Virus record (IMG/VR): IMGVR_UViG_3300029621_000179
Strand: one strand, 5' to 3'
Length of the DNA stretch: 64,000 nt
Source of the DNA: a virus
Lineage: Duplodnaviria; Heunggongvirae; Uroviricota; Caudoviricetes
Shown: one piece after another, positions 1 through 64,000 of the stretch
How positions within the stretch are numbered: the first letter of the stretch is position 1
Layout: every line of letters begins with the position of its first letter
Position numbers and translations under genes: made by a program
The notes under the pieces: generated by a model
The model's input: the letters and a program-made list of their open reading frames with translations, nothing else
What the model was told of the DNA's origin: nothing
Database searches by the model: none

Positions 1-1
1 A

Positions 2-172
2 GAGGCAGACGACCCGGCAGAGGACATCGACTTCGATGAGATGCTGGCTCGCATCCACAAGGAAACCGGTCTGTGTGAGAAGGTCATTCTGGCAGTTCTG
101 AAGGCACAGGCCGATTATCTGGATGACCTGTGGGGGGATGAGGAAGAAACCGGAGAGGAGGCAAACGCATGA
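2..172 (+). CDS. hypothetical protein, C-terminal fragment (5' end outside window)
   Basis: Open frame from the window edge to TGA at 170-172; acidic C-terminus; the next gene overlaps it (ATGATG). Confidence 0.35.
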   Translation, partial: EADDPAEDIDFDEMLARIHKETGLCEKVILAVLKAQADYLDDLWGDEEETGEEANA

Positions 173-822
173 TGGACGAACTGAATGCTTTGAACACTCC
201 GAAAAAAGTCGTGGACGGTCTGGTCGAGGTCTTTGACGGGCTGGCGCAGATGTTTGCCGGCGTATCCGAGCAGCTGGATATGCTGGCGGCAAATGCAAAG
301 ACGGAGGACGAGCTGGAGCTTCCGGTGGCAGAGCAGCCGGTACTGCCTGTAACAGAAAAGAAAGGCCCGGCGGTTTCGCATCCCCGTAAGAAGCCGGTCA
401 AGAAAACCAAAAAGGTGGAAGAGACGGCTACTTCGGCCATCGAGGAAACCGCAGAGGTGCCTGTGGTAGAAGATTCTGGCGAGGCAGAGGAAGCAGTGAA
501 CTCCGAGAGTTCAGAAACTGCAGAGAGTGAGCATCCGGTGGATGATGCGGATGCGCTGCCGTGGGAAGAAGATACCGGTCAGAAAGAAGCATCGTCCGAC
601 AAAACCGCTGGCAAGGATACACCTGCTGCAAAAGCAGAAACACGGTCTGCGGTGACGATCACCAAGGACGAGATCACGGCGGTCATTGTCGCCAAGATCA
701 AGAAGAAGCGTGATAACAACGAGAAGATCGGTCAGCTTCTGAAGACCTATGGTGTGGACCAGCTGTCTGACCTGCCTGCAGAGAAGTACGAAGCATTTCT
801 GGCAGATGTCTCCCAGATTTAA
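169..822 (+). CDS. hypothetical acidic phage protein
   Basis: 217 aa ORF with a start overlapping the upstream stop; Glu/Asp-rich middle and a conserved-looking C-terminal domain; no family recognised. Confidence 0.5.
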   Translation: MMDELNALNTPKKVVDGLVEVFDGLAQMFAGVSEQLDMLAANAKTEDELELPVAEQPVLPVTEKKGPAVSHPRKKPVKKTKKVEETATSAIEETAEVPVVEDSGEAEEAVNSESSETAESEHPVDDADALPWEEDTGQKEASSDKTAGKDTPAAKAETRSAVTITKDEITAVIVAKIKKKRDNNEKIGQLLKTYGVDQLSDLPAEKYEAFLADVSQI

Positions 823-833
823 GGGAGGTCATC

Positions 834-2057
834 ATGCCGGAAGTACATGCAATCCTTTCTGCTTCCAGCTCGAAGAGGTGGCTGAATTGTACTCCATCTG
901 CAAGGCTGGAGCAGAACTTTCCAAATGAATCCTCGGTGTATGCCGAGGAAGGAACTGCCGCCCATGCGCTGGGCGAATACAAGCTGCGGAAATATCTGCA
1001 TGAACGGGTGAAGCGCCCAACCTCCGAGTACGAGGATGAGGAGATGGAAGCGAACACTGATATCTATGCGGAGTTCATCATTTCCACAGTGGAGCGTATC
1101 AAGGAGACCTGTCCGCATCCGCTGGTCATGGTGGAGGAGCGGCTGGATTACAGCTACCTGGTTCCGTCTGGCTTTGGTACCGGCGACTGCGTGATCATCG
1201 CAGACGGTACGCTTTATGTCATGGACTACAAGAACGGCAAGGGCGTGTTCGTAAACTGTGACCATAATCCGCAGATGATGCTGTACGCCCTGGGTGCTTA
1301 CCACGCCTACGGATATCTGTACAGCATCAAAAAGGTGTCCATGACCATTATCCAGCCGAGACTGGAAAATATCTCAACGTTTGAATGCAGTGTGGAGGAA
1401 CTGCTGGACTGGGCAGAGACCTATGTCAGACCAAGGGCAAAACTGGCTTTTGAAGGAAAAGGCGAGCAGGTTCCCGGGGACTGGTGCCGGTTCTGCCGTG
1501 CCAGAACTTCCTGCAAAGCCTGCGCTGATGAAGCAATGGCTCTGGTGAAAGAAGAGTTTCTGGATCTGGATGCCGGTGTGCTGGAGGATGAAACCGAGGA
1601 AACGGATGCGACAGCATCCTTTGACCCGGACACCTCCGTGCCGACCTTCAAATCCCCGGCACTGCTTTCCAAGACAGACATTGAGAAGATGCTGCCGACC
1701 CTGAACCGTATCGAGTCCTGGATCGAAGCCATCTTTGCCTATGTCAGTTCGGAGGCCATCAATCATGGTGTCAGCTGGGATGGATATAAGGTGGTCGAGG
1801 GCAGGAGCAAGAGGCAGTTCCTTGATACGAAATCGGTGGTGGCTGCTGCAGAAAAGGCCGGATACACCGATATTTATAAGACGGAGCTGATCTCCCTGAC
1901 AGCCTTTGAAAAGCTCATGGGGAAGAAAAAGTTCCAGGAGATTCTGGGAGAGTATGTGGTCAAGCCGCCCGGTAAGCTGGCACTTGTCCCGGATTCGGAC
2001 CCCAGAGAGGCAGTCGATCTGCAGACTGCGGAAGATGAATTTGCTGTCCTCGACTGA
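834..2057 (+). CDS. PD-(D/E)XK nuclease, DUF2800 family (Cas4-like, Cys cluster)
   Basis: RBS GGGAGG upstream; N-terminus MPEVHAILSASSSKRWLNC and Cys cluster CRFCRARTSCKAC match DUF2800; it sits in the usual DUF2800-DUF2815-PolA module. Confidence 0.7.
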   Translation: MPEVHAILSASSSKRWLNCTPSARLEQNFPNESSVYAEEGTAAHALGEYKLRKYLHERVKRPTSEYEDEEMEANTDIYAEFIISTVERIKETCPHPLVMVEERLDYSYLVPSGFGTGDCVIIADGTLYVMDYKNGKGVFVNCDHNPQMMLYALGAYHAYGYLYSIKKVSMTIIQPRLENISTFECSVEELLDWAETYVRPRAKLAFEGKGEQVPGDWCRFCRARTSCKACADEAMALVKEEFLDLDAGVLEDETEETDATASFDPDTSVPTFKSPALLSKTDIEKMLPTLNRIESWIEAIFAYVSSEAINHGVSWDGYKVVEGRSKRQFLDTKSVVAAAEKAGYTDIYKTELISLTAFEKLMGKKKFQEILGEYVVKPPGKLALVPDSDPREAVDLQTAEDEFAVLD

Positions 2058-2102
2058 GGGCAGCAGCAATACACAAAAACAGATTGATGGAGGATTTTTA
2101 TT

Positions 2103-2687
2103 ATGGCTAACAAGATTTCCAGTGCAACTAAGGTCGTGATTCCGTGCCGTATCTCTTTCGCAAACATTTTTGAAGCAAAGAGCATCAACGGCGGCGAGGC
2201 TAAGTATTCCGTTTCCTGCCTGATCCCGAAGGAGGACAAGAAGACCCTGCTGGCGATCCACAAGGCAGTGGAGGCAGCCAAGGAGGATGGCAAGACCCGT
2301 AAGTGGGGCGGTAAGATCCCGCCGAACCTGAAGCTGCCTCTGCGTGACGGTGACATCGACCGCCCGGATGACGAGAACTATCAGGAGCATTTCTTTGTGA
2401 ATGCCTCCAGCAAGGATGCACCGCAGGTCGTGGACCGTCATGTCCAGCCTGTGACAGACCCGATGATGGTCTACTCCGGCTGCTACTGCAACGTCAGTGT
2501 GAACTTCTACGCTTTTAACGCCAATGGCAACCGCGGTGTGGCTGCCGGCTTGGGGAACGTACAGTTCGTCAAGGATGGTGACCGTCTGTCCGGCAAGGCA
2601 TCGGCAGAGTCAGATTTTGATGCGCTGGACGATGAGGATGTTCTGGGCGGCGATGCCGGTGAGGAACTGCCGGATTACCTTCGCTAA
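2103..2687 (+). CDS. DUF2815 family phage protein (putative ssDNA-binding)
   Basis: RBS GGAGGA; N-terminus KVVIPCRISFANIFEAK is typical of DUF2815; immediately upstream of the polymerase. Confidence 0.65.
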   Translation: MANKISSATKVVIPCRISFANIFEAKSINGGEAKYSVSCLIPKEDKKTLLAIHKAVEAAKEDGKTRKWGGKIPPNLKLPLRDGDIDRPDDENYQEHFFVNASSKDAPQVVDRHVQPVTDPMMVYSGCYCNVSVNFYAFNANGNRGVAAGLGNVQFVKDGDRLSGKASAESDFDALDDEDVLGGDAGEELPDYLR

Positions 2688-2710
2688 GAGAAATACAGAT
2701 AAGTAACCGT

Positions 2711-2745
2711 GCCGGGGGATGCCAGAGTGTCCTCCGGCTTTTTAC
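2711..2745 (+). terminator. hairpin plus T-run between DUF2815 and polA genes
   Basis: CCGGGGG...CCTCCGG stem (one G-U wobble) followed by TTTTTAC. Confidence 0.3.
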
Positions 2746-2765
2746 ATCGAATAGAGGTGAGATAT

Positions 2766-4763
2766 TTGAAAGAAACGCTGATCGATATTGAGACCTACAG
2801 CGAGGTGGACATCGGAAAATGCGGCCTGTACCGCTATGCTACAGATCCCAGCTTTGAGATCCTGCTTATTGCCTGGGCGACCGATGAAGGGGACGGTTTT
2901 GGCGAGACCAGGTGTGCAGACCTTGCATCGGGAGAACCGCTCCCGGAAGAGCTGCTGGAGGATTTTCAGTCTGGAAATGTGCGGCTGATCGCCCACAATG
3001 CTTCCTTTGAGCGGGTCTGTTTTTCCGTGCATCTGCAAAGACATCTGCCGGGACAGTATCTGAAACCCGGAGAGTTCCTGTCGCCAGACAGCTGGATCTG
3101 CACGATGGTTATGGCGGCATCGTTGACTCTGCCAATGGCTCTAAAGGATGTTGGAGCCGTGCTGAAGACCAGCCAGCAGAAAGACAAGGAAGGCGAGCGG
3201 CTGATCAAGCTGTTTTCCATGCCCTGTAAGCCGACGAAAAGCAATGGGATGCGTACCCGGAATCTTCCGGAGCATTACCCAGCAGATTGGGAGAAGTTTA
3301 AGTATTACTGCATTCAGGATGTCAACACCGAGGTGGACATTTATAAGCGGCTGAAGAAATTCCCGATGCCGGTGCAGGAGTGGAAGCACTACCGGGTCAA
3401 TGAGCGTATCAATGACCGGGGCGTAAAGATCGACACGGAGCTGGTGCAGCAGGCCGTTGCCTGTGACCTGATGCTCTCGGACGCTATGAGTAAGAAAGCC
3501 TACGAACTGACCGGGCTTGAGAATCCCAACTCTGTGTCACAGCTGAAGTCATGGCTGGATGAACGGGGCATTCCAATGGACACGCTCGGAAAAAAGGATG
3601 TAGCACAGATGATCGATGAACTGGACAAGAACGGAGTGGATGCTGAGGCAATGGATATGCTGAAGCTCCGGCTCCAGATGGCAAAAAGCTCTGTGAAGAA
3701 ATATCAGGCGGCAGAACGCTGTGTCTGCTCAGATGGCAGAGCAAGAGGTCTGTTCCAGTTCTATGGGGCCAGCCGCACAGGTCGGTATTCCGGCCGGAAT
3801 ATCCAGTTGCAGAATCTGCCGCAGAACCATATTTCCACGCTGGATGAGGCGAGGGAACTGGTGAAGCTGGGGTGTTTTGATATGGTCGAGACCATCTACG
3901 GCAACACCCCGGACGTGCTTTCACAGCTGATCCGAACCATGCTGATCCCAAAAGAAGGCTGTGAGTTCATCGTGGCTGATTTCTCTGCCATCGAAGCCCG
4001 TGTGCTTGCATGGGAAGCCGGGGAGGACTGGCGACTGGAAGCCTTTCTGGAAGGAAAGGACATCTACTGTGCCTCTGCCAGCCAGATGTTTCATGTGCCG
4101 GTGGTGAAGCACGGCATCAACGGGGAACTTCGGCAGAAAGGAAAGGTGGCAGAGCTGGCCTGTGGTTATGGTGGTTCTTCCGGTGCGCTCATCAGTATGG
4201 GTGCTCTGCAGATGGGCCTGAAAGAAGAGGAACTGCCGGAGATCATCGATTCCTGGCGGGAAGCCAATCCAAAGATCGTCCAGTATTGGTGGGATGTGGA
4301 AAAGGCGGCAACGCAGGCATTCAAGACCGGAAAGCGACAGGAGATCGGCAAGCTGGCATTTGAGTTTTATTCCGGTACGCTTTGGATGCTGCTTCCTTCT
4401 GGAAGAAAGCTGGCGTATCTGAAGCCGAGACTGCAGCCGAACCGCTTCGGAAGGATGAGCCTGACCTATGAAGGAGTGGGGCAAAACCACAAATGGGCCA
4501 GGCAGGAAACCTACTCCGGCCGGCTGGTGGAGAACGCAACCCAGGCCATCGCCCGTGACATTCTGGCAGAAGCAATGGCCCGGATGGAAGGCTATGGTCT
4601 GAATATCGTAGGTCACGTTCACGATGAAGTCATCATCGAAGCACCCAGGGATCAGTACACAGTGGATGAGGTCTGCAAGCTGATGTCTGTTAACCCGGAG
4701 TGGTGCAAAGACCTTCCTCTGAATGCTGCCGGATATAAGGGCAGCTATTACTTTAAGGATTAA
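2766..4763 (+). CDS. family A DNA polymerase (Pol I-like) with 3'-5' exonuclease domain
   Basis: TTG start after RBS AGAGGTGAG; Exo I motif LIDIETYS; a long polymerase domain follows (KGKVAELACGYGG, HVHDEVIIE). Confidence 0.8.
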   Translation: MKETLIDIETYSEVDIGKCGLYRYATDPSFEILLIAWATDEGDGFGETRCADLASGEPLPEELLEDFQSGNVRLIAHNASFERVCFSVHLQRHLPGQYLKPGEFLSPDSWICTMVMAASLTLPMALKDVGAVLKTSQQKDKEGERLIKLFSMPCKPTKSNGMRTRNLPEHYPADWEKFKYYCIQDVNTEVDIYKRLKKFPMPVQEWKHYRVNERINDRGVKIDTELVQQAVACDLMLSDAMSKKAYELTGLENPNSVSQLKSWLDERGIPMDTLGKKDVAQMIDELDKNGVDAEAMDMLKLRLQMAKSSVKKYQAAERCVCSDGRARGLFQFYGASRTGRYSGRNIQLQNLPQNHISTLDEARELVKLGCFDMVETIYGNTPDVLSQLIRTMLIPKEGCEFIVADFSAIEARVLAWEAGEDWRLEAFLEGKDIYCASASQMFHVPVVKHGINGELRQKGKVAELACGYGGSSGALISMGALQMGLKEEELPEIIDSWREANPKIVQYWWDVEKAATQAFKTGKRQEIGKLAFEFYSGTLWMLLPSGRKLAYLKPRLQPNRFGRMSLTYEGVGQNHKWARQETYSGRLVENATQAIARDILAEAMARMEGYGLNIVGHVHDEVIIEAPRDQYTVDEVCKLMSVNPEWCKDLPLNAAGYKGSYYFKD

Positions 4764-4775
4764 AGGGGGAACGAG

Positions 4776-5114
4776 ATGCCTCACGTTCTAAAAATGAAAG
4801 ACGGAAAACTCCTTACACCCTTTGGCATCCGGGATCTGCTGGATGCGGTGCAGGACTATGCCGGAGAGGAACTCCGCCGGGAGATCGAGGAATATATCGA
4901 AACTAATGTGCAGGATATCGATGATTACGAAAAAGAGTACGACCGCATGGAACAGGAGAATGAACGCCTGGCTGACCATCAGCGGTCAGTCCTCTGTGAC
5001 ATCCGGGACGAGGTGGCTGCTCTGGACACACTCCTGCAGGATACCCGGCTGAACCGTAGACGTATGCAGGGTGCCGTTCGGATCATCCAGCAGATGATCA
5101 ACCGGGAATTGTAA
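4776..5114 (+). CDS. hypothetical protein
   Basis: 112 aa ORF packed tightly after polA; charged, coiled-coil-like. Confidence 0.45.
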   Translation: MPHVLKMKDGKLLTPFGIRDLLDAVQDYAGEELRREIEEYIETNVQDIDDYEKEYDRMEQENERLADHQRSVLCDIRDEVAALDTLLQDTRLNRRRMQGAVRIIQQMINREL

Positions 5115-5213
5115 GCACTTGTAGTTATAAAAACACGGCGTTTTTGTCGGAAGGACACGGACGCATAAACAGGCGTATAAATATGCGCCGCAGATATAGA
5201 GAGGAAAATTGCT

Positions 5214-6281
5214 ATGAAAACAGGAAGAAATTTGCAGGAAGTCCTGGTCGAACTGAACCGTCAGAATCAGGCAAAGCAGGATTTTATCAGCCCGGCGCAG
5301 GGAATGCGCCTCCGGGAGGATGGACAGACTTTTGAGATCAACCACCTTACCACCAGCCAGCAGGAGGTGTTTGGTACGACCTCCCTGTTCCATCGTCAGG
5401 TGGCATCAGCACTGGGTATCCCGGCCAAATACTATGATCTCATGCAGAAAGAAAAGCCGGAACTGCTGGCAGAGAATGTGAACAGCTGGTTTGCGGACAA
5501 GCCCAGCTCTTACATGGTCCGCTCTATGGATTACGGTGCCGGACAGGTAGCCCGTGCGCTGCTATCGGAACGCTATCGCCGTATTGACAACATGGAGATT
5601 GCCACATCCGTCTTGCCGCTGTTTGCAGGCAACGATCAGTACGAGGTCATGTCCTGTGAGGTAACGGAGAACCGTCTGTACCTCAAGGTGGTCAATCACC
5701 GTCTGGAGATGGAAGTCCGCAAGGGCGACATCGTCCAGGCTGGTGTGATGATCTCCAACTCCGAGGTCGGTCTGGGAGCTGTGTCGATTCAGCCGCTGGT
5801 ATACCGTCTGGTCTGCACCAACGGCATGGTGGTCAATGACATGGGCGAACGCCGTCATCATGTGGGCCGGCAGGCAAAAGCAGTGGAGGATAGCTTTGCC
5901 CTGTATTCGGATGAGACGATGGAAGCAGAGGACAAGGCATTCCTGCTGAAACTCCGCGATACCACGATGGCTGCCATTGATGAGGCTCGCTTTTCCCAGG
6001 TGGTCGGTCGCCTGCAGGAATCTATGGCAGTGCCGATCACCGGCAGGGTACAGGATGTGGTGCAGCTGACTGCCCAGAGCTATGGCATCAATGCCGAGGA
6101 ACAGGAAGGTATCCTCAAGTACCTCATTGAAGGCGGAGACCTTTCTCTGTACGGTCTGTCCAATGCGGTGACCCGTGCATCGCAGGATGTTGTTTCCTAT
6201 GACCGTGCTACCACACTGGAGGGCATCGGCTGGCAGGTTGCCACGATGGAGCCGCAGCAGTGGAAGCAGATCAATCAGTGA
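5214..6281 (+). CDS. phage/plasmid-like protein (possibly DUF932/TIGR03299 family)
   Basis: 355 aa ORF in the replication module; the family call is from memory and is weak. Confidence 0.35.
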   Translation: MKTGRNLQEVLVELNRQNQAKQDFISPAQGMRLREDGQTFEINHLTTSQQEVFGTTSLFHRQVASALGIPAKYYDLMQKEKPELLAENVNSWFADKPSSYMVRSMDYGAGQVARALLSERYRRIDNMEIATSVLPLFAGNDQYEVMSCEVTENRLYLKVVNHRLEMEVRKGDIVQAGVMISNSEVGLGAVSIQPLVYRLVCTNGMVVNDMGERRHHVGRQAKAVEDSFALYSDETMEAEDKAFLLKLRDTTMAAIDEARFSQVVGRLQESMAVPITGRVQDVVQLTAQSYGINAEEQEGILKYLIEGGDLSLYGLSNAVTRASQDVVSYDRATTLEGIGWQVATMEPQQWKQINQ

Positions 6282-6290
6282 GGTGACGGT

Positions 6291-6527
6291 ATGGAAGATG
6301 TCATTCACTGGATTACAGAACGCAAAGAGGAAAGTGCTCCGAACAGGAAAGTCAGTCACAGCCACCCGGACCCGACTGCCAATGAAGCCATCGGCAATGT
6401 GGTTCGGGAAGAGCGCAGGAAGAAGCACCAGAAAAGGAAACACCCGAAAAGGGAATGCCAGGAAAAGAAACGTCCACGCATCGGTGTCTGGCGGGCAGAG
6501 GAGGCGAAGCCGGATGAGGGAGAATGA
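6291..6527 (+). CDS. small basic hypothetical protein
   Basis: 78 aa Lys/Arg-rich ORF; it overlaps the VRR-NUC start by 14 nt. Confidence 0.25.
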   Translation: MEDVIHWITERKEESAPNRKVSHSHPDPTANEAIGNVVREERRKKHQKRKHPKRECQEKKRPRIGVWRAEEAKPDEGE

Positions 6528-6933
6528 AGTCGAAAAGCAGTTTGTGGAAGCAGTCAGGGCCGCCGGTGGGCAGGCCCTTAAATTCACCAGTCAGAGCATG
6601 AACGGTGTGCCGGATCGACTGGTTTTGCTGCTCGGCGGCAAGTGTGCTTTTGTGGAACTGAAAGCTCCCGGCAAGCAGATGCGTATCCTTCAGAGAAAAC
6701 GCAGACTGCAGCTGGAGGCACTGGGCTTCCCGGTATTCTGCGTAGACCGCCCGGAACAGATCCAGCCTGCTATCCATGCATTGCTTCGCTGGAAACCGGG
6801 CGAGCCTATCCCCCAGGGAATCGGGGCGAAGATTCCGGAGATGCCGGAAGTTACGCTGCCACAAGGAAATACACAAAGCGAGGAGCTGGAAACACGGGCA
6901 CAGGATGCCGGGGAGGAGGTGATGCCCAAATGA
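6514..6933 (+). CDS. VRR-NUC domain nuclease
   Basis: RBS GAGGAGG 10 nt upstream of the ATG; VPDRLVLL...FVELKAPGK...LGFPVF matches VRR-NUC (PD-(D/E)XK) motifs. Confidence 0.75.
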   Translation: MRENEVEKQFVEAVRAAGGQALKFTSQSMNGVPDRLVLLLGGKCAFVELKAPGKQMRILQRKRRLQLEALGFPVFCVDRPEQIQPAIHALLRWKPGEPIPQGIGAKIPEMPEVTLPQGNTQSEELETRAQDAGEEVMPK

Positions 6934-8312
6934 AGTTCATTCCACATGATTATCAGAGCTACTGTACGGAGTATATCAAAACACACTCGGTCGCAGCCCT
7001 TTTTCTGGATATGGGCTTGGGTTAAGGAAAGACCGTTATCACATTGACGGCCATCAAAGACCTTATGCTGGAGACCTTCGAGGTCAGCAAGGTCCTGATC
7101 ATTGCGCCGCTGCGTGTGGCCCGTGATACATGGCCGGCAGAGATCGAAAAGTGGGATCATCTGCAAGGTCTGGATATTTCTGTCATCGTAGGTGATACAA
7201 AGACCCGCATTGCAGCACTCCACCATCCGGCGATGATCTATGTCATCAACCGTGAAAATATCAAATGGCTGGTGGAGTATTATGAGAAAAACGGAATGCG
7301 CTGGGATTTTGGCATGGTCGTGATCGATGAGCTGTCATCGTTCAAGAACTACCAGTCCCAGCGTTTTAAATTCCTGCGGAAAGTCCGCCCGTATGTGAAA
7401 CGATGGGTCGGATTGACCGGCACCCCTTCTTCCAATGGTCTCATGGATCTTTGGGCGGAGATCGGGATTCTGGATGGCGGGGAGCGGCTTGGCAAATTCA
7501 TCGGCCGGTACAGGGAGGCTTATTTCAAGGCTTCTTCCATGAATCCTTCCACGGGTGTTGTGTTCCAATACAAGCCCAGAGAAGGAGCAGAGGAGCTGAT
7601 CTACCAGCGGATCTCGGATATCACGATTTCTATGAAAGCACTGGATTACCTTCATATGCCGGACTGTATTCCAAGCCGGTATGAGGTGGAGATGAGGGCA
7701 CCGGAGCGGGAACTCTACGATATGCTTCGGAAGGACCTGTTGATCCCGCTGAAAGATGGTGATATAGATGCTGCCAATGCTGCATCACTGACAGGAAAGC
7801 TGTTGCAGATGAGTAATGGTGCTGTCTATGACGAGAACGGCAAAGCGCGAGTCATCCATGACCACAAGCTGGAAGCTCTCGAAGACCTGATCGAAGCAGC
7901 CAACGGACAGCCAGTGCTAGTGGCCTACTGGTTCAAGCATGACCGCCAGCGCATTATGAAGCATCTGGCAAAGCAGAGGATTCCGGTACGGGATATCAAG
8001 AGCAGCACCGACATCAGGGACTGGAATGCCGGGAACATCCCGGTTGCCCTGATTCACCCGGCATCGGCCGGACACGGTTTGAACATCCAGCAAGGCGGAC
8101 ACATCCTGATCTGGTTTGGATTGACATGGAGCCTGGAATTGTATCAGCAGACCAATGCCAGACTCTGGCGGCAGGGGCAGACGGATGTGGTCACCATCCA
8201 CCATATCATCACCAAGGACACGGTAGACGAGGATGTCATGGCGGCTTTGGAGCAGAAGGACATGACACAGGAAAAACTGATCTCAGCGGTCAAGGCACAG
8301 CTGGGGAGATAG
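6930..8312 (+). pseudogene. SNF2-family helicase interrupted by in-frame TAA inside motif I (DMGLG*GKT)
   Basis: Strong RBS GAGGAGGTGA. The N-terminus MKFIPHDYQ...LFLDMGLG is followed by TAA at 7023-7025. The same frame then continues GKTVITLTAIKDLML... through a complete SNF2 helicase core to 8312. Confidence 0.7.
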
Positions 8313-8330
8313 GAGAGAATATGAAAAAGT

Positions 8331-9019
8331 ATCTGTTTTTGAATGCAGAGGACCGCCGTCCGGCAGAGGAGAGCGATTATCGTTATAAAAAGTCCAAGCC
8401 GGTAACGGCAATGAAAGCCAAAAGAGATGAGGAGGGATTCTTCATCCCCTGGGCAATGTTTCGGCCGATTGGCGAAAAGGGACTTCTTTGTGAGCTCTTT
8501 GGTGCAAACCCGATCCGCAGGGCAGCAGACCTGCGGATGAACCGGGATCTTCTCATGAAGGAAGCCTATGAGCATGAAGTGGAACTTCTGATGTGCCATA
8601 TCCGGGCAAGTGAGCTCTGGATGCAGCAGGAATTCTGTAAGGAAGAACAGGCTATTGAACTGTATCAGAAATCCAAGATCCAGAATATGCCCAAGCTCAC
8701 CCCGGACGGAAAACGAAAGGTCCTGCTGGATGCACTCACATGGAAATACGACTGTGTCCAGCAGTACAAAAAGATCTGTTTTCAGTTTGCAGAGGCGGTC
8801 ATTGCAAGGGAAAAGAGCCAGAATCTGGGGAATGCGAACCGGGAGCACTTTATCGAACAGTTCATCAAGAAAGCAAATGAACTGCCGGAAGCAAACCGCC
8901 GTTTGCTGGATCTTTTATATGAGACTGCGTGGCACACGATCTATGTTTTCAAGTACGGAACTGCTCCGGAGAAGGTGCCGGCACCCTGGTATGACAGGAT
9001 GGGAGGCGTTGAAAAATGA
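8331..9019 (+). CDS. hypothetical phage protein
   Basis: ATG 8331 after an RBS-like GGAGAGAA; 229 aa; no family recognised. Confidence 0.45.
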
Positions 9020-9327
9020 GCAGAGTAAGAAGTGCTGCAAAAGTTGCTGTCAGTGAAAATACTGCCTGCTATGAGAACCTGGCAAATGCCATCATCCTGC
9101 AGGCGGTCAAGGATTATAAGTGGGCGCTTCACCGGCTGGATGTCAATCCAAAGAACCGGGATGCAATGCACGAGAAAGAAAGACTGGAACGATTCTTTCA
9201 CTCTCCGTGGTATGAGACGCTTACGGATCTGGATGCGGACCGGCTGATCGAAGGGGTGAAGGAGCGGGTGCATCAGGAAGCAGCCAAGCGGAGAAAGAAG
9301 AAAGCCGCTGGGAAAGCACCAAGCTAA
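9016..9327 (+). CDS. hypothetical protein
   Basis: 103 aa ORF with a start overlapping the upstream stop; basic C-terminus. Confidence 0.4.
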   Translation: MSRVRSAAKVAVSENTACYENLANAIILQAVKDYKWALHRLDVNPKNRDAMHEKERLERFFHSPWYETLTDLDADRLIEGVKERVHQEAAKRRKKKAAGKAPS

Positions 9328-9362
9328 GTACCAATAGGATCGGTCAGAAAGGAGGACGAACA

Positions 9363-9911
9363 ATGGCTGAGGAAAAGAATGTAGCATCTGCCAATGAACC
9401 TGGACAGGTGGATTGTCTGGAGCTGGTCAAAAAACTGGCCGATTCTTACCGCTGTTTGGTCCGCAGACGGGAGCTGCTCCGACAGCAGTATGAAGAATCC
9501 AAATCGTGGTTTTACACGAAAGAAGAGATCATCTATAAACTGTCACAGGGCGCACATGAGGAATCCGAACGGGTGCAGACAAGCGGACTGTCGAACCCGG
9601 TGGAGCGAACGGTCCTTAATTGCGATAAGGTGCTGGCATCCATGAACCGGGAAGTGCAGACACAGCGCACGGAGCAGTTTCTGGAACCTTACTATGAAGT
9701 CTGTGAGCAGATCGAACTCTTTGAAATCGGGCTTCGCAGTCTGCGTGGCCAGACCCGGCTTGTGGCGGAGCAGTTGTTTGTGGATGGGAAGAAGCAGTCG
9801 GAAATCACAGGGGCGGAGGGAAAATTGCTGACCCGGAGAACGGTAGTCCGGGAGAAAGAAAATGCCCTCATTGGAATGGCCGACACAATTGGCCGCTATC
9901 AGAGGAGGTGA
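9363..9911 (+). CDS. putative sigma-70 region-4-like transcriptional regulator (ArpU/RinA-like)
   Basis: C-terminal LVAEQLFVDGKKQSEITGAEGKLLTRRTV resembles a sigma region-4 HTH; weak call. Confidence 0.3.
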   Translation: MAEEKNVASANEPGQVDCLELVKKLADSYRCLVRRRELLRQQYEESKSWFYTKEEIIYKLSQGAHEESERVQTSGLSNPVERTVLNCDKVLASMNREVQTQRTEQFLEPYYEVCEQIELFEIGLRSLRGQTRLVAEQLFVDGKKQSEITGAEGKLLTRRTVVREKENALIGMADTIGRYQRR

Positions 9912-9919
9912 TACGGAAT

Positions 9920-10366
9920 ATGAAACAGGAAACAGCAGAGGACATGCTGGATTTTGCAAAAGAAGTCTGCCAGAAATACAGCAGGGTAAAAACGCTGGCG
10001 GAGGAAACACAAATGCAGTGGAGGCAGGAACTTGAAATGGCTGCGGATTCTAAATATCCGGGTGAAAAGGAAATGTATGACCGGCAGGCAGAAGAAAGTC
10101 TTGCAAGGTATACAGCGGTAAGAGAGTGGCTTAAGCTGGCTGATGCAGCGGCGTTTCGGATCAGAGACAGTAAGGCACAGATCGTTGTGAGACAGCACTG
10201 TCTGGATCGGATTCCGCTGAAAGCGGTCGAATTTGAGAATGGAAAGCATATGGGAAAAACAGCCGTCTTTTATCATAAAAAAATCGGGCTGCAGCAGTTT
10301 TCAGAAGAGCTTTTCTCCAGCAAGGAGCAGATGCGGCAGCTGGAAAAAAAGTTCTGCAAAAACTGA
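9920..10366 (+). CDS. hypothetical protein
   Basis: ATG 9920 sits 9 nt after AGGAGGTGA; 148 aa. Confidence 0.4.
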   Translation: MKQETAEDMLDFAKEVCQKYSRVKTLAEETQMQWRQELEMAADSKYPGEKEMYDRQAEESLARYTAVREWLKLADAAAFRIRDSKAQIVVRQHCLDRIPLKAVEFENGKHMGKTAVFYHKKIGLQQFSEELFSSKEQMRQLEKKFCKN

Positions 10367-10407
10367 ACTTTACGAACGGAAACGAACCGTTTTTGAACTT
10401 TTCCTTC

Positions 10408-10436
10408 TTAACTGTACATCGGTTTTTTGCTATACT
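10408..10436 (+). promoter_or_regulatory. sigma70-like promoter (TTAACT-17-TATACT)
   Basis: Hexamers read directly with a 17 nt spacer, in an AT-rich gap upstream of the MazF-like gene. Confidence 0.4.
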
Positions 10437-10576
10437 TTAAACTAGGAAAATAGGAAAACAAAGGCATAAAGATACTGGAAAGCATCCGGTGTTTTTATGC
10501 TTTTTTACATTTACGGTCGCTATGAGGATTCCATCTTCAGCGGCCTTTTTGCTATCAAACTGGAGGTGAGATCCCA

Positions 10577-11140
10577 ATGGGGAGAAAGAAAAAGAATGCC
10601 CGGTCAGCAGCACATGGACGAAAGATCCACGTTAATAAATACATCAATCAACGAGGGAAGACCAAGAAAAGGGCAGTAGTATCCTGTCAGCCGGCACCTA
10701 ATAGAGTGCCGATTCAGGAGATGCCGCTTACCAGATGGCCGGTACCAAAGATACCGAAGCAGTATGAGATCTGGTTTGCAGAACTGGGGAATCATTATGG
10801 TACCTCGGTGCAGAGCGGGAACCGCCCGGTGTTGGTTATCAGCAACGATATGGCAAACCGCAATTCTCCAATCATCACGGTAATCCCGATGAGTTCCAAG
10901 CTGAAGAAGCTGGAACTGCCGGTTCACATTCCGGTCACCGGGAGAGACTGCGAAATGCTCCGGGATGAGGGACTGGAAGAATCCATTCTGCTGGTGGAGC
11001 AGATCACGACCATTGACAAGATGGTCCTGTGTAACCGGCTCTGCCGTGTGACCTCGGCCAGGAAAAAGCAGGAGATCGAAGCTGCTGTTAAAAAGCAGTT
11101 TGCGATGCAGGCTTGTATGGGAAGGGAGGCGCAGGCATGA
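10577..11140 (+). CDS. MazF/PemK-family (mRNA interferase fold) protein with basic N-terminal extension
   Basis: RBS GGAGGTGA. The core PKQYEIWFAELGNHYGTSVQSGNRPVLVISNDMANRNSPIITVIPMSS matches the PemK/MazF signature. About 50 aa of Lys/Arg-rich sequence precede it. Confidence 0.6.
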   Translation: MGRKKKNARSAAHGRKIHVNKYINQRGKTKKRAVVSCQPAPNRVPIQEMPLTRWPVPKIPKQYEIWFAELGNHYGTSVQSGNRPVLVISNDMANRNSPIITVIPMSSKLKKLELPVHIPVTGRDCEMLRDEGLEESILLVEQITTIDKMVLCNRLCRVTSARKKQEIEAAVKKQFAMQACMGREAQA

Positions 11141-13566
11141 TGGACATCAAGAACATTCCGGGCAAGTTGAAAACGACCTGCAGCTTCTGTGTCTGGAAGT
11201 TTGAAAAGCGCAATGGCCAGAAGACCAAGATGCCATTTAACACGGCAACGGGGGAACGGGCGAGGATTAATGACCTGCGTACATTCTCAGATTTCAAGAA
11301 TACCCTTGTCACCTATGCGATGGGCGGTTATGACGGTATCGGTATTGCTGTTGGCAACGGAATCGGAGCTTTTGATATCGACCACTGTATCCGGGAGGAT
11401 GGTACGCTGAATGATACGGCGGATACCGTCCTTTCCATCTTTCCTACGGCTTACGTGGAAAAATCTCCGTCCGGCAAAGGACTGCGAGGTTTCTTCTGTG
11501 TGCCGGAAGACTACGTCTATGACAAGACGGTCTACTACATCAATAACCGCAGCAAGGGTCTGGAAGTGTATATGCCCGGTGCGACAAACCGCTTCGTCAC
11601 AGTGACGGGAGATGTTTACCGCACAGGTGAGATCCCGAACGATGAAACCGCAATGACGACACTGTTGGACACGCTGATGAAGCGAAACAAGCAGGTGCAG
11701 CAGACCCATTTCCAGCACCATTCGTATCTGGATGATGATGCTGTTATCGCACACGCCAACGAAGCCAGCAACTCGGAAAAGTTCAAAAAACTCTTTGCCG
11801 GTGACTGGGAGGACCTCTACGGCAGCCAGTCGGATGCGGATATGGCATTGCTGTCGATCCTGGCATTCTGGTGTGGCTGTGATGAGGAGCAGATGGACCG
11901 TATTTTCCGTACTTCTGGTCTGATGCGTGACAAGTGGGACAGAAAACAGGCTGGTTCGACCTATGGTGCGATCTCTATCCGTAACACGGTCAATACCTGT
12001 GCGGCTGTCTATATGCCGGTCAACGCACAGGATATTGTGGATGAGGAGTTTTCCAAGCTGGATGAAGATGACTATATCGAGTTCCAGCCGGATCTCACCA
12101 AGATCACGGTCACGCTGGAAGAAATGGCTCCGCACACAAATTCCCGGTATGGTAGAAATGAGATCGGCATGGGCAATATGTTTGCGGATTATTTCAAGCA
12201 GATCGCCCGGTACAACAGTGAGCGTAAAGGCTGGTATGTCTATGACGGATCTGTCTGGCGGCCGGACAAAGGCAATCTCAAGGTATCGGAACTGGCAAAG
12301 CTGCTGGCGGACAAGCTGTATGTGTTTGCCCTGACGATTACCGAAGAGGATGCCAGAAAGCGGTTCATCGACCGTGTCCGAAAGCTGCAGCTGCGTAAGA
12401 ACCGGGAAACGATGCTGAAAGATGCCATGTCCGTGTATCCGATCTCCATGCAGGCATTTGACAGGAACAAGTATTTCTTTAATTGCAAAAATGGAACGCT
12501 GGATATGCGGACACTGGAATTCAGGGAGCATCGGCCGGAGGATTATCTCACAATGGAATCCGGTATTACCTACGATCCGGATGCAGACTGTCCACGCTGG
12601 CACTCGTTTATCAAGGAGGTCATGTGTGGAGATGCAGATCTGGCAGACTTCCTTCAGCGTTCTTTGGGATACGCCCTGACAGGAGATACCTCGCAGGAGT
12701 GTATGTTTATCCTTTACGGTGCCACTTCCCGAAACGGCAAAGGCACTGCAATGGAAACCTTCCTGAAGATCATGGGCGACTACGGCAAAACCTCAAATCC
12801 GGATATGCTGGCAGCTAAATTCCGTGGTGGGAACACAGGCGGACCTTCGGAAGAAGTGGCTCGTCTGGTCGGCTCCAGATTTGTAAATATCTCTGAGCCG
12901 GAGAAGAAGATCACATTTAATGCAGCTCTCGTAAAAAGAATGACCGGCAACGATACCATCAATGCTCGATTCCTGAATGAGAACAGCTTTGATTTTGTGC
13001 CGGTGTTCAAGATTTTTATCAATACGAACTACCTGCCCAATGTCAATGATATGACCTTGTTCCAATCCGGCCGACTGAAGATCATCCCGTTCAACCGTCA
13101 TTTTGAAGAGGGAGAACAAGACCAGGGGCTGAAAGGACAGTTTGCGAAGCCGGAGAACCTGTCAGGTATTTTTAACTGGTGTCTGGAAGGGTATAAAAAG
13201 TTTTGCCAGCGCGGTTTGGAACTTCCGCAGGCGGTCACGAAAGCCACGGAAGATTACAAGGATGATTCTGATCGGATCGGGCAGTTCATTGAGGCGTGGC
13301 TTGAAAAAGAGGAAGGGTCGGAACTTCGGACAGCGGCAGCATACCAGCTGTACACAAAGTGGTGTGAGGAGAACGGGTATTCCTCAGAGAACCAGAAGAA
13401 CTTTAAAAATGCTATCGGTGTACATTTCAAAGTGGTCCGAAAGCGTCCCAAAGGCGGTGGCGGACAGACTACGCTGATCATGGACTGCAGGTTCAAGGAA
13501 GTGGAAGATGGAGCGGAAGACCTGACGGTACAGGATGCATATAAGCCAAAGGACAGTCTTTTGTGA
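11137..13566 (+). CDS. bifunctional primase-polymerase / SF3 (P4-type) helicase
   Basis: RBS GGGAGG; prim-pol motifs (GIGIAVGNG, FDIDHC), a PriCT-like segment (MALLSILAFWCGCDEEQMDRIF), and Walker A GATSRNGKGT of D5/P4-family helicases. Confidence 0.8.
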   Translation: MMDIKNIPGKLKTTCSFCVWKFEKRNGQKTKMPFNTATGERARINDLRTFSDFKNTLVTYAMGGYDGIGIAVGNGIGAFDIDHCIREDGTLNDTADTVLSIFPTAYVEKSPSGKGLRGFFCVPEDYVYDKTVYYINNRSKGLEVYMPGATNRFVTVTGDVYRTGEIPNDETAMTTLLDTLMKRNKQVQQTHFQHHSYLDDDAVIAHANEASNSEKFKKLFAGDWEDLYGSQSDADMALLSILAFWCGCDEEQMDRIFRTSGLMRDKWDRKQAGSTYGAISIRNTVNTCAAVYMPVNAQDIVDEEFSKLDEDDYIEFQPDLTKITVTLEEMAPHTNSRYGRNEIGMGNMFADYFKQIARYNSERKGWYVYDGSVWRPDKGNLKVSELAKLLADKLYVFALTITEEDARKRFIDRVRKLQLRKNRETMLKDAMSVYPISMQAFDRNKYFFNCKNGTLDMRTLEFREHRPEDYLTMESGITYDPDADCPRWHSFIKEVMCGDADLADFLQRSLGYALTGDTSQECMFILYGATSRNGKGTAMETFLKIMGDYGKTSNPDMLAAKFRGGNTGGPSEEVARLVGSRFVNISEPEKKITFNAALVKRMTGNDTINARFLNENSFDFVPVFKIFINTNYLPNVNDMTLFQSGRLKIIPFNRHFEEGEQDQGLKGQFAKPENLSGIFNWCLEGYKKFCQRGLELPQAVTKATEDYKDDSDRIGQFIEAWLEKEEGSELRTAAAYQLYTKWCEENGYSSENQKNFKNAIGVHFKVVRKRPKGGGGQTTLIMDCRFKEVEDGAEDLTVQDAYKPKDSLL

Positions 13567-13589
13567 TCCTTTTTCTGATTTTGGGTGCT

Positions 13590-13700
13590 TTGTAGCATGT
13601 AGCTGGTTTGTAGCCGAGATTTCATAACCTTTTTTATTATTACTTTCTTTTATAGCTTTCTTATATAAAATTCAGCTACATGGTTGCTACATGCTACATG
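13590..13700. repeat. origin-like element: AT-rich core flanked by inverted arms each carrying three GTAGC iterons
   Basis: Left arm TGTAGCATGTAGCTGGTTTGTAGC. Right arm is its reverse complement, CAGCTACATGGTTGCTACATGCTACA. A ~55 bp AT-rich spacer lies between them, immediately downstream of the primase-helicase gene. Confidence 0.4.
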
Positions 13701-13838
13701 AGTTGAAAAGAAGAAAGGAAATTAAGAGAATGAACGGAAACCATGAATAGAGACAGGGCAGGCAGTTTTTGTGGGAGCCTATTTGTGGGCAAGGGCAAAG
13801 GCAGCCTGCTTTGTGATACAGGAAAAAGAGGACAGAAC

Positions 13839-14906
13839 ATGAGTAAAATTATCACCTGTGAACAGGTCAGCAATGGCCATCCCGATAAGATTTGTGATCA
13901 GATTGCAGATGCCATTGTGACCGACATTCTCCAGCATGACAAGAACGCCCGTGTGGCAATCGAGTGTCTGCTGAAAAAGAGCCAGCTTTTTATTGCCGGT
14001 GAGGTCACCACCGATTACCGGCCAAACTACAATCAGATTGTCCATGATGTGTTTAACCGCATCGGTGCTGAAAAGCTGGGATGGAACCTGACCGAGCTTC
14101 TCCGCATCGGCATTCTGGTGGACAAGCAGTCCCCGGATATTGCACTGGGTGTGGATAAGGGCGGTGCCGGTGACCAGGGCATCATGTATGGCTACGCCAC
14201 CAACGAGACGGCAGAGCAGATGCCGATTCCCTACATGGTCGCCACCAAGTTCCTGCAACTGCTGAAGAACTATCCGTCTAAGATGTTCCGTGCAGATGCC
14301 AAGGCACAGGTCAGCTACGATTACGACACCGGCCGAATCACCACCTTCCTCTGCTCTGTGCAGCACAGCCCGGATGTGGAGGTCAGCGACTTCCGGCACA
14401 TCATCGAATCCATGATGGTGCTGGCCGCCTGCGAGTACGGTCTGGATGGTGACTTCACGAAGCTGGTCAATCCGACCGGTCGATTCGTGCTGGGCGGCAG
14501 CTACGCCGACTGTGGTGTGACTGGCCGGAAGCTGGCGTGCGACACCTATGGCGGCATCGGTCGTATGGGTGGTGGTGCTCTGAGCGGCAAAGATCCAACC
14601 AAGGTGGACCGCTCCGCTGCATACATGGCGAGGAAGATTGCCAAGGACATCGTGCAGGCGGGCTACGCAGACAAGTGCGAAGTCCAGCTGGCCTACGCCA
14701 TCGGCGTGGTACAGCCAGTGGGTGTGGCAGTGGAGTGCTTCGGTACGGAGCACCAGTCCCTTGACTTCATCGAAGCCTACGTCCATGACAGCTACGACCT
14801 GACCCCGCAGGGTATCATCAAGCGGCTGGGTCTGCTGGATGTAGACTACAACAAGGTCAGTGCTTACGGTCACTTCGGCAAGGCTGGCCTTCCGTGGGAG
14901 GACTGA
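13839..14906 (+). CDS. metK: S-adenosylmethionine synthetase (methionine adenosyltransferase)
   Basis: N-terminus GHPDKICDQIADAIV and GAGDQGIMYGYA are canonical MetK signatures; RBS AGAGGA; ~355 aa. Confidence 0.85.
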   Translation: MSKIITCEQVSNGHPDKICDQIADAIVTDILQHDKNARVAIECLLKKSQLFIAGEVTTDYRPNYNQIVHDVFNRIGAEKLGWNLTELLRIGILVDKQSPDIALGVDKGGAGDQGIMYGYATNETAEQMPIPYMVATKFLQLLKNYPSKMFRADAKAQVSYDYDTGRITTFLCSVQHSPDVEVSDFRHIIESMMVLAACEYGLDGDFTKLVNPTGRFVLGGSYADCGVTGRKLACDTYGGIGRMGGGALSGKDPTKVDRSAAYMARKIAKDIVQAGYADKCEVQLAYAIGVVQPVGVAVECFGTEHQSLDFIEAYVHDSYDLTPQGIIKRLGLLDVDYNKVSAYGHFGKAGLPWED

Positions 14907-14909
14907 CCC

Positions 14910-15269
14910 ATGCCGTACAGACCAAAGACACCATGCCATCATCCCGGCTGCCCGGAGCTGGTAGAACCCGGCCGGTTCTTCTGTGAGAAGCACCTGCCTC
15001 TCCACCCAGAAGCCACTCGGCCAGCAGCAAAGCGTGGATACAACAGACGGTGGCAGAAAGCCAGGAAGTCGTATCTCGAAGCACATCCACTCTGTGTGCA
15101 GTGTGCCAAGCAGGGTAAGTATGTCCGGGCAACGGTCGTGGATCACATCATTCCGCACCGTGGTGACCAGAACCTTTTCTGGGACCAAAATAATTGGCAG
15201 GCTCTCTGCAAGAACTGTCACGATAAGAAGACGCTGACCGAAGACATCAACCCGACCTACACCTACTGA
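14910..15269 (+). CDS. HNH endonuclease
   Basis: Paired CxxC motifs (CHHPGC, CVQCAKQG...CKNCH) with H-N-H residues (VDHIIPH...NWQALC). Confidence 0.75.
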   Translation: MPYRPKTPCHHPGCPELVEPGRFFCEKHLPLHPEATRPAAKRGYNRRWQKARKSYLEAHPLCVQCAKQGKYVRATVVDHIIPHRGDQNLFWDQNNWQALCKNCHDKKTLTEDINPTYTY

Positions 15270-15278
15270 CACCCCGCC

Positions 15279-15336
15279 GGGGGCCGGGGTCACTTCTCTA
15301 CGGTGAAGTCACACGGAGACCGGTGGCCCCTTTTCT
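15279..15336 (+). terminator. intrinsic terminator after HNH gene
   Basis: GC-rich stem GGGGGCCGG...CCGGTGGCCCC followed by TTTTCT. Confidence 0.5.
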
Positions 15337-15669
15337 GTGAAAAACCGCAAAATTGATAGGCCGGGGGTCAGAGGATTAACGGCGCAAAATGAAACAGGAA
15401 AATGTACAGGCATCGGAGCTTTCGTTCCGGTGCCATTCTTTTTCCCCGAAATGAACCAAAGTGTGTGAAACTTCTCGAAAACAGGGAGCTTTCGCACATT
15501 TTAGCTTGTTCCGGGAGGAGCGAGGGCGAGCGAGAATCGGCCGCCGCAACAACAATTCAACCGGGCGGGACGGGGCCGATTTCCACTTCGCCGCTTTTCG
15601 TATGAATTATGAGATTTTTCTAAGAAACCGCCGAAGAAACGGCGAAAAATGAGAGTGAGGTGAGGGCAG

Positions 15670-15969
15670 ATGGATGATTACACGGCTGAGATGATAAGGG
15701 ACATGGCTTTTTCGTTCTGCCCTCAGTGCGGTACAGCCATTGTGCCGAATCATAAAGGCAGACCGAGAAAGTTCTGCTCACCGGAATGCCGGTCAAGGTG
15801 GAACAACACCCACCCAAAGCCGGAAAACTGGAGAACAGTGCGGTCAAAGATCTGTCCGGTGTGCGGCAGGGAGTTTTCCTACCGGCATCAGTACGGATTG
15901 GAACGAAAATATTGCAGTCGGGCTTGTGCCAACCGGGGCAGGAAGAAGGAGGCGAACAGGAGTGAGTAA
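15670..15969 (+). CDS. zinc-ribbon protein (two CxxC...C(S)xxC repeats)
   Basis: RBS GAGGTGAGGG; FCPQCG...FCSPEC and ICPVCG...YCSRAC Cys pairs; basic C-terminus. Confidence 0.45.
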   Translation: MDDYTAEMIRDMAFSFCPQCGTAIVPNHKGRPRKFCSPECRSRWNNTHPKPENWRTVRSKICPVCGREFSYRHQYGLERKYCSRACANRGRKKEANRSE

Positions 15970-16189
15970 GAAGATTATCGGTGTGTATCCGATGTTCAAC
16001 ACCGGGGGTATCTGTGTACATGCGATTGACGATGCGGAAGATAAGGTTCTGGCATCCGTGAACGGGGAAAACCCGGAGTGGTGCGAGATGGCTGAACAGC
16101 CGCAGGAAGATGGAGATGAAATGGAGTCGGGCTTTTTGTTCGGCTCCTTTTTCGTGCCGTTTTCAGGGGTCATTCGCATGGGAATCTGA
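15961..16189 (+). CDS. small hypothetical protein (GTG start)
   Basis: AGGAGG 9 nt upstream of GTG; 76 aa; low support. Confidence 0.2.
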
Positions 16190-16205
16190 ATTAGGAGGAA
16201 CCTAC

Positions 16206-17477
16206 ATGAAAGCGACTGCTGAACTGAAGATGCTGCCGGTGTCCGTACTCAAGCCGGCTGCATACAATCCCCGGAAAAAGCTGAAGCCGGGGGATAAAGA
16301 GTACGAGAAAATCAAGAACTCCATTACGGAGTTCGGCTTCGCAGATCCTTTGGTGGTCAATGCCGACATGACGATTATCGGTGGTCACCAGAGACTGACA
16401 GTAGCGATGGAGCTGGGCTACACCGAAGTGCCTTGTGCGGTGGTGGACATCGACAAGACCAGGGAGAAGGCCCTGAACATCGCACTCAACAAGATCACGG
16501 GTGCATGGGATGATTCTCTGCTGGCTGATCTTTTGAAGGACATTGAGGATTCCAACTTCGACCTCGGTAAGACAGGCTTTGACCCGCCTGAGATCGAGAC
16601 GCTGTTCAACAAGGTCCACAGCAAAGAGGTCAAGGAAGATGACTTCGATGTGGAATCGGAGCTGAAGCAGCCGTGCTTCTCCAAAGAGGGCGACCTCTGG
16701 CATCTGGGTAAGCACATCGTTCTGTGCGGCGATTCCACCAAGCCAGAATGCTACGATACCCTGATGGACGGCACCAAGGCAAATCTGGTACTTTCCGATC
16801 CCCCTTATAACGTGGATGTGGAAGAAACGGCTGGCAAGATCCTGAACGACAACATGGGCGATTCGGAATTCTACCAGTTCCTGCTGGCAGCGTTCCAGCA
16901 GATGCACGGGCATCTGGCGGATGACGGCTCCATCTATATCTTCCATGCAGATACGGAAGGGCTGAACTTTAGAAAGGCATTCAAGGATGCAGGGTTCTAC
17001 CTGTCCGGGTGCTGTATCTGGAAGAAGAATGCTCTGGTGCTGGGACGCAGTCCTTACCAGTGGCAGCACGAGCCGTGTCTTTACGGCTGGAAGCAGAAGG
17101 GGAAACACCAGTGGTATTCCGACCGGAAGCAGACGACCATCTGGGAGTATGACCGGCCGAAGTCCAACAAGGACCATCCGACCATGAAGCCCATCGGTCT
17201 GATGAGCTATCCGATCCGAAATTCCACCATGACCAACGGCATCGTCCTCGATCCGTTCCTTGGCAGCGGTTCTACCCTGATCGCCTGCGAAGAAACCGAC
17301 CGTGTGTGCCGAGGCATTGAGCTGGACCCGAAGTTCGTGGATGTGATCGTGAAGCGTTATATCGAACACAGCGAGGGTCACTACGATGATGTGTATGTCA
17401 TCCGTGACAGTCAGAAGCTGAAGTTCGAGGAAGTGGCGACCTTCGAGCCGGAAAGGGAGGTCGCTGATGGAGAATAA
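16206..17477 (+). CDS. ParB-like nuclease domain fused to N6-adenine/N4-cytosine DNA methyltransferase
   Basis: RBS GGAGGA; ParB N-terminal box (LKPAAYNPRK, IIGGHQRL); DPPY motif (LVLSDPPYNV) and a C-terminal SAM-binding region. Confidence 0.8.
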   Translation: MKATAELKMLPVSVLKPAAYNPRKKLKPGDKEYEKIKNSITEFGFADPLVVNADMTIIGGHQRLTVAMELGYTEVPCAVVDIDKTREKALNIALNKITGAWDDSLLADLLKDIEDSNFDLGKTGFDPPEIETLFNKVHSKEVKEDDFDVESELKQPCFSKEGDLWHLGKHIVLCGDSTKPECYDTLMDGTKANLVLSDPPYNVDVEETAGKILNDNMGDSEFYQFLLAAFQQMHGHLADDGSIYIFHADTEGLNFRKAFKDAGFYLSGCCIWKKNALVLGRSPYQWQHEPCLYGWKQKGKHQWYSDRKQTTIWEYDRPKSNKDHPTMKPIGLMSYPIRNSTMTNGIVLDPFLGSGSTLIACEETDRVCRGIELDPKFVDVIVKRYIEHSEGHYDDVYVIRDSQKLKFEEVATFEPEREVADGE

Positions 17478-19596
17478 ACAGCTGACCCTCGGCAGCCTCT
17501 TTGATGGCTCCGGGGGTTTTCCATTGGGCGGGCTTTTGACCGGGCAGATCACTCCGGTGTGGAGCAGTGAGATCGAGCCGTTTGCCATCCGGGTCACGAC
17601 CAAGCGTCTGCCGCAGGTGAAGCATTATGGAGATGTGTCTGCTATCAGCGGTGCAGACCTACCTCCTGTAGACATCATCACTTTTGGCAGTCCCTGTCAG
17701 GATATGTCCATCGCGGGTAAGCGGGACGGTCTGGATGGTTCACGGTCCAGCCTGTTTTACGAAGCAATCCGAATCGTGAAGGAAATGAGGTGTAAGACCA
17801 ATGGAGAAAAACCAAGATTTATCGTGTGGGAGAATGTGCCAGGGGCCTTCTCCTCAAACAAAGGACAGGACTTCAAAGCAGTCCTCGAAGCCGTCATCGG
17901 TGTTAAAGAACCGTCCGCCTCGGTGCCTGCGCCTGAGAAGAAAGGATGGCCCGACGCTGATTACTACGTGGGAGGCGGATGGAGCGTCGCGTATCGAGTT
18001 TTTGATGCACAATGGTGGGGCGTTCCCCAAAGAAGAAAACGTATCTACCTTGTCGCAGATTTTGCAGACCAGAGTGCCCCAAAGGTATTATTTGAGTCCG
18101 AAGGCGTGTCTCGGTATTCTGCGGAGGGCTTCCGTGCGTGGCAAAGAGCTGCCGCCGGTGCTGAAAGCAGCACTGGAGAGACAGGCTGCAGTGGAGCAGG
18201 AGGACGGCTCTGTCTGAACGATCAGGGCGGAGAGAGGATGGATGTGACGGAAGAGGTGACAGCCACCCTCCGTGCAGAGGCACATCATCCGCCGTGTGTT
18301 ATGGAAGCCGCTGGTTTCTGTACCGAGCATTCCGCAAATGCCAGAAGCATTGGATACGAAGAGGAACGGTCACCGACCCTCCGGGCTGGCGTCGTGCCGG
18401 CCGCCATCGCACTGGAAAATCACCCTGCGGACAGCCGGGTGAAGATTTCCGAGGACGGTAAGGTACAGACACTGACAAGCCGGTGTGGTACGGGTGGCGG
18501 TAATGTCCCGATGGTCATGGACGCTGTTGAAAATTCAGTGGAAAGCCCGGTGAAAGAAGTTGAAAACTCTCCGGCGGTCACATTGAAGATCCGTTCCGGG
18601 TGTGAAGGCGGTGGCAAGGGCGCTATCTGGCAGGAAGAAAAGTCGGCTACCCTCGGCTGCAACAACGACCAGACACTGTTCGTTCCGAAATGCTACGGTG
18701 TCTGCTCTAAAGCCAGCCACTCCATGATGTCCGATAATCCGCAAAGCGGCTTCTATGAAGCGGAGACCTCCCGGACACTAGACCGCAGTGGTGGAGATCC
18801 GACCTGCAATCAGGGCGGTATCTGCGTGGTAGAGCCGGTCGCCTTTACCCAGAACCAGAGGGATGAAGTCCGGGATCTGGGAGAGAAGTCAGCGGCACTT
18901 GCAGCAGAGCCGGGGATGAAGCAGCAGACCTTCGTCCTGCAGGGTAATATGATCGGCCGCAAGGATGAGAACGGTCCGCAGGGGGATGGCGTCAATGAGG
19001 ATGTCTGCTTTACACTGGATGCCACTGACCGCCATGCAGTCTGCGCACCGGAGGATGTGTATGCCATGACCACCGGCTCCTATATGCAGGTGGCAAAAGA
19101 AGTCGCACCGACTCTGATGGCACGGGACTACAAAGACCCGACCACCATCGCACCGGTGCCGCATCTGAACGAGGGTGTCATGGGAACGGTGGCAACCGGG
19201 GCGCATCCAAGCGGCTTCAACGGGCAGGATGCTTTCAATGACCGTCTGGTCATCGATAACCCGGAAGCGCAGCCGGCACCTGTGACCTATACCGTCCGCC
19301 GCTTGACACCGACCGAGTGTGCCAGACTGCAGGGCTTCCCGGACTGGTGGTGCCGGAACCTTGGAACAGAAGATCCGACCGAAGAAGAGCTGGCGTTCTG
19401 GGCAGATGTGTTTGAAACGCACCGCAAAATCGTGACCCACGCCAAGAAGCCGAAAACGGAGAAACAGATCCGGAAATGGCTGGCTGACCCGTATACGGAT
19501 TCGGCAGAGTACCGTATCTGGGGCAACGGCATATGCTTAGCCAACGCATTTTTTGTTCTGGCCGGCATCGCATGGTGTGCAGGTCTGGAAGAATAA
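17467..19596 (+). CDS. DNA (cytosine-5)-methyltransferase with ~400 aa variable region (probably multispecific)
   Basis: Motif I LFDGSGGF, motif IV GSPCQDMSIAGKR, motif VI ENVPG, and late motifs TPTECARLQGFPD. A very long target-recognition insert lies between motifs VIII and IX. Confidence 0.85.
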   Translation: MENKQLTLGSLFDGSGGFPLGGLLTGQITPVWSSEIEPFAIRVTTKRLPQVKHYGDVSAISGADLPPVDIITFGSPCQDMSIAGKRDGLDGSRSSLFYEAIRIVKEMRCKTNGEKPRFIVWENVPGAFSSNKGQDFKAVLEAVIGVKEPSASVPAPEKKGWPDADYYVGGGWSVAYRVFDAQWWGVPQRRKRIYLVADFADQSAPKVLFESEGVSRYSAEGFRAWQRAAAGAESSTGETGCSGAGGRLCLNDQGGERMDVTEEVTATLRAEAHHPPCVMEAAGFCTEHSANARSIGYEEERSPTLRAGVVPAAIALENHPADSRVKISEDGKVQTLTSRCGTGGGNVPMVMDAVENSVESPVKEVENSPAVTLKIRSGCEGGGKGAIWQEEKSATLGCNNDQTLFVPKCYGVCSKASHSMMSDNPQSGFYEAETSRTLDRSGGDPTCNQGGICVVEPVAFTQNQRDEVRDLGEKSAALAAEPGMKQQTFVLQGNMIGRKDENGPQGDGVNEDVCFTLDATDRHAVCAPEDVYAMTTGSYMQVAKEVAPTLMARDYKDPTTIAPVPHLNEGVMGTVATGAHPSGFNGQDAFNDRLVIDNPEAQPAPVTYTVRRLTPTECARLQGFPDWWCRNLGTEDPTEEELAFWADVFETHRKIVTHAKKPKTEKQIRKWLADPYTDSAEYRIWGNGICLANAFFVLAGIAWCAGLEE

Positions 19597-19728
19597 ACTG
19601 GCCCGCTATATTACTAGGTAGAAAGCGACCTGGTGATATGGTGGGCTTACATATTGGTCCTATTTACACAACAGATTTCGCAGTCCCTTGTGTAATTAGT
19701 CGAACATGAAGAATATCGGGAAATGGCC

Positions 19729-19759
19729 TTGATATTTGACCGGTTCAGAGTGATATATG
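19729..19759 (+). promoter_or_regulatory. variant copy of repeated phage promoter (GGCCTTGATA-N-TGaTATATG)
   Basis: Shares the GGCCTTGATA...AGAGTGATATAT core with the copy at 22957; the leader contains CTACCGAAAAG. Confidence 0.4.
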
Positions 19760-19820
19760 TGCTACCGAAAAGAACATCGGGATGCACAAAAACAGAAGAA
19801 AACGAAAGGGGCAATGAATT

Positions 19821-20912
19821 ATGTTGAAATTTGAATTGAACATAGCAGACCGTAAGACACTTGCAAATCGCATGGAGGAGCTGACGGGTATCCATCCTTA
19901 CTACACCAGAGCACCGCTGTATGCTTATGACATCGGCAACTACACCATCGACCGGGACGGCAATCTTCTGGTCGAGCCGGAGAATGCAGATGCCGAGCTG
20001 CTGACGACCCTGCTGAATGAGGGACTGATCCGCGGCGGCGAGAGCATTGAGAGCACGGATGACCAGCCGGAAAACACAGAGCCGACCGAGAATTTGACAG
20101 CGGAGCCTGTGACCGAAGAGGAGCCGGATGATACGGCAGAGGATGGTGCAACAGAGGATGAGCCGGATGCAGAGGAATCGGAAAGCGAAGAGCAGCCGGA
20201 AGCAGAAGACCAGCCGGAAGAAGTGCCGCTGGATCTGGAACTTGCTTTCCCCACCAGCCAGCATAACGGCGTGAGCCTTCGCAATCTGGTCAACCTCATC
20301 TACAGCCGGGGCCGACTCATCAGCAAGGCAACGGGCGGGCACTTCCATGTGGAAACCGACCTGGTCGAAACACTGCGGGATGACAGCTGTACTTACACGG
20401 TGGCAAACTTCATCGAGGCGCTTAAGAGTTACGAAGCACAGTGCGGAACTGCGATGGAAGGTCTGGTGATCACAGAAGAAAAGGTTTCCTTCACAGGATT
20501 CCCGACGGCTTCCGACTATGATCATCTGACGGCTTTCGGTCACCTTGCCATTCTGATGAACCAGCAGGCGATCAGCCAGAAGCGCATCCAGGCAAAGGAT
20601 GTCAACGATGAGAATGAGAAGTATGCACTCCGCACATGGCTCCTGCGGCTTGGGATGAACGGTCCGGATTTCAAAGAGACCCGCAAGATCCTCATGGAGA
20701 ATCTTTCCGGCCATGCGGCTTTCCGGACGGATGAGGAAGCACAGAAGTTCCTTGCAAGGGAAAAGGCAAAACGGGATGCCCTGAAAGCCGCGAAACAGGC
20801 GGCACAGAACAGCAATCCTGCCACTGGGGAAACGGCCGCACAGGATGCAGCCCAGCCGACACAGCCCGACTGTGGGGTGGATACGGCGCAGATGCTGGAG
20901 GCGGGAGCGTAA
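19821..20912 (+). CDS. amidoligase-like paralogue (divergent N-terminus, acidic linker; C-terminal half homologous to 21145..22083)
   Basis: The C-terminal half aligns with the downstream amidoligase (HFHVE vs VHIHIG; EKYALRTWLLRLGMNG vs DKYAMRCWMLRLGFIG). The N-terminus is different and there is a poly-acidic stretch. Confidence 0.45.
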   Translation: MLKFELNIADRKTLANRMEELTGIHPYYTRAPLYAYDIGNYTIDRDGNLLVEPENADAELLTTLLNEGLIRGGESIESTDDQPENTEPTENLTAEPVTEEEPDDTAEDGATEDEPDAEESESEEQPEAEDQPEEVPLDLELAFPTSQHNGVSLRNLVNLIYSRGRLISKATGGHFHVETDLVETLRDDSCTYTVANFIEALKSYEAQCGTAMEGLVITEEKVSFTGFPTASDYDHLTAFGHLAILMNQQAISQKRIQAKDVNDENEKYALRTWLLRLGMNGPDFKETRKILMENLSGHAAFRTDEEAQKFLAREKAKRDALKAAKQAAQNSNPATGETAAQDAAQPTQPDCGVDTAQMLEAGA

Positions 20913-21068
20913 GCTCCCAAGCCCCCAATGGGGGCCGGAAAATAAGTGAGACCCTCTTCCATTGTACCGATATTAACTCTGAAAATGTACATTATCAAGC
21001 AGATAAACCGCAGAAATGTACACGATCATTCTGCCTCATATTTGTCGAATATATGTTCTTTTATATCC

Positions 21069-21097
21069 TTGCTATTATCCGCACCTGACGGTAATAT
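21069..21097 (+). promoter_or_regulatory. repeated phage promoter copy (TTGCTA-17-TAATAT) + conserved leader
   Basis: Same hexamers, spacing and GCACATACCGAAAGGG leader as the copies at 26895, 27566, 28186, 28779 and 29262. Confidence 0.5.
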
Positions 21098-21144
21098 GCA
21101 CATACCGAAAGGGAAAACAAGGAAAAAACAAAGGAGAACATACC

Positions 21145-22083
21145 ATGAACGATAAAACAAGAGAGCAGATTGAAGCCATGAAAAACCAGACCATCGGAGT
21201 TGAGATCGAGATGAACAACATCACCAGAGAAAAAGCGGCAAGAAAGGTTGCCGAGTACTTCGGAACCAGAGCATGGAACGCCGCCAGCGAGTACGGATAT
21301 TACAGCTGGGCTTGCAAGGACGGACAGGGCAGGGTTTGGAAATTCCAGAGGGATGTGAGCATCTACGGACCGGACGCAGAAAAATGCGAACTGGTCACCC
21401 CGATCCTCACCTACGACGACATCGAGTCCCTGCAGGAAATCATCCGGCTGCTCCGCAAGGCAGGCGCAAAGAGCAGTCCAAGCCGCGGATGCGGGGTCCA
21501 CATCCACATCGGCAAAGGCGACCACACCGCAAAGACCATCCGCAACCTTGTGAACATCATGGCGGCACACGAACAGCAGATCGGCAGAGCCATCCGGATC
21601 GACGCAGGGCGTACCGGACAATATTGCCGGGTAGTCGACCACCGCTTCCTCGACCGGCTGAACCGCGAGAAGCCGACCACCATGCGCAAGCTGGAAGACA
21701 TCTGGTACGAAGGCAACGGTTCCAGCTGGGAAAACCGGAATGCCCACTACAATTCAAGCCGGTACCATATGCTGAACCTCCATGCCACCTTTACAAAAGG
21801 AACCATTGAATTCCGCCTTTTCCAATTCGCAGACCCAGCGGACGGAAAGCGTAACGGACTGCATGCCGGTGAGATGAAAGCCTACATCCAGCTTTGCCTC
21901 GCAATGAGCCAGCTTGCCAAGATGGTCAGAACGGCAAGCCCGAAGCCCCAGCAGACCGACAACGACAAATACGCAATGCGGTGCTGGATGCTCCGGCTGG
22001 GATTCATTGGTGAGGAGTTCGCAACGGCAAGGGAAATCCTTCTGCGGAATATGGAGGGCAACGCAGCATGGCGCAACAAATAA
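21145..22083 (+). CDS. putative amidoligase (Amidoligase_2 / glutamine-synthetase-like fold)
   Basis: N-terminal Glu-rich strands (IGVEIEMNN, ELVTPIL) and GCGVHIHIG resemble the Pfam Amidoligase_2 family; it neighbours AIG2/GGCT genes as that family does in Firmicutes. Confidence 0.55.
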   Translation: MNDKTREQIEAMKNQTIGVEIEMNNITREKAARKVAEYFGTRAWNAASEYGYYSWACKDGQGRVWKFQRDVSIYGPDAEKCELVTPILTYDDIESLQEIIRLLRKAGAKSSPSRGCGVHIHIGKGDHTAKTIRNLVNIMAAHEQQIGRAIRIDAGRTGQYCRVVDHRFLDRLNREKPTTMRKLEDIWYEGNGSSWENRNAHYNSSRYHMLNLHATFTKGTIEFRLFQFADPADGKRNGLHAGEMKAYIQLCLAMSQLAKMVRTASPKPQQTDNDKYAMRCWMLRLGFIGEEFATAREILLRNMEGNAAWRNK

Positions 22084-22151
22084 GCGCCAGCTGTACGGGC
22101 ACCTTTTGGGCGGGCAACCGCCCTTGAGGTGGTAGAAGGAGGTGCAGATTT

Positions 22152-22388
22152 ATGAAAAGCACGTTAAAAAATGAAAGCACACCGGGCGGCAGGACCTTTA
22201 AGGTGACCATCACCGAGACCTACCAGAGAACGGTGACCATTTATGAATCCGAAATGAAAGAGCCGACCGTGGAGGAAGCCCAGCGAGTGGCAGAGGACTG
22301 GTGGCAGGACAGCCAGATTGAGCTTGGGACAGATGATTTTCAGGGCGTGGAATTCACTGGCAGGGAGGACGGTGAGGCGGATGTTTGA
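22152..22388 (+). CDS. small hypothetical acidic protein
   Basis: 78 aa ORF with RBS GGAGG; it overlaps the next start by 8 nt. Confidence 0.35.
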   Translation: MKSTLKNESTPGGRTFKVTITETYQRTVTIYESEMKEPTVEEAQRVAEDWWQDSQIELGTDDFQGVEFTGREDGEADV

Positions 22389-22902
22389 ATTGATCAGCCG
22401 AAGCCCATCCAGATATTATCTTGCCTACGGAAGCAACCTCGACATGGAGCGGATGGGAAAGAGATGCCCATATGCTGTAGTGGTCGGCACGACCGAGATC
22501 ATGGGCTACCGGCTCCTGTTCAAAAAGAGCAAGACCGGCTGCTATGCCACCATTGAACAGGACGCCAATGAAAGCGTACCGGCAGTGGTCTGGAAGCTCT
22601 CGGAATATGATGAGCTCCTGCTGGACCGGTACGAGGGCTGCCCAAGATACTACTACAAGAAACAGTTCCAGCTTCCGGTCTGGAACCTGAACGGGAACCG
22701 CATGAAAAAGGCAAAGCCCTGCATCGCTTATGTGATGCACGAGGACCGGCGGCTTGGCTGCCCGGATGCCGAGTATTTTGAACTGCTGCGCGGCGGATAC
22801 AGCGACTGGGAATTTCCGCTGGACACACTGAAGCGTGGACTGGCAGCTAGTATCGGAAGGGCGGAAGCCATCCGGTATCTGAAGAAGCAGCAGATGATGT
22901 AA
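22381..22902 (+). CDS. AIG2/gamma-glutamyl cyclotransferase (GGCT)-like protein
   Basis: YLAYGSNLDMERM is the hallmark YxAYGSNL motif of the GGCT/AIG2 fold; ~173 aa. Confidence 0.7.
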   Translation: MFELISRSPSRYYLAYGSNLDMERMGKRCPYAVVVGTTEIMGYRLLFKKSKTGCYATIEQDANESVPAVVWKLSEYDELLLDRYEGCPRYYYKKQFQLPVWNLNGNRMKKAKPCIAYVMHEDRRLGCPDAEYFELLRGGYSDWEFPLDTLKRGLAASIGRAEAIRYLKKQQMM

Positions 22903-22956
22903 GAGTACACGATCAAAAGCAAAAAACATTGTGCAGTATATGATGCTCATCGGCCT

Positions 22957-22986
22957 TGATAAATCAGGGCAGAAGAGTGATATATA
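22957..22986 (+). promoter_or_regulatory. variant repeated promoter copy (TTGATA-18-TGaTATATA, extended -10)
   Basis: GGCCTTGATAAATCAGGGCAGAAGAGTGATATATA followed by CCATACCG; it lies upstream of the second GGCT-like gene. Confidence 0.45.
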
Positions 22987-23032
22987 CCATACCGCCAGAC
23001 AAGAGCGGAGAAAACCGAAGGGAGAGATTCAA

Positions 23033-23512
23033 ATGAAGAATAAGAAATATTACATCGCCTACGGCAGCAACCTGTCGGTGGAGCAGATGGCATACCGGTG
23101 TCCGGATGCAAAAATTGCAGGGCAGGCGGTGCTGGCAGGCTGGGAGCTTTTGTTCCGGGGCTGCGCCACCATCGCACCGAACCCGAAGAAGAACACGCCG
23201 GTTCTGGTGTGGGAGATTTCGGAAAGGAACGAAGGAAACCTCGACCTCTATGAGGGCTACCCGAATTACTACCGCAAGGAAGACCTGAACATCGAACTGC
23301 TCCGGGAAGGGGCAGAACCGGAGATGGTGACCGCAATGGTATATATCATGGAGAACGACTTCGGACGCCGCGCACCGAGCCGGTATTACTACAAAGTCCT
23401 GCATGACGGCTACAAGGCATTCCACTTCCCGATGCACATCCTCGAAGGTGCGCTGAAGGAATGCATGGATAAGGATGCCGCCCAGCGGATGATCGAGGAG
23501 GTGCAGGCATGA
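23033..23512 (+). CDS. AIG2/GGCT-like protein (second paralogue)
   Basis: N-terminus KKYYIAYGSNLSVEQM; the same fold motif as the first paralogue. Confidence 0.7.
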   Translation: MKNKKYYIAYGSNLSVEQMAYRCPDAKIAGQAVLAGWELLFRGCATIAPNPKKNTPVLVWEISERNEGNLDLYEGYPNYYRKEDLNIELLREGAEPEMVTAMVYIMENDFGRRAPSRYYYKVLHDGYKAFHFPMHILEGALKECMDKDAAQRMIEEVQA

Positions 23513-23976
23513 ATTTCGCAGATCAGAAAATGGTCAAGAAGTTGAGAAAAGAGTTCCCGGTCGGATGCCGAATCGTCCTCGATGAGATGGATGACAGGCA
23601 GGCACCGCCCATCGGAACGCAGGGAACCTGCAACGGGGTCGATGATGCCGGAAACATCTTGGTGAATTGGGACACCGGAAGCCATCTGAACATTGCCTAC
23701 GGCGCGGACAGTTGCCACCGTGTGGCAACGGATGCCGAGGTCAAGGTGTCGCTCGACCACCTTGGTAAAACGCGACAGACCGGCCCACGTTGCCCCAGGT
23801 GCGGAGCAAAGCCTGACTGCTACGACCATCAGCAGCAGGCACTCAGCCGAAGGGCGGACATCCAGATCTGCAACCGCTGCGGAACGGAGGAAGCGTTAGA
23901 GGACATTGCATGGGGCGGACAGCAGAAGATGCATCTTGCAGACTGGGCAATTGTGAAAGGGGGTTGGGTCGAATGA
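23509..23976 (+). CDS. DUF4314 domain protein with C-terminal zinc ribbon
   Basis: FPVGCRIVLDEMDDRQAPPIGTQGTCNGVDDAGNILVNWDTGSHL fits DUF4314; a CPRCG...CNRCG zinc ribbon follows. Confidence 0.5.
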   Translation: MNFADQKMVKKLRKEFPVGCRIVLDEMDDRQAPPIGTQGTCNGVDDAGNILVNWDTGSHLNIAYGADSCHRVATDAEVKVSLDHLGKTRQTGPRCPRCGAKPDCYDHQQQALSRRADIQICNRCGTEEALEDIAWGGQQKMHLADWAIVKGGWVE

Positions 23977-24344
23977 AAGTTCTTCTGATCAAACCGATGG
24001 AGCATCCGCAGGTGGTTGACATTGAAAACTCCCTGAAAGAGTTCTACCGCATCCTCGACTGCGACTGCATCACAGCCACCTACCCGTGGGAAGAACGCGC
24101 CGCCCTGGTCACCGATGACAACGGGCTGTTCACCGAGAAGCCATTCAGCCGATACATTCCGGAGCTGGAGCAGCCCATCAAGGGAAACTTCTTCATCTGC
24201 GGATTGGGCGAGGAAGATTTCGCAGAGCTGCCACAGGACCTGATTCAGAAATTCAGGGAACGCTTCTGGGTGCCGGAGGCATTCGTCAGCATGTTCGGGC
24301 AGATGGCAGTCATCCAGATGGATGACGGAACGAAGCCGGAATAA
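23973..24344 (+). CDS. DUF3846-like protein
   Basis: MKVLLIKPMEHPQVVDIENSLKEF... resembles the DUF3846 N-terminus; RBS AAAGGGGG. Confidence 0.4.
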   Translation: MKVLLIKPMEHPQVVDIENSLKEFYRILDCDCITATYPWEERAALVTDDNGLFTEKPFSRYIPELEQPIKGNFFICGLGEEDFAELPQDLIQKFRERFWVPEAFVSMFGQMAVIQMDDGTKPE

Positions 24345-24416
24345 GATACCACAATCAGAAAAAATACCCTCTCGGCCAGAAAAGACCGGGAGGGCTTAGT
24401 TTAACAGGAGGAGCCT

Positions 24417-24608
24417 ATGGGACACAGAAAGATGCCGGCTTATGGCGAGAGGGAACACGGCGGCAGATACATTCTGGATGAATACGAATGGTCAAGAAAC
24501 CACTGTAAGGCGGTGACCATCCGCAGATGGAAAAGGGACCTAAAAAAGAAAGCCAGAGCGCATAACCGCAGGGTGATGCATCAGGCAATGCAGGGCGAAG
24601 CCGATTAG
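24417..24608 (+). CDS. small basic hypothetical protein
   Basis: 63 aa ORF; RBS AGGAGGAG. Confidence 0.3.
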   Translation: MGHRKMPAYGEREHGGRYILDEYEWSRNHCKAVTIRRWKRDLKKKARAHNRRVMHQAMQGEAD

Positions 24609-24614
24609 ACGGAA

Positions 24615-24650
24615 AATGGGGGCCTCAAAAGAATGGGAACCCCCTTCCAG
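24615..24650. terminator. candidate bidirectional terminator between convergent genes
   Basis: GGGGG...CCCCC stem with T-runs on both strands (CUUCCAGUUU on plus; AUUUUCC on minus). Confidence 0.3.
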
Positions 24651-24661
24651 TTTACTGTATA

Positions 24662-25062
24662 TTACCTCTGGAAAGCAACGATAGCAAGGAGAACCGCCGC
24701 CATAATGTACACAAACATCTGGCAGCGGTTTTGTGTATCATACCAAACCAAAACGGGGGATACGAGGCAGAACCCCAGCTTCTGCTGGGGGAGCCTTTTG
24801 GGATTCCTTAGAAGAAATCCCAAAAGGCTCATGCCGACCTCGTTCAGTCGTTCCTCCATGCTGTGGTAGTGCCAATCTTCTTCCTCTTCTTCGTCCTCTT
24901 CCTCAAGCTCTTCTGGGAAGGGGTCGTGCCGCCATCCGGCTTTCTGGTATTCTTCTTCCCGGATGTCGTTGCGGTCGTAAATATCCAGCTCGTATTCTTC
25001 TTCAAGCTCTGCGATGCGGTTTTCGATTGCGGTTTCAACTTCTGTAATGGTCTTTTTCATGG
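24662..25062 (-). CDS. acidic protein with C-terminal hydrophobic (membrane-anchor-like) segment
   Basis: RBS GGAGGA on the minus strand; MKKTITEVETAIENRIAELEEEYE..., then a poly-Glu run, then a C-terminal hydrophobic stretch; the only minus-strand gene in this region. Confidence 0.4.
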
Positions 25063-25209
25063 TTTTTGTCCTCCGTTTTTGGTTTGGTTTTCTTTGCTTT
25101 CGTTGTGTGTATAATGCCGCAGAAACACATATATAGCAAGTCAATCAGGGGTTATATATGTACCAAACATGAGGGGCAAAGATCGTTGATAATATGACGT
25201 TTTATGGCC

Positions 25210-25238
25210 TTGCTATCACAGGGCGGTGACGGTAATAT
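25210..25238 (+). promoter_or_regulatory. repeated phage promoter copy separated from its gene by the IS insertion
   Basis: TTGCTA-17-TAATAT plus an ACAGCTAC leader (as in copy 26895); the IS left end begins 41 bp downstream. Confidence 0.5.
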
Positions 25239-25292
25239 ACAGCTACAAAAAGCAAAGGAGTGGTGTTAGAATATAAATAGTACAAAATAAAC

Positions 25293-25643
25293 ATGACCAT
25301 TTTCAATAAATATTATATGATAGTCATAGATCAAGAGAGGAGAATGGTTATGGCAAGAGGTACAAGGTATTCACAAGAGTTTAAGGAAGATGCAGTAAGA
25401 TATCGTTTGGAGCATCCGGAGGTTGCACTTCGTAAGTGTGCTGAAAATCTTGGAATTAGTGAATCTGCACTGAAGAGTTGGATGAAATCAGCAAAGGAAC
25501 ATGAAGGAACTGTTCCGACCCGTGGTTCAGGCAATTACGCAAGTGATGAGGCCAAAGAAATCGCACGTTTGCAGCGAGAGTTACGCGATACGAAGGATGC
25601 ACTTGAAGTATTAAAAAAAGCAATCGGTATTCTGGGAAAATGA
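25293..25643 (+). CDS. IS3-family transposase OrfA (HTH)
   Basis: RBS GAGAGGAG; helix-turn-helix N-terminus (LRKCAENLGISESALKSW) and a leucine-zipper-like C-terminus; slippery A_AAA_AAA at 25613-25619. Confidence 0.8.
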   Translation: MTIFNKYYMIVIDQERRMVMARGTRYSQEFKEDAVRYRLEHPEVALRKCAENLGISESALKSWMKSAKEHEGTVPTRGSGNYASDEAKEIARLQRELRDTKDALEVLKKAIGILGK

Positions 25644-26563
25644 CAAAAACTCTTTACGCTGCTACATCTAGATATGTAGAAGAAATCAACAACCTGCCTG
25701 TGAAACGTCAAGTTTCTGTCAGCGGGATACTGAAAAAATTGGACGTTTCACGATCTGGTTACAATGCATGGAAGAAACGGGTTCCTTCGGACACGTCTAT
25801 TCGGCGAACCGTTTTAAAAGAAAAAATCCAAAAGATTTATGATGATTCACATCAAAACTATGGTGCTCCTAAAATTGCAGCTGAATTACGAAAATCCGGA
25901 GAAAATATTGCTGAAAAAACAGTAGGAAATTACATGCGTCAAATGGGAATAAAAGCCCAATGGATCAAGCCATATACTCAAACAACCATTGACTCTGATC
26001 TCAGCCAGGAACTAAAAAATATCTTAAACGAACAATTTAATCCAGAACATCCAGATGCTGTATGGTGCTCAGATATCACTTATATTTGGACGTATGAAGG
26101 ATTTGTGTATCTTACAAGCATTATGGATCTATATTCCAGGAAAATCATTTCCTGGGTGCTGAGTGAGACGTTGGAGGCATCTCATGTAGTAAAATGTATT
26201 GAGAAGGCAAAACAGTCCAGACATATTGAAAATCCTCTGATTTTCCATTGTGATAGAGGATGCCAATACGTATCCGAAGCATTCCGTAAGGCAACAGAGG
26301 GAATGCTTCACAGTTATTCCAAGAAAGCTTATCCTTGGGATAATGCCTGCATAGAATCGTTCCATGCCCTTTTAAAGCGAGAATGGATTAACCGTTTTAA
26401 AATTTTCAACTACACTCATGCATATAAACTGATTTTTGAATATATCGAGACGTTCTACAATACAGTCCGTATTCATAGTCATTGTGGATATTTATCTCCA
26501 AATGAATATGAGGAAGAATATCTAAAAAATCTGGAAATGAACGTAACATACTTAGCAAGTTAA
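25640..26563 (+). CDS. IS3-family transposase OrfB (DDE/rve integrase core)
   Basis: DDE region DITYI...FHCDRGCQYVS...ESFHALLKREW in the -1 frame relative to orfA. Confidence 0.8.
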   Translation: MTKTLYAATSRYVEEINNLPVKRQVSVSGILKKLDVSRSGYNAWKKRVPSDTSIRRTVLKEKIQKIYDDSHQNYGAPKIAAELRKSGENIAEKTVGNYMRQMGIKAQWIKPYTQTTIDSDLSQELKNILNEQFNPEHPDAVWCSDITYIWTYEGFVYLTSIMDLYSRKIISWVLSETLEASHVVKCIEKAKQSRHIENPLIFHCDRGCQYVSEAFRKATEGMLHSYSKKAYPWDNACIESFHALLKREWINRFKIFNYTHAYKLIFEYIETFYNTVRIHSHCGYLSPNEYEEEYLKNLEMNVTYLAS

Positions 26564-26637
26564 CAATTACATAAAAAAGGAAAATTGGTTGCATTTAATT
26601 TGTACTTTTTCTTGACATAGGACCAGAGGACAGCAAA

Positions 26638-26814
26638 ATGGCTGATTGGAGAACATGGAAAAAAGGGAGAAAGACAACATGGCACTGGAACGAATTCGAT
26701 GGAAGCGGAAGACGGGAAGGAATCATCACCGAGGTTCATGAAGACCATGCGATTATGGAAGCAGACGGCATGCACCTCTGGATCGACGATGACACGGCAG
26801 AGATGTTCAGCTAA
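26638..26814 (+). CDS. small Trp-rich hypothetical protein (58 aa)
   Basis: ATG after AGAGGA, just downstream of the IS right end; probably the gene originally driven by the promoter at 25210. Confidence 0.3.
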   Translation: MADWRTWKKGRKTTWHWNEFDGSGRREGIITEVHEDHAIMEADGMHLWIDDDTAEMFS

Positions 26815-26894
26815 GAAAACGGGGAGGGAAACCTCCCCGGATAAACACATAAATCCTCCAGATCAGGGGGCAGATGATCGTGTACTTTAGCCGC

Positions 26895-26923
26895 TTGATA
26901 GTATCCGGCAGTGACGGTAATAT
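26895..26923 (+). promoter_or_regulatory. repeated phage promoter copy (TTGATA-17-TAATAT)
   Basis: Preceded by the conserved ATCGTGTACTTTAGCCGC. Confidence 0.55.
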
Positions 26924-26953
26924 ACAGCTACCAAAACGAAAGGGGCAAAGAAC

Positions 26954-27160
26954 ATGGAACGCTACACTTACGAGATCACCTTTACACGGCTGGATGGACA
27001 GCCGGATGAAATCCAGCAGCACACCAGCGAGGAGCTGGCAAGAGAATGCTTCCGGCTTTTCGATGAGCCGGACAGCGCAGAGATGTACAGCAAAATCGAA
27101 CTTAGCTGCCACGACTGGGAAACAGGCGCGGATGAGATTCTGGAAACGATGACATTTTGA
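26954..27160 (+). CDS. small acidic hypothetical protein
   Basis: 68 aa ORF preceded by the leader and RBS AAAGGGG. Confidence 0.45.
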   Translation: MERYTYEITFTRLDGQPDEIQQHTSEELARECFRLFDEPDSAEMYSKIELSCHDWETGADEILETMTF

Positions 27161-27175
27161 GAGGAGAACAAAAAC

Positions 27176-27436
27176 ATGACCTACACAAAAATCAACCTTT
27201 ATCTTGCAAACGGAATTCCAGAGGCACTCAGCAACCTCTGGTACGGAAGCGACAGTGCGGTGGTCGAGATCAGGGATGCCGTTGAGGATGCGAAGAACGG
27301 CAAGGACCTTCTGAACCGCATCCAGAAGATGAAGCTCCTTCGGAAATTCACCCTCGACAGGGAGAACGACAAGCGCATCCGCTTCAAGGGAACGGACTGC
27401 TGGCGCAACGTAAGCTACCTCGAAATCATCCGCTAA
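27176..27436 (+). CDS. small hypothetical protein
   Basis: 86 aa ORF; RBS GAGAGGAG; co-transcribed with 26954. Confidence 0.45.
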   Translation: MTYTKINLYLANGIPEALSNLWYGSDSAVVEIRDAVEDAKNGKDLLNRIQKMKLLRKFTLDRENDKRIRFKGTDCWRNVSYLEIIR

Positions 27437-27457
27437 AGGCAAGACCGACAGGCGCAA

Positions 27458-27483
27458 GGGGCTGGAAATGACCAGCCTTTTGC
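27458..27483 (+). terminator. intrinsic terminator
   Basis: GGCTGG-aaatga-CCAGCC followed by TTTTG. Confidence 0.45.
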
Positions 27484-27565
27484 TCGTGTCTGTCTTCCGA
27501 AAGCTGGCATGAAAAGCACATAAATATGACAATTACAGGGTCAAATGATCGTGTAGTTTAGCCGC

Positions 27566-27594
27566 TTGATAGTGTTTCGAGGTGACGGTAATAT
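27566..27594 (+). promoter_or_regulatory. repeated phage promoter copy (TTGATA-17-TAATAT)
   Basis: ATCGTGTAGTTTAGCCGC upstream; the leader GTGCATACCGAAAGGGGAAAAC...ACGGAGG follows. Confidence 0.55.
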
Positions 27595-27638
27595 GTGCAT
27601 ACCGAAAGGGGAAAACAACAAAAACGGAGGATACGACA

Positions 27639-28088
27639 ATGACGAAGAACGAAGACCGCATCAATAAACTTTTCAAGGAACTGGTACCGGATACGGGCAA
27701 GGCAGACAGCCTCGCAGGGGAGCTGGTAAGGGCAATGAGCCGCATCGGATACCGCTTTTACAACGACGGCGACCAGCTGGGCATCGGCTACGGCAAGGAA
27801 ACCTGCAACCCTGCAGGGCGGTTCCTTGGAGCCAAGGGCAACGACAAAATCGCTAAACTGACTGCAGATGCCTGGGCAGTCTACAGCGAGGAAGCCTACG
27901 AAAAGGTTCTGGACATCCTTTGCGGAGCGGTTGCCGACTATGTTGAGCAGAACCCAGACCTTAGAAACCAGCCGACCGAAGATATGTGGGACTTCAAGGA
28001 TGAGGAAGAAGACCAGGATGACAGCTGGGATGAAGAGGAAGATGACTGGGGCGAAGAGGAAGATTACGAGGACGAAGAAGACTACTAA
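27639..28088 (+). CDS. hypothetical protein with poly-acidic C-terminal tail
   Basis: 149 aa ending DEEEDQDDSWDEEEDDWGEEEDYEDEEDY. Confidence 0.5.
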   Translation: MTKNEDRINKLFKELVPDTGKADSLAGELVRAMSRIGYRFYNDGDQLGIGYGKETCNPAGRFLGAKGNDKIAKLTADAWAVYSEEAYEKVLDILCGAVADYVEQNPDLRNQPTEDMWDFKDEEEDQDDSWDEEEDDWGEEEDYEDEEDY

Positions 28089-28103
28089 GCCAGAGAAACA
28101 CAT

Positions 28104-28135
28104 GGGGCTTGCCGGTAACGGCAGCCCTTTTCTTC
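28104..28135 (+). terminator. candidate intrinsic terminator
   Basis: GGGGCTTGCCG-gtaa-CGGCAGCCC followed by TTTTCTTCT. Confidence 0.35.
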
Positions 28136-28185
28136 TGCTGTAATACGCACAGTTCCGGGCGGCTATCTTTGTGTAGTATAGCCGC

Positions 28186-28214
28186 TTGATAGTGTGTGAC
28201 ATAGACGGTAATAT
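28186..28214 (+). promoter_or_regulatory. repeated phage promoter copy (TTGATA-17-TAATAT)
   Basis: TTGTGTAGTATAGCCGC upstream; leader GCACATACCGAAACGGAAAACC...ACGGAGG. Confidence 0.55.
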
Positions 28215-28258
28215 GCACATACCGAAACGGAAAACCAAGAAAAACGGAGGAAACCACC

Positions 28259-28450
28259 ATGAAGAAGAACATTACCAAGGAAGAAGAAAAAGCCCTGCTG
28301 GAGATCGCCAAGCGCCTGATGGCAGCGGTAGACAGCCGGGGCGACCTCGAAGCCCGCGACAATGACAGCGAGGACTTCATTGAGGTTCCGGTCTGGGGCG
28401 TCCAGAAAGCAATGGAGGAAGCCTACCTGCTGGGACGGATGACCAGATAA
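28259..28450 (+). CDS. small acidic hypothetical protein
   Basis: 63 aa ORF; RBS ACGGAGG. Confidence 0.45.
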   Translation: MKKNITKEEEKALLEIAKRLMAAVDSRGDLEARDNDSEDFIEVPVWGVQKAMEEAYLLGRMTR

Positions 28451-28522
28451 ACCGACAGCCTCCGACACAGCCCCACACAGGGGCAGATGTGGGGGTGTGG
28501 ATGCGCCAGGAAGGAAAAGCAC

Positions 28523-28729
28523 ATGGGAGAACGGATGATGGATACCATCGTGGAAATCTACAACCACATGAATGACAGCGATAAGGATGCCTTCACACTG
28601 GGGGATGCCGAGGATATGGTGGAAGACCAGATTAGGATGGACAAGGAAGCCGGGCGGGAACCGCTGACATATGACCCGCAGCTCTTTTACGATACCGTTG
28701 TGGAACTCATGGAGCAGGACGCAGAGTGA
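28523..28729 (+). CDS. small acidic hypothetical protein
   Basis: 68 aa ORF; ATG after GGAAGGAAAAG. Confidence 0.4.
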   Translation: MGERMMDTIVEIYNHMNDSDKDAFTLGDAEDMVEDQIRMDKEAGREPLTYDPQLFYDTVVELMEQDAE

Positions 28730-28778
28730 CGTACATTCTGCCTGGTATTCCGGGTGGAAGATCGTGTACTTTAGCCGC

Positions 28779-28807
28779 TTGCTATTCTTTGCACCTGACG
28801 GTAATAT
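28779..28807 (+). promoter_or_regulatory. repeated phage promoter copy (TTGCTA-17-TAATAT)
   Basis: ATCGTGTACTTTAGCCGC upstream; leader GCACATACCGAAAGGGGAAAGCC...ACGGAGG. Confidence 0.55.
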
Positions 28808-28864
28808 GCACATACCGAAAGGGGAAAGCCCCAAGGGAAAAACGAAAACACGGAGGAATTCACC

Positions 28865-29149
28865 ATGAAAAAGCATTTGATCGACTTTCCAGAAAACAAC
28901 ATCAGCATTGAGAGTTTCTACGACCGACTCAGACCTTGCTACGACAGCATCATGCAGTTCGGTGACCGGGTTTTGGTTGCCCAGATGAACTGGAACGGCA
29001 TGCTGGAGGGAGCGGTATACGGATTTGTGGAAGACCCAGAGGAAGGCTGGTCACCGATTGAGTGCCGACTGGAGCTTCTGAAGATTTCCGATGAGACCTA
29101 CACGGATGCTGGTCACGCGATCGAGTGGTGCATCAAGAACGCACACTGA
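28865..29149 (+). CDS. small hypothetical protein
   Basis: 94 aa ORF; RBS ACGGAGG. Confidence 0.45.
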   Translation: MKKHLIDFPENNISIESFYDRLRPCYDSIMQFGDRVLVAQMNWNGMLEGAVYGFVEDPEEGWSPIECRLELLKISDETYTDAGHAIEWCIKNAH

Positions 29150-29261
29150 AAAAGGGCAGAGCTCCTTCGGGGGCTTTTGCTCGTAGTGGCGGATTCTTCC
29201 AGTGTGGAAATACACATAAATCCGACAAAAAGAGGTGTGTATGATCGTGCAGCATAGCCGC

Positions 29262-29290
29262 TTGCTATGTCCGGGCAGTGACGGTAATAT
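29262..29290 (+). promoter_or_regulatory. repeated phage promoter copy (TTGCTA-17-TAATAT)
   Basis: ATCGTGCAGCATAGCCGC upstream; leader ACAGTCACAACGAAGGGAAAAGCC...ACGGAGG. Confidence 0.55.
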
Positions 29291-29348
29291 ACAGTCACAA
29301 CGAAGGGAAAAGCCCTACGGAAAACAAAACACACGGAGGATACAGACC

Positions 29349-29726
29349 ATGACGAACAAAGCAAAAACCTACCTTAAGAACATTCAGGAAGCTGACACCG
29401 AGAAGAAGCTGATCGGCATCGAGATCGCCTTCAAGCAGGACATGACCCTTGGCTGCAGCGACCTCGGAAGCCTTTGCAGGGCGGCAGAAGACAAGCGGTA
29501 CAGCCTGCGGAATAACGAGGAAACGCTGAAGCTGAAGCAGATCCTTTTCTTCCGGACGAAAGCGGAGATGGATGCCTACCACGACATGAGCCGCAAGCCG
29601 GAAGACTGGACGGAAGCGGAGATCGAGCAGCAGAGAAGCCGCTTCTGCAGCGTCTGGCAGGTCATCGAGGAAGCGGAGCTGGTCGATGAATACGAGGCTT
29701 GGAAGGAAGCCAACCCCAACGCCTAA
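29349..29726 (+). CDS. hypothetical protein
   Basis: 125 aa ORF; RBS ACGGAGGA. Confidence 0.45.
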   Translation: MTNKAKTYLKNIQEADTEKKLIGIEIAFKQDMTLGCSDLGSLCRAAEDKRYSLRNNEETLKLKQILFFRTKAEMDAYHDMSRKPEDWTEAEIEQQRSRFCSVWQVIEEAELVDEYEAWKEANPNA

Positions 29727-29859
29727 CAGCACCCGAAAGGTACACGCCCCGAAAAGGGGCTGTGCCTCGTATCCGATGTGTTTTATATAAAGTTGCCGAA
29801 ATGGGAAACTATTTGTTAGTTATAATGAAAAGTTTCCTGCTTGGGAAAATGCTATTACA

Positions 29860-29887
29860 AGGACTTCTTTGGAGGTCCTTTTTCTTT
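29860..29887 (+). terminator. hairpin plus T-run upstream of terminase genes
   Basis: AGGAC-loop-GTCCT followed by TTTTCTTT. Confidence 0.35.
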
Positions 29888-29917
29888 ACCCATTTTTGCA
29901 GAAAGGAGGAGATGCCA

Positions 29918-30397
29918 ATGGCTACCAGAGGGAGAAAACCAAAGCCGACCGCCATGAAGGAACTGGAAGGTAATCCGGGCAAGCATCCGCTGAACACCAG
30001 CGAACCGAAGCCCAATAAGAAAGCACCGGCCTGTCCGAAGTGGCTGGAGCCGGAAGCAAAGAAAGAGTGGCGTAGACTTGCCAAACAGATGGAAGCCATC
30101 GGCATCCTGACCGAAGTGGACATGGCGGCCTTTGCCGGTTACTGTCAGGCGTATGCCCGATGGAAGGAGGCAGAGGAGTTCATCACCCAGCACGGCACTA
30201 TCGTCAAGACCCCGTCCGGGTACTGGCAGCAGGTGCCGCAGGTGTCCATCGCCCAGACCTATCTAAAGATCATGAACAAGTTTGCAGAGCAGTTCGGTCT
30301 GACCCCGTCCTCCCGAAGCCGGATCATTGCTTCGGACGGCGGTCCGGCGGATGCAGCTGATGAGATGGAGAATCTGCTGGGAGGAGGTGGAAGCTGA
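29918..30397 (+). CDS. terS: terminase small subunit (P27 family)
   Basis: RBS GAAAGGAGGAG; N-terminus MATRGRKPKPTAMKELEGNPGKHPLN is typical of P27-family TerS; directly upstream of TerL. Confidence 0.7.
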   Translation: MATRGRKPKPTAMKELEGNPGKHPLNTSEPKPNKKAPACPKWLEPEAKKEWRRLAKQMEAIGILTEVDMAAFAGYCQAYARWKEAEEFITQHGTIVKTPSGYWQQVPQVSIAQTYLKIMNKFAEQFGLTPSSRSRIIASDGGPADAADEMENLLGGGGS

Positions 30398-32022
30398 TGG
30401 CAGAGTGCAGACCCCAAAACTATCCGAAACTGAAGGACTACAAACCCAGCCGGTTCATGCTTCCGACCTGCCATTACGATGCCGCAAAAGCAGACCGGGC
30501 AGTGACTTTTATCGAAAACCTGCGTCATACCAAAGGCAAGTGGGCGGGCAAGCGGTTCTGGCTGCTTCCTTGGCAGGAGCAGATCATCCGGGATGTGTTC
30601 GGCATCGTGGATGAAAAGGGAAACCGTCAGTTTCGCACGGCTTATGTCGAAATAGGTAAGAAGAACGGCAAGTCCGAACTTGCCGCTGCGGTGGCCTTGT
30701 ATCTGCTTTTTGCCGATAATGAGCCATCTGCCGAAGTCTATGGTGCGGCGGCTGACCGCCAGCAGGCATCCATTGTTTTTGATGTTGCCCACCAGATGGT
30801 GCAGATGACCCCGGCACTTTTGAAACGGTGCAAGATCATGGCAGCCACCAAGCGCATCGTGAACTACGGGAACGCAGGATTTTATCAGGTTCTGTCTGCC
30901 GAAGTTGGTACGAAGCACGGTCTGAACGTGTCAGGTCTGGTGCTGGATGAGGTTCATGCCCAGCCAAACCGAAAACTCTACGATGTCCTTACCAAAGGTT
31001 CCGGTGATGCCCGTGAGCAGCCGTTGTTCTTCCTGATCACCACGGCCGGCACGGACAAGGAGAGCATCTGCTACGAGCTCCACATGAAAGCCCTTGACCT
31101 GCTGGCTGGACGTAAGATCGACCACACCTTTTATCCTGTGGTCTATGGACTGACAGATGAGGATGACTGGCATGATGAAGCCAACTGGTATAAGGCAAAT
31201 CCCTCATTGGGGCAGACCATTCAGATCCAGCGTGTCCGGGATGCATATCAGGAAGCACTGGATAACCCGGCAGAGGAGAATGTGTTCAAGCAGCTTCGTC
31301 TGAACATGTGGGTGTCCTCGCTGACCCGGTTTATCCCGGAACACATCTATGACCTCGGCAATCAGCCGATCGATATGGAAGCACTTAAAGGCCGTGACTG
31401 TTATGGAGGACTGGACTTGTCCAGCACTGGAGACATCACGGCTTTTGTGCTGATGTTCCCGCCCAGAGTTCCAGAGGAGAAGTACATCATGCTTCCGTTT
31501 TTCTGGATACCGGAGGATACAATCCCCCAGCGGGTGCGCAGGGCATCCGTTCCGTATGATGTCTGGTATCAGCAGGGCTACCTGATGGCGACAGAAGGCA
31601 ATGTCATCCACTACGGATTTATCGAAAAAGTCATTGAGGAGCTGGGCAAGACCTATCACATTCTGGAGATTGCCTTTGACCGATGGGGTGCGGTGCAGAT
31701 GACCCAGAACCTTGAGGGGATGGGATTTACGGTCGTGCCTTTCGGTCAGGGTTTTAAAGATATGAGCCCGCCTACCAAAGAGTTCTACAAGCTCCTGATG
31801 GAAGGGCGTATTACCCACGGCGGCAACCCGGTCATGGCATGGATGGCGGGGAATGTGGTCGTGGATACCGACCCGGCAGGCAATATCAAGCCGACAAAGG
31901 CAAAATCGCCGGAGAAGATCGATGGTATCGTCGCTGCGATCATGGCACTGGACCGCTGCATCCGAAACGAAGGACAGCAGCAGGGAAGCGTCTATGACGA
32001 ACGTGACATGATCGTTTTTTGA
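30397..32022 (+). CDS. terL: terminase large subunit
   Basis: 541 aa with a Walker-A-like region (VEIGKKNGKSEL), the ATPase segment LVLDEVHA, and a C-terminal nuclease domain; it overlaps terS. Confidence 0.85.
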   Translation: MAECRPQNYPKLKDYKPSRFMLPTCHYDAAKADRAVTFIENLRHTKGKWAGKRFWLLPWQEQIIRDVFGIVDEKGNRQFRTAYVEIGKKNGKSELAAAVALYLLFADNEPSAEVYGAAADRQQASIVFDVAHQMVQMTPALLKRCKIMAATKRIVNYGNAGFYQVLSAEVGTKHGLNVSGLVLDEVHAQPNRKLYDVLTKGSGDAREQPLFFLITTAGTDKESICYELHMKALDLLAGRKIDHTFYPVVYGLTDEDDWHDEANWYKANPSLGQTIQIQRVRDAYQEALDNPAEENVFKQLRLNMWVSSLTRFIPEHIYDLGNQPIDMEALKGRDCYGGLDLSSTGDITAFVLMFPPRVPEEKYIMLPFFWIPEDTIPQRVRRASVPYDVWYQQGYLMATEGNVIHYGFIEKVIEELGKTYHILEIAFDRWGAVQMTQNLEGMGFTVVPFGQGFKDMSPPTKEFYKLLMEGRITHGGNPVMAWMAGNVVVDTDPAGNIKPTKAKSPEKIDGIVAAIMALDRCIRNEGQQQGSVYDERDMIVF

Positions 32023-32046
32023 TATGAAGATTTGGAGGAAAACACA

Positions 32047-32262
32047 ATGAAGTATCTGATGAGTGCAGAATGGTGGAAGGCAGCCGGCATCCGTGCTGCA
32101 AAGACAATGTTCCAGACCGGCGCGGCCCTGGTCGTGACACAGATGCCCGGCGGCACGGTGGACTGGATGGCGGTCGGCAGTGCAGTGATCGTGGCAGGTG
32201 TTGCGTCCCTCGGTACCAGCCTTGCCGGTCTGCCGGAACTGGAAAAGGGGGATAAGGCTTAA
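32047..32262 (+). CDS. small membrane protein (holin-like, two hydrophobic segments)
   Basis: 72 aa with two hydrophobic stretches; the position between TerL and portal is atypical for a holin. Confidence 0.3.
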   Translation: MKYLMSAEWWKAAGIRAAKTMFQTGAALVVTQMPGGTVDWMAVGSAVIVAGVASLGTSLAGLPELEKGDKA

Positions 32263-33659
32263 TGGGATTCTGGGAATGGATGGGGTTTGAGAATCCGAGG
32301 GATTCTCCCAAAACAGAACAGCCAAAAGAAGGTCTGCCGAAGGTCACGGATAACGTCCGCGATTCCGGGCAGACCTTTGTGTTTGGCCGCTCCAATGCCG
32401 GGGAGCAGGTGGATGAGAAAGCAGCCATGCAGATACCGACTGTGTATGCCTGTGTCCGTCTGCTGGCAGAGTCCATTGCGGCACTGCCGCTGCATCTGTA
32501 CCGGATGACAGACGATAACGGCAACAAGGAAAAGGCGAGGGATCATCCGCTGTATAAGATCCTGTATCGCCAGCCCAACCCGGAGATGACATCCTTTGTC
32601 TTCTGGGAAACACTGATGACCCACCTGCTCCTCTGGGGCAACGCCTACGCACAGATCGTCCGGGATGGCAAGAATACGGTACTGGGTCTGTATCCGCTTT
32701 TACCGGAAAATGTCGAAGTGGATCGAGACGAGAGCGGTGAGCTCTACTATATCTACCACGCATACACGGATGAAGTTCCGGGAGAGCAGAATAAGGACAT
32801 CTACTTCCGCCGGGACGAGATCTTCCATGTGCCGGGGCTTGGGTTTAATGGTCTGATCGGTTTCTCACCGATCGCCATGATGAAGAACAGCCTCGGTACT
32901 TCCATTGCGGTGGATAAGTACGGTTCTTCTTTCTTCAAGAACGGCGCACAGCCCAGTGGTGTGCTGGAACATCCCGGCGTTGTGAAAGACCCGAACCGTA
33001 TCCGGGATAGCTGGGAAGCGGCTTATGGTGGCGCAGCGAACGCCCATCGTGTGGCAGTGCTGGAAGAGGGCATGGCCTACAAACCGATCTCCCTGCCGCC
33101 GGAAGACAGCCAGTTTTTGGAAACGAAGCAGTTTTCCGTGACGGAGATCTGCCGCATCTTCCGTGTGCCTCCGCATCTGGTAGCCGATCTGTCCAGAGCC
33201 ACATTCTCCAATATTGAATACCAGTCGCTGAACTTCGTGATGCACTCCCTGACCCCGTGGCTTGTCCGCATCGAGCAGGGCATCATCAAGGATCTGCTGC
33301 TGGAAGAGGAGCAGGATACCTACTTTCCAAAATTCAATGTGGACGGTCTGCTCCGTGGCGATTACCAGAGCCGGATGAACGGTTATGCGACCGGCATCAG
33401 CAACGGCTTCCTCTCTCCGAATGATGTGCATCGTCTGGAGAACATGGATCTCATCCCGGCAGAGGAGGGTGGTGACGACTACTACCTGAACGGCGGCTAT
33501 GTGAAGCTGAAAGATGCAGGAGTGGCACAGCAGAATAAAGCTGCCGCAGTCCAGCAGAATCAGCCGAAACAGACACAGCCCGACCCGGAAGAAGAACCTG
33601 ACAGCGATAACAGGCTGAGTGAGAGTAAGCCTCAAAAAACAGGAAGGAGAACCCAATGA
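32262..33659 (+). CDS. portal protein (HK97 family)
   Basis: 465 aa; the conserved portal segment IPTVYACVRLLAESIAALPL; it sits between TerL and the protease. Confidence 0.8.
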   Translation: MGFWEWMGFENPRDSPKTEQPKEGLPKVTDNVRDSGQTFVFGRSNAGEQVDEKAAMQIPTVYACVRLLAESIAALPLHLYRMTDDNGNKEKARDHPLYKILYRQPNPEMTSFVFWETLMTHLLLWGNAYAQIVRDGKNTVLGLYPLLPENVEVDRDESGELYYIYHAYTDEVPGEQNKDIYFRRDEIFHVPGLGFNGLIGFSPIAMMKNSLGTSIAVDKYGSSFFKNGAQPSGVLEHPGVVKDPNRIRDSWEAAYGGAANAHRVAVLEEGMAYKPISLPPEDSQFLETKQFSVTEICRIFRVPPHLVADLSRATFSNIEYQSLNFVMHSLTPWLVRIEQGIIKDLLLEEEQDTYFPKFNVDGLLRGDYQSRMNGYATGISNGFLSPNDVHRLENMDLIPAEEGGDDYYLNGGYVKLKDAGVAQQNKAAAVQQNQPKQTQPDPEEEPDSDNRLSESKPQKTGRRTQ

Positions 33660-34555
33660 AGAAATTCTGGAACTGGATCAAAAACAGTGACGACACCAGA
33701 ATCCTCCGGCTGGAAGGTCCCATCGATGAGGAATCATTCTGGGGTGATGAGATCACGCCGCAGATGTTTCGGGATGAGCTGGAATCCGGCGAAGGGGATG
33801 TGACCGTCTGGATCAACAGTCCGGGCGGAAATGTGTTCGCCGCTGCCGAGATCTATACCATGCTTAAGGACTACAAGGGCAGCATCACGGTCAAGATCGA
33901 TGCAATTGCGGCATCTGCTGCATCTGTTGTGGCAATGGCCGGTGATACTGTCCAGATGAGTCCTGTTGCCATGCTGATGATCCACGACCCCAGCACCGTT
34001 GCGATGGGCAATACCAAGGACATGGAAAAGGCCATTGAAGTGCTGACCGAAGTCAAGGAGAGCATCATCAATGCCTATGCTGCAAAGAGCGGTCTCAGCC
34101 ACGCTCGTATCGCCAACCTCATGAGCAATGAGACCTGGATGAATGCGAAGAAGGCTGTTGAGCTGGGCTTTGCAGACGAGATCCTTTTTGCAAAGAAAGA
34201 GGAGGAGCCGGACAGTGACCCGGCAGACCCGGAGAATCCGGAAGAAGACCCCGACAGTGAACCGGGCGAGGGCGAAGAAAAGAAGCCGTTCCAGAAGGAT
34301 ACGGCAGGGCACCTTTTCTCCAGCCGTCAGATGGATCTAATCGTCCTGAACCGTCTGGGTGTGAAGCCGGAAGATGTGGGACAGAAGCACACTGAGCCGA
34401 AGGAGCCGCCTGTTGAACCAAAAACGTTCGCAGAGCCGACCCCTCCGGCAGAACCGTCTGCCAATCCGGGGCCTGTTCTTGACATGGACGGCAAGACCGA
34501 GGATGGCAGCATCCCCTACAATATCCTGATGAAGCAGCTTGAATGCATGAAGTGA
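33656..34555 (+). CDS. prohead protease (ClpP/S14 family)
   Basis: ClpP-like motifs INSPGGNVFAAAEIY and ASAASVVAMAGD; C-terminal extension. Confidence 0.8.
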   Translation: MKKFWNWIKNSDDTRILRLEGPIDEESFWGDEITPQMFRDELESGEGDVTVWINSPGGNVFAAAEIYTMLKDYKGSITVKIDAIAASAASVVAMAGDTVQMSPVAMLMIHDPSTVAMGNTKDMEKAIEVLTEVKESIINAYAAKSGLSHARIANLMSNETWMNAKKAVELGFADEILFAKKEEEPDSDPADPENPEEDPDSEPGEGEEKKPFQKDTAGHLFSSRQMDLIVLNRLGVKPEDVGQKHTEPKEPPVEPKTFAEPTPPAEPSANPGPVLDMDGKTEDGSIPYNILMKQLECMK

Positions 34556-34612
34556 TGTGCGTTCAGGCTGTTTTTCATATCACCACAAATCAATCTATGG
34601 AGGACAAACACT

Positions 34613-35818
34613 ATGAGTAAGATTCTGGAACTGCGCACCAAGCGCAACACTCTCTGGGAGCAGACCAAGGACTTTCTGGAGAAGAACCGCGGCGAGAATG
34701 GTCTGGTAAAGGCTGAGGCCGTGGAGCAGTACAACAAGATGGCACAGGAGGTCAAGGACCTGGGTGCAGAGATCGAGCGTCTGGAGCAGCAGGCACAGAT
34801 CGAGGCACAGCTGTCCGCACCGACTTCCAGTCCTGTCCATGCTGACCCGAAGAACGGTGCCAAGAAGGATGTCAAGCCGACCGCCACTGCCGAGTATGCC
34901 GAGAACTTCTGGAACATGATCCGCAACCGTGGCCATTACGGCGAGGTTCGCAATGCCCTGTCTGTGGGTGAGGACACCGAGGGCGGCTTTACCGTTCCCG
35001 ATGAGTTCGAGAAGAAGCTGGTGGAGGCACTGGAGGAGAACAACATCTTCCGTGGCCTGGCAACCGTCATCCGCACCAGCTCCGGCACCCGCAAGATTCC
35101 TATCGCAGAGGATACCGGTGAGGCAAGCTGGATCGATGAGGGCGAGGAGATCCCGGAGAGCGATACCACCTTCGGCCAGACCATGCTGTCTGCGTACAAG
35201 CTGGGCACTATGATCAAGATCTCCAATGAGCTGCTGAACGACTCCGCTTTCGACCTCGCCACCTATATTGCCCGCCGTTTCGGTGTGCGTATGGGCAACG
35301 CAGAGGAGCGCGCCTTTATCACCGGTGACGGTGTGGGCAAGCCTCTGGGTCTGCTGGCTGAGACTGGCGGTGCCAAGGTCGGCGTGACCGCTGCCCAGAA
35401 GGATGCCGTTACCTTCGATGAGATTTTCAAGCTCTACTATGCACTGAAGGCCCCGTATCGCAAGAAGGCACAGTTCCTCTGCAACGAAGCCCTGGTGCTG
35501 CAGCTGATGACCATTAAGGACAACAACGGCAACTATATCTGGAAGCCGGGTCTGGAGATCGGCAAGCCTGATACCCTGCTGAACCGTCCGCTGAAGACTT
35601 CCGCCTTCATGCCGGAGATCAAGGGCGGCAGCAAGGTCATGGCCTTTGGCGATTACAGCTACTACTGGGTGGCTGACCGCCAGAACCGTACCTTCCGCCG
35701 TCTGAACGAGCTGTATGCCCGTACTGATCAGGTTGGTTTCCTGACCACCCAGCGTGTGGATGGCAAGCTGATCCTGCCTGAAGCCGTACAGCTTCTGCAG
35801 ATGGCACCGCAGGGCTAA
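34613..35818 (+). CDS. major capsid protein (HK97 fold)
   Basis: N-terminal coiled-coil delta-domain-like region followed by an HK97-family capsid body; it is placed after the protease. Confidence 0.8.
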   Translation: MSKILELRTKRNTLWEQTKDFLEKNRGENGLVKAEAVEQYNKMAQEVKDLGAEIERLEQQAQIEAQLSAPTSSPVHADPKNGAKKDVKPTATAEYAENFWNMIRNRGHYGEVRNALSVGEDTEGGFTVPDEFEKKLVEALEENNIFRGLATVIRTSSGTRKIPIAEDTGEASWIDEGEEIPESDTTFGQTMLSAYKLGTMIKISNELLNDSAFDLATYIARRFGVRMGNAEERAFITGDGVGKPLGLLAETGGAKVGVTAAQKDAVTFDEIFKLYYALKAPYRKKAQFLCNEALVLQLMTIKDNNGNYIWKPGLEIGKPDTLLNRPLKTSAFMPEIKGGSKVMAFGDYSYYWVADRQNRTFRRLNELYARTDQVGFLTTQRVDGKLILPEAVQLLQMAPQG

Positions 35819-35844
35819 GAAAGCCAGGAAAGGAGGAGCCGGTT

Positions 35845-36183
35845 ATGGCACTGATCCCGCTTTACGAAGCGAAGACCTATCTCCGCGTAGACAGCAGTGA
35901 TGAGGATGCCCTGATCGGCATCCTTTTATCTTCTGCGGAGCAGATGTGCAAGGAAGTGGGCCGTCTATCGGAAGACCAGTGGGAGGCAGTCAATGCCGCT
36001 GACCGGGATACCGAGAACGGAGTACAGCCCACAAGGGAACTGGAAGCCCTGCGCAGCACCTGCCGTGTGGCGATTCTGTATGCACTGGGGTATCTCTATG
36101 AGCACCGGGACGAAGCTGACCATAAGCAGCTGATGCTGACGCTTCGTTCCATTCTGTTTGCTGTGAGGGAGGGGGTGTTCTGA
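35845..36183 (+). CDS. head-tail connector (gp6-like)
   Basis: 112 aa; the sequence and position are typical of the Phage_connect_1 family. Confidence 0.6.
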   Translation: MALIPLYEAKTYLRVDSSDEDALIGILLSSAEQMCKEVGRLSEDQWEAVNAADRDTENGVQPTRELEALRSTCRVAILYALGYLYEHRDEADHKQLMLTLRSILFAVREGVF

Positions 36184-36536
36184 TGATTGAGAAACTGAAT
36201 GAGCGGATCACGATCGAGAAAAGCACGGTCGTGACCGATAAGGTTGGAAACCATCGGAACACATGGGAGGAATACTTCACCTGCTTTGCCTACGCTTCGA
36301 CCTATCAGGCGCAGGAAGAAGAGGGTGAGGTCACAGCCGAACAGAAGAGCGTGGTGTTCACGGTTCGCTGGTGCAGTGAGACCAGAGGATTAACTTCCAC
36401 TGGTTTCCGCATCCGCTTCCGGGAGCAGCTCTACAATATCGAATCTGTTGACCCGATGAACTATCAGAAGAAGATCCTGAAGATTCATTGCCGTCTGGAG
36501 AGGAGGCAGCCGGATGAGCAGAACTGTCAGCATTGA
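36183..36536 (+). CDS. head closure / head-tail adaptor protein
   Basis: 117 aa; Phage_H_T_join-like; overlapping start codons. Confidence 0.6.
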   Translation: MIEKLNERITIEKSTVVTDKVGNHRNTWEEYFTCFAYASTYQAQEEEGEVTAEQKSVVFTVRWCSETRGLTSTGFRIRFREQLYNIESVDPMNYQKKILKIHCRLERRQPDEQNCQH

Positions 36537-36891
36537 TGAGATGGCAGATGCCATCAACGAGGGCTTAAAAGAATATGCAACCCTTGCTTCCACGCAGGTG
36601 AAAAGTGCTGTGCGTAAGTCTGCCAAAACGGTCAAAGACCAGATTTCCGCCAATGCACCGTCCAGGACGGGCGCGTACAAGGGAAGCTGGGTGGCGACCA
36701 AACAGTCCGAATCCAGCCAGAGCCTTCAGATGGTGGTGCATTCCAAGAACCGCTACCAGCTGGCACATCTGTTGGAAAAGGGACATGCCAAGCGCGGCGG
36801 CGGTCGTGTGGCAGGAAGACCGCATATTGCCCCGGCTGAACAAGCAGGTATCGAGCAGCTCCAGTCCCTCATCGAAAAGGCACTAAAGTAA
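36514..36891 (+). CDS. HK97 gp10-family tail component
   Basis: 125 aa; the segment MVVHSKNRYQLAHLLEKGH is typical of the gp10 family. Confidence 0.6.
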   Translation: MSRTVSIDEMADAINEGLKEYATLASTQVKSAVRKSAKTVKDQISANAPSRTGAYKGSWVATKQSESSQSLQMVVHSKNRYQLAHLLEKGHAKRGGGRVAGRPHIAPAEQAGIEQLQSLIEKALK

Positions 36892-36901
36892 GGAGAAACC
36901 A

Positions 36902-37219
36902 ATGACCCACGAAGAAGTAAAAGCTCTGGTGGAGGAGATGGGGCTTCCTTATGCGTATGACCATTTCGCAGAAGGGGAGAGCCCTGATCCACCGTTTATC
37001 TGCTTCCTGTATCCGAAAGCCGAGAATTTCGGTGCGGATAACCTTGTGTATCACCACTTCAACCGGCTGGACATTGAGGTGTACACCGATTACAAAGACC
37101 CGGATATGGAAGCAACTATTGAAGAAGTCCTGACTTTGCATGAACTCTATTATGAGAAAAGCGAGGTCTGGATTGAAACCGAAAAGATGTATGAAGTCCT
37201 GTATGAGCTGACCGTATAA
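36902..37219 (+). CDS. hypothetical tail-completion region protein
   Basis: 105 aa ORF located between the gp10-like protein and the major tail gene. Confidence 0.4.
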   Translation: MTHEEVKALVEEMGLPYAYDHFAEGESPDPPFICFLYPKAENFGADNLVYHHFNRLDIEVYTDYKDPDMEATIEEVLTLHELYYEKSEVWIETEKMYEVLYELTV

Positions 37220-37250
37220 GCCGGCCGCAGGGCGATAGGAGGAATAACCT

Positions 37251-37865
37251 ATGTCGAAGCAAAACAATAAGGTCAAATTTGGCCTGAAAAACTGCCACTA
37301 TGCAAAGGCGACCTTTGACGAAGATGGCAGTGTCACTTATGCAAAGCCGGTCCGCATCCCCGGTGCAGTCAGTCTTTCTATGGATGCCAATGGCGAGATC
37401 GAGCCGTTTTATGCGGACAATATCGCCTACTATGTCGTGAATAACAACTCCGGCTACGAGGGTGATCTGGAGATCGCGCTGATCCCGGAGAGCTTCCTCA
37501 CGGACATCATGCACGAGGAGCTGGATGGCAACGGTGTGCTTGCGGAAAACGCCAATGTGGAACTGGAGCATTTCGCATTCCTGTTCGAGTTTGATGGCGA
37601 CCAGCGCCACATCCGTCATGTGCTGTACAACTGTGTGGCAAGTCGTCCGTCCATCGAGGGTGAGACCAATGAGGACAGCAAGGAAGTCAAGACGGACACC
37701 CTGAACTTGCAGGCAACCCCTCTGGCAAACGGTTATGTCAAGGCAAAGACCGGCACCAACACCACCGATGATGTCTATAACAAATGGTACGATGCGGTCT
37801 ACGAGCCGCAGGCAGAAGCTGTGGACACCGAAGACACCAGTCACACTGAGGAGCCGCAGGGTTAA
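37251..37865 (+). CDS. major tail protein
   Basis: 204 aa; RBS AGGAGGAATAACC; phi13/TP901-1-like major tail sequence; it lies upstream of the chaperone genes. Confidence 0.7.
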   Translation: MSKQNNKVKFGLKNCHYAKATFDEDGSVTYAKPVRIPGAVSLSMDANGEIEPFYADNIAYYVVNNNSGYEGDLEIALIPESFLTDIMHEELDGNGVLAENANVELEHFAFLFEFDGDQRHIRHVLYNCVASRPSIEGETNEDSKEVKTDTLNLQATPLANGYVKAKTGTNTTDDVYNKWYDAVYEPQAEAVDTEDTSHTEEPQG

Positions 37866-37881
37866 GTGACCGACACACACC

Positions 37882-37899
37882 GCAGGGCTTCGGCTCTGC
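37882..37899 (+). repeat. hairpin GCAGGGC-TTCG-GCTCTGC (copy 1), duplicated at 38771
   Basis: An identical 18 bp stem-loop flanks both ends of the SPFH gene. Confidence 0.6.
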
Positions 37900-37927
37900 T
37901 TACATTATTATAAAGAGGTATACGATT

Positions 37928-38755
37928 ATGAAGAAAATTTTTCCTTTGTTCGCAGCAATCATCATTCTGGTACTGGCTGTCTGCTCGTTCCACATCATCC
38001 CCACCGGCTACACCGGCGTGAAGACCAGTTTCGGTCAGATCCAGGAGACCACCATCCAGAGCGGCAAGCTCAACTTCTGCATTCCTTTTGTGCAGAGCAT
38101 CCACAAGGTCAACAACAAGCAGCAGGATAAGCATATCGAAGCACAGGTCTGGGGCGAAGCCTCTGACAAGACCCCTGTGTATGCTGCTGATGTCATCGTG
38201 ACCTATCAGGTGCTTCCTGAGAAGAGTGCATGGCTGTATGCGAATGTGTCCGACATCAAGAATCTGGTCGGTGACGAGCTGGTGGCATCGGCAATCAAGT
38301 CTGCAATGGCTGAACTTGGCCCCAATGAGGTAACCAACCGCACCAAGATCGAGCCTCTGGCACAGCAGAAGCTGGCAGAGTCCCTTGTGCAGAAATATGG
38401 TGAGGACGTTGTGTTCGTAAACAAGGTCGTCATCAACGACATGAATTTCGAGGATGCCTATAACGAAGCCATCCAACAGAAGTCCATTGCACAGCAGAAC
38501 GCGGATAAGCAGAAGATTGAGAATGAAGCTGCCATTGCCAAGGCAGAAGCGGATAAGCAGGTGGCAATCACCAATGCAGAGGCGGAAGCTCAGAAGACTT
38601 CTATTGCTGCAGACGCACAGGCAGAGGCAAACCGCAAACTGGCAGAAAGCCTGTCCGATACGCTGATCGATTACCAGAAGGTTCAGAAATGGGATGGAAA
38701 GCTGCCTACTGTGAGCGGCGGTAATGCACTGGTCAGCATTGACCCGGCAGAGTAA
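37928..38755 (+). CDS. SPFH/Band-7 (prohibitin/HflKC-like) domain membrane protein
   Basis: N-terminal TM helix, then IIPTGYTGVKTSFGQI, then an Ala/Gln/Glu-rich coiled coil (AEADKQVAITNAEAEAQK) typical of SPFH proteins. Confidence 0.7.
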   Translation: MKKIFPLFAAIIILVLAVCSFHIIPTGYTGVKTSFGQIQETTIQSGKLNFCIPFVQSIHKVNNKQQDKHIEAQVWGEASDKTPVYAADVIVTYQVLPEKSAWLYANVSDIKNLVGDELVASAIKSAMAELGPNEVTNRTKIEPLAQQKLAESLVQKYGEDVVFVNKVVINDMNFEDAYNEAIQQKSIAQQNADKQKIENEAAIAKAEADKQVAITNAEAEAQKTSIAADAQAEANRKLAESLSDTLIDYQKVQKWDGKLPTVSGGNALVSIDPAE

Positions 38756-38770
38756 GAAACACGATATACG

Positions 38771-38788
38771 GCAGGGCTTCGGCTCTGC
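38771..38788 (+). repeat. hairpin GCAGGGC-TTCG-GCTCTGC (copy 2)
   Basis: Identical to the copy at 37882; followed by CAATTTTACAT. Confidence 0.6.
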
Positions 38789-38822
38789 CAATTTTACATG
38801 AAATTTATGGAGGATTACGATT

Positions 38823-39203
38823 ATGGCAGTTACAAAGAAAATCGAGATCGATGGCAAGGAAGTCACCTTTAAGGCAAGTGCCGCTGTGCCTCGCCTGTAC
38901 CGCATCAAGTTCGGCCGTGATATCTACAAAGACCTGCGTCAGCTGGAAAAGAGCGTGGGAGAGAATGATGAGGACAATTCCAACCTCGACCTGTTCAGTC
39001 TGGAGATGTTCGAGGACCTGGCATGGCTGATGGCTCGTCATGCGGACCCGGCAAAGGTGCCGGACAGCCCGGAGGAGTTTCTGGACCAGTTCAACACCTT
39101 CTCCATCTACCAGATCCTGCCCCAGCTGATCGAACTGTGGGGTCTGAACGTGCAGACCGAGGTGGAATCCAGAAAAAACCTTGCAAAAGTGAGCGGGAAA
39201 TGA
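38823..39203 (+). CDS. tail assembly chaperone (gpG-like)
   Basis: 126 aa directly upstream of the tape measure region; slippery A_AAA_AAC near its 3' end. Confidence 0.6.
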   Translation: MAVTKKIEIDGKEVTFKASAAVPRLYRIKFGRDIYKDLRQLEKSVGENDEDNSNLDLFSLEMFEDLAWLMARHADPAKVPDSPEEFLDQFNTFSIYQILPQLIELWGLNVQTEVESRKNLAKVSGK

Positions 39204-39364
39204 CCACCCCGCTCTTTCTGCTGCGCTGTGTACAGCTCGGTATCAGCATCGCCGACCTCGACCTGCTGACCATCGGGTTGGTCAATGATATGTTCACGGA
39301 GCGGCAGAATGACGACTATCCGTACAAAGAGCTGGCATCGCAGGAGGACTTTGACCGGTTCTAA
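38823..39364 (+). CDS. tail assembly chaperone G-T fusion via programmed -1 frameshift at 39173-39179
   Basis: A_AAA_AAC heptamer in frame 0; the -1 frame stays open to 39364 (EREMTTPLFLL...). Confidence 0.5.
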
Positions 39365-39415
39365 GACAAAAACAGACGAACGTGCTTATATCGCAAATGA
39401 AATAAGCACGTTCGT
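39362..39415 (-). terminator. intrinsic terminator (14 bp perfect stem) for minus-strand Abi transcript
   Basis: ACGAACGTGCTTAT...ATAAGCACGTTCGT with a U-run on the minus strand (CUGUUUUUGUCUUA). Confidence 0.55.
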
Positions 39416-39426
39416 CGAGTGAGCGT

Positions 39427-39464
39427 AAAGAAAAATCCCGCTCAGCCGTTGATGACTGGGCGGG
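39427..39464 (-). terminator. intrinsic terminator immediately 3' of Abi gene (minus strand)
   Basis: CCCGC...GCGGG stem followed on the minus strand by AUUUUUCUUU. Confidence 0.5.
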
Positions 39465-39471
39465 AAAGTCT

Positions 39472-40419
39472 TTATCGTTTGTATTGAGTCAGTTTCATCC
39501 AATTACTTGGAAAGCCAAGCTTATCATACAGTTGCTGCTGCGTGAGTCGGGAGCTTTCTTTTTGATATGTGCGAATGAGGCTAACAAGGCTTTTTTTGAA
39601 TTTCTTAAAGCTATCGTCAGAGAGAAGATAGCGGAAGGCTATAACTAAAGCGAAATAATCTCGTTTTCCCTGAGTGTACTGTGTTCCAGTTTTGGGAATA
39701 TTGAGTTTGCGATGAAGATTGGTGTCCGGAATATCACGGCGAGAAGAGAAACAATAGAGACACTCATTGTGTGCGCATACGTTTCTGTAAAAGGTTAAAC
39801 ATCTTAAGAACTGTTCCAGTTCCTTTTCGTTTACATGAGGATATTCTTGGGCAACGGCACTTTGCAGGGAGAAGGGCAAAAGCGAATACATTTTAGATAT
39901 TTGCCCAAAAGTCAATGCATTCACAGCAACCCAAAGCGGAACATTTTGATGTGCATTTCGCTGATGGACGAGATACGAATGATCTGTATCTCGATTGGCT
40001 ATTTTACTGAGAATATTCGTTAACACTGCGATATTGCGAGCATATTTCGGCTCAGAACGGTAGCTTGCAGTTGATATGTAGTGAGTTTGACTATCCCCGT
40101 GATGCTGACAAAAACAATAGGAAATAACCTGACGAATTTTCATTTCTACTTCGCACAGGTATTTAAAAGTAAGTTCTCGGAGTTCTCTGTCAAACTTATA
40201 GAGAGCATAGATATCCTCAAAAGTAGTATTAATGTATTTCCGAGTCATGGGGTTCTTAAATGGATATTTATAACCACCAATAAGGGAAAAATAGCCGATG
40301 TTAATTAAAGATTCCTTGGTGATGTTTTCATCAGAAATAATGAGTCCCTTTTGATTCTTAAGAATATCTATTTGCTGATCGTATGTTCTAAAGCGATCAT
40401 TCTGTAATTGATTAGGCAT
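39472..40419 (-). CDS. abortive-infection protein, Abi_2 (AbiD/AbiF-like) family
   Basis: RBS AAAGGAG; N-terminus MPNQLQNDRFRTYDQQIDILKNQKGLII and overall ~315 aa match AbiD/AbiF-like proteins; antisense to the tail operon. Confidence 0.7.
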   Translation of the reverse strand: MPNQLQNDRFRTYDQQIDILKNQKGLIISDENITKESLINIGYFSLIGGYKYPFKNPMTRKYINTTFEDIYALYKFDRELRELTFKYLCEVEMKIRQVISYCFCQHHGDSQTHYISTASYRSEPKYARNIAVLTNILSKIANRDTDHSYLVHQRNAHQNVPLWVAVNALTFGQISKMYSLLPFSLQSAVAQEYPHVNEKELEQFLRCLTFYRNVCAHNECLYCFSSRRDIPDTNLHRKLNIPKTGTQYTQGKRDYFALVIAFRYLLSDDSFKKFKKSLVSLIRTYQKESSRLTQQQLYDKLGFPSNWMKLTQYKR

Positions 40420-40449
40420 CTCCTTTGCCTCACATTCGGTAAACTCGTG

Positions 40450-40483
40450 ATAAAAAGAAAAGAGGAGGGCCAACAGGTCCTCC
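40450..40483 (-). terminator. terminator-like hairpin inside the Abi 5' leader (candidate attenuator)
   Basis: On the minus strand, GGAGGACC-uguu-GGCCCUCC followed by UCUUUUCUUUUUAUC; it lies between the promoter and the RBS. Confidence 0.45.
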
Positions 40484-40531
40484 CCCCGGTCTCAGTCCTC
40501 GCGAGTATCTGAAACCTGATCACTGAAGCAT

Positions 40532-40560
40532 AGTATAGCAGTTTGCATCTAAAAAGTCAA
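40532..40560 (-). promoter_or_regulatory. sigma70-like promoter on minus strand (TTGACT-17-TATACT) driving the Abi gene
   Basis: Read as the reverse complement of AGTCAA...AGTATA on the plus strand; near-consensus hexamers with a 17 nt spacer. Confidence 0.55.
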
Positions 40561-40697
40561 GACTTTGAAGAGAAAAACCGCAACGTTGCTTCGTGATTAT
40601 TATATGCTGAACAATTTGAATTGATACACAGTATTTGCCTGTCTGTTTTACGCAGATGGGCTTTTCTTATGCCCAAAACGAGGAGGTGGTCATCCGC

Positions 40698-43600
40698 ATG
40701 GCATCCAGAATCCAGGGCATCACCGTTGAGATCGGCGGCGATACCACAAAGCTCTCCAAAGCACTGGAAGGTGTAAACAAGTCAATCAAGGGGACGCAGT
40801 CCGGACTGAAGGATGTCAACAAACTCCTGAAACTGGACCCCTCCAATACAGAACTGGTCGTCCAGAAGCAGAAGATGCTGAAGGATGCCATTGAAGCTAC
40901 CAAGGAAAAGCTGGCAACTCTGAAGACTGCCGCACAGCAGGCCAATGAGCAGCTTGCCAACGGTGAGATCACCCAGCAGCAGTACGATGCCCTCCAGCGT
41001 GAGATTGTGGAGACCGAACAGAATCTGCGATCCTTACAGGACCAGGCGGCTACTACCAATGCGACTCTTGCCAAAATCGATGAAGCCGGAGAAAAGCTCC
41101 AGAACATCGGATCTTCTGTGGAGAATGTCGGTAAGAAGTTCCTGCCGGTGACTGCCGCTGTAACGGGTCTTGGTACGGCAGCAGTAAAAACCGCAGCCGA
41201 TTTCGATTCCGAGATGAGTAAGGTTTCTGCCATTTCCGGTGCAACAGGGGATGATTTTGACCAGCTCCGTGCGAAAGCCCGTGAGATGGGTGCGAAGACC
41301 AAGTTCTCTGCATCTGAGGCAGCTTCGGCGATGGAATACATGGCCATGGCCGGTTGGAAAACCGGGGACATGCTGAACGGCATCGAGGGCATCATGAACC
41401 TTGCGGCCGCTTCGGGCGAAGACCTCGCCACGACTTCGGATATCGTCACGGATGCCCTCACAGCTTTCGGTTTGTCTGCGGCGGATTCCGGGCATTTTGC
41501 AGATATCCTTGCAGCCGCTTCATCCAATGCGAATACCAACGTCAGCTTGATGGGCGAGACGTTCAAGTACTGTGCACCTATCGCCGGTGCGCTTGGGTTC
41601 TCGGCAGAGGATACCGCAGAAGCCATCGGTCTGATGGCAAACAGTGGTATCAAGGCTTCACAGGCGGGTACTTCCCTTCGTACCATCATGAACAACCTTT
41701 CCGGTGAAGTGACCTTTGTCGGTAAAAACATCGGTGAAGTTACGATTGCCACCAGCAATGCAGATGGCAGCATGAGGAGCCTGAATGATATCCTCGCAGA
41801 CTGCCGTGTAGCATTCTCTGGCTTGACCGAATCTGAAAAAGCATCCAATGCAGAGGCACTGGTCGGCAAGAATGCGATGTCTGGTTTCCTTGCCCTGATG
41901 AATTCCAGCGAGACGGACATCAACAAACTGCGTGGTGCCATTGAAAACTGTGACGGCGCATCCGAGAGCATGGCAGAAACCATGCAGGACAACTTAAATG
42001 GTCAGCTCACCATCCTGAAATCTCAGCTGGAGGAGCTGGCTATTTCTTTTGGCGATATCCTGATGCCCACCATCCGCAAGATCGTATCTGCCGTGCAACA
42101 GTTCGTGGACAAGCTCAACAGCATGGATGAGAGCACCAGGGAAACGATCATTAAGATCGGGCTACTGGCAGCATCCATTGGTCCGCTGCTCATTGTGCTG
42201 GGCAAGACCATATCGACCGTCGGCACAGCAATGCGGGGGTTCAGTTCTCTTGCAAAGGGTGTCCGGCTTCTCATCACCCATGTGGGCAGTGCCAGTGGTG
42301 TGTTCAGCAAGCTGGGTGTGGTTCTGGGTGGTCTGTCCGGCCCGGTTGTAGCAGTAGTGGCGGTCATCGGTACACTGGTGGCGGCCTTCATGAACCTCTG
42401 GAACACCAACGAGGAGTTTCGTACTGCCATTACCGGCATCTGGAACGACATTGTTTCCAAAGTGAAAGGCTTCTGCGACCAGCTGACACAGCGGATCAAC
42501 GGACTGGGCTTTGACTTTAAGGATGTCACAGAGGTACTGAAGGCAGTATGGGATGGTTTCTGTCAGGTGCTTGCACCGCTGTTTGAGGGAGCGTTCCAGA
42601 ATATTGCCACCATCCTAGGCGTCGTTCTGGATACCTTACTGGGTCTTTTCGATGTCTTTTCCAATGTGTTCTCCGGCAACTGGAGTGGCGCATGGGAAGC
42701 GGTGAAGGGTATCTTCTCCAGTATCTGGGATGGCGTGAAGTCCATTTTCTCCACGACCCTTACTGCTCTGAAGAGTGCGCTGGATGTGTTCCTTGGGCTG
42801 TTCGGTACGGACTGGCAGACGGTCTGGGGCAGTATCAAGAGCTTCTTCGAGACTGTGTGGAGTGGAATCAGCAGCTTCTTTTCAAACACAGTTTCCGCTA
42901 TCCAAAGTGTAGCAACGACTGTATTTACAGCAGTGTCTGGATTTTTCACCACCGTCCTTACGAGTATCCAGACGACCTTCAGCACCATCTGGACTGCCAT
43001 TTCCACAGCAGTTTCTTCTGTGATGAATACGATCCATGCCACGGTGACAACTGTGTGGACGGCAATCTCGACCGCGATCTCTACGGTCATGAACACCATC
43101 AGCACGACCATCACTTCGGTGTGGAATGGCATTTACAACACCATCAATCCTCTGCTGGATGCGTTCAAATATCTGTTTGAGACCATCTGGCAGGCGATCC
43201 AGATCCTAATCGGCGCAGCACTGACCGCAATTCAGACGAAGATCACTTCCATCTGGAACGCCATCGTTGCCTTCGTGACTCCGATGCTGACTGGATTGCA
43301 GACGACTTTCTCTACAGTTTGGTCAGCGATTCAGACAGCTATCTCCACGGTGCTGACTGCGATCCAGACTGCAGTGACGACGGTGTGGAACGCCATTGTG
43401 TCGTTTCTGTTTCCGCTGCTGACTGGCATCCAGACCCGGATGAGTACGGCATGGAATGCAATCAAAACGGTCATCTCGACTGTCCTTTCTGCGATTCAGT
43501 CCACGGTTTCTTCCATCTGGAATGCCATTAGCAGCAAGATCTCCGGTGTGGTAAATGGCATCAAATCGGTAGTTTCTTCCGGCTGGAATGCCATGAAATC

Positions 43601-46600
43601 CACGGTATCGTCCCTCAGTAACAGCATTAAGAGTGCGGCGGCCACAGCTTTTAACTCGATGAAATCCGGGATTTCCTCTACGATTTCCGGTATTAAGACC
43701 ACCATCACGAACGGTTTTAACAGTGCAGTTTCCTTTATCAAGGGTCTGGCTGGACAGGCGTTCTCGTGGGGCTCTGACATGATCGGCAACATTGTGTCCG
43801 GTATCCAGTCGAGGATTCAGGATGTGGCAAGTGCTGTATCGGGAGTGGCAGACCGTATCCGTTCCTTCCTGCACTTCTCTGTGCCGGATGAAGGACCTCT
43901 GGCAGATATGGAAAGCTGGATGCCGGACTTCATGCAGGGTCTGGCAAACGGTATCACGACCAACACCAGCCTTGTGACTGCGGCGGCGGAGAACCTGTCC
44001 ACCACGCTGTCTACCTCCATCACCAACTCCATGAGGGGTGTGGAGCAGGCATACAGTAAGAGCTGGGCAGCCATCAGCCAGACGGTGAAAACCGGAACGG
44101 CAGGTGTAAGTGCTGCGATGAGATCCGCATGGAGTTCCATTACGACCAGTACCGCCAGCACATGGAATACCATCAAGTCCAGTATCCAGAACAGCTTCTC
44201 GGCGGTGAAATCCAATGTGACCTCTGCGACAGCAGCAGTGAAAACGTCCATGACCAGTGCATGGAATGCGGTGAAGTCGCTGACAACGACCAGCTGGAAC
44301 GGAATTAAAACGGTCATTACCACAGCGTGGAACGGGATTAAATCCCTTACCACCTCTGCGACCGCTTCTGTAAAAACGTCCATGACCAGCGCATGGAATG
44401 CGGTGAAAAACCTGACGAATACCAGCTGGAATGGTATCAAAACAGTCATCACGACTGCATGGAACAGCATCAAGAGTCTTACAACTTCCTCTGTATCCGC
44501 AGTTCGCAGTACGGTCACAAGCGGCTGGAACACACTGAAATCTACCACGACCTCTGCCTTCAACAGCATCAAGTCCACGGTGTCTTCGGCAATGTCCAGC
44601 CTGCGCAGCACGGTTTCTTCTGGTGTTGCAAGTATCAGGAGCAGTTTTAACTCGCTCGGTTCGATTGCTTCTTCGGCATACCGCTGGGGTGCAGATATCT
44701 GTTCCCAGATGGCGTCAGGTGTCCGGGCAGCAGCCGGTTCCGTGATCGCAGCGGCAGAAAATGTCGCAAGCAGAGTCAGAAGCCTGCTGCATTTCTCTGT
44801 ACCAGATGAAGGACCTCTGTCTGATGCAGATACCTATATGCCCGACTTCATGAAGCTGCTGGCGACCGGCATTAAGAAAAATGTCAAGTCGGTGGTGAAA
44901 GCCGTGCAGGGACTTGCCGGGTCTATGAGCAACAACCTCACGACCCCGGTAGATTCTCTGGGCGACTGGATGGATTCCGTGGTCGGCAGTTTTGCTACTA
45001 CGATCAAGAAAAGTCAGAGCGGTATCGGTAGTGCTGCAAGGGATGTGGGCAGCGGTATCCAATTACAGTTGATGTCCGGGCTTTCCGGTCTGAAAACACA
45101 GTTCCAGCAGATCTGGACTGACCTGCAGGGTATCACCAAAACCGCAGTCGGCGGCATGAGCGATGAAGTGAAGCAGGGCTTTGCGGATATGAAGGATTCC
45201 GTTGGAGAGCTGAGTTCTCAGACCAGTTCTCTTGGAAATGCGATCCGCAGTCTTGGCGACACCTTCAACTCGGATTTCCTAAAGAGCCTGGGCAACGGCA
45301 TCAGCAAGGTCGGTGACACGGTCAATACGGTCACGGGTCTAGTGGACAAGCTCGGCTCCATGAAGAACACCATCGGAAATCTCGGAAATACGATGCAGAA
45401 CCTTGGCAATGTCCTCGGTACAGAGAACGGCGGTGGTCTGTTGTCCAACATCGGAGATTTCTTGTCGAAGATCGGCAGTGCAGATGGAGGTCAGATCGTG
45501 TCGAAGTTTGGCAATCTGATCTCTGGGCTGACCTCCAAAATGGGCGGTCTGGGAGAGGGAATCTCCGGCATCATCTCGAAGCTGGGAAGCCTTGGCTCCA
45601 GCGGTGGGGGAATCCTGTCGAATCTGGGTGGGCTGCTTTCCGGTGTAGTGTCGAAGATCGGCGGCTTAGGCGGCAGTCTTTCCGGTATCGTATCATCTAT
45701 CGGTTCTTCGCTGGGCGGTATTGCCGGGACAGTCGGCACAACGCTTTCCGGTCTGCTCGGATCTGTGGGTACGACTGTATCCGGTCTGGCCGCTGGCGCG
45801 GGTACAGCCCTTGCAGGCGTAGCAAGCTCCGCAGGTGGGTTCCTCGCATCCGCAGGCACAGCACTTGCCGGCTTGGCGGGTCCTGCAGGTATCGCAGTGG
45901 CAGCCGTTGGCGGCATCGGTCTTGGACTGACGAGCCTCTGGAAAAACTGCGATGGCTTCCGGGAAGGTGTCACAAATATCTGGAACAAGGTTACGTCGGT
46001 ATTCTCGAATGGAGTAAACGCCATCAAGAACGGTATTTCTAATGCGGCTTCTGCTATTGGCAATGTGGCATCGTCCATCTGGGGCGGTATCAAGAACGTG
46101 GCTTCTTCGGCAGTCAGCTGGGGCAAGGACATCGTTGGCGGTATCGCGGGCGGTATCAAGAAAGGCGTGAGCTGGGTCGGCAATGCGGTCAAGAGTGTGG
46201 CAAATGGCATCCGCTCGTTCTTGCACTTCTCTGTGCCGGATGAAGGACCGCTGGCAGATGCCGATACCTATATGCCCGACTTCATGAAGCTGCTTTCCGG
46301 CGGCATCAAGAAAGGCGAAGGCGGACTGATCAGCCAGATCAGGTCGATGGCAGCAAAGGTACAGCAGGGTATGGAGGGCATCAGCTCCTTCAGTCTGCCG
46401 GAACTGACCTTGCCACATTTCGATGGCTCCGGTTGGAACTTCCCGCAGGCGGCTCTGGCCGGAGGTGGCACCACCCGGACGACCAACCTTGGCGGTGTGT
46501 ATATCACAGTCAACGGTTATAATGCCCGGAACGACGATGAACTCGCACAGACCGTTGCCGATAAGATCAACGGCATGATCCATGAGGATGATTCGGTCTT

Positions 46601-46607
46601 CAAGTAA
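40698..46607 (+). CDS. tail tape measure protein (~1970 aa) with three internal repeats of a ~300 aa module
   Basis: RBS GGAGGTGG; N-terminal coiled coil and TM-rich middle; the triplicated motif SFLHFSVPDEGPL(A/S)D...MPDFM; its position is between G-T and Dit. Confidence 0.85.
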   Translation: MASRIQGITVEIGGDTTKLSKALEGVNKSIKGTQSGLKDVNKLLKLDPSNTELVVQKQKMLKDAIEATKEKLATLKTAAQQANEQLANGEITQQQYDALQREIVETEQNLRSLQDQAATTNATLAKIDEAGEKLQNIGSSVENVGKKFLPVTAAVTGLGTAAVKTAADFDSEMSKVSAISGATGDDFDQLRAKAREMGAKTKFSASEAASAMEYMAMAGWKTGDMLNGIEGIMNLAAASGEDLATTSDIVTDALTAFGLSAADSGHFADILAAASSNANTNVSLMGETFKYCAPIAGALGFSAEDTAEAIGLMANSGIKASQAGTSLRTIMNNLSGEVTFVGKNIGEVTIATSNADGSMRSLNDILADCRVAFSGLTESEKASNAEALVGKNAMSGFLALMNSSETDINKLRGAIENCDGASESMAETMQDNLNGQLTILKSQLEELAISFGDILMPTIRKIVSAVQQFVDKLNSMDESTRETIIKIGLLAASIGPLLIVLGKTISTVGTAMRGFSSLAKGVRLLITHVGSASGVFSKLGVVLGGLSGPVVAVVAVIGTLVAAFMNLWNTNEEFRTAITGIWNDIVSKVKGFCDQLTQRINGLGFDFKDVTEVLKAVWDGFCQVLAPLFEGAFQNIATILGVVLDTLLGLFDVFSNVFSGNWSGAWEAVKGIFSSIWDGVKSIFSTTLTALKSALDVFLGLFGTDWQTVWGSIKSFFETVWSGISSFFSNTVSAIQSVATTVFTAVSGFFTTVLTSIQTTFSTIWTAISTAVSSVMNTIHATVTTVWTAISTAISTVMNTISTTITSVWNGIYNTINPLLDAFKYLFETIWQAIQILIGAALTAIQTKITSIWNAIVAFVTPMLTGLQTTFSTVWSAIQTAISTVLTAIQTAVTTVWNAIVSFLFPLLTGIQTRMSTAWNAIKTVISTVLSAIQSTVSSIWNAISSKISGVVNGIKSVVSSGWNAMKSTVSSLSNSIKSAAATAFNSMKSGISSTISGIKTTITNGFNSAVSFIKGLAGQAFSWGSDMIGNIVSGIQSRIQDVASAVSGVADRIRSFLHFSVPDEGPLADMESWMPDFMQGLANGITTNTSLVTAAAENLSTTLSTSITNSMRGVEQAYSKSWAAISQTVKTGTAGVSAAMRSAWSSITTSTASTWNTIKSSIQNSFSAVKSNVTSATAAVKTSMTSAWNAVKSLTTTSWNGIKTVITTAWNGIKSLTTSATASVKTSMTSAWNAVKNLTNTSWNGIKTVITTAWNSIKSLTTSSVSAVRSTVTSGWNTLKSTTTSAFNSIKSTVSSAMSSLRSTVSSGVASIRSSFNSLGSIASSAYRWGADICSQMASGVRAAAGSVIAAAENVASRVRSLLHFSVPDEGPLSDADTYMPDFMKLLATGIKKNVKSVVKAVQGLAGSMSNNLTTPVDSLGDWMDSVVGSFATTIKKSQSGIGSAARDVGSGIQLQLMSGLSGLKTQFQQIWTDLQGITKTAVGGMSDEVKQGFADMKDSVGELSSQTSSLGNAIRSLGDTFNSDFLKSLGNGISKVGDTVNTVTGLVDKLGSMKNTIGNLGNTMQNLGNVLGTENGGGLLSNIGDFLSKIGSADGGQIVSKFGNLISGLTSKMGGLGEGISGIISKLGSLGSSGGGILSNLGGLLSGVVSKIGGLGGSLSGIVSSIGSSLGGIAGTVGTTLSGLLGSVGTTVSGLAAGAGTALAGVASSAGGFLASAGTALAGLAGPAGIAVAAVGGIGLGLTSLWKNCDGFREGVTNIWNKVTSVFSNGVNAIKNGISNAASAIGNVASSIWGGIKNVASSAVSWGKDIVGGIAGGIKKGVSWVGNAVKSVANGIRSFLHFSVPDEGPLADADTYMPDFMKLLSGGIKKGEGGLISQIRSMAAKVQQGMEGISSFSLPELTLPHFDGSGWNFPQAALAGGGTTRTTNLGGVYITVNGYNARNDDELAQTVADKINGMIHEDDSVFK

Positions 46608-46615
46608 AGGAGGAG

Positions 46616-47398
46616 ATGCGTATGGGCTATAACACCCCAAAGCAAACAGTATCACAGTTTCAGTTAAAAGACAGATATGCCAGACAGTATCTGTCGTTTG
46701 CCGGGAAGTCCAGCAAAGACTTCCTATTATATTTGTCTGGTCCCGGTGTATATGATTCCCCGGCTGCGGATGTGGAGAGCACCTCCGTACCCGGCAGGAA
46801 CGGAGACATCCTCACCGAGAATGCAAAGGCAGGCCGCCGCAGATATCAGAACGTGGATATCAAGTATAAAGCTTTTTTCTTCAACGGACTGCCAGCTAAG
46901 ACAGCAGCAGTCAAGGCATGGCTTCTGTCGCCGGTGGGGTATCAGAAATTGCAGGATACCTACGACCCGGATTTCTTTCGGATGGCGGTCTGCAAGGATG
47001 CCCTTGCTTTTGATGTGACTGCTCAGAAAGCCGCTGAGATGGAGCTGGCATTTAACTGTAAGCCCCAGAGGTGGAGCGTGGACGGGCAGCGGACAATCCG
47101 GCTGGATGGCAGGTCGACCTTAAAGAACCCCTTCGCTTTTCCTGCACAGCCCATCTTCAAGGTTTACGGAGACAGCGGCGGCGAGCTGTATGTGGGGGAA
47201 GAGAAGATCACCATCCACAGCATCAAAGACTATGTGCTGCTCAACTGTGAGACGCACAACGCTTACAACGCTTTCGGCTTCTGCAATGAGACCATCCTTT
47301 CGGATGACTTCCCGGAACTGCCGGAGGGAAAGACACAGATCACATGGACAGGCGGTATCACGGCGGTGGAAGTCATTCCCCGTTGGTGGACGCTCTGA
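46616..47398 (+). CDS. distal tail protein (Dit)
   Basis: 260 aa immediately after the tape measure; RBS AAGGAGG. Confidence 0.6.
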   Translation: MRMGYNTPKQTVSQFQLKDRYARQYLSFAGKSSKDFLLYLSGPGVYDSPAADVESTSVPGRNGDILTENAKAGRRRYQNVDIKYKAFFFNGLPAKTAAVKAWLLSPVGYQKLQDTYDPDFFRMAVCKDALAFDVTAQKAAEMELAFNCKPQRWSVDGQRTIRLDGRSTLKNPFAFPAQPIFKVYGDSGGELYVGEEKITIHSIKDYVLLNCETHNAYNAFGFCNETILSDDFPELPEGKTQITWTGGITAVEVIPRWWTL

Positions 47399-47413
47399 GG
47401 GGAGGTGCAGCCA

Positions 47414-49327
47414 GTGATCCCATGTTTATATGATTCCAGAGAAATGAAATTTGATAATAACGGCATTGGAAAGCTGACAGATGCACAGTCTTGTACCGTG
47501 ACTGAAAAACGAAACGGTAGCTATGAGCTGAAGCTCATCTGTCCGGCAGATGGCATCCATGCAGAGATGCTGGAGGAGGGAAACGTCATCCTTGCCAAAC
47601 CATCTGATACGATGCAGCCGCAGCCGTTCCGTATCTACAAGATCACGACCCCTATTGATGGAAAGCTGGAAGTTCAGGCACGGCATATTTCCTATCAGCT
47701 CAACTTTATTACAGTTTCCCCGTTCTCAGTGAGTGGGTGCGCAGGAGCGGTGCAGGGGCTGAAAAGCCATGCGGCTTCCGACTGTCCGTTCTCAGTTTGG
47801 ACAGATGTGGCATCCAGTGCGATGTTTACTGTGTCCGTTCCGGCATCTTTCCGAAACTGTCTGGGCGGTATGGATGGTTCGGTATTGGATACTTTTGGAG
47901 GAGAGTTCGAGTGGGACCGCTACACAGTCAAGTTTCACAGAGCCAGAGGTGCGGACCACAACGTTCATATCGTCTACGGCAAAAACCTGACGGATTTCAA
48001 GATGGAGAAATCCATCGAGAATACCATTACAGGAGTGCATCCGTACTGGGTGGACAACGAAACACAGGCGGTTATGGAACTGCCAGAAAAAGTGGTCATG
48101 GTCAGCCGAAAATCTGTGCCGTATCAGAAGATTACGGTGCTGGACTGCACCAGTGCCTTTCAGGAAAAGCCATCGGAAGCGGCTTTGCGAGAGTATGCAC
48201 AGGACTATATTGATACGACCAGCCTGACAGAGCCGGAGATCGACATTAAAATCGACTTCATTCAGCTTTGGAATACACCCGGATATGAGGATGTTGTACA
48301 GGCAGAACAGGTCTCGCTCTGTGATACGGTTCATGTGTATATCTCGAAGCTGGGCATTGAAGCCAGTTCCAAGGTTACAGAAACCGAATATGACTCGCTT
48401 TTGGAACGGTATAACAGCATCACGCTGTCGAATTCTACGGTCAGCAGCCGAAATTCCTCCCTGACAAGCTCCCTTAACAGTATCCGAAATACAGCAACCG
48501 CCGCATACGATACCGCAGTCCGTGTGGAAACAGCAGTGGGAGAGCAGATGGGCGGCATTTCGGCCTCCATTATCTATGATGGTGCGTTGTTTGCTGCACT
48601 GTTCGGCCTTCATTATAAAAATGAGACGGACAGTAAGGGGAATACGACTCGGTACGCATTCAACGCAGCAACTCTGAAACAGTCAACGGTTGCGTGGAAG
48701 AATAGCCCGGCCGGATTTTTTGTTTCCACAGATGGCGGGAAGACATGGGGATATGGCTGGGAGTCAGATGATTCCGCAGTCAAAACAGCAATCCTGCTGG
48801 AGCAGACACTCAAGGAACTGGACGACCGTTACAAGAAAGCAGCCGAGCTTTCCGAGGAGTTGCTGGAGGAACTGGATGAGCGGTACAAAACAGCGACCGC
48901 TATTTCTGCAGAACTTCAGAAAACGCTCGATCAGCGGTATGAAACGGCAAAGAAGCTGTCCAAAGAACTGTATGAGGAACTGGATAGGCGATACAGCACC
49001 CTCACGGAAATCTCAGATGATTTGCAGAAGGAACTGGATGCGAAGTATCAGCCGTATATCCCTGTGTCCGAAAGTGCGCCGGAAGATCCGGCAGAGGATT
49101 CCTTCTGGGTCGATAAGAAGAACCTTCGGTTAAAACTGTGGGACGGAGAACAGTGGCAGACGATTGGATATGAACCGGAAGAACCTGATCCAGAGCCAAC
49201 GGAACCGTCCACACCGACCGAGCCTGAAACCCCGGATACCGAAAAGCCGGGTAGTGAAGATAAGGATACGGAAAACAAAGAGGAAACAGATAATAAGGAG
49301 ACGGATCAGGAAGGAGGGAGCTCGTAA
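47414..49327 (+). CDS. tail-associated lysin/endopeptidase-type Tal protein
   Basis: GTG start gives MIPCLYDSREMKFDNNGIGKL, which matches the Tal N-terminus consensus; C-terminal coiled-coil repeats and a Pro/Glu/Thr-rich tail. Confidence 0.6.
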   Translation: MIPCLYDSREMKFDNNGIGKLTDAQSCTVTEKRNGSYELKLICPADGIHAEMLEEGNVILAKPSDTMQPQPFRIYKITTPIDGKLEVQARHISYQLNFITVSPFSVSGCAGAVQGLKSHAASDCPFSVWTDVASSAMFTVSVPASFRNCLGGMDGSVLDTFGGEFEWDRYTVKFHRARGADHNVHIVYGKNLTDFKMEKSIENTITGVHPYWVDNETQAVMELPEKVVMVSRKSVPYQKITVLDCTSAFQEKPSEAALREYAQDYIDTTSLTEPEIDIKIDFIQLWNTPGYEDVVQAEQVSLCDTVHVYISKLGIEASSKVTETEYDSLLERYNSITLSNSTVSSRNSSLTSSLNSIRNTATAAYDTAVRVETAVGEQMGGISASIIYDGALFAALFGLHYKNETDSKGNTTRYAFNAATLKQSTVAWKNSPAGFFVSTDGGKTWGYGWESDDSAVKTAILLEQTLKELDDRYKKAAELSEELLEELDERYKTATAISAELQKTLDQRYETAKKLSKELYEELDRRYSTLTEISDDLQKELDAKYQPYIPVSESAPEDPAEDSFWVDKKNLRLKLWDGEQWQTIGYEPEEPDPEPTEPSTPTEPETPDTEKPGSEDKDTENKEETDNKETDQEGGSS

Positions 49328-50007
49328 TGGTCACAGGCATTTATCAGGAAGTGGAATTGTCGCTGACGGAGAATCTGATCCCGGTGACGGTTCCGGTCAA
49401 GCAGTATGACAACAAGGCGAGAAAAGTTCGCTGTGTTTTGTATAACAACTCTGTGGAATATACCGTGCCGCAGAATTGTATTGTAGCCTGTTCCGGTACC
49501 CGTCCGGACGGTACGATCTTCCACTACACGAGCGAAACTGCGCCAGACCTTGTATTCGTTGAGAAGGGGGCGGTCCTCTTTACGATCACGACCTTCATGA
49601 CGGCGCAGGCCGGACGTTTTCCGCTGGATGTTGTTATGCTCAGCACAGAAGGTGATGTCCTTGGCTCATTCTCTCTTACGTTAAAGGTGGAGAGGGCGGC
49701 CATCAATAACGGCAAGATCGCCACTTACACATTTGCAGCATTCCTGAAAGCTGTTCGGGATGGCATCCGAAATCTGTTTATAGACAAGGCAGGCTGCTTT
49801 GGCTTTGAGTCGGATGACGGTCTGGGACTGAGTGATAGATCGGAGTCCAGTTCCGTAGAAAAGCTGTGCCGTGAGATTGTGGAAGGATCGATTACGGAGG
49901 ATGGCTATTTTGCATTTGAAACAAAATGCGACCTTGGGCTGATATTCACAACCGATGAAGAAGGACATCTGGTCGTGGAATATGGCGAGGATGATGTGTC
50001 AGTGTAA
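49327..50007 (+). CDS. baseplate/tail accessory protein (BppU-N-like)
   Basis: 226 aa placed between Tal and the fibres; weak family call. Confidence 0.35.
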   Translation: MVTGIYQEVELSLTENLIPVTVPVKQYDNKARKVRCVLYNNSVEYTVPQNCIVACSGTRPDGTIFHYTSETAPDLVFVEKGAVLFTITTFMTAQAGRFPLDVVMLSTEGDVLGSFSLTLKVERAAINNGKIATYTFAAFLKAVRDGIRNLFIDKAGCFGFESDDGLGLSDRSESSSVEKLCREIVEGSITEDGYFAFETKCDLGLIFTTDEEGHLVVEYGEDDVSV

Positions 50008-50027
50008 GGCTGACAGAAAGGGGTAAT

Positions 50028-53000
50028 ATGGCAAAATACACAGGCCGCCGGATCGTTCCTAAACATGCAGGCGAATGGGACATCCGGAAAGAATATGAGG
50101 AGCTGCAGATCGTACTGGATGCAGACAGCGGCAACAGTTTTATCTCCAATCTTCCGGTGCCGAAAGGAACGGCTCTGAGTGATGAGAAGTATTGGAGCCT
50201 GTTCAGCCTGCATAGTGAGCAGATCGCAGAGGCAGAGGAGCATCTGACCCAGACGGCCGAAGATATCCGCTCAGAGCTTTTGGAAACAGAAAACCGGATT
50301 AACAAAAATGTATCCGACACGGAAGGCCGTATCAATGAAAGTCTCTCCAGCACAGAAAGTAAGGTAAACACCAGCCTGTCCGAGACAGAAAACCGTGTGA
50401 CTGCGCGTGTGGAGAATGCAAAATCGGATCTGACTGCAAAAGTCGCAGCGGCAGAGCAGCAGATGAATCAGAACGCCCAGGATGTCGCACAGACAAACAA
50501 GGCTCTGAATGCCCGGATGGATCAGATTGCAAAAGGGAGAACCTCTGACACAGAAGTCCTTGATGCAAGAGTGGATTCGGAGGGGAATACCTTTGACAAC
50601 CTTGGAGCAGCGATCCGTTCCATCTATCCGAAAGCAAAAGAAGGGCTGGATGCACTGCAGGAATCCAAGGTGGATGCAAACTATGATGCGACCGGCGAAC
50701 TGACAGAAGGCATTACAGTCAACACGATCAATGGAGAAACGCAGAAGTTTGAGCATGTCCAGACGACAGCACTGATCCCGGTAGATACCGCCTGCCAGAA
50801 AGTTTACTATACCGGGCAGGTGTTCAACTGGATCGGAGTTGCAGGCTATGATGCCAATGGCACGTTTGTGGCATCCATTCTGGATTCCAGGGATACGGAA
50901 CAGCCGCAGGAGTACAAAGAAAAGGAATTGGAGATCCCGGAAGGGGTATTCCAGATCAGGGCAAGCTCCTATGCGAAGGACCTGAACCTGAAGGTGTGCG
51001 GAGAGTCTGTAAAGCTGTGGAATCAGGTTCAGAGGGAGCGACAGAATCAGAAAAAGATGGCAATCGAGATCGAAGCACTGCGAAGTGCGGATGATGCACT
51101 GGCAAAGGAAACGATGACCAGTTTGAACCTGCCCTTTTTATATGACGGTGTCAGCAATATCTGGGAAGGCAGCAGCCCGGTACTCCAGACCTACTATGTG
51201 CCGCTGACTGTTCTGCGAAGTGTGTTTATACAGGAAATCCAGTTCACACTTCGAACCATTGGGGAGACGACCCTGACTGCCATGCTTGAATCGGAAGAAG
51301 GCGAGGTGTTCCGCCAGTCGGTAGAACTAGTGAAGGGAGATAACAGGATCACCCTGATTCTGCACCGATTTATAGATGAAGGAGCATACAAACTGCGTGT
51401 GCGCAGTACAGACAAGGTGCTCTATTATCCGGTGCGCCCGAATACCGGAAAAGAAATCCGCAACGATTTCTTCAGCAATGAACCGTCCGGGAATGTGGAG
51501 TATGATTACAAAAACCGTCTGATCGTCTTTATGGGCAAGATCCTGATTGGTACAGGTAAGGTGGATACGACGCTATCCTATTCCGGAATGGCTGCGGATG
51601 CCGCCGTTGTAGGACAGGCTTTCAAGGATGAGCGGGAATACACGGATACCCTGGCATCCGGCAAGCTGGATGCAGTCCATAGCCGAAACCTCCTCGACCC
51701 TTCCAGGTATCGTCCGGGATGGTTTGCCTATGTACACTCGTCCGTTATTCAGTATCATGCAGACAATCTCCGATATGGTTCCACGGATTATATCCCGGTC
51801 AGCGAGAAAGGTCTTGTGACCAAAGGCTCCGGCACGAACGGTGTAACCAGCCAGGTCGTGTTTGACAAGGCGAAGAAGGTGCTCCGTTATGTAGATGCCA
51901 ATGACCAGTACACCTATCAGGAAGGCGATGCCTATGTGATGTTCTTCTATATGGCCTCTTCCGGACAGAAGCTCTGCGTTGTTGAGGGAACGGAGTATGT
52001 ATATGAGGCATACACGGATTATAAGCCGCTGGATGATTTGAAACAGGAAGTGAACTCCCTGCAGACGGAGGCGGATAACCAGAAAAAGCAGCTGACAAAT
52101 CTGACGACCCGGCTGGATCAGCTGGTGGCCGTGCCGGAAAAGAAAGACCTTCGCCTTGTCCCGGCGGCCCCGGTGTATACGGTCTGTAATAACCTTTCGA
52201 CCGCCAGAAACTATCATGTTTCAGTCTGGGTGGACCATCTGATCGCAGAGACCGGCTGGAAGGATAGAGCGGCTGGTTTTGGTACGGAGATGGAGGAGCG
52301 CTTTGACTTGTACTCACCGTTTACCAACACGGCAGTCAACAGTGGGGAGGATGTTCTGGAACAGACGGTAGAGAAATCGTTTGTGTCAGATGTCTATAAG
52401 ACGCAGAAACTCAAATTCAAGCACCGCAGCACCTTGGCCAGTATGGGAAAGAACCAGTTCCCGAAGATCCTTGTTATCGGTGACAGTGTGACGGATGGGT
52501 ATCTAGCCGGTGTTGGGAAAACAGATGCGGATCTTCCGACCCACTATTGGTCGTGGGTGCGCTACCTGTTTGATCTGGACCGCAAGGACGCGAAAGCGGC
52601 AGAAACCGAATACCGCTGTCTGATGGTCGGCATGCCGGGAACAATGAATGGCAAGCATTACGGCTCCTCGTCCTCGTTCAAGCTGGATGGAAAGACGGTT
52701 GTGAACTATGCGATGGGTAAGGGCGGCTGGAGTGCAGAGGATCTGAACCTTGCAACTTTTGAGAGCGCATCTAATATTAACCCGTTCTACGATGAAAAGA
52801 CGAAGGGCTTCTCGCTGAAGGCTTGTCTGGATAAGTACAGGACGTTGGCGGATAACGGCATGACCCGGCTTATTCCCGGCGAAACCGCAGGCACGGAAGT
52901 AAAAGATGCCAACGCTTATGATCTGTGCACGCCGACCCATGTGGTGATCAACTTAAACCACAACAGTTCCCTTGCAGAGTACAAAGCCAATATCCCGGAT

Positions 53001-53426
53001 ATCGTGAAAACGATCAAGCGTGAGTATCCGGATATCATCGTGATCCTCATGTCCATTGATGAGACCGGCACTTACTTCCCGGCAAAATACCCGGAGTACC
53101 GGGCTTCTGAGATCACGCTGGGTGGACTTCACAGCAAGAATGTGAGCATCTACCAGTATTTCTGCGATGAACTGCAGGATGAGGCAAACGGTGTCTATGT
53201 ATGCAGTGGGCATCTGATCCAGCCTGCCGTGGAGAGTTACCCTACACTGGATTATGTGTCTGCGGATTCGGTCGGCAGACAGAGTGGCAGGGTACTGCAC
53301 ATGGCATACGGCCGGGGTCAGTACGGAGGCCCCAACTGGCATCCGAACAACTACGCACACTGCGCATGGGGCTATCAGCTGTATGCGTTGGTCAAGTATA
53401 CACTGGCACTACAGGATATGAAGTGA
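50028..53426 (+). CDS. tail fibre / receptor-binding protein with C-terminal SGNH (GDSL) hydrolase domain
   Basis: N-terminus MAKYTGRRIVPKHAGEWD is shared with the paralogue at 53559; coiled coil; C-terminal block KILVIGDSVTDGY (GDS motif). Confidence 0.6.
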   Translation: MAKYTGRRIVPKHAGEWDIRKEYEELQIVLDADSGNSFISNLPVPKGTALSDEKYWSLFSLHSEQIAEAEEHLTQTAEDIRSELLETENRINKNVSDTEGRINESLSSTESKVNTSLSETENRVTARVENAKSDLTAKVAAAEQQMNQNAQDVAQTNKALNARMDQIAKGRTSDTEVLDARVDSEGNTFDNLGAAIRSIYPKAKEGLDALQESKVDANYDATGELTEGITVNTINGETQKFEHVQTTALIPVDTACQKVYYTGQVFNWIGVAGYDANGTFVASILDSRDTEQPQEYKEKELEIPEGVFQIRASSYAKDLNLKVCGESVKLWNQVQRERQNQKKMAIEIEALRSADDALAKETMTSLNLPFLYDGVSNIWEGSSPVLQTYYVPLTVLRSVFIQEIQFTLRTIGETTLTAMLESEEGEVFRQSVELVKGDNRITLILHRFIDEGAYKLRVRSTDKVLYYPVRPNTGKEIRNDFFSNEPSGNVEYDYKNRLIVFMGKILIGTGKVDTTLSYSGMAADAAVVGQAFKDEREYTDTLASGKLDAVHSRNLLDPSRYRPGWFAYVHSSVIQYHADNLRYGSTDYIPVSEKGLVTKGSGTNGVTSQVVFDKAKKVLRYVDANDQYTYQEGDAYVMFFYMASSGQKLCVVEGTEYVYEAYTDYKPLDDLKQEVNSLQTEADNQKKQLTNLTTRLDQLVAVPEKKDLRLVPAAPVYTVCNNLSTARNYHVSVWVDHLIAETGWKDRAAGFGTEMEERFDLYSPFTNTAVNSGEDVLEQTVEKSFVSDVYKTQKLKFKHRSTLASMGKNQFPKILVIGDSVTDGYLAGVGKTDADLPTHYWSWVRYLFDLDRKDAKAAETEYRCLMVGMPGTMNGKHYGSSSSFKLDGKTVVNYAMGKGGWSAEDLNLATFESASNINPFYDEKTKGFSLKACLDKYRTLADNGMTRLIPGETAGTEVKDANAYDLCTPTHVVINLNHNSSLAEYKANIPDIVKTIKREYPDIIVILMSIDETGTYFPAKYPEYRASEITLGGLHSKNVSIYQYFCDELQDEANGVYVCSGHLIQPAVESYPTLDYVSADSVGRQSGRVLHMAYGRGQYGGPNWHPNNYAHCAWGYQLYALVKYTLALQDMK

Positions 53427-53488
53427 TGCCGGGAATATCCCGGAGAAAGGAAAAACTATGATGAACCGTAATAATTGTCTGAAAATTC

Positions 53489-53497
53489 GGGGGGGGG
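53489..53497. repeat. G9 homopolymer tract inside a 17-codon uORF upstream of the second fibre gene
   Basis: Read directly: TTCGGGGGGGGGATC; a uORF ATGATGAAC... begins at 53458. Confidence 0.9.
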
Positions 53498-53558
53498 ATC
53501 GGATTATCTGACCTGTGCAGTAATCTGATCTCTTCTGTGCTGAGGGGAGGTGTGTTCT

Positions 53559-55853
53559 ATGCCTAAGTATGTTGGCAGACGCATCGTCCCGAAGCATGGC
53601 GGCATCTGGGACAAGACAAAAGAGTACGAGGAACTGATCATCGTGCTGTGTCAAGAAACTGGTGTCAGCTATATCTCCAAGCTGCCGGTCCCGGCTGGAA
53701 CGGAAATCTTTAATGAACACTACTGGTCTGTATGCAGTCAGTTCAGTGAGCAGATCAGGCTGGCAGAGGATCATCTGACCCGGACAGCAGAGGACGTCCA
53801 TACGGAACTGACAGAAACAGAAAGCCGCATCAGTAAAAATGTGTCCGAAACGGAAGAAAGGGTCACCCAAAAACTCACGGATACGGTGCAGAACGTGAAT
53901 GACAGCCTGAGTGATACGACCACTACGCTGGCGAAGAAGGTGGCAGATGCTCAGAAGCAGCTGGAGGATGGACGGACAGCCATGCAGCAGAGTGCAGCAT
54001 CCCTGAATTCCAGGATGAACAGCATTGCATCCGGTAAGACTACGGACAAGGAGACTCTGGATGCGCGGGTCGATTCGGCAGGGAAGACCTATGACTCATT
54101 TGGTGCACACTTACGGTCCAGAGCCGATAAGTTCTATGCCAACGGTATGCCTTTCTCTTATACAGGAGCAGTCAATCTGAATACCACAGAGCATCAGCTG
54201 GAGTTTTTTGGGAACTTTATCTATCTGGGTGCGAAGGGGAATAAGCTGCTTACGAAACCAGAGCCGGTTCCATATAACCCGGATGCTCTTTTGACCTATA
54301 TCTCCTACGATACAGTGGAAGGGACGTTGGTGACAGCGGACTGGTCGGATTCTCCAAAAGAGAATGATGTCATCGTTTTTGTAGTGGACTGTAAATATCC
54401 GGAACGGTCTTATGGCTACTTTCCGTTCAAGGTGGATGGCAGGATGCCGTTTGGCGACCATACGCTGTCCGGCACGATGCTTCGGGATAAATCGGTGGAC
54501 GGACAGAAACTCCTGGATGCTACCGTTACAAAGGATAAACTCGCAGATGCCTGTGTAAGCGCGGCAAAACTTGCACGGGATGCGCTGATGTCACAGAGCC
54601 TTGAAGTTCCATTCCAGCCCTGTGTCTTTTCAAAAGGAAAATGGGAGATCGTGGATGAAGGAGCCACCATCCATCATTTTTTGACGGAGTATGAGAGCGG
54701 GTATTATGGCGGCGGCATTAAAGTTCCCCGTGCGGAGCGGTTTGATAAGCTCTATGTCGAGATGGTTTACTGCAACGACCAGCTGATGCACTACTATGTG
54801 GTTGGTTCAAAGTTGGTAAACCTTGGGGCGATTGCTTCTACAGATGGAAAACCAAAGAGGATCACGCTTGAAATCCCATCCAAAAAGCTGGAAGATGCCG
54901 GGTATAAGGATGATTATATCCAAATCGTGTTCACGAAGAACAGCACCTACGATATGACCATGTCCAACGTAAAGGCACATTACTTCAATGTGAATGGCAG
55001 CTACTTTGGGGAAGATTACAGCCTCCTTCATGAGCAGGCTGACACCAATACAAAGGAGCTTGCTACCTTGTCGGAAAAGGTCCGTGTAAATGCGGATGCG
55101 ATCAAAACAGCAGATGCGAATATGCAGAACCTTTCCAAAACGATCAGTTCCGTGTCTACGGATATGCAGGTGGTCATGAAGCAGAAATCTGCGTTCACCG
55201 GAAAGAAGATCCTGTTTTTGGGAGACAGCATCACGGCACTGAACACATCGGAGCGTGGCTGGGTAAGATACTTCAATGAGATCATCCAGCCGGAGCGGTT
55301 TGTAAACCTGTCGGTATCCAGTGCCAGATGGTGCGATTATGAGGACAGCGTTTACGATGGCAACCCGGTCTTTTCCGGACCGGATCAGAACCACAACAAT
55401 GTCATGGGCAATCAGGTGGAAAAACTCATCCGAGGCAAGGACAAGACCAGCCCTCACTACAAGGAAGTGACTGCCTACGCCGACTTTGATATGATCCTGA
55501 TCGCCTGTGGTACGAATGATGGTGTTCCTTCCGGCGATATGGAAGGCTCTTTCACTTCAGAGAATGAAATGGTCGCCATCGAAGAGCTGGACCGCAGGGT
55601 GTTTGCATCAGCATTCCGGTACAGCATCGAAAAACTTCAGCAGCTATACCCGGCGGCGAAGATTTATATCTGTACGCCGATTCAGGGCTATATCACGACC
55701 CGGAGCTATGCACAGTCCAAGGCGAAAGGCGATTATCTGAAACTTCTTGCCGGCAGGATGTCTCTGGAAGTCATTGATACTTTCTGCTGTGGTATCTGTG
55801 ACATCTACGAGAACAAAGCCCGTGAATACCAGGAAGGGATTTTACCCAGATGA
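53559..55853 (+). CDS. second tail fibre paralogue with C-terminal SGNH hydrolase domain
   Basis: RBS GAGGGGAGG; N-terminus MPKYVGRRIVPKHGGIWD; C-terminal block KILFLGDSITALNT. Confidence 0.6.
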   Translation: MPKYVGRRIVPKHGGIWDKTKEYEELIIVLCQETGVSYISKLPVPAGTEIFNEHYWSVCSQFSEQIRLAEDHLTRTAEDVHTELTETESRISKNVSETEERVTQKLTDTVQNVNDSLSDTTTTLAKKVADAQKQLEDGRTAMQQSAASLNSRMNSIASGKTTDKETLDARVDSAGKTYDSFGAHLRSRADKFYANGMPFSYTGAVNLNTTEHQLEFFGNFIYLGAKGNKLLTKPEPVPYNPDALLTYISYDTVEGTLVTADWSDSPKENDVIVFVVDCKYPERSYGYFPFKVDGRMPFGDHTLSGTMLRDKSVDGQKLLDATVTKDKLADACVSAAKLARDALMSQSLEVPFQPCVFSKGKWEIVDEGATIHHFLTEYESGYYGGGIKVPRAERFDKLYVEMVYCNDQLMHYYVVGSKLVNLGAIASTDGKPKRITLEIPSKKLEDAGYKDDYIQIVFTKNSTYDMTMSNVKAHYFNVNGSYFGEDYSLLHEQADTNTKELATLSEKVRVNADAIKTADANMQNLSKTISSVSTDMQVVMKQKSAFTGKKILFLGDSITALNTSERGWVRYFNEIIQPERFVNLSVSSARWCDYEDSVYDGNPVFSGPDQNHNNVMGNQVEKLIRGKDKTSPHYKEVTAYADFDMILIACGTNDGVPSGDMEGSFTSENEMVAIEELDRRVFASAFRYSIEKLQQLYPAAKIYICTPIQGYITTRSYAQSKAKGDYLKLLAGRMSLEVIDTFCCGICDIYENKAREYQEGILPR

Positions 55854-56025
55854 TATTGCGGGTACTTTTGGCGTGCCTGTAGAAGAACACCTGAAAGAAT
55901 CAGAAGTGAAGCAAATGGATGGATATGTGTCAATGGGCATCCTGACGGGGACGGCCCCCGGTGCCAGTGCGGATTAGAAGGATAAAAAGAAACCAAGGGG
56001 GAAGTGCGCCTATTTTTAGGAGGAG

Positions 56026-56514
56026 GTGAGTAGATTGCAGGAACAGAAAATATGGCACGCCGGTGTTCTCGGTATGACATTAAACGTGGATGAAGGACGG
56101 ATCACCATTTTTCGCAGCACACTTGAAACGCTCGGCTGGCCGTCACACTATCGGTTTTTATACAATCCCCAAATGAATCAGATCGCCGTGCAGGTATGCA
56201 GTGCGGCAGATGCAGGAGCTCATCGAGTGGGAAAACTGAATGAGTTCAGCAGCTGTGAGATCAAGTGCGTGGCCTTCGTGCGAATGGTTTATAAAAATGC
56301 CAAATGGAATAAACGCAGATCTTATCGTATGATTGGAAATCTGTTCCCGGAGCAGAGGTTGGTCAGCTTTCAAATTCAAGAAGCACTGCCGATTGAAAAT
56401 GGGAGAGTGCTGGACGGAACAGTAAGCCCCACGTTTGCCCTGTGTCGGGCAGAAGGCTCTCCATCGCAAAACAATCCCACCCCGGAAGAAAAAGCCGACA
56501 GTGGGGAAATGTGA
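56026..56514 (+). CDS. hypothetical protein (GTG/TTG start)
   Basis: 162 aa ORF after AGGAGG; no family recognised; it occupies the position where lysis genes would be expected. Confidence 0.3.
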   Translation: MSRLQEQKIWHAGVLGMTLNVDEGRITIFRSTLETLGWPSHYRFLYNPQMNQIAVQVCSAADAGAHRVGKLNEFSSCEIKCVAFVRMVYKNAKWNKRRSYRMIGNLFPEQRLVSFQIQEALPIENGRVLDGTVSPTFALCRAEGSPSQNNPTPEEKADSGEM

Positions 56515-56685
56515 GGGGCGTGTGGCGAAGCAAAGGAAGAGCCCGGCACTGAAAAATAGAATATCCGAAATTAAAGAAGCCCACTTGGTTACCATCCGGC
56601 TTGCTTAAAGTGTAGCAGGCAGGAATGGGAACCAGGTAGGCTTTTTTCAATAATCAAATAAGTGAACTTTTTGCACCGATATTTA

Positions 56686-56720
56686 GGTCATCAATTTTCG
56701 AGTTGATGACCTATTTTTTG
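56686..56720 (+). terminator. strong intrinsic terminator
   Basis: GGTCATCAA-ttttcgag-TTGATGACC followed by TATTTTTTG. Confidence 0.65.
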
Positions 56721-56846
56721 CGTCTAAAAACGTAGAAACACTATATGTAGTTGTAAATGATTATTATATACCGATATATTGTATTTTGCCGAAGGAATGC
56801 GTAGTAAAGGAAATTTTTATATCCGAATGGCGGATCGGAGACGTAC

Positions 56847-57179
56847 ATGCCGTATGTGTGGGGCGGAAGTTCCCCAAGCACCAGTTTTGACTGCTCCGGC
56901 TTCGTTTGCTGGGTCATCAATAACAGCGGCAATGGGTGGAGCGTTGGGCGTACAACAGCCAACGGTCTGCGCGGAAAGTGCAGCTATGTTTCTCCTGCGG
57001 ATGCACAGCCTGGTGACTTGATCTTCTTTGAGAAAACCTATAACACCGTTGGCGCGTCGCACGTTGGAATCTACGTCGGCAATGGCATGATGATCCACTG
57101 CGGCGACCCCATTTCCTATACCAGCATCAATTCGACCTACTGGCAAAGCCACTTTTTAGGCTTTGGCCGCATCAACTGA
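56847..57179 (+). CDS. NlpC/P60 (C40) family peptidase, stand-alone catalytic domain
   Basis: YVWGGSSPSTSFDCSGFV catalytic Cys motif, with downstream H and H residues; 110 aa. Confidence 0.65.
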   Translation: MPYVWGGSSPSTSFDCSGFVCWVINNSGNGWSVGRTTANGLRGKCSYVSPADAQPGDLIFFEKTYNTVGASHVGIYVGNGMMIHCGDPISYTSINSTYWQSHFLGFGRIN

Positions 57180-57190
57180 AAGGAGGGCCG

Positions 57191-57463
57191 ATGGGCAAAA
57201 AATTACAGAAATATCTGGATGAAGCCGAAAAAACGGAACAGCAGATCGCGGAACTGGAAGAACGGCTGAGAACCATCCGGGCAGCACAGAAAAAGGAAGA
57301 GGACAGCGAGATCATCCGTGCCATCCGCAGCACCAAGATGGGCGGGCGCGAACTGCTGGCTCTGCTGGACAACATTCAGGCGGGCAACGTGACGTTCCTG
57401 ACCGCTGTGAACAATGCTTCGGAGGAAGCGGAAACGGAGGAAGCGATTGAAAAAGATGCTTAA
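57191..57463 (+). CDS. coiled-coil protein (DUF4315-like?)
   Basis: RBS AAGGAGGG; 90 aa helical and charged; commonly paired with DUF4366 in Clostridia ICEs (from memory). Confidence 0.35.
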   Translation: MGKKLQKYLDEAEKTEQQIAELEERLRTIRAAQKKEEDSEIIRAIRSTKMGGRELLALLDNIQAGNVTFLTAVNNASEEAETEEAIEKDA

Positions 57464-58120
57464 ACGGCTGGGTGTTGTTATTCCCAGCACAATTCTGACC
57501 CTGCTGATGGCAGTGGGCCTTTCGACACCGGCCTTTGCTTATGTGGATACCACTGCGGTGGCGGAGGAACCTATGCAGGTGGTCGAGGAAGCCGAGCCAA
57601 CGGAGGAAGAAAAGATCCCGTTCACCATCGCAGGCAACGGCGAGGTGGAGGACAACATCGTAGATGACCCCAGCAAGGAGTTCTTCACAGTAAAGACCAC
57701 GGGCGGCAACACGTTCTTTCTGGTGATTGACCGGGCGCGGAACAGCTTGTCTGTGAGCAGACAAAAAAGCAAAAACCGGACATTGTTCTCCATGACAGTG
57801 GAGTTTTGGTGGCACAGACGATTTACGGATTTGATAGTTCGGTTATGAAGAAAATCGAAAAGTTTCTTCGAGAACAAAAGCCAGAACTGTTGCATCATCA
57901 GAAGTTTTTGGAGAATGGCACCGCAGAACGTGCCAAGGAATCCGGCACAGAGCAGAATTACAACATGATTGATGGCTGTGTCAATAATAATCCGAAGAAA
58001 CCGCGTATCATCGGAAATCGGATTTCAGTCCTTGACCGCCTGCACATCAAGCTGGAAGAGCGAAAACAGAAAAGTCAGCCCCAACAGCTACAGCAGCAGG
58101 AGAGAAGCCGGAAAAGTTAA
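57456..58120 (+). pseudogene. DUF4366-like ICE protein, apparently frameshifted near 57730-57760
   Basis: Signal/TM N-terminus, acidic linker, then GNGEVEDNIVDDPSKEFFTVKTTGGNTFFLVIDRA; frame 0 stops at 57848, while the -1 frame is open and protein-like from 57731 to 58120. Confidence 0.4.
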
Positions 58121-58287
58121 AAATCCGATACAGTGCAGAGTGGTGGTTCCCTAAAAGGAGCCGCCACTCTTGTTTTTTGTAACCGAAATGGAAACAAAAT
58201 ATTATGAGGATTAAAAATAGTTTCCAAATGATTGATATTCTTGGTGAGAGAGCGTATAATATAAGTACAAGAATAGGAGGCGATTAT

Positions 58288-58665
58288 ATGCTGGATGTAA
58301 ATATGATAATTGCAAACAACATTCAGGCTGAACTGAAAAAAGAAAACAAAAAGCAAGTTGATCTGGCAGAAGGAATTGGAGTCTCCAAGCAGACAATGAG
58401 CAAAATCATGAATGGTGCAAGAGCAATCAACGCGATTGAACTTCATAAGATTTCTGAATACCTTCATGTGTCGATGGATTCTCTGATGAAGATGCCGGAA
58501 AAGTCGATGGACACAAATGTGATTCATGCGTTTATGGGGCGTGTTAAAACTGAGGAAGCAAGAAAGGGAATCCAGCTTGCGGATGAACTGTCCGATATGA
58601 TTCTGTTCCATACTAGGGTGTGCGAGAATGGCAAAAAGATGGAGCAGCCCTGGGAGGATAAGTGA
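58288..58665 (+). CDS. XRE-family HTH transcriptional regulator
   Basis: RBS AGGAGG; helix-turn-helix QVDLAEGIGVSKQTMSKIMNG. Confidence 0.7.
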   Translation: MLDVNMIIANNIQAELKKENKKQVDLAEGIGVSKQTMSKIMNGARAINAIELHKISEYLHVSMDSLMKMPEKSMDTNVIHAFMGRVKTEEARKGIQLADELSDMILFHTRVCENGKKMEQPWEDK

Positions 58666-59483
58666 TGAACAATGTTCTGGAAGATAGCCTCTTTGTAAGC
58701 CAAAACAAGAAATTTGATGAAATCCAATCCATCGTCAGACAGTTCTCGGCAGAGTATGTCGGCAATTCAATTATCAAGGATAATATCTTTGCTGTCATAC
58801 AGAACTATGCCAGAAAGAAAGAAATCGCGCTGGAAATGCTTCGTTACCCGATCCATGATGATGAATTATGGGCGTTGACTTTTTTGAAGCAGGATACGAT
58901 TTTTGTGTGCGTAAATACAGCACTTCCGCTTTGTAAGCAGTTTTTTGCGGCGGCGCATGAACTGTATCATATCTACTGCTATGTGGAAAATGCAGACCAG
59001 AGCTATATAAAAAATGGTTCTATGCTGGATTCGGCAACAGGGGATGAAACAGGAAGAACACAGGAGGATTTGGAAGCAAATGCCTTTGCAGGGCTTCTTC
59101 TGATGCCGGATCAACTGCTCCATGAGCAGATTCTGCTGTATGGGCTTGATAAAGATTTGGTTACGGTAGATTCTGTCCTGATGCTTATGGATATGTTTGC
59201 AATGCCCTATAAGGCAGTTGTACTGCGTTTGTTTGAAAGCGGAAACATATCTCATCAGCAGGCTGAAAAGCTGCTGGAGGTAGGCTCTGCGGACGTAATA
59301 GAAAGAGTATCGCTGACAGGTAAAGCAAAACGTTGGCAGCTCGACGGCAAAGGAACAGAATCTTTTGGCACACTCCTTGAGAAAGTTGAGTACAACAGAC
59401 AGCATGAGTATCTGACAGAATCCAGAGAAAAAGAAGATGTGGCCTACCTTACTCAACTGAAAAAAGAGTACGGCTTGGATTGA
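58662..59483 (+). CDS. ImmA/IrrE-family metallopeptidase (M78, HEXXH)
   Basis: AAHELYHIYCY zinc-binding motif; start overlaps the XRE gene stop. Confidence 0.7.
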   Translation: MMNNVLEDSLFVSQNKKFDEIQSIVRQFSAEYVGNSIIKDNIFAVIQNYARKKEIALEMLRYPIHDDELWALTFLKQDTIFVCVNTALPLCKQFFAAAHELYHIYCYVENADQSYIKNGSMLDSATGDETGRTQEDLEANAFAGLLLMPDQLLHEQILLYGLDKDLVTVDSVLMLMDMFAMPYKAVVLRLFESGNISHQQAEKLLEVGSADVIERVSLTGKAKRWQLDGKGTESFGTLLEKVEYNRQHEYLTESREKEDVAYLTQLKKEYGLD

Positions 59484-59499
59484 GGGAGGTCAGATCGAA

Positions 59500-60303
59500 G
59501 TGAAAAGATACGCACTGCTGGATACTGACTTCATTTCCAAAACGCACTCTGTTCAAGATGATGGCGGCAATCATTTGATTGATCGGGTCATGGAATTGCC
59601 GGAGTATGAGTTCTTTTGTCATGCGCAAATCGTGACGGAACTTAATCGGTATAATGCTGATACGCCAATCTGGTTGAGCGAGAAGGTTGGAGCGAAAAAG
59701 ATAAAAAGCTACACGGATCAGGAAATCCTTGAAAGCCTGTCACTTGTGCGAGGGCCGCTGGCGTGTGCGACTTATACGCAGATGTTAAAATTGGCCTGCG
59801 ATGCCTTTTCTAAGGATTACTTTTCGGAACATTATCGGGCATTGGAAGAGGCTGATTACGCGGCAATATCGAGAGAGGACTATTTGAAAGAGCTTGAACG
59901 ACTCGATATAGAAGTTGGTAAGAAAAACAATCTTGGAGAAATCAAGTCGTTTGTGCTATTACAGGTTTTGTCGGTGATGCTTGGTGAGCAGATCTATGTG
60001 TTCTGCTCCGATGATAAAAATGCTCGAAATGGAGCCACAAATTTTGAAGATGTTCGGTGCATCAGTCTGGTATCAGTATTCTCACGCTTAAAAGAAGAAT
60101 CAAACTGGACACTTGCCGATGCTGAGCCGTACATTGAATCACTCATTGCATTTTATCGGGATCATCACCAGACTACTTTCCGTGTAATGGAAGCGTCTGA
60201 GGTCAGAAGATTGCAACGGATACCATGCAGGCAGGTGTTGCAGGAAATCTTTGATGGGAAATTTATTGAACTAAAAAATGGTATGCTGCGGTACAAGCAG
60301 TAA
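59500..60303 (+). CDS. hypothetical protein, PIN-like N-terminus
   Basis: GTG start after GAGGGAGG; MKRYALLDTDFI resembles the first PIN motif; third gene of the XRE/ImmA operon. Confidence 0.3.
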   Translation: MKRYALLDTDFISKTHSVQDDGGNHLIDRVMELPEYEFFCHAQIVTELNRYNADTPIWLSEKVGAKKIKSYTDQEILESLSLVRGPLACATYTQMLKLACDAFSKDYFSEHYRALEEADYAAISREDYLKELERLDIEVGKKNNLGEIKSFVLLQVLSVMLGEQIYVFCSDDKNARNGATNFEDVRCISLVSVFSRLKEESNWTLADAEPYIESLIAFYRDHHQTTFRVMEASEVRRLQRIPCRQVLQEIFDGKFIELKNGMLRYKQ

Positions 60304-60382
60304 GTGAAACGAATAGCCAGCGTATTGTGTGGACCACATGATACGCTGGCTATTTTTGTTTCTAGGGGACTTTGAAAACTGA

Positions 60383-61354
60383 TTAGAGGGACGGTTCGTA
60401 TTTTCGCGTGTGCTGCTGTTCGTGCTGCTGCACTTCTTGTTCTGCGCCGAGGATGCTGTCTACATTGGCACACACGGTCTGGAGTTCTTTGTGATAATCC
60501 TTGAAATAACGGTAAGTATCGTATTGGGCGTCCTTCTGAATCGTAAGCTGCTCTTTTTCTGCCCGGAGGTCTTTCATGGTAGGAAACTTCCCATCAGGCG
60601 AGTGCTGCTTCAGAATTTGAAGTGCTTCCTCATATTGGGCAAGTTCGTCCGAGTGAGCTTGACGGAAAATCTTCTTATTCGGAGCTTTTAGAAATTCTCC
60701 GTAAATGGATTTTGTGGAGAGATATTGACCAAGATAATGAATCTGCTCGTTTGTTTTTCGCAGCTTGCTTTCAGTGAGCTTTGCATCGCCGCGCGCTTTT
60801 GCCATTTTGGTATAGATGGCATCCGCAGTTTCGGAAAGATTCTCACGAGAATCATATCCATGCTCCTGCACATAGGCAACGGTCCGGGCCATCTGCTGCA
60901 GATTGGAAATTTTTACTTTCTGCGCATAAGCGCGGCTCTGCTGGGCTTTTACACAGGTTTGCAAGTCAATCACAAGGCGCAGATCGGACTTGATGAACAG
61001 TATGGCCATAGGATCATCTGCCGTCCAATGAGGGTTGTTCTGCATTGCTGTCCGTGCGTTTTCTGCAAAAATGCGGAGAAGCCTGTCGCGGTCATAATTG
61101 GAACCCAGTGCACGGGCTGAGATATACTTTTGTCGGTCAGCAGGCAGATAGCTGAATCGTCCTCGATGGTCTTTTACGGAAATTCCGTATTCTGCTTTCA
61201 GCAATCTCTGAAATTCTTCAAAAGATGTGGCACGTTCCGCAATGTCCGAAATGGCGTTGCGGATTTTTTCTTTGTCCGTTTCAAAAGTGGTGTGCATGGG
61301 AGTGATGCCCTCGATCATCCAGTACATATTGGAGTGCTTAAAAGAAAACAGCAC
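60383..61354 (-). pseudogene. relaxase/mobilisation protein, C-terminal portion only (N-terminal catalytic domain absent)
   Basis: 323 aa resembling the post-catalytic region of Firmicutes MobA/MobL relaxases; no upstream continuation in any frame. Confidence 0.4.
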
Positions 61355-61493
61355 TCAGATTCGGAACATCAAGCAATACCTGCTGGCAACACTCTATAAC
61401 GCACCTGTGACCGTGGATAGCTATTATTCCGCACAGGTTCGGCATGAATTTGGGTGGGGCAGCAGAGTAGATAAGAACTAGGAGGACAACCCC

Positions 61494-62156
61494 ATGAACA
61501 TCGTATTCATGAGTATGGACACGCTGCCCTCTACGCTGTGGGCGCGTGATCTGTACGACCAGATGCACATTCGCAGCGACTTCCGCAAGTGGTTTCCGCG
61601 TATGTGCCAGTATGGTTTCATCGAGGGCCGCGACTACGAGTATATGTCTCGTGTCCGGCTGCAGGACGAGGGCGGGCGCACGGTGCAGCGGTATGTGAAA
61701 GACTACCGTATTACGCAGGACATGGCAAAGAAGCTCTGCAAGCTGCACCACACGGCAGTCGGTGCGACGTACCATCCGCAGCCGTTTGACTGGGATGCGC
61801 TGCTGGGCCTGCTGCATAAGAAGCCGCCGCGCCGGAGCAGCTACGAAGCGCAACTGAGCGATTCCGATTCGCTGGTTACGACTACGCAGATCGCCAAAGA
61901 GTACGGCTGCGGAGCCAAGGTGTTCAATCGGCTGCTGCATCTGCACGGTATTCAGTACCGTGCCAACGGTCAGTGGGTGCTGTACTCGGAACACCACGGT
62001 AAGGGCTATACGTCCAGCCTGACATTCCGGCTCCAGCGCAGCGATGGTTCCGAGGTGGAAAAGCTGCATACAGCATGGACGCAGAAAGGCCGGAAGTTCC
62101 TTTACCACACTTTGAAGCGGCGCGGTGTGCTGCCGCTGGCTGAACAGGGAGGTTAA
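61494..62156 (+). CDS. AntA/KilAC-domain antirepressor-like protein
   Basis: RBS AGGAGG; AntA-like N-terminus (FRKWFPRMCQYGFIEGRDY) and KilAC-like C-terminus (TTTQIAKEYGCGAKVFNRLLHLHGIQYRANGQWVL). Confidence 0.6.
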   Translation: MNIVFMSMDTLPSTLWARDLYDQMHIRSDFRKWFPRMCQYGFIEGRDYEYMSRVRLQDEGGRTVQRYVKDYRITQDMAKKLCKLHHTAVGATYHPQPFDWDALLGLLHKKPPRRSSYEAQLSDSDSLVTTTQIAKEYGCGAKVFNRLLHLHGIQYRANGQWVLYSEHHGKGYTSSLTFRLQRSDGSEVEKLHTAWTQKGRKFLYHTLKRRGVLPLAEQGG

Positions 62157-62160
62157 GCCT

Positions 62161-62346
62161 ATGAATTTTACCGACAATCCGTTTGAACGCATGATGCGCC
62201 AGCGTCCGGGAACGGACAGCGGCCATCCCTGCAAGCACTGCCGGCACAAATGGGAGTGCGGCTATCTGCTGCACCAGTGCCGCAAGAAGTTCCGCTCGGT
62301 GCTGGGCGATACCGCACCGCCTGCAGCTGGGGCAGTCTGCCCCTGA
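62161..62346 (+). CDS. small Cys-rich hypothetical protein
   Basis: 61 aa; RBS GGGAGG; CKHCRHKWECGYLLHQC. Confidence 0.35.
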   Translation: MNFTDNPFERMMRQRPGTDSGHPCKHCRHKWECGYLLHQCRKKFRSVLGDTAPPAAGAVCP

Positions 62347-62377
62347 TGCAGCGGTGATAGATGGGAGGTGAGCAACC

Positions 62378-62875
62378 GTGCAGGAAGAAGTCAACGAGAA
62401 AACCATCTCGCTCTGCATCAAAGGAGGAAAAATCACGGCACAGATTTTGAAAGCGGCCCTGATAAAGCTGCTGGCAGAGATGGACAAGAAGAAACAGCAG
62501 GCGAAAGGAGAAAAAAGCCAATGTAAGAAAACAGGTCGGCAGAGCATCAAGAGCCTGCAAAAGAGCGGCGCGCAGATTACGAACATCGTTGTCACGGACA
62601 ATAACATCAAGTCGTTTGACCGGGTAGCCCGGAAATACGGCATTGATTACAGTCTGAAAAAGGTGGAACAGGAGGGAAAAAGCGAATATCTGGTCTTTTT
62701 CAAGGCCAAGGATGTGGATGTTATGACCGCCGCCTTTAAGGAATACACCAGCGAAACGCTGAAAAAGCAGAAGCGTGAATCGGTACGCCAGAAGCTGGAA
62801 AAGGTGAAAGTGGAACTTTCCAATCACCGTCAGCTCAAGAAAGAAAAGAAGAGGGAGCAGGAACCAATACGATGA
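62378..62875 (+). CDS. PcfB-like (DUF3801) conjugation-associated protein
   Basis: GTG start after GGGAGGTGA; ISLCIKGGKITAQ...YGIDYSL...YLVFFKAKD pattern recalled for the DUF3801/PcfB family; immediately upstream of the coupling protein. Confidence 0.5.
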   Translation: MQEEVNEKTISLCIKGGKITAQILKAALIKLLAEMDKKKQQAKGEKSQCKKTGRQSIKSLQKSGAQITNIVVTDNNIKSFDRVARKYGIDYSLKKVEQEGKSEYLVFFKAKDVDVMTAAFKEYTSETLKKQKRESVRQKLEKVKVELSNHRQLKKEKKREQEPIR

Positions 62876-63957
62876 AGAATCTGAAAAAACCTGCCCGTCT
62901 GCCGCGCAAAGCACCGTCCAACCAGACGGGCGGCACGGCATGGGGCAAAAAGCTGGCTGCAGAGTTCAGCAGGATAGTGCAGTCGGCAGATATGAAAAAG
63001 CTGATCCTGCTGAATTTTCCGTACATCATCGCCTTTTATATGGTGGAAAAGGCCGCATGGCTCTACCGTCATTGCAATGGCGATTCCGTGGTGGACAGGC
63101 TGATGGTTCTTTTTATGAACTTTGGCCTGGCCTACAAAAGTATCTCGCCCAGTTTTCACCCGTTCGACCTGATGGTGGGTCTGGTCGGCGCAGCTGCGCT
63201 GAAAGCAGTGATCTACTTCAAAGGGAAGAACGCGAAGAAGTATCGGCAAGGCGAGGAATATGGCTCTGCCCGGTGGGGCAACCAGAAGGACATCGAACCT
63301 TTTATTGACCCGGTATTCGAGAACAACGTCATCCTCACACAGACCGAACGGCTGATGATGAGTGGTAGACCAAAGCATCCGAAGTATGCTCGTAATAAAA
63401 ACGTCATTGTGATCGGCGGCAGCGGAAGCGGTAAGACCCGATTCTACGTCAAGCCCAACTTGATGCAGATGCCCCAAAAGGTAAGCTATGTCATAACTGA
63501 TCCCAAGGGTACAATTATTATCGAGTGCGGAAAGATGCTCTCGGATGCCGGGTATAAAATCAAAGTCCTGAACACCATCAATTTCCGAAAATCCATGCAC
63601 TATAACCCTTTCCATTACATCCGCAGTGAAAAGGATATTCTGAAACTGGTCAATACCATCATCGCCAATACAAAGGGCGATGGCGAGAAGTCCGGCGAGG
63701 ATTTCTGGGTCAAGGCCGAACGCCTGCTCTACTGCGCACTGATCGGCTACATCTGGTATGAGGCCCCGGAGGAGGAACAGAACTTCTCCACGCTGCTGGA
63801 GTTCATCAACGCCAGCGAAGCCCGTGAGGATGATGAAACCTTCAAAAATGCCGTAGATGAGCTTTTTGAGGAACTGGAACAGAAGAAGCCGGAGCATTTT
63901 GCAGTCCGCCAGTATAAGAAATACAAGCTGGCTGCCGGTGATATATGCTCTAAGTGA
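62872..63957 (+). CDS. VirD4/TraG-type type IV coupling protein, C-terminally truncated
   Basis: Two N-terminal TM segments and Walker A VIVIGGSGSGKTRF; it ends at ~360 aa, whereas the family is typically ~600 aa. Confidence 0.65.
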   Translation: MKNLKKPARLPRKAPSNQTGGTAWGKKLAAEFSRIVQSADMKKLILLNFPYIIAFYMVEKAAWLYRHCNGDSVVDRLMVLFMNFGLAYKSISPSFHPFDLMVGLVGAAALKAVIYFKGKNAKKYRQGEEYGSARWGNQKDIEPFIDPVFENNVILTQTERLMMSGRPKHPKYARNKNVIVIGGSGSGKTRFYVKPNLMQMPQKVSYVITDPKGTIIIECGKMLSDAGYKIKVLNTINFRKSMHYNPFHYIRSEKDILKLVNTIIANTKGDGEKSGEDFWVKAERLLYCALIGYIWYEAPEEEQNFSTLLEFINASEAREDDETFKNAVDELFEELEQKKPEHFAVRQYKKYKLAAGDICSK

Positions 63958-64000
63958 CTTCTTAATCATGATTTTGTCATGGTTAGTGAAGCAATCACTT

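What the first reader, a model, noticed from the sequence alone, without database searches (positions are those of the whole stretch)
26638..29726. Tandem array of independently promoted and terminated small-gene cassettes (candidate anti-defence island)
Between the amidoligase block and terS there are at least five back-to-back units. Each is repeated promoter, conserved leader, one or two small (58-149 aa) mostly acidic ORFs, then a hairpin/T-run terminator (27458, 28104, ~29150, 29860). None of the proteins matches a known family by eye. In phage genomes, arrays of small fast-evolving acidic ORFs with individual promoters are typical locations for anti-restriction, anti-CRISPR and other counter-defence genes.
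Basis: inference. Interest (0 to 1): 0.65.

Follow-up and report, generated by a model that had tools for sequence, protein, structure and literature searches.

The report
Repeated-promoter small-gene array in gut phage
A temperate phage of gut Clostridia carries a row of small, mostly acidic genes of unknown function just upstream of its packaging genes. Each has its own copy of one conserved promoter, and nothing yet shows that they are anti-defence genes.

Summary
One promoter/leader module occurs 7 times on the + strand (21068, 25209, 26894, 27565, 28185, 28778, 29261; 0 expected by chance). A diverged eighth copy lies on the minus strand. The module has an upstream box ATGATCGTGTA-TTTAGCCGC, a -35 TTGMTA, a 17-bp spacer, a -10 TAATAT, an ATACCGAAAGGGAAAA leader and a GGAGG ribosome-binding site.

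The modules drive the amidoligase/GGACT operon and eight small ORFs of 58-149 aa; seven are acidic. Every unit ends in a conserved GC-rich hairpin, but only some have a T-run. The first unit (26638) has been cut from its promoter by an IS3-family insertion (25261-26625, 3-bp duplication GAG).

The same module is in at least 120 IMG/VR stretches and in prophages of Blautia, Faecalibacterium, Lawsonibacter and other Clostridia. All eight ORFs are under purifying selection (omega 0.07-0.18). The terS-proximal gene order is identical in 35 of 43 relatives, so this is a lineage core block, not a hypervariable island. One relative has a hybrid promoter that deletes a cassette, as with T4 PeSLs.

Two ORFs match Pfam families of unknown function (DUF6900, Nmad4). 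No ORF matches a known anti-defence protein, and two confident structure models are generic helical bundles. Anti-defence remains an untested guess.

The parts
21019..21144 (+). Promoter module P0 (-35 TTGCTA 21069-21074, -10 TAATAT 21092-21097). Here the upstream box ATGATCGTGTA is inverted (21019-21029).
21145..24608 (+). First and longest unit: Amidoligase_2 (21145-22083), two GGACT/AIG2-like genes, DUF4314, DUF3846 and a 63-aa ORF
24662..25060 (-). Ninth small acidic ORF, on the minus strand. It is about 83 aa in relatives; in this window a frameshift extends it to 132 aa. It has a GGAGG ribosome-binding site.
25111..25139 (-). Diverged copy of the promoter (TTGCTA-17-CATTAT), back to back with P1
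25185..25260 (+). Promoter module P1 (-35 25210-25215, -10 25233-25238). It is the natural promoter of the 58-aa gene and is now cut off from it.
25261..26625 (+). IS3-family insertion sequence (orfA HTH_Tnp_1 25293-25643, orfB rve 25640-26563). Ends are TG...CA, the 3-bp target duplication is GAG, GC is 37%. It is absent from all relatives.
26638..26814 (+). p58: 58 aa, pI 4.9, no family. Followed by hairpin 26820-26839 without a T-run on this strand.
26874..26950 (+). Promoter module P2 (-35 26895-26900, -10 26918-26923)
26954..27160 (+). p68a: 68 aa, pI 4.1, no family
27176..27436 (+). p86: 86 aa, basic (pI 9.4), no family. Followed by hairpin 27454-27483 plus TTTTGCTCG.
27545..27638 (+). 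Promoter module P3 (-35 27566-27571, -10 27589-27594)
27639..28088 (+). p149ac: 149 aa, pI 4.05. Helical bundle plus a disordered D/E/W/Y tail (residues 120-149). 763 homologues, all unnamed. Followed by a canonical terminator at 28105-28136.
28165..28258 (+). Promoter module P4 (-35 28186-28191, -10 28209-28214)
28259..28450 (+). DUF6900 protein, 63 aa
   Evidence: 66.8 bits; cut-off 24.1
28523..28729 (+). p68: 68 aa, pI 4.05, no family. Followed by hairpin 28736-28759 without a T-run.
28758..28864 (+). Promoter module P5 (-35 28779-28784, -10 28802-28807)
28865..29149 (+). Nmad4-domain protein, 94 aa. Followed by hairpin 29158-29182, which has 13 conserved pairs, 3 of them with compensatory changes.
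29241..29348 (+). Promoter module P6 (-35 29262-29267, -10 29285-29290). This is the last copy before the structural genes.
29349..29726 (+). p125: 125 aa, all-helical, no HTH. 354 homologues, all unnamed. Present in 42 of 43 relatives that span this region.
29738..29880 (+). Intergenic region from p125 to terS. It holds a conserved hairpin (29738-29768), a 64-bp segment absent from the short-intergenic majority of relatives (29790-29853), and a conserved intrinsic terminator (29859-29880 plus T-run) about 20 nt before the terS ribosome-binding site.
29912..30397 (+). terS (Terminase_4, P27 family): the right-hand boundary of the array

Best explanation
The region 21.0-29.9 kb is a regulon of short, autonomous transcription units in a temperate HK97-like siphovirus of gut Clostridia.

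Each unit starts with the same roughly 85-bp module. The module has an upstream box (ATGATCGTGTA-TTTAGCCGC, about -60 to -36), a near-consensus sigma-A promoter (TTGMTA, 17 bp, TAATAT), a conserved leader and a strong ribosome-binding site. Each unit ends in a conserved GC-rich hairpin.

Shown:
- The module is repeated 7 times, plus one diverged copy.
- Among paralogous copies only the functional boxes are conserved. The spacer and the far-upstream sequence have drifted to near random. Selection on a shared regulatory signal therefore maintains the copies, not recent duplication or gene conversion.
- The ORFs are real genes under purifying selection. They are lineage-core and have the same GC content as the rest of the phage.
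- Recombination between two promoter copies has deleted a cassette in at least one relative.

Inferred:
- Host sigma-A RNA polymerase fires all units together, gated by a factor that binds the conserved upstream box.
- Firing happens on DNA entry or on prophage induction.
- The products are small, soluble, mostly acidic proteins. One has a DNA/SSB-tail-like polyacidic tail. They act by binding host or phage macromolecules to establish infection. Counter-defence is one candidate role, together with the neighbouring SAM synthetase, methyltransferases and amidoligase.
For: Promoter repeat: 7 copies against 0 expected.

Distribution: the same module is in at least 120 IMG/VR stretches (441 copies) and in 21 stretches of GTDB genomes of Blautia, Faecalibacterium, Lawsonibacter, Oscillospiraceae and Lachnospiraceae.

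Conservation profile: high from about -22 upstream of the -35 to about +20.

Paralogue versus orthologue identity, given as orthologues / paralogues in one genome / paralogues in different genomes:
- spacer: 0.65 / 0.39 / 0.39
- box upstream of the -35: 0.81 / 0.63 / 0.61
- -35 hexamer: 0.95 / 0.90 / 0.91

Variant copies found with an anchor upstream of the -35 alone still keep a TAATAT or TATAAT at 17 bp.

Canonical order in relatives: P[amidoligase...] P[p58] P[p68a,p86] P[p149ac] P[DUF6900,p68] P[Nmad4] P[p125, terS]. The promoter precedes at least 28 first-gene families.

Selection: omega 0.07-0.18, against 0.04 for terS.

Hairpins are conserved, with compensatory changes. A hybrid P4/P5 promoter in L056 deletes the DUF6900-p68 cassette. 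Array GC is 0.52, the same as the phage. Acidic pI values and GGAGG ribosome-binding sites.
Against: - No expression data exist, so the timing (early, late or in the lysogen) is unknown.
- No regulator that binds the upstream box was identified.
- An inverted repeat across the -10 (CGGTA-N9-TACCG) is kept in only about 60% of copies, so it is weak evidence for an operator.
- Only some hairpins have T-runs, so autonomy of the units is not proven.
- No protein has a recognisable function.
- The loci were retrieved with the promoter pattern itself. This biases the sample towards close relatives and fixes the -10 block by construction.
Confidence: 0.55

Rival explanations
1. Anti-defence island in the strict sense. 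Each cassette encodes an inhibitor of a host immune system such as R-M, CRISPR, CBASS or BREX, and cassettes are swapped rapidly as hosts change.
For: - The proteins are small and acidic.
- The neighbours are self-protection genes: a SAM synthetase, a ParB-N6/N4 methyltransferase and a C5 methyltransferase.
- Each gene has its own promoter, as in the CUP regulon and in plasmid leading regions (PMC6289460, PMC11541004).
- Some turnover occurs and accessory cargo is present.
Against: - No match to any known anti-defence family or structure.
- The DMP19 match sits among dozens of equal generic helical-bundle hits.
- Purifying selection, and the same gene order in 35 of 43 relatives.
- The block is conserved across hosts of two bacterial families. 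That is not the pattern of host-specific, fast-turnover counter-defence loci.
Confidence: 0.25
2. Middle/late accessory block. The repeated promoter is activator-dependent, and the last copy (P6) feeds the terS structural operon by read-through or antitermination. The small proteins would then serve packaging, DNA modification or virion loading.
For: - P6 is the only recognisable promoter upstream of terS.
- A conserved intrinsic terminator lies about 20 nt before the terS ribosome-binding site, so late transcription must pass through it.
- A conserved box at -60 to -36 is where activators bind.
- Nmad4 is a family named for its association with nucleotide-modification genes. It sits between methyltransferases and terL in distant Ca. 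Heliusvirales phages as well.
- p125 is almost always the gene next to terS.
Against: - The good -35 at a 17-bp spacing argues against activator dependence.
- Hairpins follow each unit.
- p125 has no HTH or sigma-like fold.
- No antiterminator or late activator was recognised in the ORFs scanned.
Confidence: 0.15
3. Tandem morons. These would be lysogenic-conversion genes expressed from the resident prophage, for example for superinfection exclusion or host fitness.
For: - Own promoter and hairpin per unit.
- The phage is temperate, with a Cro/CI-type HTH and an ImmA-like peptidase at 58204-59483, and is found integrated in genomes.
- Toxin-antitoxin (Phd/PIN) and AAA_14 cargo is inserted at the same place in some relatives.
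Against: - GC content is identical to the phage backbone.
- The genes are lineage-core rather than sporadic.
- The proteins are cytoplasmic and acidic, with no membrane or secretion features, and there are no PADLOC hits.
Confidence: 0.1

Closest known systems
PeSLs (promoter-early stem-loops) of T4-like myoviruses (PMC2839356, PMC4122927)
   Same: Both are short composite promoter-plus-stem-loop modules repeated between small ORFs of unknown function. Recombination between copies removes or adds cassettes. Here a hybrid P4/P5 promoter in L056 deletes one cassette.
   Different: The sequence is unrelated. The phage is a temperate siphovirus of Gram-positive anaerobes, not a lytic myovirus. The array is largely conserved rather than hyperplastic. 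Promoter and terminator activity and mini-circles were not tested.
CUP regulon of the IncN plasmid pKM101 leading region, repressed by ArdK (Delver & Belogurov 1997, as cited in PMC6289460)
   Same: Repeated conserved upstream elements carrying a promoter sit in front of several small genes next to the DNA-transfer or entry functions. This gives co-regulation of 'establishment' genes.
   Different: The CUP regulon is on a plasmid, not a phage. It contains proven anti-restriction genes (ardA, ardB) and a known repressor (ArdK). Neither is present or identified here.
Reg576-controlled establishment genes of Bacillus plasmid p576 (PMC6294495)
   Same: Several promoters with shared sequence features drive small establishment genes in a Firmicute element. 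They are de-repressed transiently after DNA entry.
   Different: Its operator is a dual TTATCCC motif bound by a ribbon-helix-helix repressor, and it includes ardC. No such motif, repressor or anti-restriction gene was found here.
Anti-defence islands in the leading region of conjugative plasmids (PMC11541004)
   Same: Both are clusters of small genes, with promoters of their own, near the DNA end expected to enter first. From my own knowledge of where these families are usually found, the DpnD/PcfM, DUF3846, DUF4313, DUF4314 and DUF932 families seen in the window and its relatives are typical of Firmicute conjugative elements.
   Different: This is double-stranded phage DNA with ordinary promoters, not ssDNA promoters. 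No validated anti-defence homologue is present. Entry polarity is unknown.
Morons of lambdoid phages and the SPO1 host-takeover module (from my own knowledge, not checked here)
   Same: Both are autonomous promoter-gene-terminator units and dense arrays of small early genes with many promoters.
   Different: Morons are sporadic and compositionally foreign, whereas this array is core and compositionally native. SPO1 is lytic and its promoters are not one repeated module.

Membership tests
PeSL-type composite promoter/terminator cassettes | Repeated sigma-70-type promoter motif between small ORFs | tested here: met
   7 copies of TTGMTA-17-TAATAT with conserved flanks, 0 expected by chance
PeSL-type composite promoter/terminator cassettes | Stem-loop terminator paired with each promoter | tested here: inconclusive
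   Hairpins precede every promoter in nearly all relatives and show covariation. Only about half have a T-run, and termination was not measured.
PeSL-type composite promoter/terminator cassettes | Recombination between copies generates indels between relatives | tested here: met
   L056 has the P4 upstream half fused to the P5 leader, and the DUF6900-p68 cassette is missing. Other deletions end at leader or ribosome-binding-site junctions (L006).
PeSL-type composite promoter/terminator cassettes | Located in hyperplastic regions of T4-like myoviruses | tested here: not met
   The phage is an HK97-like temperate siphovirus. 35 of 43 relatives share the same gene order.
Anti-defence island | At least one gene homologous to an experimentally validated anti-defence protein | tested here: not met
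Anti-defence island | High gene turnover between close relatives | tested here: not met
   There are 8 gene orders among 43 loci, and 35 loci are identical. Turnover lies mainly at the left edge. Sampling is biased towards relatives.
Anti-defence island | Inhibition of a defence system | not testable with these tools
   This needs cloning and defence-panel assays.
CUP/ArdK- or Reg576-type establishment regulon | Repeated promoter-proximal conserved element in front of several genes | tested here: met
   The conserved box from -60 to -36 and the leader are shared by all copies.
CUP/ArdK- or Reg576-type establishment regulon | Cognate repressor encoded in the regulon and binding the element | not tested
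   No HTH or RHH protein was recognised in the array. The Cro/CI-type HTH at 58204-58665 is a candidate, but binding cannot be tested here.
Moron | Own promoter and terminator | tested here: met
Moron | Sporadic presence and foreign base composition | tested here: not met
   The genes are core in relatives. GC is 0.52, against 0.52-0.53 for the backbone.
Pfam DUF6900 (PF21841) | Score above the gathering threshold | tested here: met
   28259-28450: 66.8 bits against a cut-off of 24.1
Pfam Nmad4 (PF18756) | Score above the gathering threshold | tested here: met
   28865-29149: 72.8 bits against a cut-off of 27
IS3 family insertion sequence | orfA (HTH_Tnp_1) plus orfB (rve), TG...CA ends, 3-bp target duplication | tested here: met

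The most novel reading that the evidence does not exclude
The array is the phage counterpart of a plasmid leading region. If cos lies in the p125-terS gap, the array sits at the genome end that is packaged last and injected first. Each unit could then fire from its own strong promoter as soon as it enters. Its eight or nine conserved acidic proteins (p149ac with a DNA-like tail, DUF6900, Nmad4 and others) would be new families of counter-defence or host-takeover factors. They would be shared by a very abundant group of human-gut Clostridia phages and gated by a still unidentified factor that binds the ATGATCGTGTA-TTTAGCCGC box.
Probability: 0.15. Interest if true: 0.75.

Novelty: new variant of a known kind. 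Interest (0 to 1): 0.42.

Why it matters
The module gives a sequence signature (GCCGCTTGMTA-N12-GACGGTAATAT). That signature picks out, in hundreds of gut-phage contigs, one co-regulated set of small genes of unknown function in prophages of Blautia, Faecalibacterium and related commensals. The set is compact and conserved, and several carriers are cultured strains, so these phage 'dark matter' proteins can be tested directly. It also extends promoter-mediated cassette shuffling, known from T4-like lytic phages, to temperate siphoviruses of Gram-positive anaerobes. It does not yet add a new anti-defence mechanism.

Tried and rejected
- Rfam scan of the whole window: no RNA family, so the leader is not a known riboswitch or sRNA.
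- blastn of the array against 50,697 phage records: no match. tblastn of p149ac against plasmids: no match.
- PDB sequence searches for four ORFs: nothing.
- NCBIfam and PADLOC: nothing meaningful.
- Operator hypothesis (inverted repeat CGGTA-N9-TACCG across the -10): the second half-site is kept in only about 60% of copies. I dropped it as evidence.
- Concerted evolution or recent duplication as the cause of the repeats: rejected. Paralogues in one genome are no more alike than paralogues in different genomes.
- Contig ends as a proxy for cos: no consistent termini.
- Possible short antisense RNAs from two minus-strand promoter-like sites: the folds are not exceptional.
- Literature searches for Nmad4, DUF6900, DUF3846, DUF4313 and DUF4314: nothing informative.


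Full report
**1. What is in the sequence**

The window is a temperate, HK97-like siphovirus or prophage of about 52% GC.
- Left arm: DUF2800 nuclease, Enc34-type SSB, family-A DNA polymerase, DUF932, SNF2 helicase, MazF/PemK toxin, D5-type primase-helicase, SAM synthetase, HNH endonuclease, a ParB-N6/N4 methyltransferase and a C5 methyltransferase.
- Next: an Amidoligase_2 gene, two GGACT/AIG2-like genes, DUF4314 and DUF3846.
- From 29912: terS (P27 family), terL, portal, ClpP protease, HK97 capsid and tape measure.
- Lysogeny functions: a Cro/CI-type HTH and an ImmA-like peptidase at 58.2-59.5 kb.
- terL is 76% identical to that of Streptococcus Javan prophages.

**2. The repeated promoter**

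The motif CTTGMTA-N12-GACGGTAATAT occurs seven times, always on the + strand. The copies are at 21068, 25209, 26894, 27565, 28185, 28778 and 29261. No shuffle gave a match. The generic sigma-70 scan calls three of them independently as TTGATA-17-TAATAT.

The alignment of the seven copies shows an upstream box ATGATCGTGTA-TTTAGCCGC. It also shows a leader ATACCGAAAGGGAAAA and a GGAGG ribosome-binding site 6-8 nt before each start codon.

A weight matrix built only from relatives scores these seven at 68-104 bits, while shuffles peak near -78. The next best site is a diverged minus-strand copy at about 25139 (TTGCTA-17-CATTAT). It drives a conserved acidic ORF on the opposite strand.

**3. The units**

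P0 drives the amidoligase/GGACT/DUF4314/DUF3846 operon. The other six units are:

| Promoter | Genes |
|---|---|
| P1 | p58 (26638-26814) |
| P2 | p68a (26954-27160) and p86 (27176-27436) |
| P3 | p149ac (27639-28088) |
| P4 | a DUF6900 protein (28259-28450) and p68 (28523-28729) |
| P5 | an Nmad4 protein (28865-29149) |
| P6 | p125 (29349-29726) |

Seven of the eight small proteins have pI 4.0-4.9; p86 has pI 9.4.

In this window P1 is separated from p58 by a 1365-bp IS3-family element (25261-26625). The element has 37% GC, TG...CA ends and a GAG duplication. It is inserted in the ribosome-binding site, and relatives have the uninterrupted junction.

**4. Ends of the units**

GC-rich hairpins follow each unit in nearly all relatives.
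- The hairpin after p149ac and the one at 29859-29880 are canonical terminators.
- Those after p86 and Nmad4 carry TTTTGCTCG. The Nmad4 hairpin has 13 conserved pairs, three of them with compensatory changes.
- Those after p58, p68 and p125 lack a T-run.

The generic terminator scan is not enriched (7 found, 6.1 expected). So 'independently terminated' is plausible but only partly shown.

**5. Relatives**

It also retrieved 21 stretches from GTDB genomes of Blautia, Faecalibacterium, Lawsonibacter, Clostridium fessum, Oscillospiraceae and Lachnospiraceae, several of them inside large chromosomal contigs. These loci and the window together hold 441 promoter copies.

The commonest architecture is P[amidoligase, (DpnD/PcfM), GGACT, GGACT, DUF4314, (DUF3846)] P[p58] P[p68a,p86] P[p149ac] P[DUF6900,p68] P[Nmad4] P[p125, terS...]. 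Of 43 loci that span p149ac to terS, 35 have exactly this order.

The promoter precedes at least 28 different first-gene families overall. Accessory cargo includes DUF4313, DUF7678, DUF7698, a longer DUF6900 protein, a Phd/PIN toxin-antitoxin pair and an AAA_14/DUF4143 ATPase.

**6. Are the ORFs genes?**

Nei-Gojobori estimates over 84-1461 sequence pairs per family give median omega of 0.07-0.18 for all eight. terS gives 0.04 and the amidoligase 0.16. An overlapping alternative-frame ORF gives 0.69. The genes are not fast-evolving either.

**7. Why the repeats are conserved**

| Segment | Orthologous copies | Paralogues, same genome | Paralogues, different genomes |
|---|---|---|---|
| 12-nt spacer | 0.65 | 0.39 | 0.39 |
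| Far-upstream segment | 0.72 | 0.35 | 0.34 |
| Box upstream of the -35 | 0.81 | 0.63 | 0.61 |
| -35 hexamer | 0.95 | 0.90 | 0.91 |
| Leader | 0.81 | 0.61 | 0.59 |

Paralogues in one genome are no more alike than paralogues in different genomes, so gene conversion is not the cause. Only the functional boxes are held, which is the signature of selection on a shared regulatory signal.

The -10 block was fixed by the retrieval pattern. However, copies found with an anchor upstream of the -35 alone still carry TAATAT or TATAAT at 17 bp, while the GACGG prefix varies.

**8. Cassette shuffling**

L056 lacks the DUF6900-p68 cassette. Its junction matches the window's P4 upstream of the -10 and P5 downstream of it, so the crossover lies inside the conserved core. 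L006 joins the P1 leader directly to the p86 ribosome-binding site. This behaviour matches that described for PeSLs in T4-like phages (PMC2839356, PMC4122927).

**9. Function of the proteins**

- Pfam assigns only DUF6900 and Nmad4, both of unknown function. PHROGs gives only 'unknown function' families.
- NCBIfam, PADLOC and PDB sequence searches give nothing.
- p149ac has 763 homologues and p125 has 354, all unnamed.
- p125 (pLDDT 88) is all-helical with no HTH, and its hits are generic.
- Nmad4 homologues occupy the same position, after methyltransferases and before terL, in distant Ca. Heliusvirales gut phages.

**10. Interpretation**

The architecture is solid. It is a regulon of autonomous units under one promoter type that also serves as a recombination substrate.

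The timing and purpose are inferred. The near-consensus -35 with 17-bp spacing suggests a sigma-A promoter that does not need an activator. The conserved -60 to -36 box suggests an extra factor. I favour expression as a block on entry or induction, with products that bind host or phage macromolecules. Counter-defence is one possibility, given the neighbouring methyltransferases and SAM synthetase.

Three rivals remain:
- a strict anti-defence island;
- a middle/late block whose last promoter feeds terS through the conserved terminator at 29859-29880;
- tandem morons, which native GC content and core status argue against.

**11. Comparison and novelty**

The closest known systems are:
- T4 PeSLs;
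- the CUP/ArdK regulon of pKM101 (PMC6289460, citing Delver & Belogurov 1997);
- the Reg576 establishment regulon (PMC6294495);
- plasmid leading-region islands (PMC11541004).

This array shares the principle but not the sequence, the host or the element type. It lacks a proven anti-defence gene and an identified regulator. I rate it a new variant of a known kind, of moderate interest.

Noticed in passing
window 25261-26625: An IS3-family insertion sequence (37% GC, orfA/orfB, TG...CA ends, GAG target duplication). It sits inside the ribosome-binding site between promoter P1 and the 58-aa gene and is absent from all 21 relatives that carry this cassette. Its right end carries an outward TTGACA.
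   Followed up: yes
window 24662-25139 (minus strand): A conserved acidic ORF on the opposite strand, with a diverged copy of the same promoter placed back to back with P1. It is about 83 aa in relatives. In this window a frameshift near codon 77 extends it to 132 aa.
   Followed up: partly
window 20927-21029 and 24615-24718: Two copies of a roughly 100-bp element at the 3' ends of the preceding + strand operons. Each holds a minus-strand promoter-like site (TTGATA or TTGCTA, 17 bp, TAATAT) that points straight into a hairpin. These may be short antisense RNAs or bidirectional terminators. The folds are not exceptional.
   Followed up: partly
window 29859-29911: A conserved intrinsic terminator (AAGGACTTC-TTYG-GAGGTCCTTTTTCTTT) lies about 20 nt before the terS ribosome-binding site in all relatives examined, with no room for a promoter after it. 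Transcription of the structural operon must read through it, which suggests antitermination control.
   Followed up: partly
window 29790-29853: A 64-bp AT-rich segment that contains a TATAAT. It is present in the window and about 22 relatives and absent from about 37. In three relatives a Phd/PIN toxin-antitoxin pair is inserted in the same intergenic gap.
   Followed up: partly
window 13743-19596: The phage encodes its own SAM synthetase next to an HNH endonuclease, a ParB-fused N6/N4 methyltransferase and a 709-aa C5 methyltransferase. This looks like a self-methylation and cofactor-supply module.
   Followed up: no
window 10577-11140: A PemK/MazF-type toxin gene lies immediately upstream of the D5 primase-helicase ORF and overlaps it. 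No antitoxin was looked for.
   Followed up: no
window 32032-32262: A small ORF with a match to the r1t-type holin family (28.7 bits) sits between terL and portal, which is an unusual place for a holin.
   Followed up: no
L142 (PV036425.1) 5992-6252, and other Ca. Heliusvirales records: Nmad4 homologues (37-42% identity) occupy the same slot, after DNA methyltransferases and just before terL, in distantly related gut phages.
   Followed up: partly

Follow-up and report, generated by a model that had tools for sequence, protein, structure and literature searches.

A hairpin-flanked SPFH-family gene in the tail operon of a gut phage lineage, probably an old capture of a host gene

A predicted membrane protein gene of the SPFH/prohibitin family lies between the major tail (tube) gene and the tail assembly chaperone gene in the 64,000-nt stretch of phage DNA analysed here (hereafter, the window). 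The reading that we consider probable is that this gene derives from an old capture of a host SPFH gene, has since been domesticated within the late tail operon, where hairpins flank it, and serves a membrane role in the lytic phase. Under this reading, a host prohibitin- or HflC-type gene would have been captured once by the ancestor of a Lachnospiraceae-infecting, Heliusvirales-like siphophage sub-lineage, would have landed in the tight junction between tube and chaperone genes, and would have been inherited vertically from then on, kept by purifying selection as strong as that on tail genes, with only rare genomes having lost it.

The window is entirely phage and represents a gut prophage. 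It carries structural genes (terminase, portal, ClpP-type protease, capsid, neck, tail-terminator) and a tape measure gene encoding 1990 aa, along with replication-type genes (DUF2800 nuclease, DNA polymerase A, SNF2 helicase, D5-like primase), a SAM synthetase gene, and methylase genes. Close relatives were found in genomes of Clostridium fessum and Blautia faecis, where strains SNUG30386 and DFI.3.66, respectively, have loci 99-100% identical to this one; at greater distance are gut phages with a Ca. Heliusvirales annotation. A megablast search against deposited phages returned no close relative, and the Heliusvirales paper mentions neither SPFH nor prohibitin. The flanking genes had been called major tail and chaperone in a first-pass annotation of this DNA, and profile searches agree: the upstream gene (37251..37865, + strand) matches phrog_88 (E 3.7e-59) and Pfam L_lac_phage_MSP (E 1.4e-7), and the downstream tail assembly chaperone gene (38823..39364, + strand) encodes at 38823-39203 a 126-aa protein matching phrog_709 (E 1e-39), and contains a canonical -1 slippery heptamer, A_AAA_AAC (39173-39179), from which an ORF in the -1 frame continues to 39364.

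The SPFH protein and its relatives

The SPFH gene (37928..38755, + strand) encodes a 275-aa prohibitin/HflC-like membrane protein. The layout given by the first-pass annotation, namely a transmembrane (TM) anchor followed by a Band-7/SPFH domain and a coiled coil, is borne out, these parts falling at aa 4-23, 23-209, and 174-249, respectively. Pfam Band_7/SPFH (PF01145) was matched with 64.1 bits against a cutoff of 23.6 (E 2.2e-17) over profile positions 2-175 of 176, the phrog_200 profile matched aa 1-266 (E 4.8e-39), and the best matches in a PDB sequence search were PHB1/2, HflC, QmcA, and HflK, with E ~1e-5. The AF2 model (pLDDT 76) has an N-terminal helix (5-20) and an alpha/beta SPFH domain, with strands at 21-95 and helices, after which comes a single long helix of ~75 residues (174-249). 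When this model was searched with Foldseek, the top 30 matches were all prohibitin, erlin, HflK/C, stomatin, or QmcA (probability 1.00), and the top ones are cage-forming SPFH proteins (E 1e-14 to 1e-9). The protein also displays a conserved C-terminal motif, YQKxQKWDGKLP. An identical protein is already present in NCBI (DAW86232.1); this sequence occurs on 108 contigs, and its 90% identity cluster includes 3249 members.

An alignment of 25 homologs (71-97% identity) indicated that the hydrophobic stretch of ~20 residues following the initial MKK is conserved, as is a Lys/Arg-rich N-terminus ahead of the hydrophobic helix. The label attached to phrog_200, lipoprotein, was rejected: the lipobox [LVI][ASTVI][GAS]C is absent, the corresponding residues reading L-A-V-C with Val at -1, and Cys19 is R, Q, L, T, or S in the aligned homologs. 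Since the lipobox is absent and Cys19 is not conserved, the product appears to be a TM-anchored membrane protein and not a lipoprotein. Like HflC, it probably has its N-terminus inside and its SPFH domain outside, as the positive-inside rule, applied alone, would predict.

Among solved structures, HflK/HflC, the FtsH modulator cage of E. coli, and PHB1/PHB2 are the closest in both sequence and fold, and share with the phage protein a short positive N-terminus, a single TM helix, an SPFH domain, and a long coiled coil. Unlike these systems, the phage carries one gene instead of a paralog pair, and identity to them is ~17-23%. No second SPFH paralog adjoins the gene in the manner of hflK-hflC, a single copy being found between the tube and chaperone genes, nor is any NfeD-family partner gene adjacent, both neighbours being these same two genes. 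Scores against the HflC equivalog models also fell below their cutoffs (29.1 bits vs 427 for NF008259, 21.7 vs 134.4 for TIGR01932). Given the missing paralog, the missing NfeD partner, and the low HflC score, regulation of FtsH by the phage protein would be only an analogy. None of the defence families in PADLOC-DB v2 was matched at E<=0.01, and membership of a defence system was rejected on that basis. Separately, the prohead protease of one carrying relative (L235) gives a weak NfeD1b_N match that reflects ClpP-fold homology; a link between the SPFH protein and the ClpP-like prohead protease via NfeD was rejected, the same protease type being found in SPFH-less relatives.

The gene is a further member of a known phage gene family. 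SPFH ORFs were listed in phages as early as 2006 (PMC1524935), as late as 2026 their role was described as unclear (PMC13239085), and a literature search for a characterised function of a phage SPFH gene found none; a prophage-borne HflK/C-like protein is a reported virulence factor in Pasteurella (PMC9872710). With tblastn, homologs were detected in 31 records of the phage collection. Phages with phrog_200 proteins include FP_Toutatis (gp21; Faecalibacterium), Skarpretter (gp07; Escherichia), and ProddE (gp010; Desulfovibrio), and further carriers of this type are the Bacillus phages AR9/PBS1 and the T4-like 44RR, Aeh1, and RB43. Phage SPFH proteins resemble the one in the window in family, size, and TM-SPFH-coiled-coil layout (24-30% tblastn identity over >90% of the length). 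They differ in gene location, lying among early or replication genes (as in ProddE, Skarpretter, Toutatis, Lelie, and phiFN37), whereas the present gene belongs to the late tail operon, at the tube-chaperone junction and between conserved hairpins.

Insertion, inheritance, and loss of the gene

The tube gene is followed directly by a 125-aa chaperone gene in all six annotated phages compared (four NatCom phages, Terrisporobacter TPDSL_ph1, and Streptococcus Javan105; tube proteins 58-67% identical). Likewise, in ~75 of 80 loci from GTDB species genomes the tube protein is 61-70% identical, and none of these has an SPFH gene; the spacer is mostly 0-19 nt. With nothing between tube and chaperone genes in >75 relatives, the SPFH gene is an insertion relative to the wider tail-module family.

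Within the carrying lineage, inheritance appears to have been vertical. Three relatives (L232, L235, and L236) encode SPFH homologs 74-81% identical at the same junction, and SPFH identity tracks tube and chaperone identity (r ~0.9) down to 74-78%. Distance clustering of tube plus chaperone proteins placed the 54 distinct carrying haplotypes in one exclusive cluster under three linkage rules, with internal divergence of up to 28%. The SPFH gene matches its neighbours in composition (GC/GC3 51.6/64.5%), and its dN/dS of ~0.03 compares with 0.017 for the tube, 0.02-0.08 for the chaperone, and 0.05-0.08 for the tail terminator gene. Searching for matched junction patterns, we counted 71 IMG/VR and 116 metagenome contigs with a filled junction against 2 and 0, respectively, with an empty one; the gene is thus present in ~99% of close relatives. 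These comparisons indicate that it is monophyletic, vertically inherited, and both ancestral and near-universal in its clade. The first pass had named as contrary to its reading an ancestral, universally conserved tail-module gene without flanking repeats; the first part of this largely holds within the clade, except that the flanking hairpins are present.

The nearest non-phage homolog is a 300-aa ORF in MT835486.1 (43.5% identical) in a Clostridia chromosomal context. This prohibitin-family gene has the same architecture as the phage gene and adjoins amidase, SfsA, hydrogenase, and acetate kinase genes, without any phage module or flanking hairpin pair. Judging from these sequence comparisons, the phage gene probably came from a chromosomal Clostridia gene of this kind.

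The two empty sites (L020 and L032) each retain one hairpin, whose left flank is that of the first copy in the window and whose right flank is that of the second. Their flanks are 100% identical over 2500+1500 nt to those of gene-carrying relatives (L029 and L121), which makes them recent, precise deletions between the 18-bp direct repeats and not a pre-insertion state. The repeat of the window's sub-clade has thereby mediated at least one precise deletion that left a single hairpin behind. An assembly artefact is unlikely, as two metagenomes yielded this junction and assemblers usually employ k-mers longer than an 18-bp repeat. A search for more empty junctions yielded none besides these two. 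Lesions of other kinds were also seen, namely a 371-nt out-of-frame internal deletion in three contigs and 1-nt indels in two. Together with the two empty sites, these lesions show that the gene is dispensable, at least in the short term.

The hairpin pair and transcription of the gene

The stem-loop noted in the first pass as identical on either side of the gene is exactly so: the 18-mer GCAGGGCTTCGGCTCTGC occurs on the + strand at 37882-37899 and 38771-38788, and these are its only two copies in the window, with no additional match found at up to 3 mismatches. Shuffled sequences gave an expectation of 0.06 matches, and in 0/100 shuffles were two or more obtained. Both copies fold with a UUCG tetraloop. 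The first (37882..37899), GCAGGGC-UUCG-GCUCUGC, has a 7-bp stem including one G-U pair (dG -12.3 kcal/mol, z -3.6) and fails a terminator scan for want of a T-run. In the second (38770..38789), the stem is lengthened to 8 bp and followed by CAATTTTACAT (dG -15.7 kcal/mol, z -4.9); this copy passes a lax terminator-like scan, with its tail read as AATTTTACAT, but the T-run is weak and essential genes lie downstream.

The repeat continues, in diverged form, past the hairpin. Both spacers, IG1 before the SPFH gene and IG2 after it, are composed of the hairpin, TACAT, an A/T-rich stretch, GAGG, and TACGATTATG, and both end in TACGATT-ATG. In IG1 (37901..37918, + strand), TACAT at 37901-37905 and the RBS AGAGG at 37914-37918 precede the SPFH start codon, and in IG2 (38795..38813, + strand), TACAT at 38795-38799 and the RBS GGAGG at 38809-38813 precede that of the chaperone gene. 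The entire intergenic unit thus appears to be paralogous, with the hairpin as its best-preserved portion. TACAT lies 3' of the hairpin in all IG1 and IG2 variants, those of the divergent L232 and L235 included, and nowhere else in the window does it adjoin a hairpin.

Hairpins are found in both spacers in 127/127 distinct cassette haplotypes, of which 94 carry the identical 18-mer at both sites. Stems in relatives show compensatory replacement of A-U by G-C pairs (those of L079 and L154 read GCGGGGC...GCTCCGC), and in the RNAalifold consensus, an 8-bp stem, 3/8 pairs display double compensatory changes. In a sub-clade at ~88% identity, the loops differ between the spacers (UUCG in one, GGAG in the other), and in L232 and L235 the two hairpins differ in sequence, each being still followed by TACAT and an RBS. 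Since divergent carriers have non-identical hairpins whose structure is kept by compensatory changes, the hairpins appear to be functional RNA elements and not mere scars. Loop variants at one site without the other were seen in 11 and 3 haplotypes, which leaves ongoing gene conversion as the cause of hairpin identity unsupported. The 18-mer itself is a generic, very stable module. At least 63 unrelated IMG/VR contexts have its core at the tip of a terminator-like hairpin, as compared to 22 and 16 for two control hairpins, so that it is only ~3-4 times commoner than these. A search of 37200-40700 with Rfam 15 covariance models gave no match at E<=1.

The sequence fits termination, stabilisation, or processing by the hairpins alike, neither copy having a proper U-tract. 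With U-tracts absent and essential genes downstream, the hairpins probably act as 3' stabilisers that protect 3' ends or as leaky attenuators. The TACAT/AU-rich stretch could be a cleavage site, and hairpins and TACAT together may step expression down, from an abundant tube protein to much lower levels of the SPFH, chaperone, and tape measure proteins.

As for transcription, no sigma-70-like promoter was detected on the + strand upstream of 37928, in either the 62-nt spacer or the 3' end of the tube gene, in a scan restricted to the sigma-70-type consensus, which a weak or alternative-sigma site in the tube 3' end would escape. Promoter-like matches in total were below shuffle expectation. A promoter function for the conserved TACAT / TTTACA-17-TACGAT was rejected: the -10-like hexamer abuts the ATG, such that the transcript would lose the start codon. 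The gene lies on the operon strand and appears to have no promoter of its own, being read within the late tail operon. ProddE, of the Autographiviridae, and Skarpretter, which carry homologs, are strictly lytic. Together with the late-operon position, this favours a role in the lytic phase and makes lysogenic conversion, which the first-pass annotation had suggested, less likely on present comparisons.

The next junction of the same genome offers an internal contrast. An Abi_2/AbiD gene (39472-40473, - strand; Pfam Abi_2 E 9e-47, PADLOC AbiD E 3.5e-62) has its own strong promoter at 40560..40532, matching 10/12 positions with an extended -10 including TG, has a GC content of 38.5%, and is patchily distributed in a minority of relatives. 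This gene, which together with its promoter spans 39472..40560, is a true moron. Insertions of Abi, YoeB/RelB, and HNH genes in relatives mark the tail-gene region as a moron hot spot.

Competing readings, possible roles, and significance

The SPFH gene might itself be a classical moron, i.e. a self-contained cassette that carries a terminator, is expressed from a repressed prophage, and confers superinfection exclusion or another conversion phenotype. Several features recall the tail-region morons of lambdoid and other siphophages: the gene is an extra one between two genes adjacent in relatives, in a region that in this lineage is a hot spot for Abi, YoeB/RelB, and HNH genes, its product would be a membrane protein, and the hairpin downstream passes a lax terminator scan. 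A comparable moron is gp15 of HK97, which separates the chaperone gene of that phage from its tape measure gene. Also in favour is the Pasteurella prophage protein of HflK/C type, a reported virulence factor (PMC9872710). Unlike such morons, however, the SPFH gene has neither a recognisable promoter in the spacer or tube 3' end, nor a compositional signature (its strand, GC, and GC3 being those of the operon), nor a patchy distribution, but is vertically inherited with ~99% retention, and looks long domesticated within the operon. Homologs occur in strictly lytic phages, PADLOC has no match for the protein, and the neighbouring Abi gene provides this genome's own example of an autonomous unit. 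The term moron, used in the first pass, is thus apt for the insertion between otherwise adjacent genes and misleading as to promoter, composition, and distribution, and we regard an autonomous cassette as unlikely. Less likely by far is that the protein works in tail morphogenesis, for instance by handling a tape measure protein of doubled length at the membrane. In favour of this, the gene has kept one place in the tail module through long divergence, its dN/dS equals the low values of structural genes, and the tape measure protein is 1857-1990 aa in the carrying clade vs 937-983 aa in SPFH-less relatives. This last correlation amounts to one evolutionary event, however, and >75 relatives make the same tail without the gene. 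Whole-gene deletions, the out-of-frame internal deletion, and frameshifts occur in otherwise intact contigs, and a TM-anchored, probably outward-facing protein would be ill placed for tail assembly in the cytoplasm.

A separate question, concerning only the origin of the repeat and compatible with hairpins that are functional today, is whether the identical hairpins are an insertion scar, produced by duplication of a terminator or target when the cassette entered, as opposed to independently selected RNA elements. The empty site does have a single hairpin between the outer flanks of the two copies, and IG1 and IG2 are paralogous past the hairpin, sharing TACAT, the RBS, and the same terminal segment. 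In addition, an SPFH-less relative (L158, tube protein 70% identical) has the same hairpin at this junction, as a canonical A-tract/T-tract terminator between tube and chaperone genes. On the other hand, the empty sites are recent deletions, the hairpins of divergent carriers differ between the two sites, variants mutate independently at each, stems are held by compensatory changes, and the 18-mer core recurs atop terminator-like hairpins in many unrelated contexts. We therefore consider a scar doubtful, though the least improbable of the three alternatives. The related proposal of the first pass, a cassette brought in together with its terminator, does not fit the recent origin of the empty sites and the non-identical hairpins of L232 and L235. 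As to the order of events, insertion may have duplicated the hairpin, or a later replacement may account for the one in IG1.

Returning to the favoured reading of a domesticated host gene, its membrane role would most likely be that of a cage or scaffold acting, by analogy with cellular SPFH proteins, on FtsH, lysis timing, membrane integrity, or secondary infection. With the N-terminus inside the cell, the SPFH domain and the coiled coil would both be exposed at the outer face of the cytoplasmic membrane, and the protein may oligomerise late in infection into a cage that sequesters or organises a membrane component. Leading candidates would be host FtsH, lysis timing or membrane integrity, and a block to entry of a second phage's DNA, with the protein acting in the lytic phase and not as a conversion gene expressed from a prophage. 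A more specific version of this idea, which we put forward only tentatively and with low confidence, is that a late outer-face cage encloses FtsH or another machine, thereby affecting lysis timing or the stability of phage membrane proteins, or else blocks genome entry by competitors. If true, this would be the first function for a phage gene family noted since 2006.

The SPFH locus does not overturn current understanding. Phage SPFH/prohibitin genes are widespread, and this lineage is common in human gut metagenomes, with the gene strongly constrained at one fixed place in a late operon. At this one locus, an insertion domesticated within its operon stands beside a true moron (Abi_2), and an 18-bp hairpin repeat causes precise gene loss. 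Overall, the natural isogenic SPFH-less variants make this lineage a convenient system for establishing what a phage gains from an SPFH scaffold.

Terminator-like hairpins built on the shared core

Longer hairpins of terminator-like form, often with a T-run on the 3' side, recur in IMG/VR with the core GCAGGGCTTCGGCTCTGC of the two identical hairpins that flank the SPFH gene at their apex. The phage contexts of this kind, distinct and unrelated, number at least 63 (loci L417-L513), compared to 22 and 16 for two composition-matched control hairpins. The same stem recurs between the tube and chaperone genes of an SPFH-less relative with 70% tube identity (L158:3600-3680), where AAAAGGCAGGGCTTAGGCTCTGCCTTTTT is a canonical terminator of bidirectional appearance.

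Tape measure, chaperone and other genes of the window

The tape measure protein of the window (40635-46607; 1990 aa) contains a ...RSFLHFSVPDEGPL..MPDFM... module three times. Its counterparts measure 1857-1941 aa in other SPFH-carrying relatives and 937-983 aa, about half the length of the carriers' proteins, in SPFH-less relatives. This co-occurrence of a long tape measure with the SPFH gene represents one evolutionary event only. The chaperone ORF carries a canonical -1 slippery heptamer (A_AAA_AAC, 39173-39179) close to its 3' end, and the -1 frame (39023-39364) remains open to 39364; this is the programmed frameshift of the G/GT type found in tail assembly chaperones.

Elsewhere, the window encodes an S-adenosylmethionine synthetase (13743-14906) matching 3/3 Pfam MetK domains, directly preceded by a triple GCTACATG repeat (13695-13720). 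An IS3-family transposase gene (25640-26563; rve integrase core plus HTH_21) lies inside the phage genome, with the replication module on one side and the packaging module on the other.

An SPFH homolog on a host chromosome

One compared locus with an SPFH homolog, MT835486.1 20871-31614, was deposited as "UNVERIFIED: Bacteriophage sp.". The homolog is surrounded by plainly bacterial genes, namely two amidases, SfsA, Fe-only hydrogenase, acetate kinase and PTA_PTB (phosphotransacetylase/phosphotransbutyrylase family); this stretch is host chromosome.

Insertions on either side of the chaperone gene

The junction between the chaperone and tape measure genes holds a textbook moron, an Abi_2/AbiD abortive-infection gene (39472-40560, minus strand) with an extended -10 promoter of its own, a GC content of 38.5% versus 52-54% for its neighbours, and a distribution restricted to ~10% of close relatives. 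Different cargo occupies this junction in relatives, for instance YoeB/RelB plus Abi_2 in L232. On the other side of the chaperone gene, directly after hairpin 2, two loci (L079 and L080) carry an additional ORF of ~270 aa, which by eye resembles an HNH/AP2-type homing endonuclease. This ORF takes over the ribosome-binding site of the spacer downstream of the SPFH gene and supplies a new one to the chaperone gene; it is a second, independent in-operon insertion at this junction.

Follow-up and report, generated by a model that had tools for sequence, protein, structure and literature searches.

In classical type III toxin–antitoxin systems (ToxIN, AbiQ, CptIN and TenpIN), the toxin gene stands last, after a promoter, the RNA antitoxin and a terminator that fixes the ratio of RNA to protein. 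Such systems produce an abortive infection phenotype, and their antitoxins are made of tandem repeats processed by the toxin. AbiD/F proteins are commonly annotated as single-gene 'Abi', and an RNA motif named abiF (RF03085) was reportedly described by Weinberg et al. in 2017. The AbiD/AbiF family was defined via abortive infection phenotypes in Lactococcus, where AbiD1 and AbiF need an upstream promoter–terminator segment whose conservation exceeds that of the genes (PMC11381338; PMC13064643). AbiD1 is additionally activated by a phage protein that acts on its mRNA at the level of translation (PMC13064643). According to the account in PMC12373285, AbiF proteins were shown in 2025 to be RNA-neutralised HEPN RNases. 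The RCd22–AbiFCd system of the C. difficile prophages phi027 and phiC2 (Saunier et al. 2025, PMC12373285) consists of a promoter, an ncRNA, a terminator, an RBS and abiF, and yields short and read-through transcripts, of which the short RNA dominates. RCd22 neutralises its toxin in cis and in trans via direct binding, and pull-down of the tagged RNA yielded AbiFCd as its chief partner (PMC12373285). The second studied system is PbAbiF–AbiFr (PDB 8VZ6; Zilberzwige-Tal et al. 2025, Cell 188:1925, as described in PMC12373285 and PMC12737573).

In the window (the whole 64,000-nt stretch of viral DNA analysed here), a cassette with an Abi gene lies on the minus strand, antisense to the tail genes, between the G/GT chaperone genes and the tape measure gene (Table 1). 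We consider it probable that this cassette is a two-component AbiD/F-type toxin–RNA module, type III-like in character, and that it is a moron of a temperate siphovirus that infects gut Clostridia and is related to the Ca. Heliusvirales phages. Like RCd22–AbiFCd, it has a prophage-borne Abi_2/HEPN protein with an RNxCAH motif, preceded by a SigA-type promoter, an ncRNA, a Rho-independent terminator and an RBS. There is no second promoter in either system; here, scanning the interval from terminator to ORF gave no promoter-like site. By analogy with RCd22–AbiFCd, the short RNA would be dominant and the read-through transcript would serve as mRNA. However, AbiFCd is only ∼29% identical to the Abi protein in the window, and its gene shares the strand of the holin and endolysin genes that flank it, whereas the Abi gene here is antisense to the G/GT and tape measure genes on either side. 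In addition, RCd22 has two copies of the RF03085 motif, whereas the RNA here has one unrelated hairpin and a conserved terminator hairpin.

Similarly, PbAbiF–AbiFr shares the aligned catalytic R and H and an upstream ncRNA with a U-run shortly before the start codon, although PbAbiF is ∼28% identical to the Abi protein here and comes from a Bacteroidota bacterium, at a locus outside a phage tail module. In PbAbiF the abiF hairpin itself precedes the U-run, whereas here a separate second hairpin (H2) does so. The AbiFr bases C32 and U38 lie in the groove of the HEPN protein. The likeness to lactococcal AbiD, AbiD1 and AbiF lies in the AbiD protein model and in the upstream layout, with a segment more conserved than the gene; those genes are plasmid-borne, in contrast to the prophage location here. 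Classical type III systems have the same order of promoter, RNA, terminator and toxin gene, but the HEPN (Abi_2) fold is unrelated to the ToxN/AbiQ fold. They also differ in their repeats, since the window has a single RNA copy and a search of 40380–40700 for tandem repeats found none. As in other AbiF–ncRNA loci, the adjoining ncRNA is more conserved than the ORF, with a promoter 5′ of the RNA and a terminator between RNA and ORF.

Table 1. Features of the Abi cassette and the adjoining tail genes, in window coordinates.
Feature	Position	Strand	Details
G/GT tail assembly chaperone pair	38823..39364	+	G = 38823-39203, 126 aa, G-like
Slippery heptamer A_AAA_AAC	39173-39179	+	-1 frame extends to 39364
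Second 3′ terminator	39363..39416	-	perfect 15-bp stem 39416-39402/39389-39375, 12-nt loop, then UGUUUUUGUCUU
First 3′ terminator	39427..39464	-	CCCGCCCAGUC...GGCUGAGCGGG then AUUUUUCUUU; hairpin 39464-39437
Abi_2/AbiD-F family protein, predicted HEPN RNase toxin	39472..40419	-	315 aa, ATG 40419
HEPN catalytic motif RNVCAH	39769..39786	-	R212-N-V-C-A-H217, from aligned homologues
Shine-Dalgarno GAGG	40428..40431	-	8 nt 5′ of ATG 40419
Hairpin H2 and U-tract	40452..40485	-	GGGGGAGGACC-UGUU-GGCCCUCCUC 40485-40462, then UUUUCUUUUU 40461-40452
Conserved ncRNA, ~72 nt	40452..40524	-	single-stranded 5′ tail AGUGAUCA, H1, H2, U-tract
Hairpin H1	40488..40516	-	8-bp stem GGUUUCAG/CUGAGACC, bulge AU(A), inner helix, apical loop CGCGA
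Sigma-70 type promoter	40532..40560	-	TTGACT 40560-40555, 17-nt spacer, TGn-extended -10 TATACT 40537-40532
Tail tape measure protein	40698..46607	+	ATG 40698; phrog_1272, 4.5e-170

The first-pass annotation had assigned the minus-strand ORF to the Abi_2 family and suggested a profile search, which was positive: the protein matches Pfam Abi_2 (PF07751) over profile positions 2–183 of 184 (E 7.6e-47; 160.4 bits against a cutoff of 25.6), and its RBS is in place. The best PADLOC model for the ORF was AbiD (2.9e-62), with no other family reported, and it also matches phrog_2158, 'abortive infection resistance protein', in the moron category (1.1e-70). PbAbiF (PDB 8vz6_A) is the only solved structure matched by the sequence (E 8e-15). 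The RNVCAH motif aligns to R210...H215 of PbAbiF, and R212, N213, C215, A216 and H217 show no variation among 13 homologues of 53–75% identity. As reported in PMC12373285, mutation of R210/H215 inactivates PbAbiF, and the equivalent residues of AbiFCd are R202/H207. The Abi protein is thus predicted to be a HEPN RNase toxin.

The near-consensus TTGACT–17–TATACT promoter proposed earlier for the minus strand is present, and the leader between it and the Abi start measures ∼105 nt, close to the ∼100 nt first estimated. A single promoter match is at chance level by itself (2 per 3 kb, compared with 3.4 expected from shuffled sequence). At the equivalent position, TTGnnn-16..18-TAnnnT occurs in 84/87 distinct homologous upstream regions, in which the end of the −10 element lies 5–7 nt from the conserved RNA. 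Both predicted 3′ terminators were also found. Folded together they reach −52.5 kcal/mol (z −7.84), a value equalled by none of 200 shuffles. The first is kept in one relative (L006); 3′ of the gene in other relatives there are one or more hairpins followed by a U-run. The second adjoins the stop codon of the T frame (39362–39364) and has no U-run following it on the plus strand, and is therefore unidirectional.

The leader RNA has two hairpins, H1 and H2, and its 5′ end is predicted near A40524, because promoter geometry would place the transcription start there. A short inner helix in H1 is formed by the pairs C40505–G40497 and U40504–G40498. Folding energy alone was unremarkable (z −1.37), so it is covariation that supports the leader structure. 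Both sides of the pair have changed in 8/11 pairs of H1 and 8/10 pairs of H2, i.e. 16/21 pairs are doubly changed, a level reached in 0/500 shuffles. The H1 pair 18–39, for example, occurs as GC (20), UA (17), CG (8), GU (5) and AU (2). The C–G form of the H1 pair U40512–A40492 is likewise among the natural pair types. Related sequences may beat shuffle controls without a true structure, but this artefact of kinship is disfavoured here by the number of distinct pair types and by a slid-partner control, since 90% of alignment cells are paired compared with 39–59% in the slid controls. H1 is within the minimum-energy fold of 51/53 homologues.

H2 was likewise recovered in the minimum-energy fold of 52/53 homologues, with a mean pair probability of 0.88. 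Neither of the two refuting outcomes named earlier, absence of an Abi_2 match and lack of hairpin conservation, was therefore observed. The leader hairpin and U-run had been described as perfect. The terminator is real and conserved, but the stem contains a conserved A.C mismatch (40478/40469), which is why a simple terminator scan missed it. As a predicted intrinsic terminator, H2 and the U-tract would mark the 3′ end of the ncRNA and control how much transcription continues into the Abi gene. For a terminator, H2 varies remarkably little in sequence (A-U in 52/53, G-C in 52/53 and C-G in 53/53), and three unpaired positions of the RNA are invariant, namely G9 and A10 in the 5′ tail and A22 in the bulge. 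Two coding alternatives were rejected, a 51-aa leader peptide (40368–40523) and a start at TTG 40473 that would give a 333-aa ORF. Both frames run through the hairpins, where homologues differ by indels of 1–2 nt in the G-run, and the homologous starts are equivalent to ATG 40419.

Conservation of the RNA exceeds that of its neighbouring gene: a region of ∼63 nt is 92–94% identical where the ORF is 61–73% identical. From this RNA we built a covariance model (R1), which in the window has a single credible match, in one copy (86.3 bits, E 6e-27). Of 80 genome loci with Abi proteins 45–60% identical, nearly all gave an nhmmer match to the leader upstream of the gene and in its orientation, and the leader also precedes a gene whose product is 43% identical (L033). 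In total, more than 80 homologous Abi genes, 43–75% identical, are preceded by the RNA. Across 702 kb of these loci, all 83 R1 matches were on the Abi strand and adjoined an Abi gene, almost all of them upstream. The exceptions vary in arrangement. In two loci (L094 and L081) the Abi gene comes first and the RNA follows with its own promoter, with no RNA upstream; in L054, the Abi gene is followed by two RNAs, the only tandem duplication of the RNA; and in L033 a second copy gives the order RNA–Abi–RNA. The complete RNA–Abi cassette occurs twice in tandem in L050.

Scanning for the RNA pattern first, irrespective of the gene, gave 29 viral contigs and at least 120 metagenome contigs. Where these matches had enough downstream sequence, an Abi_2 gene came next in 94/129 (73%), at a median of 52 nt. 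An Abi gene was undetected downstream in the other 35/129, many of which resemble remnants or rearrangements. Some RNA copies stand alone or precede other genes, encoding Phd/YefM-like or Apea-like HEPN proteins. Comparison of the homologous loci shows the leader to be a conserved, covarying and autonomous 72-nt RNA gene, autonomous because copies exist downstream with their own promoter, in tandem and on both sides of the toxin gene. As such a unit, the RNA could act in trans.

RF03085 covers both experimentally studied AbiF RNAs (RCd22 and that of PbAbiF), and as positive controls it detected the PbAbiF locus at 58.5 bits and phiC2 at 37.6 bits. With the 161-nt query, RF03085 gave no match to the leader RNA at E values up to 10. 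In the reverse direction, R1 did not match the PbAbiF locus, with filters off, or the phiC2/RCd22 locus. All of Rfam 15 was searched at E up to 10 with queries of 2.3 kb and 161 nt and returned only noise (sbrA at 18 bits and miRNA models). The leader RNA and RF03085 are both short hairpin RNAs that have an internal loop and directly precede Abi_2 genes, but the leader RNA differs in sequence and has its internal loop on the opposite side. By these model searches, the leader RNA belongs to a family that differs from RF03085 and is uncatalogued in Rfam. Transfer of the property 'antitoxin by binding' from the studied systems therefore crosses an RNA-family boundary as well as a protein identity of only ∼28–29%.

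The position of the cassette was examined in related phages and prophages. The ORFs at the G/GT flank match phrog_709 (1.2e-39) and phrog_3033 (6.9e-24), phage families without a named function, and they are assigned as G/GT because they lie after the tail tube gene and before the tape measure gene and carry the frameshift signal. The orthologue of the tape measure protein in one related locus (L001) matches PF10145. GC content is 33–42% in the cassette compared with 50–57% in its flanks. In the related phage NatCom_42228, the T and tape measure genes are 15 nt apart with an empty gap, and in NatCom_6238 an unrelated gene occupies this slot. Since the cassette is AT-rich and absent from a related phage, and has its own promoter and terminators between conserved phage genes, it is by sequence comparison a moron, in agreement with the autonomous antisense cassette and moron arrangement first proposed. 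The same slot is occupied by an Abi gene in ∼14 related prophage loci, with Abi identities of 55–99%. Among deposited phages no close relative was found, the best record being 55% identical and unannotated. Plasmids likewise contained none, with at most 33% identity among the matches listed, none of which came from Lactococcus.

We propose the following sequence of events. In a lysogen, the strong sigma-70 promoter would be active, antisense to a silent tail operon, and most transcripts would end at the H2/U-tract terminator, leading to accumulation of the ∼72-nt RNA (5′ tail, H1 and H2). A minority would read through to give Abi mRNA, ended by the two strong 3′ terminators, which would shield G/GT from antisense transcription. 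The Abi protein, acting as a HEPN RNase through RNVCAH, would be kept inactive by bound excess RNA. An infecting phage may upset this balance, either because the labile RNA is lost after transcription shut-off or through a phage-encoded trigger, and the freed Abi would then cut RNA and arrest the cell, so that the infection is aborted. By analogy with the characterised systems we infer that the protein is toxic and that the RNA binds and neutralises it, and also that the module is triggered and acts against phages, the last of these from the history of the family in Lactococcus. We also infer, following the published roles of RCd22 (PMC12373285), that the RNA is mainly an antitoxin, in cis via termination and in trans via toxin binding.

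A terminator between promoter and RBS, with no second promoter, might instead indicate a purely cis-acting, riboswitch-like attenuator that controls read-through only, where a trigger antiterminates and the short RNA is functionless. Premature termination alone masked toxicity in cis in C. difficile, where a riboswitch-like trigger was suggested (PMC12373285), and a phage protein acts on the AbiD1 mRNA (PMC13064643). However, neither the minimum-energy folds nor inspection gave an antiterminator that competes with the almost universally recovered H2. One candidate was a pairing of the 5′ tail with UAUCAC past the terminator in the window's own fold, which is missing in most homologues. G9, A10 and A22, unpaired, are conserved beyond the needs of a terminator, and RNA genes that lie downstream with their own promoter, or are duplicated, cannot be cis attenuators. 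We therefore regard this reading as unlikely. The first-pass annotation had likewise favoured attenuation or antitermination. The conserved terminator on which it relied is upheld, but a switch in cis is too narrow for an autonomous RNA gene that is more conserved than the protein and elsewhere follows the toxin gene with its own promoter, occurs in tandem or flanks it on both sides.

The beneficiary of the module could also be the prophage rather than the host, with the cassette serving mainly in addiction or stabilisation as a toxin–antitoxin, or as a regulator of the prophage's own lytic cycle. In support of this, the module belongs to a prophage, and type III-like systems can help mobile elements to persist, a role raised by the authors of the C. 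difficile study, who could not show anti-phage activity for RCd22–AbiFCd (PMC12373285). A scan of the plus strand gave no promoter-like site upstream of the tape measure gene, so late tail-operon transcription must also run antisense across the cassette. In contrast, the family itself was defined by abortive infection in Lactococcus, and most of the 80 genome loci have no detectable tail-module homologue around the Abi gene, so the tail slot is not required. We think a mainly prophage-serving role quite unlikely, and it is compatible with the proposed module, since it concerns benefit and not molecular mechanism. A further reading, in which the RNA is a free-standing small regulatory RNA that acts on other targets in the cell or in phages and lies beside Abi genes by coincidence, is very improbable. 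The solitary copies and those before Phd/YefM-like and Apea-like HEPN genes would fit such an RNA, but the Abi_2 gene is directly next in most RNA-first matches, at a fixed distance, every R1 match in the 702 kb adjoins an Abi gene, and one exception again precedes a HEPN protein.

Under the preferred reading of a toxin–RNA module, the results bear on how AbiD/F systems are annotated and studied. The AbiD/F lineage has been proposed as the likely ancestor of Cas13, and the RNA described here offers a comparison point for RNA-partner recognition by HEPN toxins. R1 is a ready covariance model for annotating such systems, and an ORF cloned without the upstream 150 nt would likely fail or be toxic. 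The G/GT–tape measure junction of Heliusvirales-like prophages is documented as a cargo slot. The RNA found here, well supported by covariation, differs from RF03085 and is used by a widespread clade of gut Clostridia; it turned up in 80 species genomes, 29 viral contigs and at least 120 metagenome contigs. It is possible, and we put this forward tentatively, that this RNA represents a second class among the antitoxin RNAs of HEPN toxins, with no relation to the abiF motif that covariance models could recover, and that it serves a large Clostridia AbiD/F clade. The RNA behaves as a portable gene: it can precede the toxin gene, follow it or flank it, it is duplicated in places, and in one case it stands in front of an Apea-like HEPN gene. 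If this is true, the protein–RNA partnership of the proposed Cas13-ancestor lineage would not be bound to one RNA scaffold, and RNAs may have been exchanged or reinvented within the family.

The minus-strand stretch 40560-39362 reads as a complete transcription unit, and the arrangement proposed in the first-pass annotation (a promoter, a leader hairpin with a U-run, an Abi ORF and two 3′ terminators) was confirmed as a whole. The leader hairpin had been described as perfect; the hairpin and U-run stand but the perfection does not, as H2, the second of two leader hairpins, contains an A.C mismatch, because of which it was missed by a strict terminator scan. The 107 nt between the Abi ORF and the stop codon of the T frame (the -1 extension of the tail assembly chaperone gene G) are filled by two U-run hairpins, with a joint fold of z = -7.84. 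Assignment of the ORF to the Abi_2 family held, with full-length coverage of PF07751 (7.6e-47) and matches to PADLOC AbiD (2.9e-62) and phrog_2158 ('abortive infection resistance protein', category moron). The sole PDB sequence match was PbAbiF (8vz6_A; E 8e-15), and Abi R212 and H217, invariant among homologues, align to its catalytic R210 and H215.

Features of the Abi cassette and the surrounding tail module
Feature	Coordinates	Strand	Remarks
Tail tube gene	37251-37865	+	PF06488
SPFH/Band_7 membrane protein gene	37928-38755	+	Pfam 2.2e-17; phrog_200 'lipoprotein'; between tail tube gene and G
Terminator-like hairpin	38770-38789		after SPFH/Band_7 gene
126-aa ORF (G)	38823-39203	+	overlapped by -1 frame reaching 39364
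Slippery heptamer A_AAA_AAC	39173-39179		textbook
Abi ORF, 315 aa	ATG 40419 to 39472	-	Abi_2 family
GAGG	8 nt upstream of ATG 40419	-	before Abi ORF
H2, GGGGGAGGACC-UGUU-GGCCCUCCUC, then UUUUCUUUUU	40485-40462	-	leader, second hairpin (folding)
H1, GGUUUCAG-AUACUCGCGAGGA-CUGAGACC	40516-40488	-	leader, first of two hairpins
Promoter TTGACT-17 nt-TGn-TATACT	40560-40532	-	sole minus-strand promoter-like site in scan of 38500-41500
Terminator-like hairpin, then TTTTCTTATG	40637-40661	+	directly 5′ of tape measure RBS and ATG
Tape measure gene	starts ATG 40698	+	phrog_1272, 4.5e-170

Judged by its conservation, the leader is a predicted RNA gene in its own right. Aligned with their counterparts from homologues sharing 75% and 68% protein identity, the upstream sequences hardly vary between the -10 and the terminator. 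Identity in the RNA is 92-94%, compared with 61-73% in the ORF DNA. A genome scan yielded 80 loci whose Abi proteins are 45-60% identical, from Lachnospiraceae, Oscillospiraceae and further Clostridia; nhmmer with a 76-nt core placed the element 5′ of the Abi gene, in the same orientation, in nearly all of them. Of 87 distinct sequences, 84 retain the promoter, and 5-7 nt separate the end of its -10 from a conserved AGUGA, a spacing that places the probable transcription start near 40524. In a covariation alignment of 53 sequences, 90% of cells were paired and 16 of 21 pairs had changes on both sides (for the H1 pair at columns 18-39: GC 20, UA 17, CG 8, GU 5, AU 2). None of 500 shuffled controls reached these values, and pairing fell to 39-59% when the 3′ partners were slid. 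The claimed leader terminator was borne out. Of the 53 homologues, 51-52 adopt the two hairpins as their minimum-energy fold, with a mean pair probability of 0.88 for H2.

A covariance model built from the leader RNA (R1) matched the 64-kb window once (86.3 bits, E 6e-27), and all 83 of its matches in 702 kb of loci adjoin an Abi gene on the Abi strand. Searching from the RNA side with a degenerate pattern gave matches on 29 viral and at least 120 metagenome contigs, the majority from human gut. Among the listed matches with enough downstream sequence, an Abi_2 gene follows 3′ of the RNA in 94 of 129 (median 52 nt); the other 35 of those listed have no detectable Abi gene there, and many look like remnants or rearrangements. 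These 35 include one RNA ahead of an Apea-like HEPN protein and one ahead of a Phd/YefM-like gene.

The leader terminator had been interpreted as conditional read-through by attenuation or antitermination. No competing antiterminator was apparent in the minimum-energy folds of the 53 homologues or on inspection, and gene order varies. In L094 and L081 the Abi gene comes first and the RNA follows with its own promoter (2149-2230 and 2138-2219, respectively), with no RNA upstream; in L054 two tandem RNAs come after Abi (1252-1401), L033 has the order RNA-Abi-RNA (RNAs at 227-309 and 1317-1399) and L050 carries two tandem RNA-Abi cassettes (3081-3161 and 4879-4960). As a pure cis attenuator cannot act from 3′ of its gene, these layouts argue for an autonomous RNA gene whose product would act in trans.

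Published systems bear on the same question. Lactococcal AbiD1 depends on a short segment 5′ of the gene that supplies a strong promoter plus a terminator. AbiF and AbiD-like systems share this need, and conservation is higher in these segments than in the genes (PMC11381338; PMC13064643). Upstream of the C. difficile prophage gene abiFCd (2025) come, in order, a SigA promoter, the ncRNA RCd22, a Rho-independent terminator and an RBS. The short RNA is the main transcript, with mRNA arising by read-through; AbiFCd is toxic via its RNQCAH HEPN motif, and RCd22 neutralises it in cis and in trans through direct binding (PMC12373285). PbAbiF (2025; PDB 8VZ6) is described as a homodimer with two ncRNAs, and AbiF has been proposed as the Cas13 ancestor (as described in PMC12373285 and PMC12737573). 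The promoter-leader-terminator-Abi architecture pointed out at first pass is this family's hallmark. The gene, its moron status and the terminator stand, but given the autonomy of the RNA gene and these systems the locus is better described as a putative RNA-antitoxin module, most likely the mechanism here, than as an attenuator. Such a module might benefit the lysogen as a defence or might serve to maintain the prophage.

The window RNA differs from the abiF motif RNAs. RCd22 contains Rfam abiF RF03085 (37.6 bits on phiC2), as does the PbAbiF locus (recovered via the protein, 100% identity over 241 aa), where RF03085 scores 58.5 bits immediately 5′ of the start codon. In contrast, the window RNA had no match at E up to 10 to RF03085 or to the rest of Rfam 15, its relatives L006, L007, L032 and L033 gave no RF03085 match at E up to 1, and R1 had no match in the phiC2 and PbAbiF loci with filters off. 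The abiF motif is a single hairpin (a 6-bp stem, a 3′-side internal loop CAAAUC and a 3-bp stem), whereas in the window RNA a conserved 5′ tail is left unpaired, one hairpin carries a bulge on its 5′ side, and a second hairpin, conserved in sequence, also serves as the terminator; no tandem repeats were found in it. Since it lacks RF03085 membership but has the architectural features of AbiD/F-ncRNA systems, we file it as a putative new RNA variant among them, set apart by comparison with Rfam, phiC2 and PbAbiF.

Several loci have unusual surroundings. On metagenome contig L214, the same motif with its own promoter (RNA ~1785, minus strand of the locus) lies ~100 nt before the gene for an Apea-like HEPN protein of 309 aa (PF18739, 31.9 bits; motif RNRIGH) instead of Abi_2, a single case that hints at partnership of the RNA with a further HEPN family. 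In L114/L115 the RNA precedes a Phd/YefM-like 72-aa ORF (PF02604, 24.4 bits against a curated cutoff of 29.8), and L247 shows fusion of an Abi N-terminus (KPFITY...) to AAA ATPase-like sequence; we regard these as orphan or rearranged copies. The related prophage L006 has a DUF3800-XI RNA (RF02975, 47.8 bits, above the gathering score) at 5617-5664, just 5′ of the Abi promoter in an enlarged 625-nt intergenic region. In L254, the ORF directly 5′ of an abiF motif and a gene for an AbiF 93% identical to PbAbiF (ORF at 979-1263, 94 aa) matches Cas2 (PF09827) weakly, a curious neighbour given the proposed AbiF-to-Cas13 ancestry.

The 126-aa ORF and its -1 frame are the G/GT chaperone pair on the basis of position and frameshift signal; the phage families that match them carry no functional name. 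The moron reading of the cassette between G/GT and the tape measure gene is sound on composition and synteny: its GC is 33-42% versus 50-57% in the flanks, and the slot is empty in NatCom_42228, where 15 nt separate T from the tape measure gene. This phage belongs to the nearest deposited relatives, the human-gut 'NatCom' phages (Ca. Heliusvirales), which share only G/GT DNA with the window. In another, the Agathobacter phage NatCom_6238 (L252 3623-4507), the slot is taken by a 294-aa plus-strand ORF that is unrelated and lacks a Pfam match, and the same antisense slot holds Abi homologues (55-99% identity) in ~14 other prophage loci (L001, L006, L007, L026, L034-L039, L042, L047, L048 and L060). 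The T/tape-measure junction is a recurrent cargo site in this phage group. On the 86-kb viral contig L026, ~2.8 kb of extra sequence between T and the Abi cassette (6956-9779) indicates additional cargo. The SPFH/Band_7 gene, co-oriented with the tail genes, looks like a second moron of this module; it is present in L001, L006, L026 and L034 and missing in NatCom_42228, where the tube gene abuts G.

The plus-strand hairpin at 40637-40661, between the Abi promoter and the tape measure gene, is oddly sited for a late-operon terminator. It is kept only in near-identical relatives, the scan gave 6 sites versus 2.9 expected, and it may be a chance occurrence. No plus-strand promoter-like site was found before the tape measure gene (promoter scan, 38500-41500) and the cassette runs antisense to the late operon, so late transcription at induction must cross it. 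We speculate that during the phage's own lytic growth this crossing might shut down Abi expression or titrate the RNA. In the lysogen, excess leader RNA would bind the predicted HEPN RNase and hold it inactive, under the proposed reading as an AbiD/F-type toxin-RNA module.
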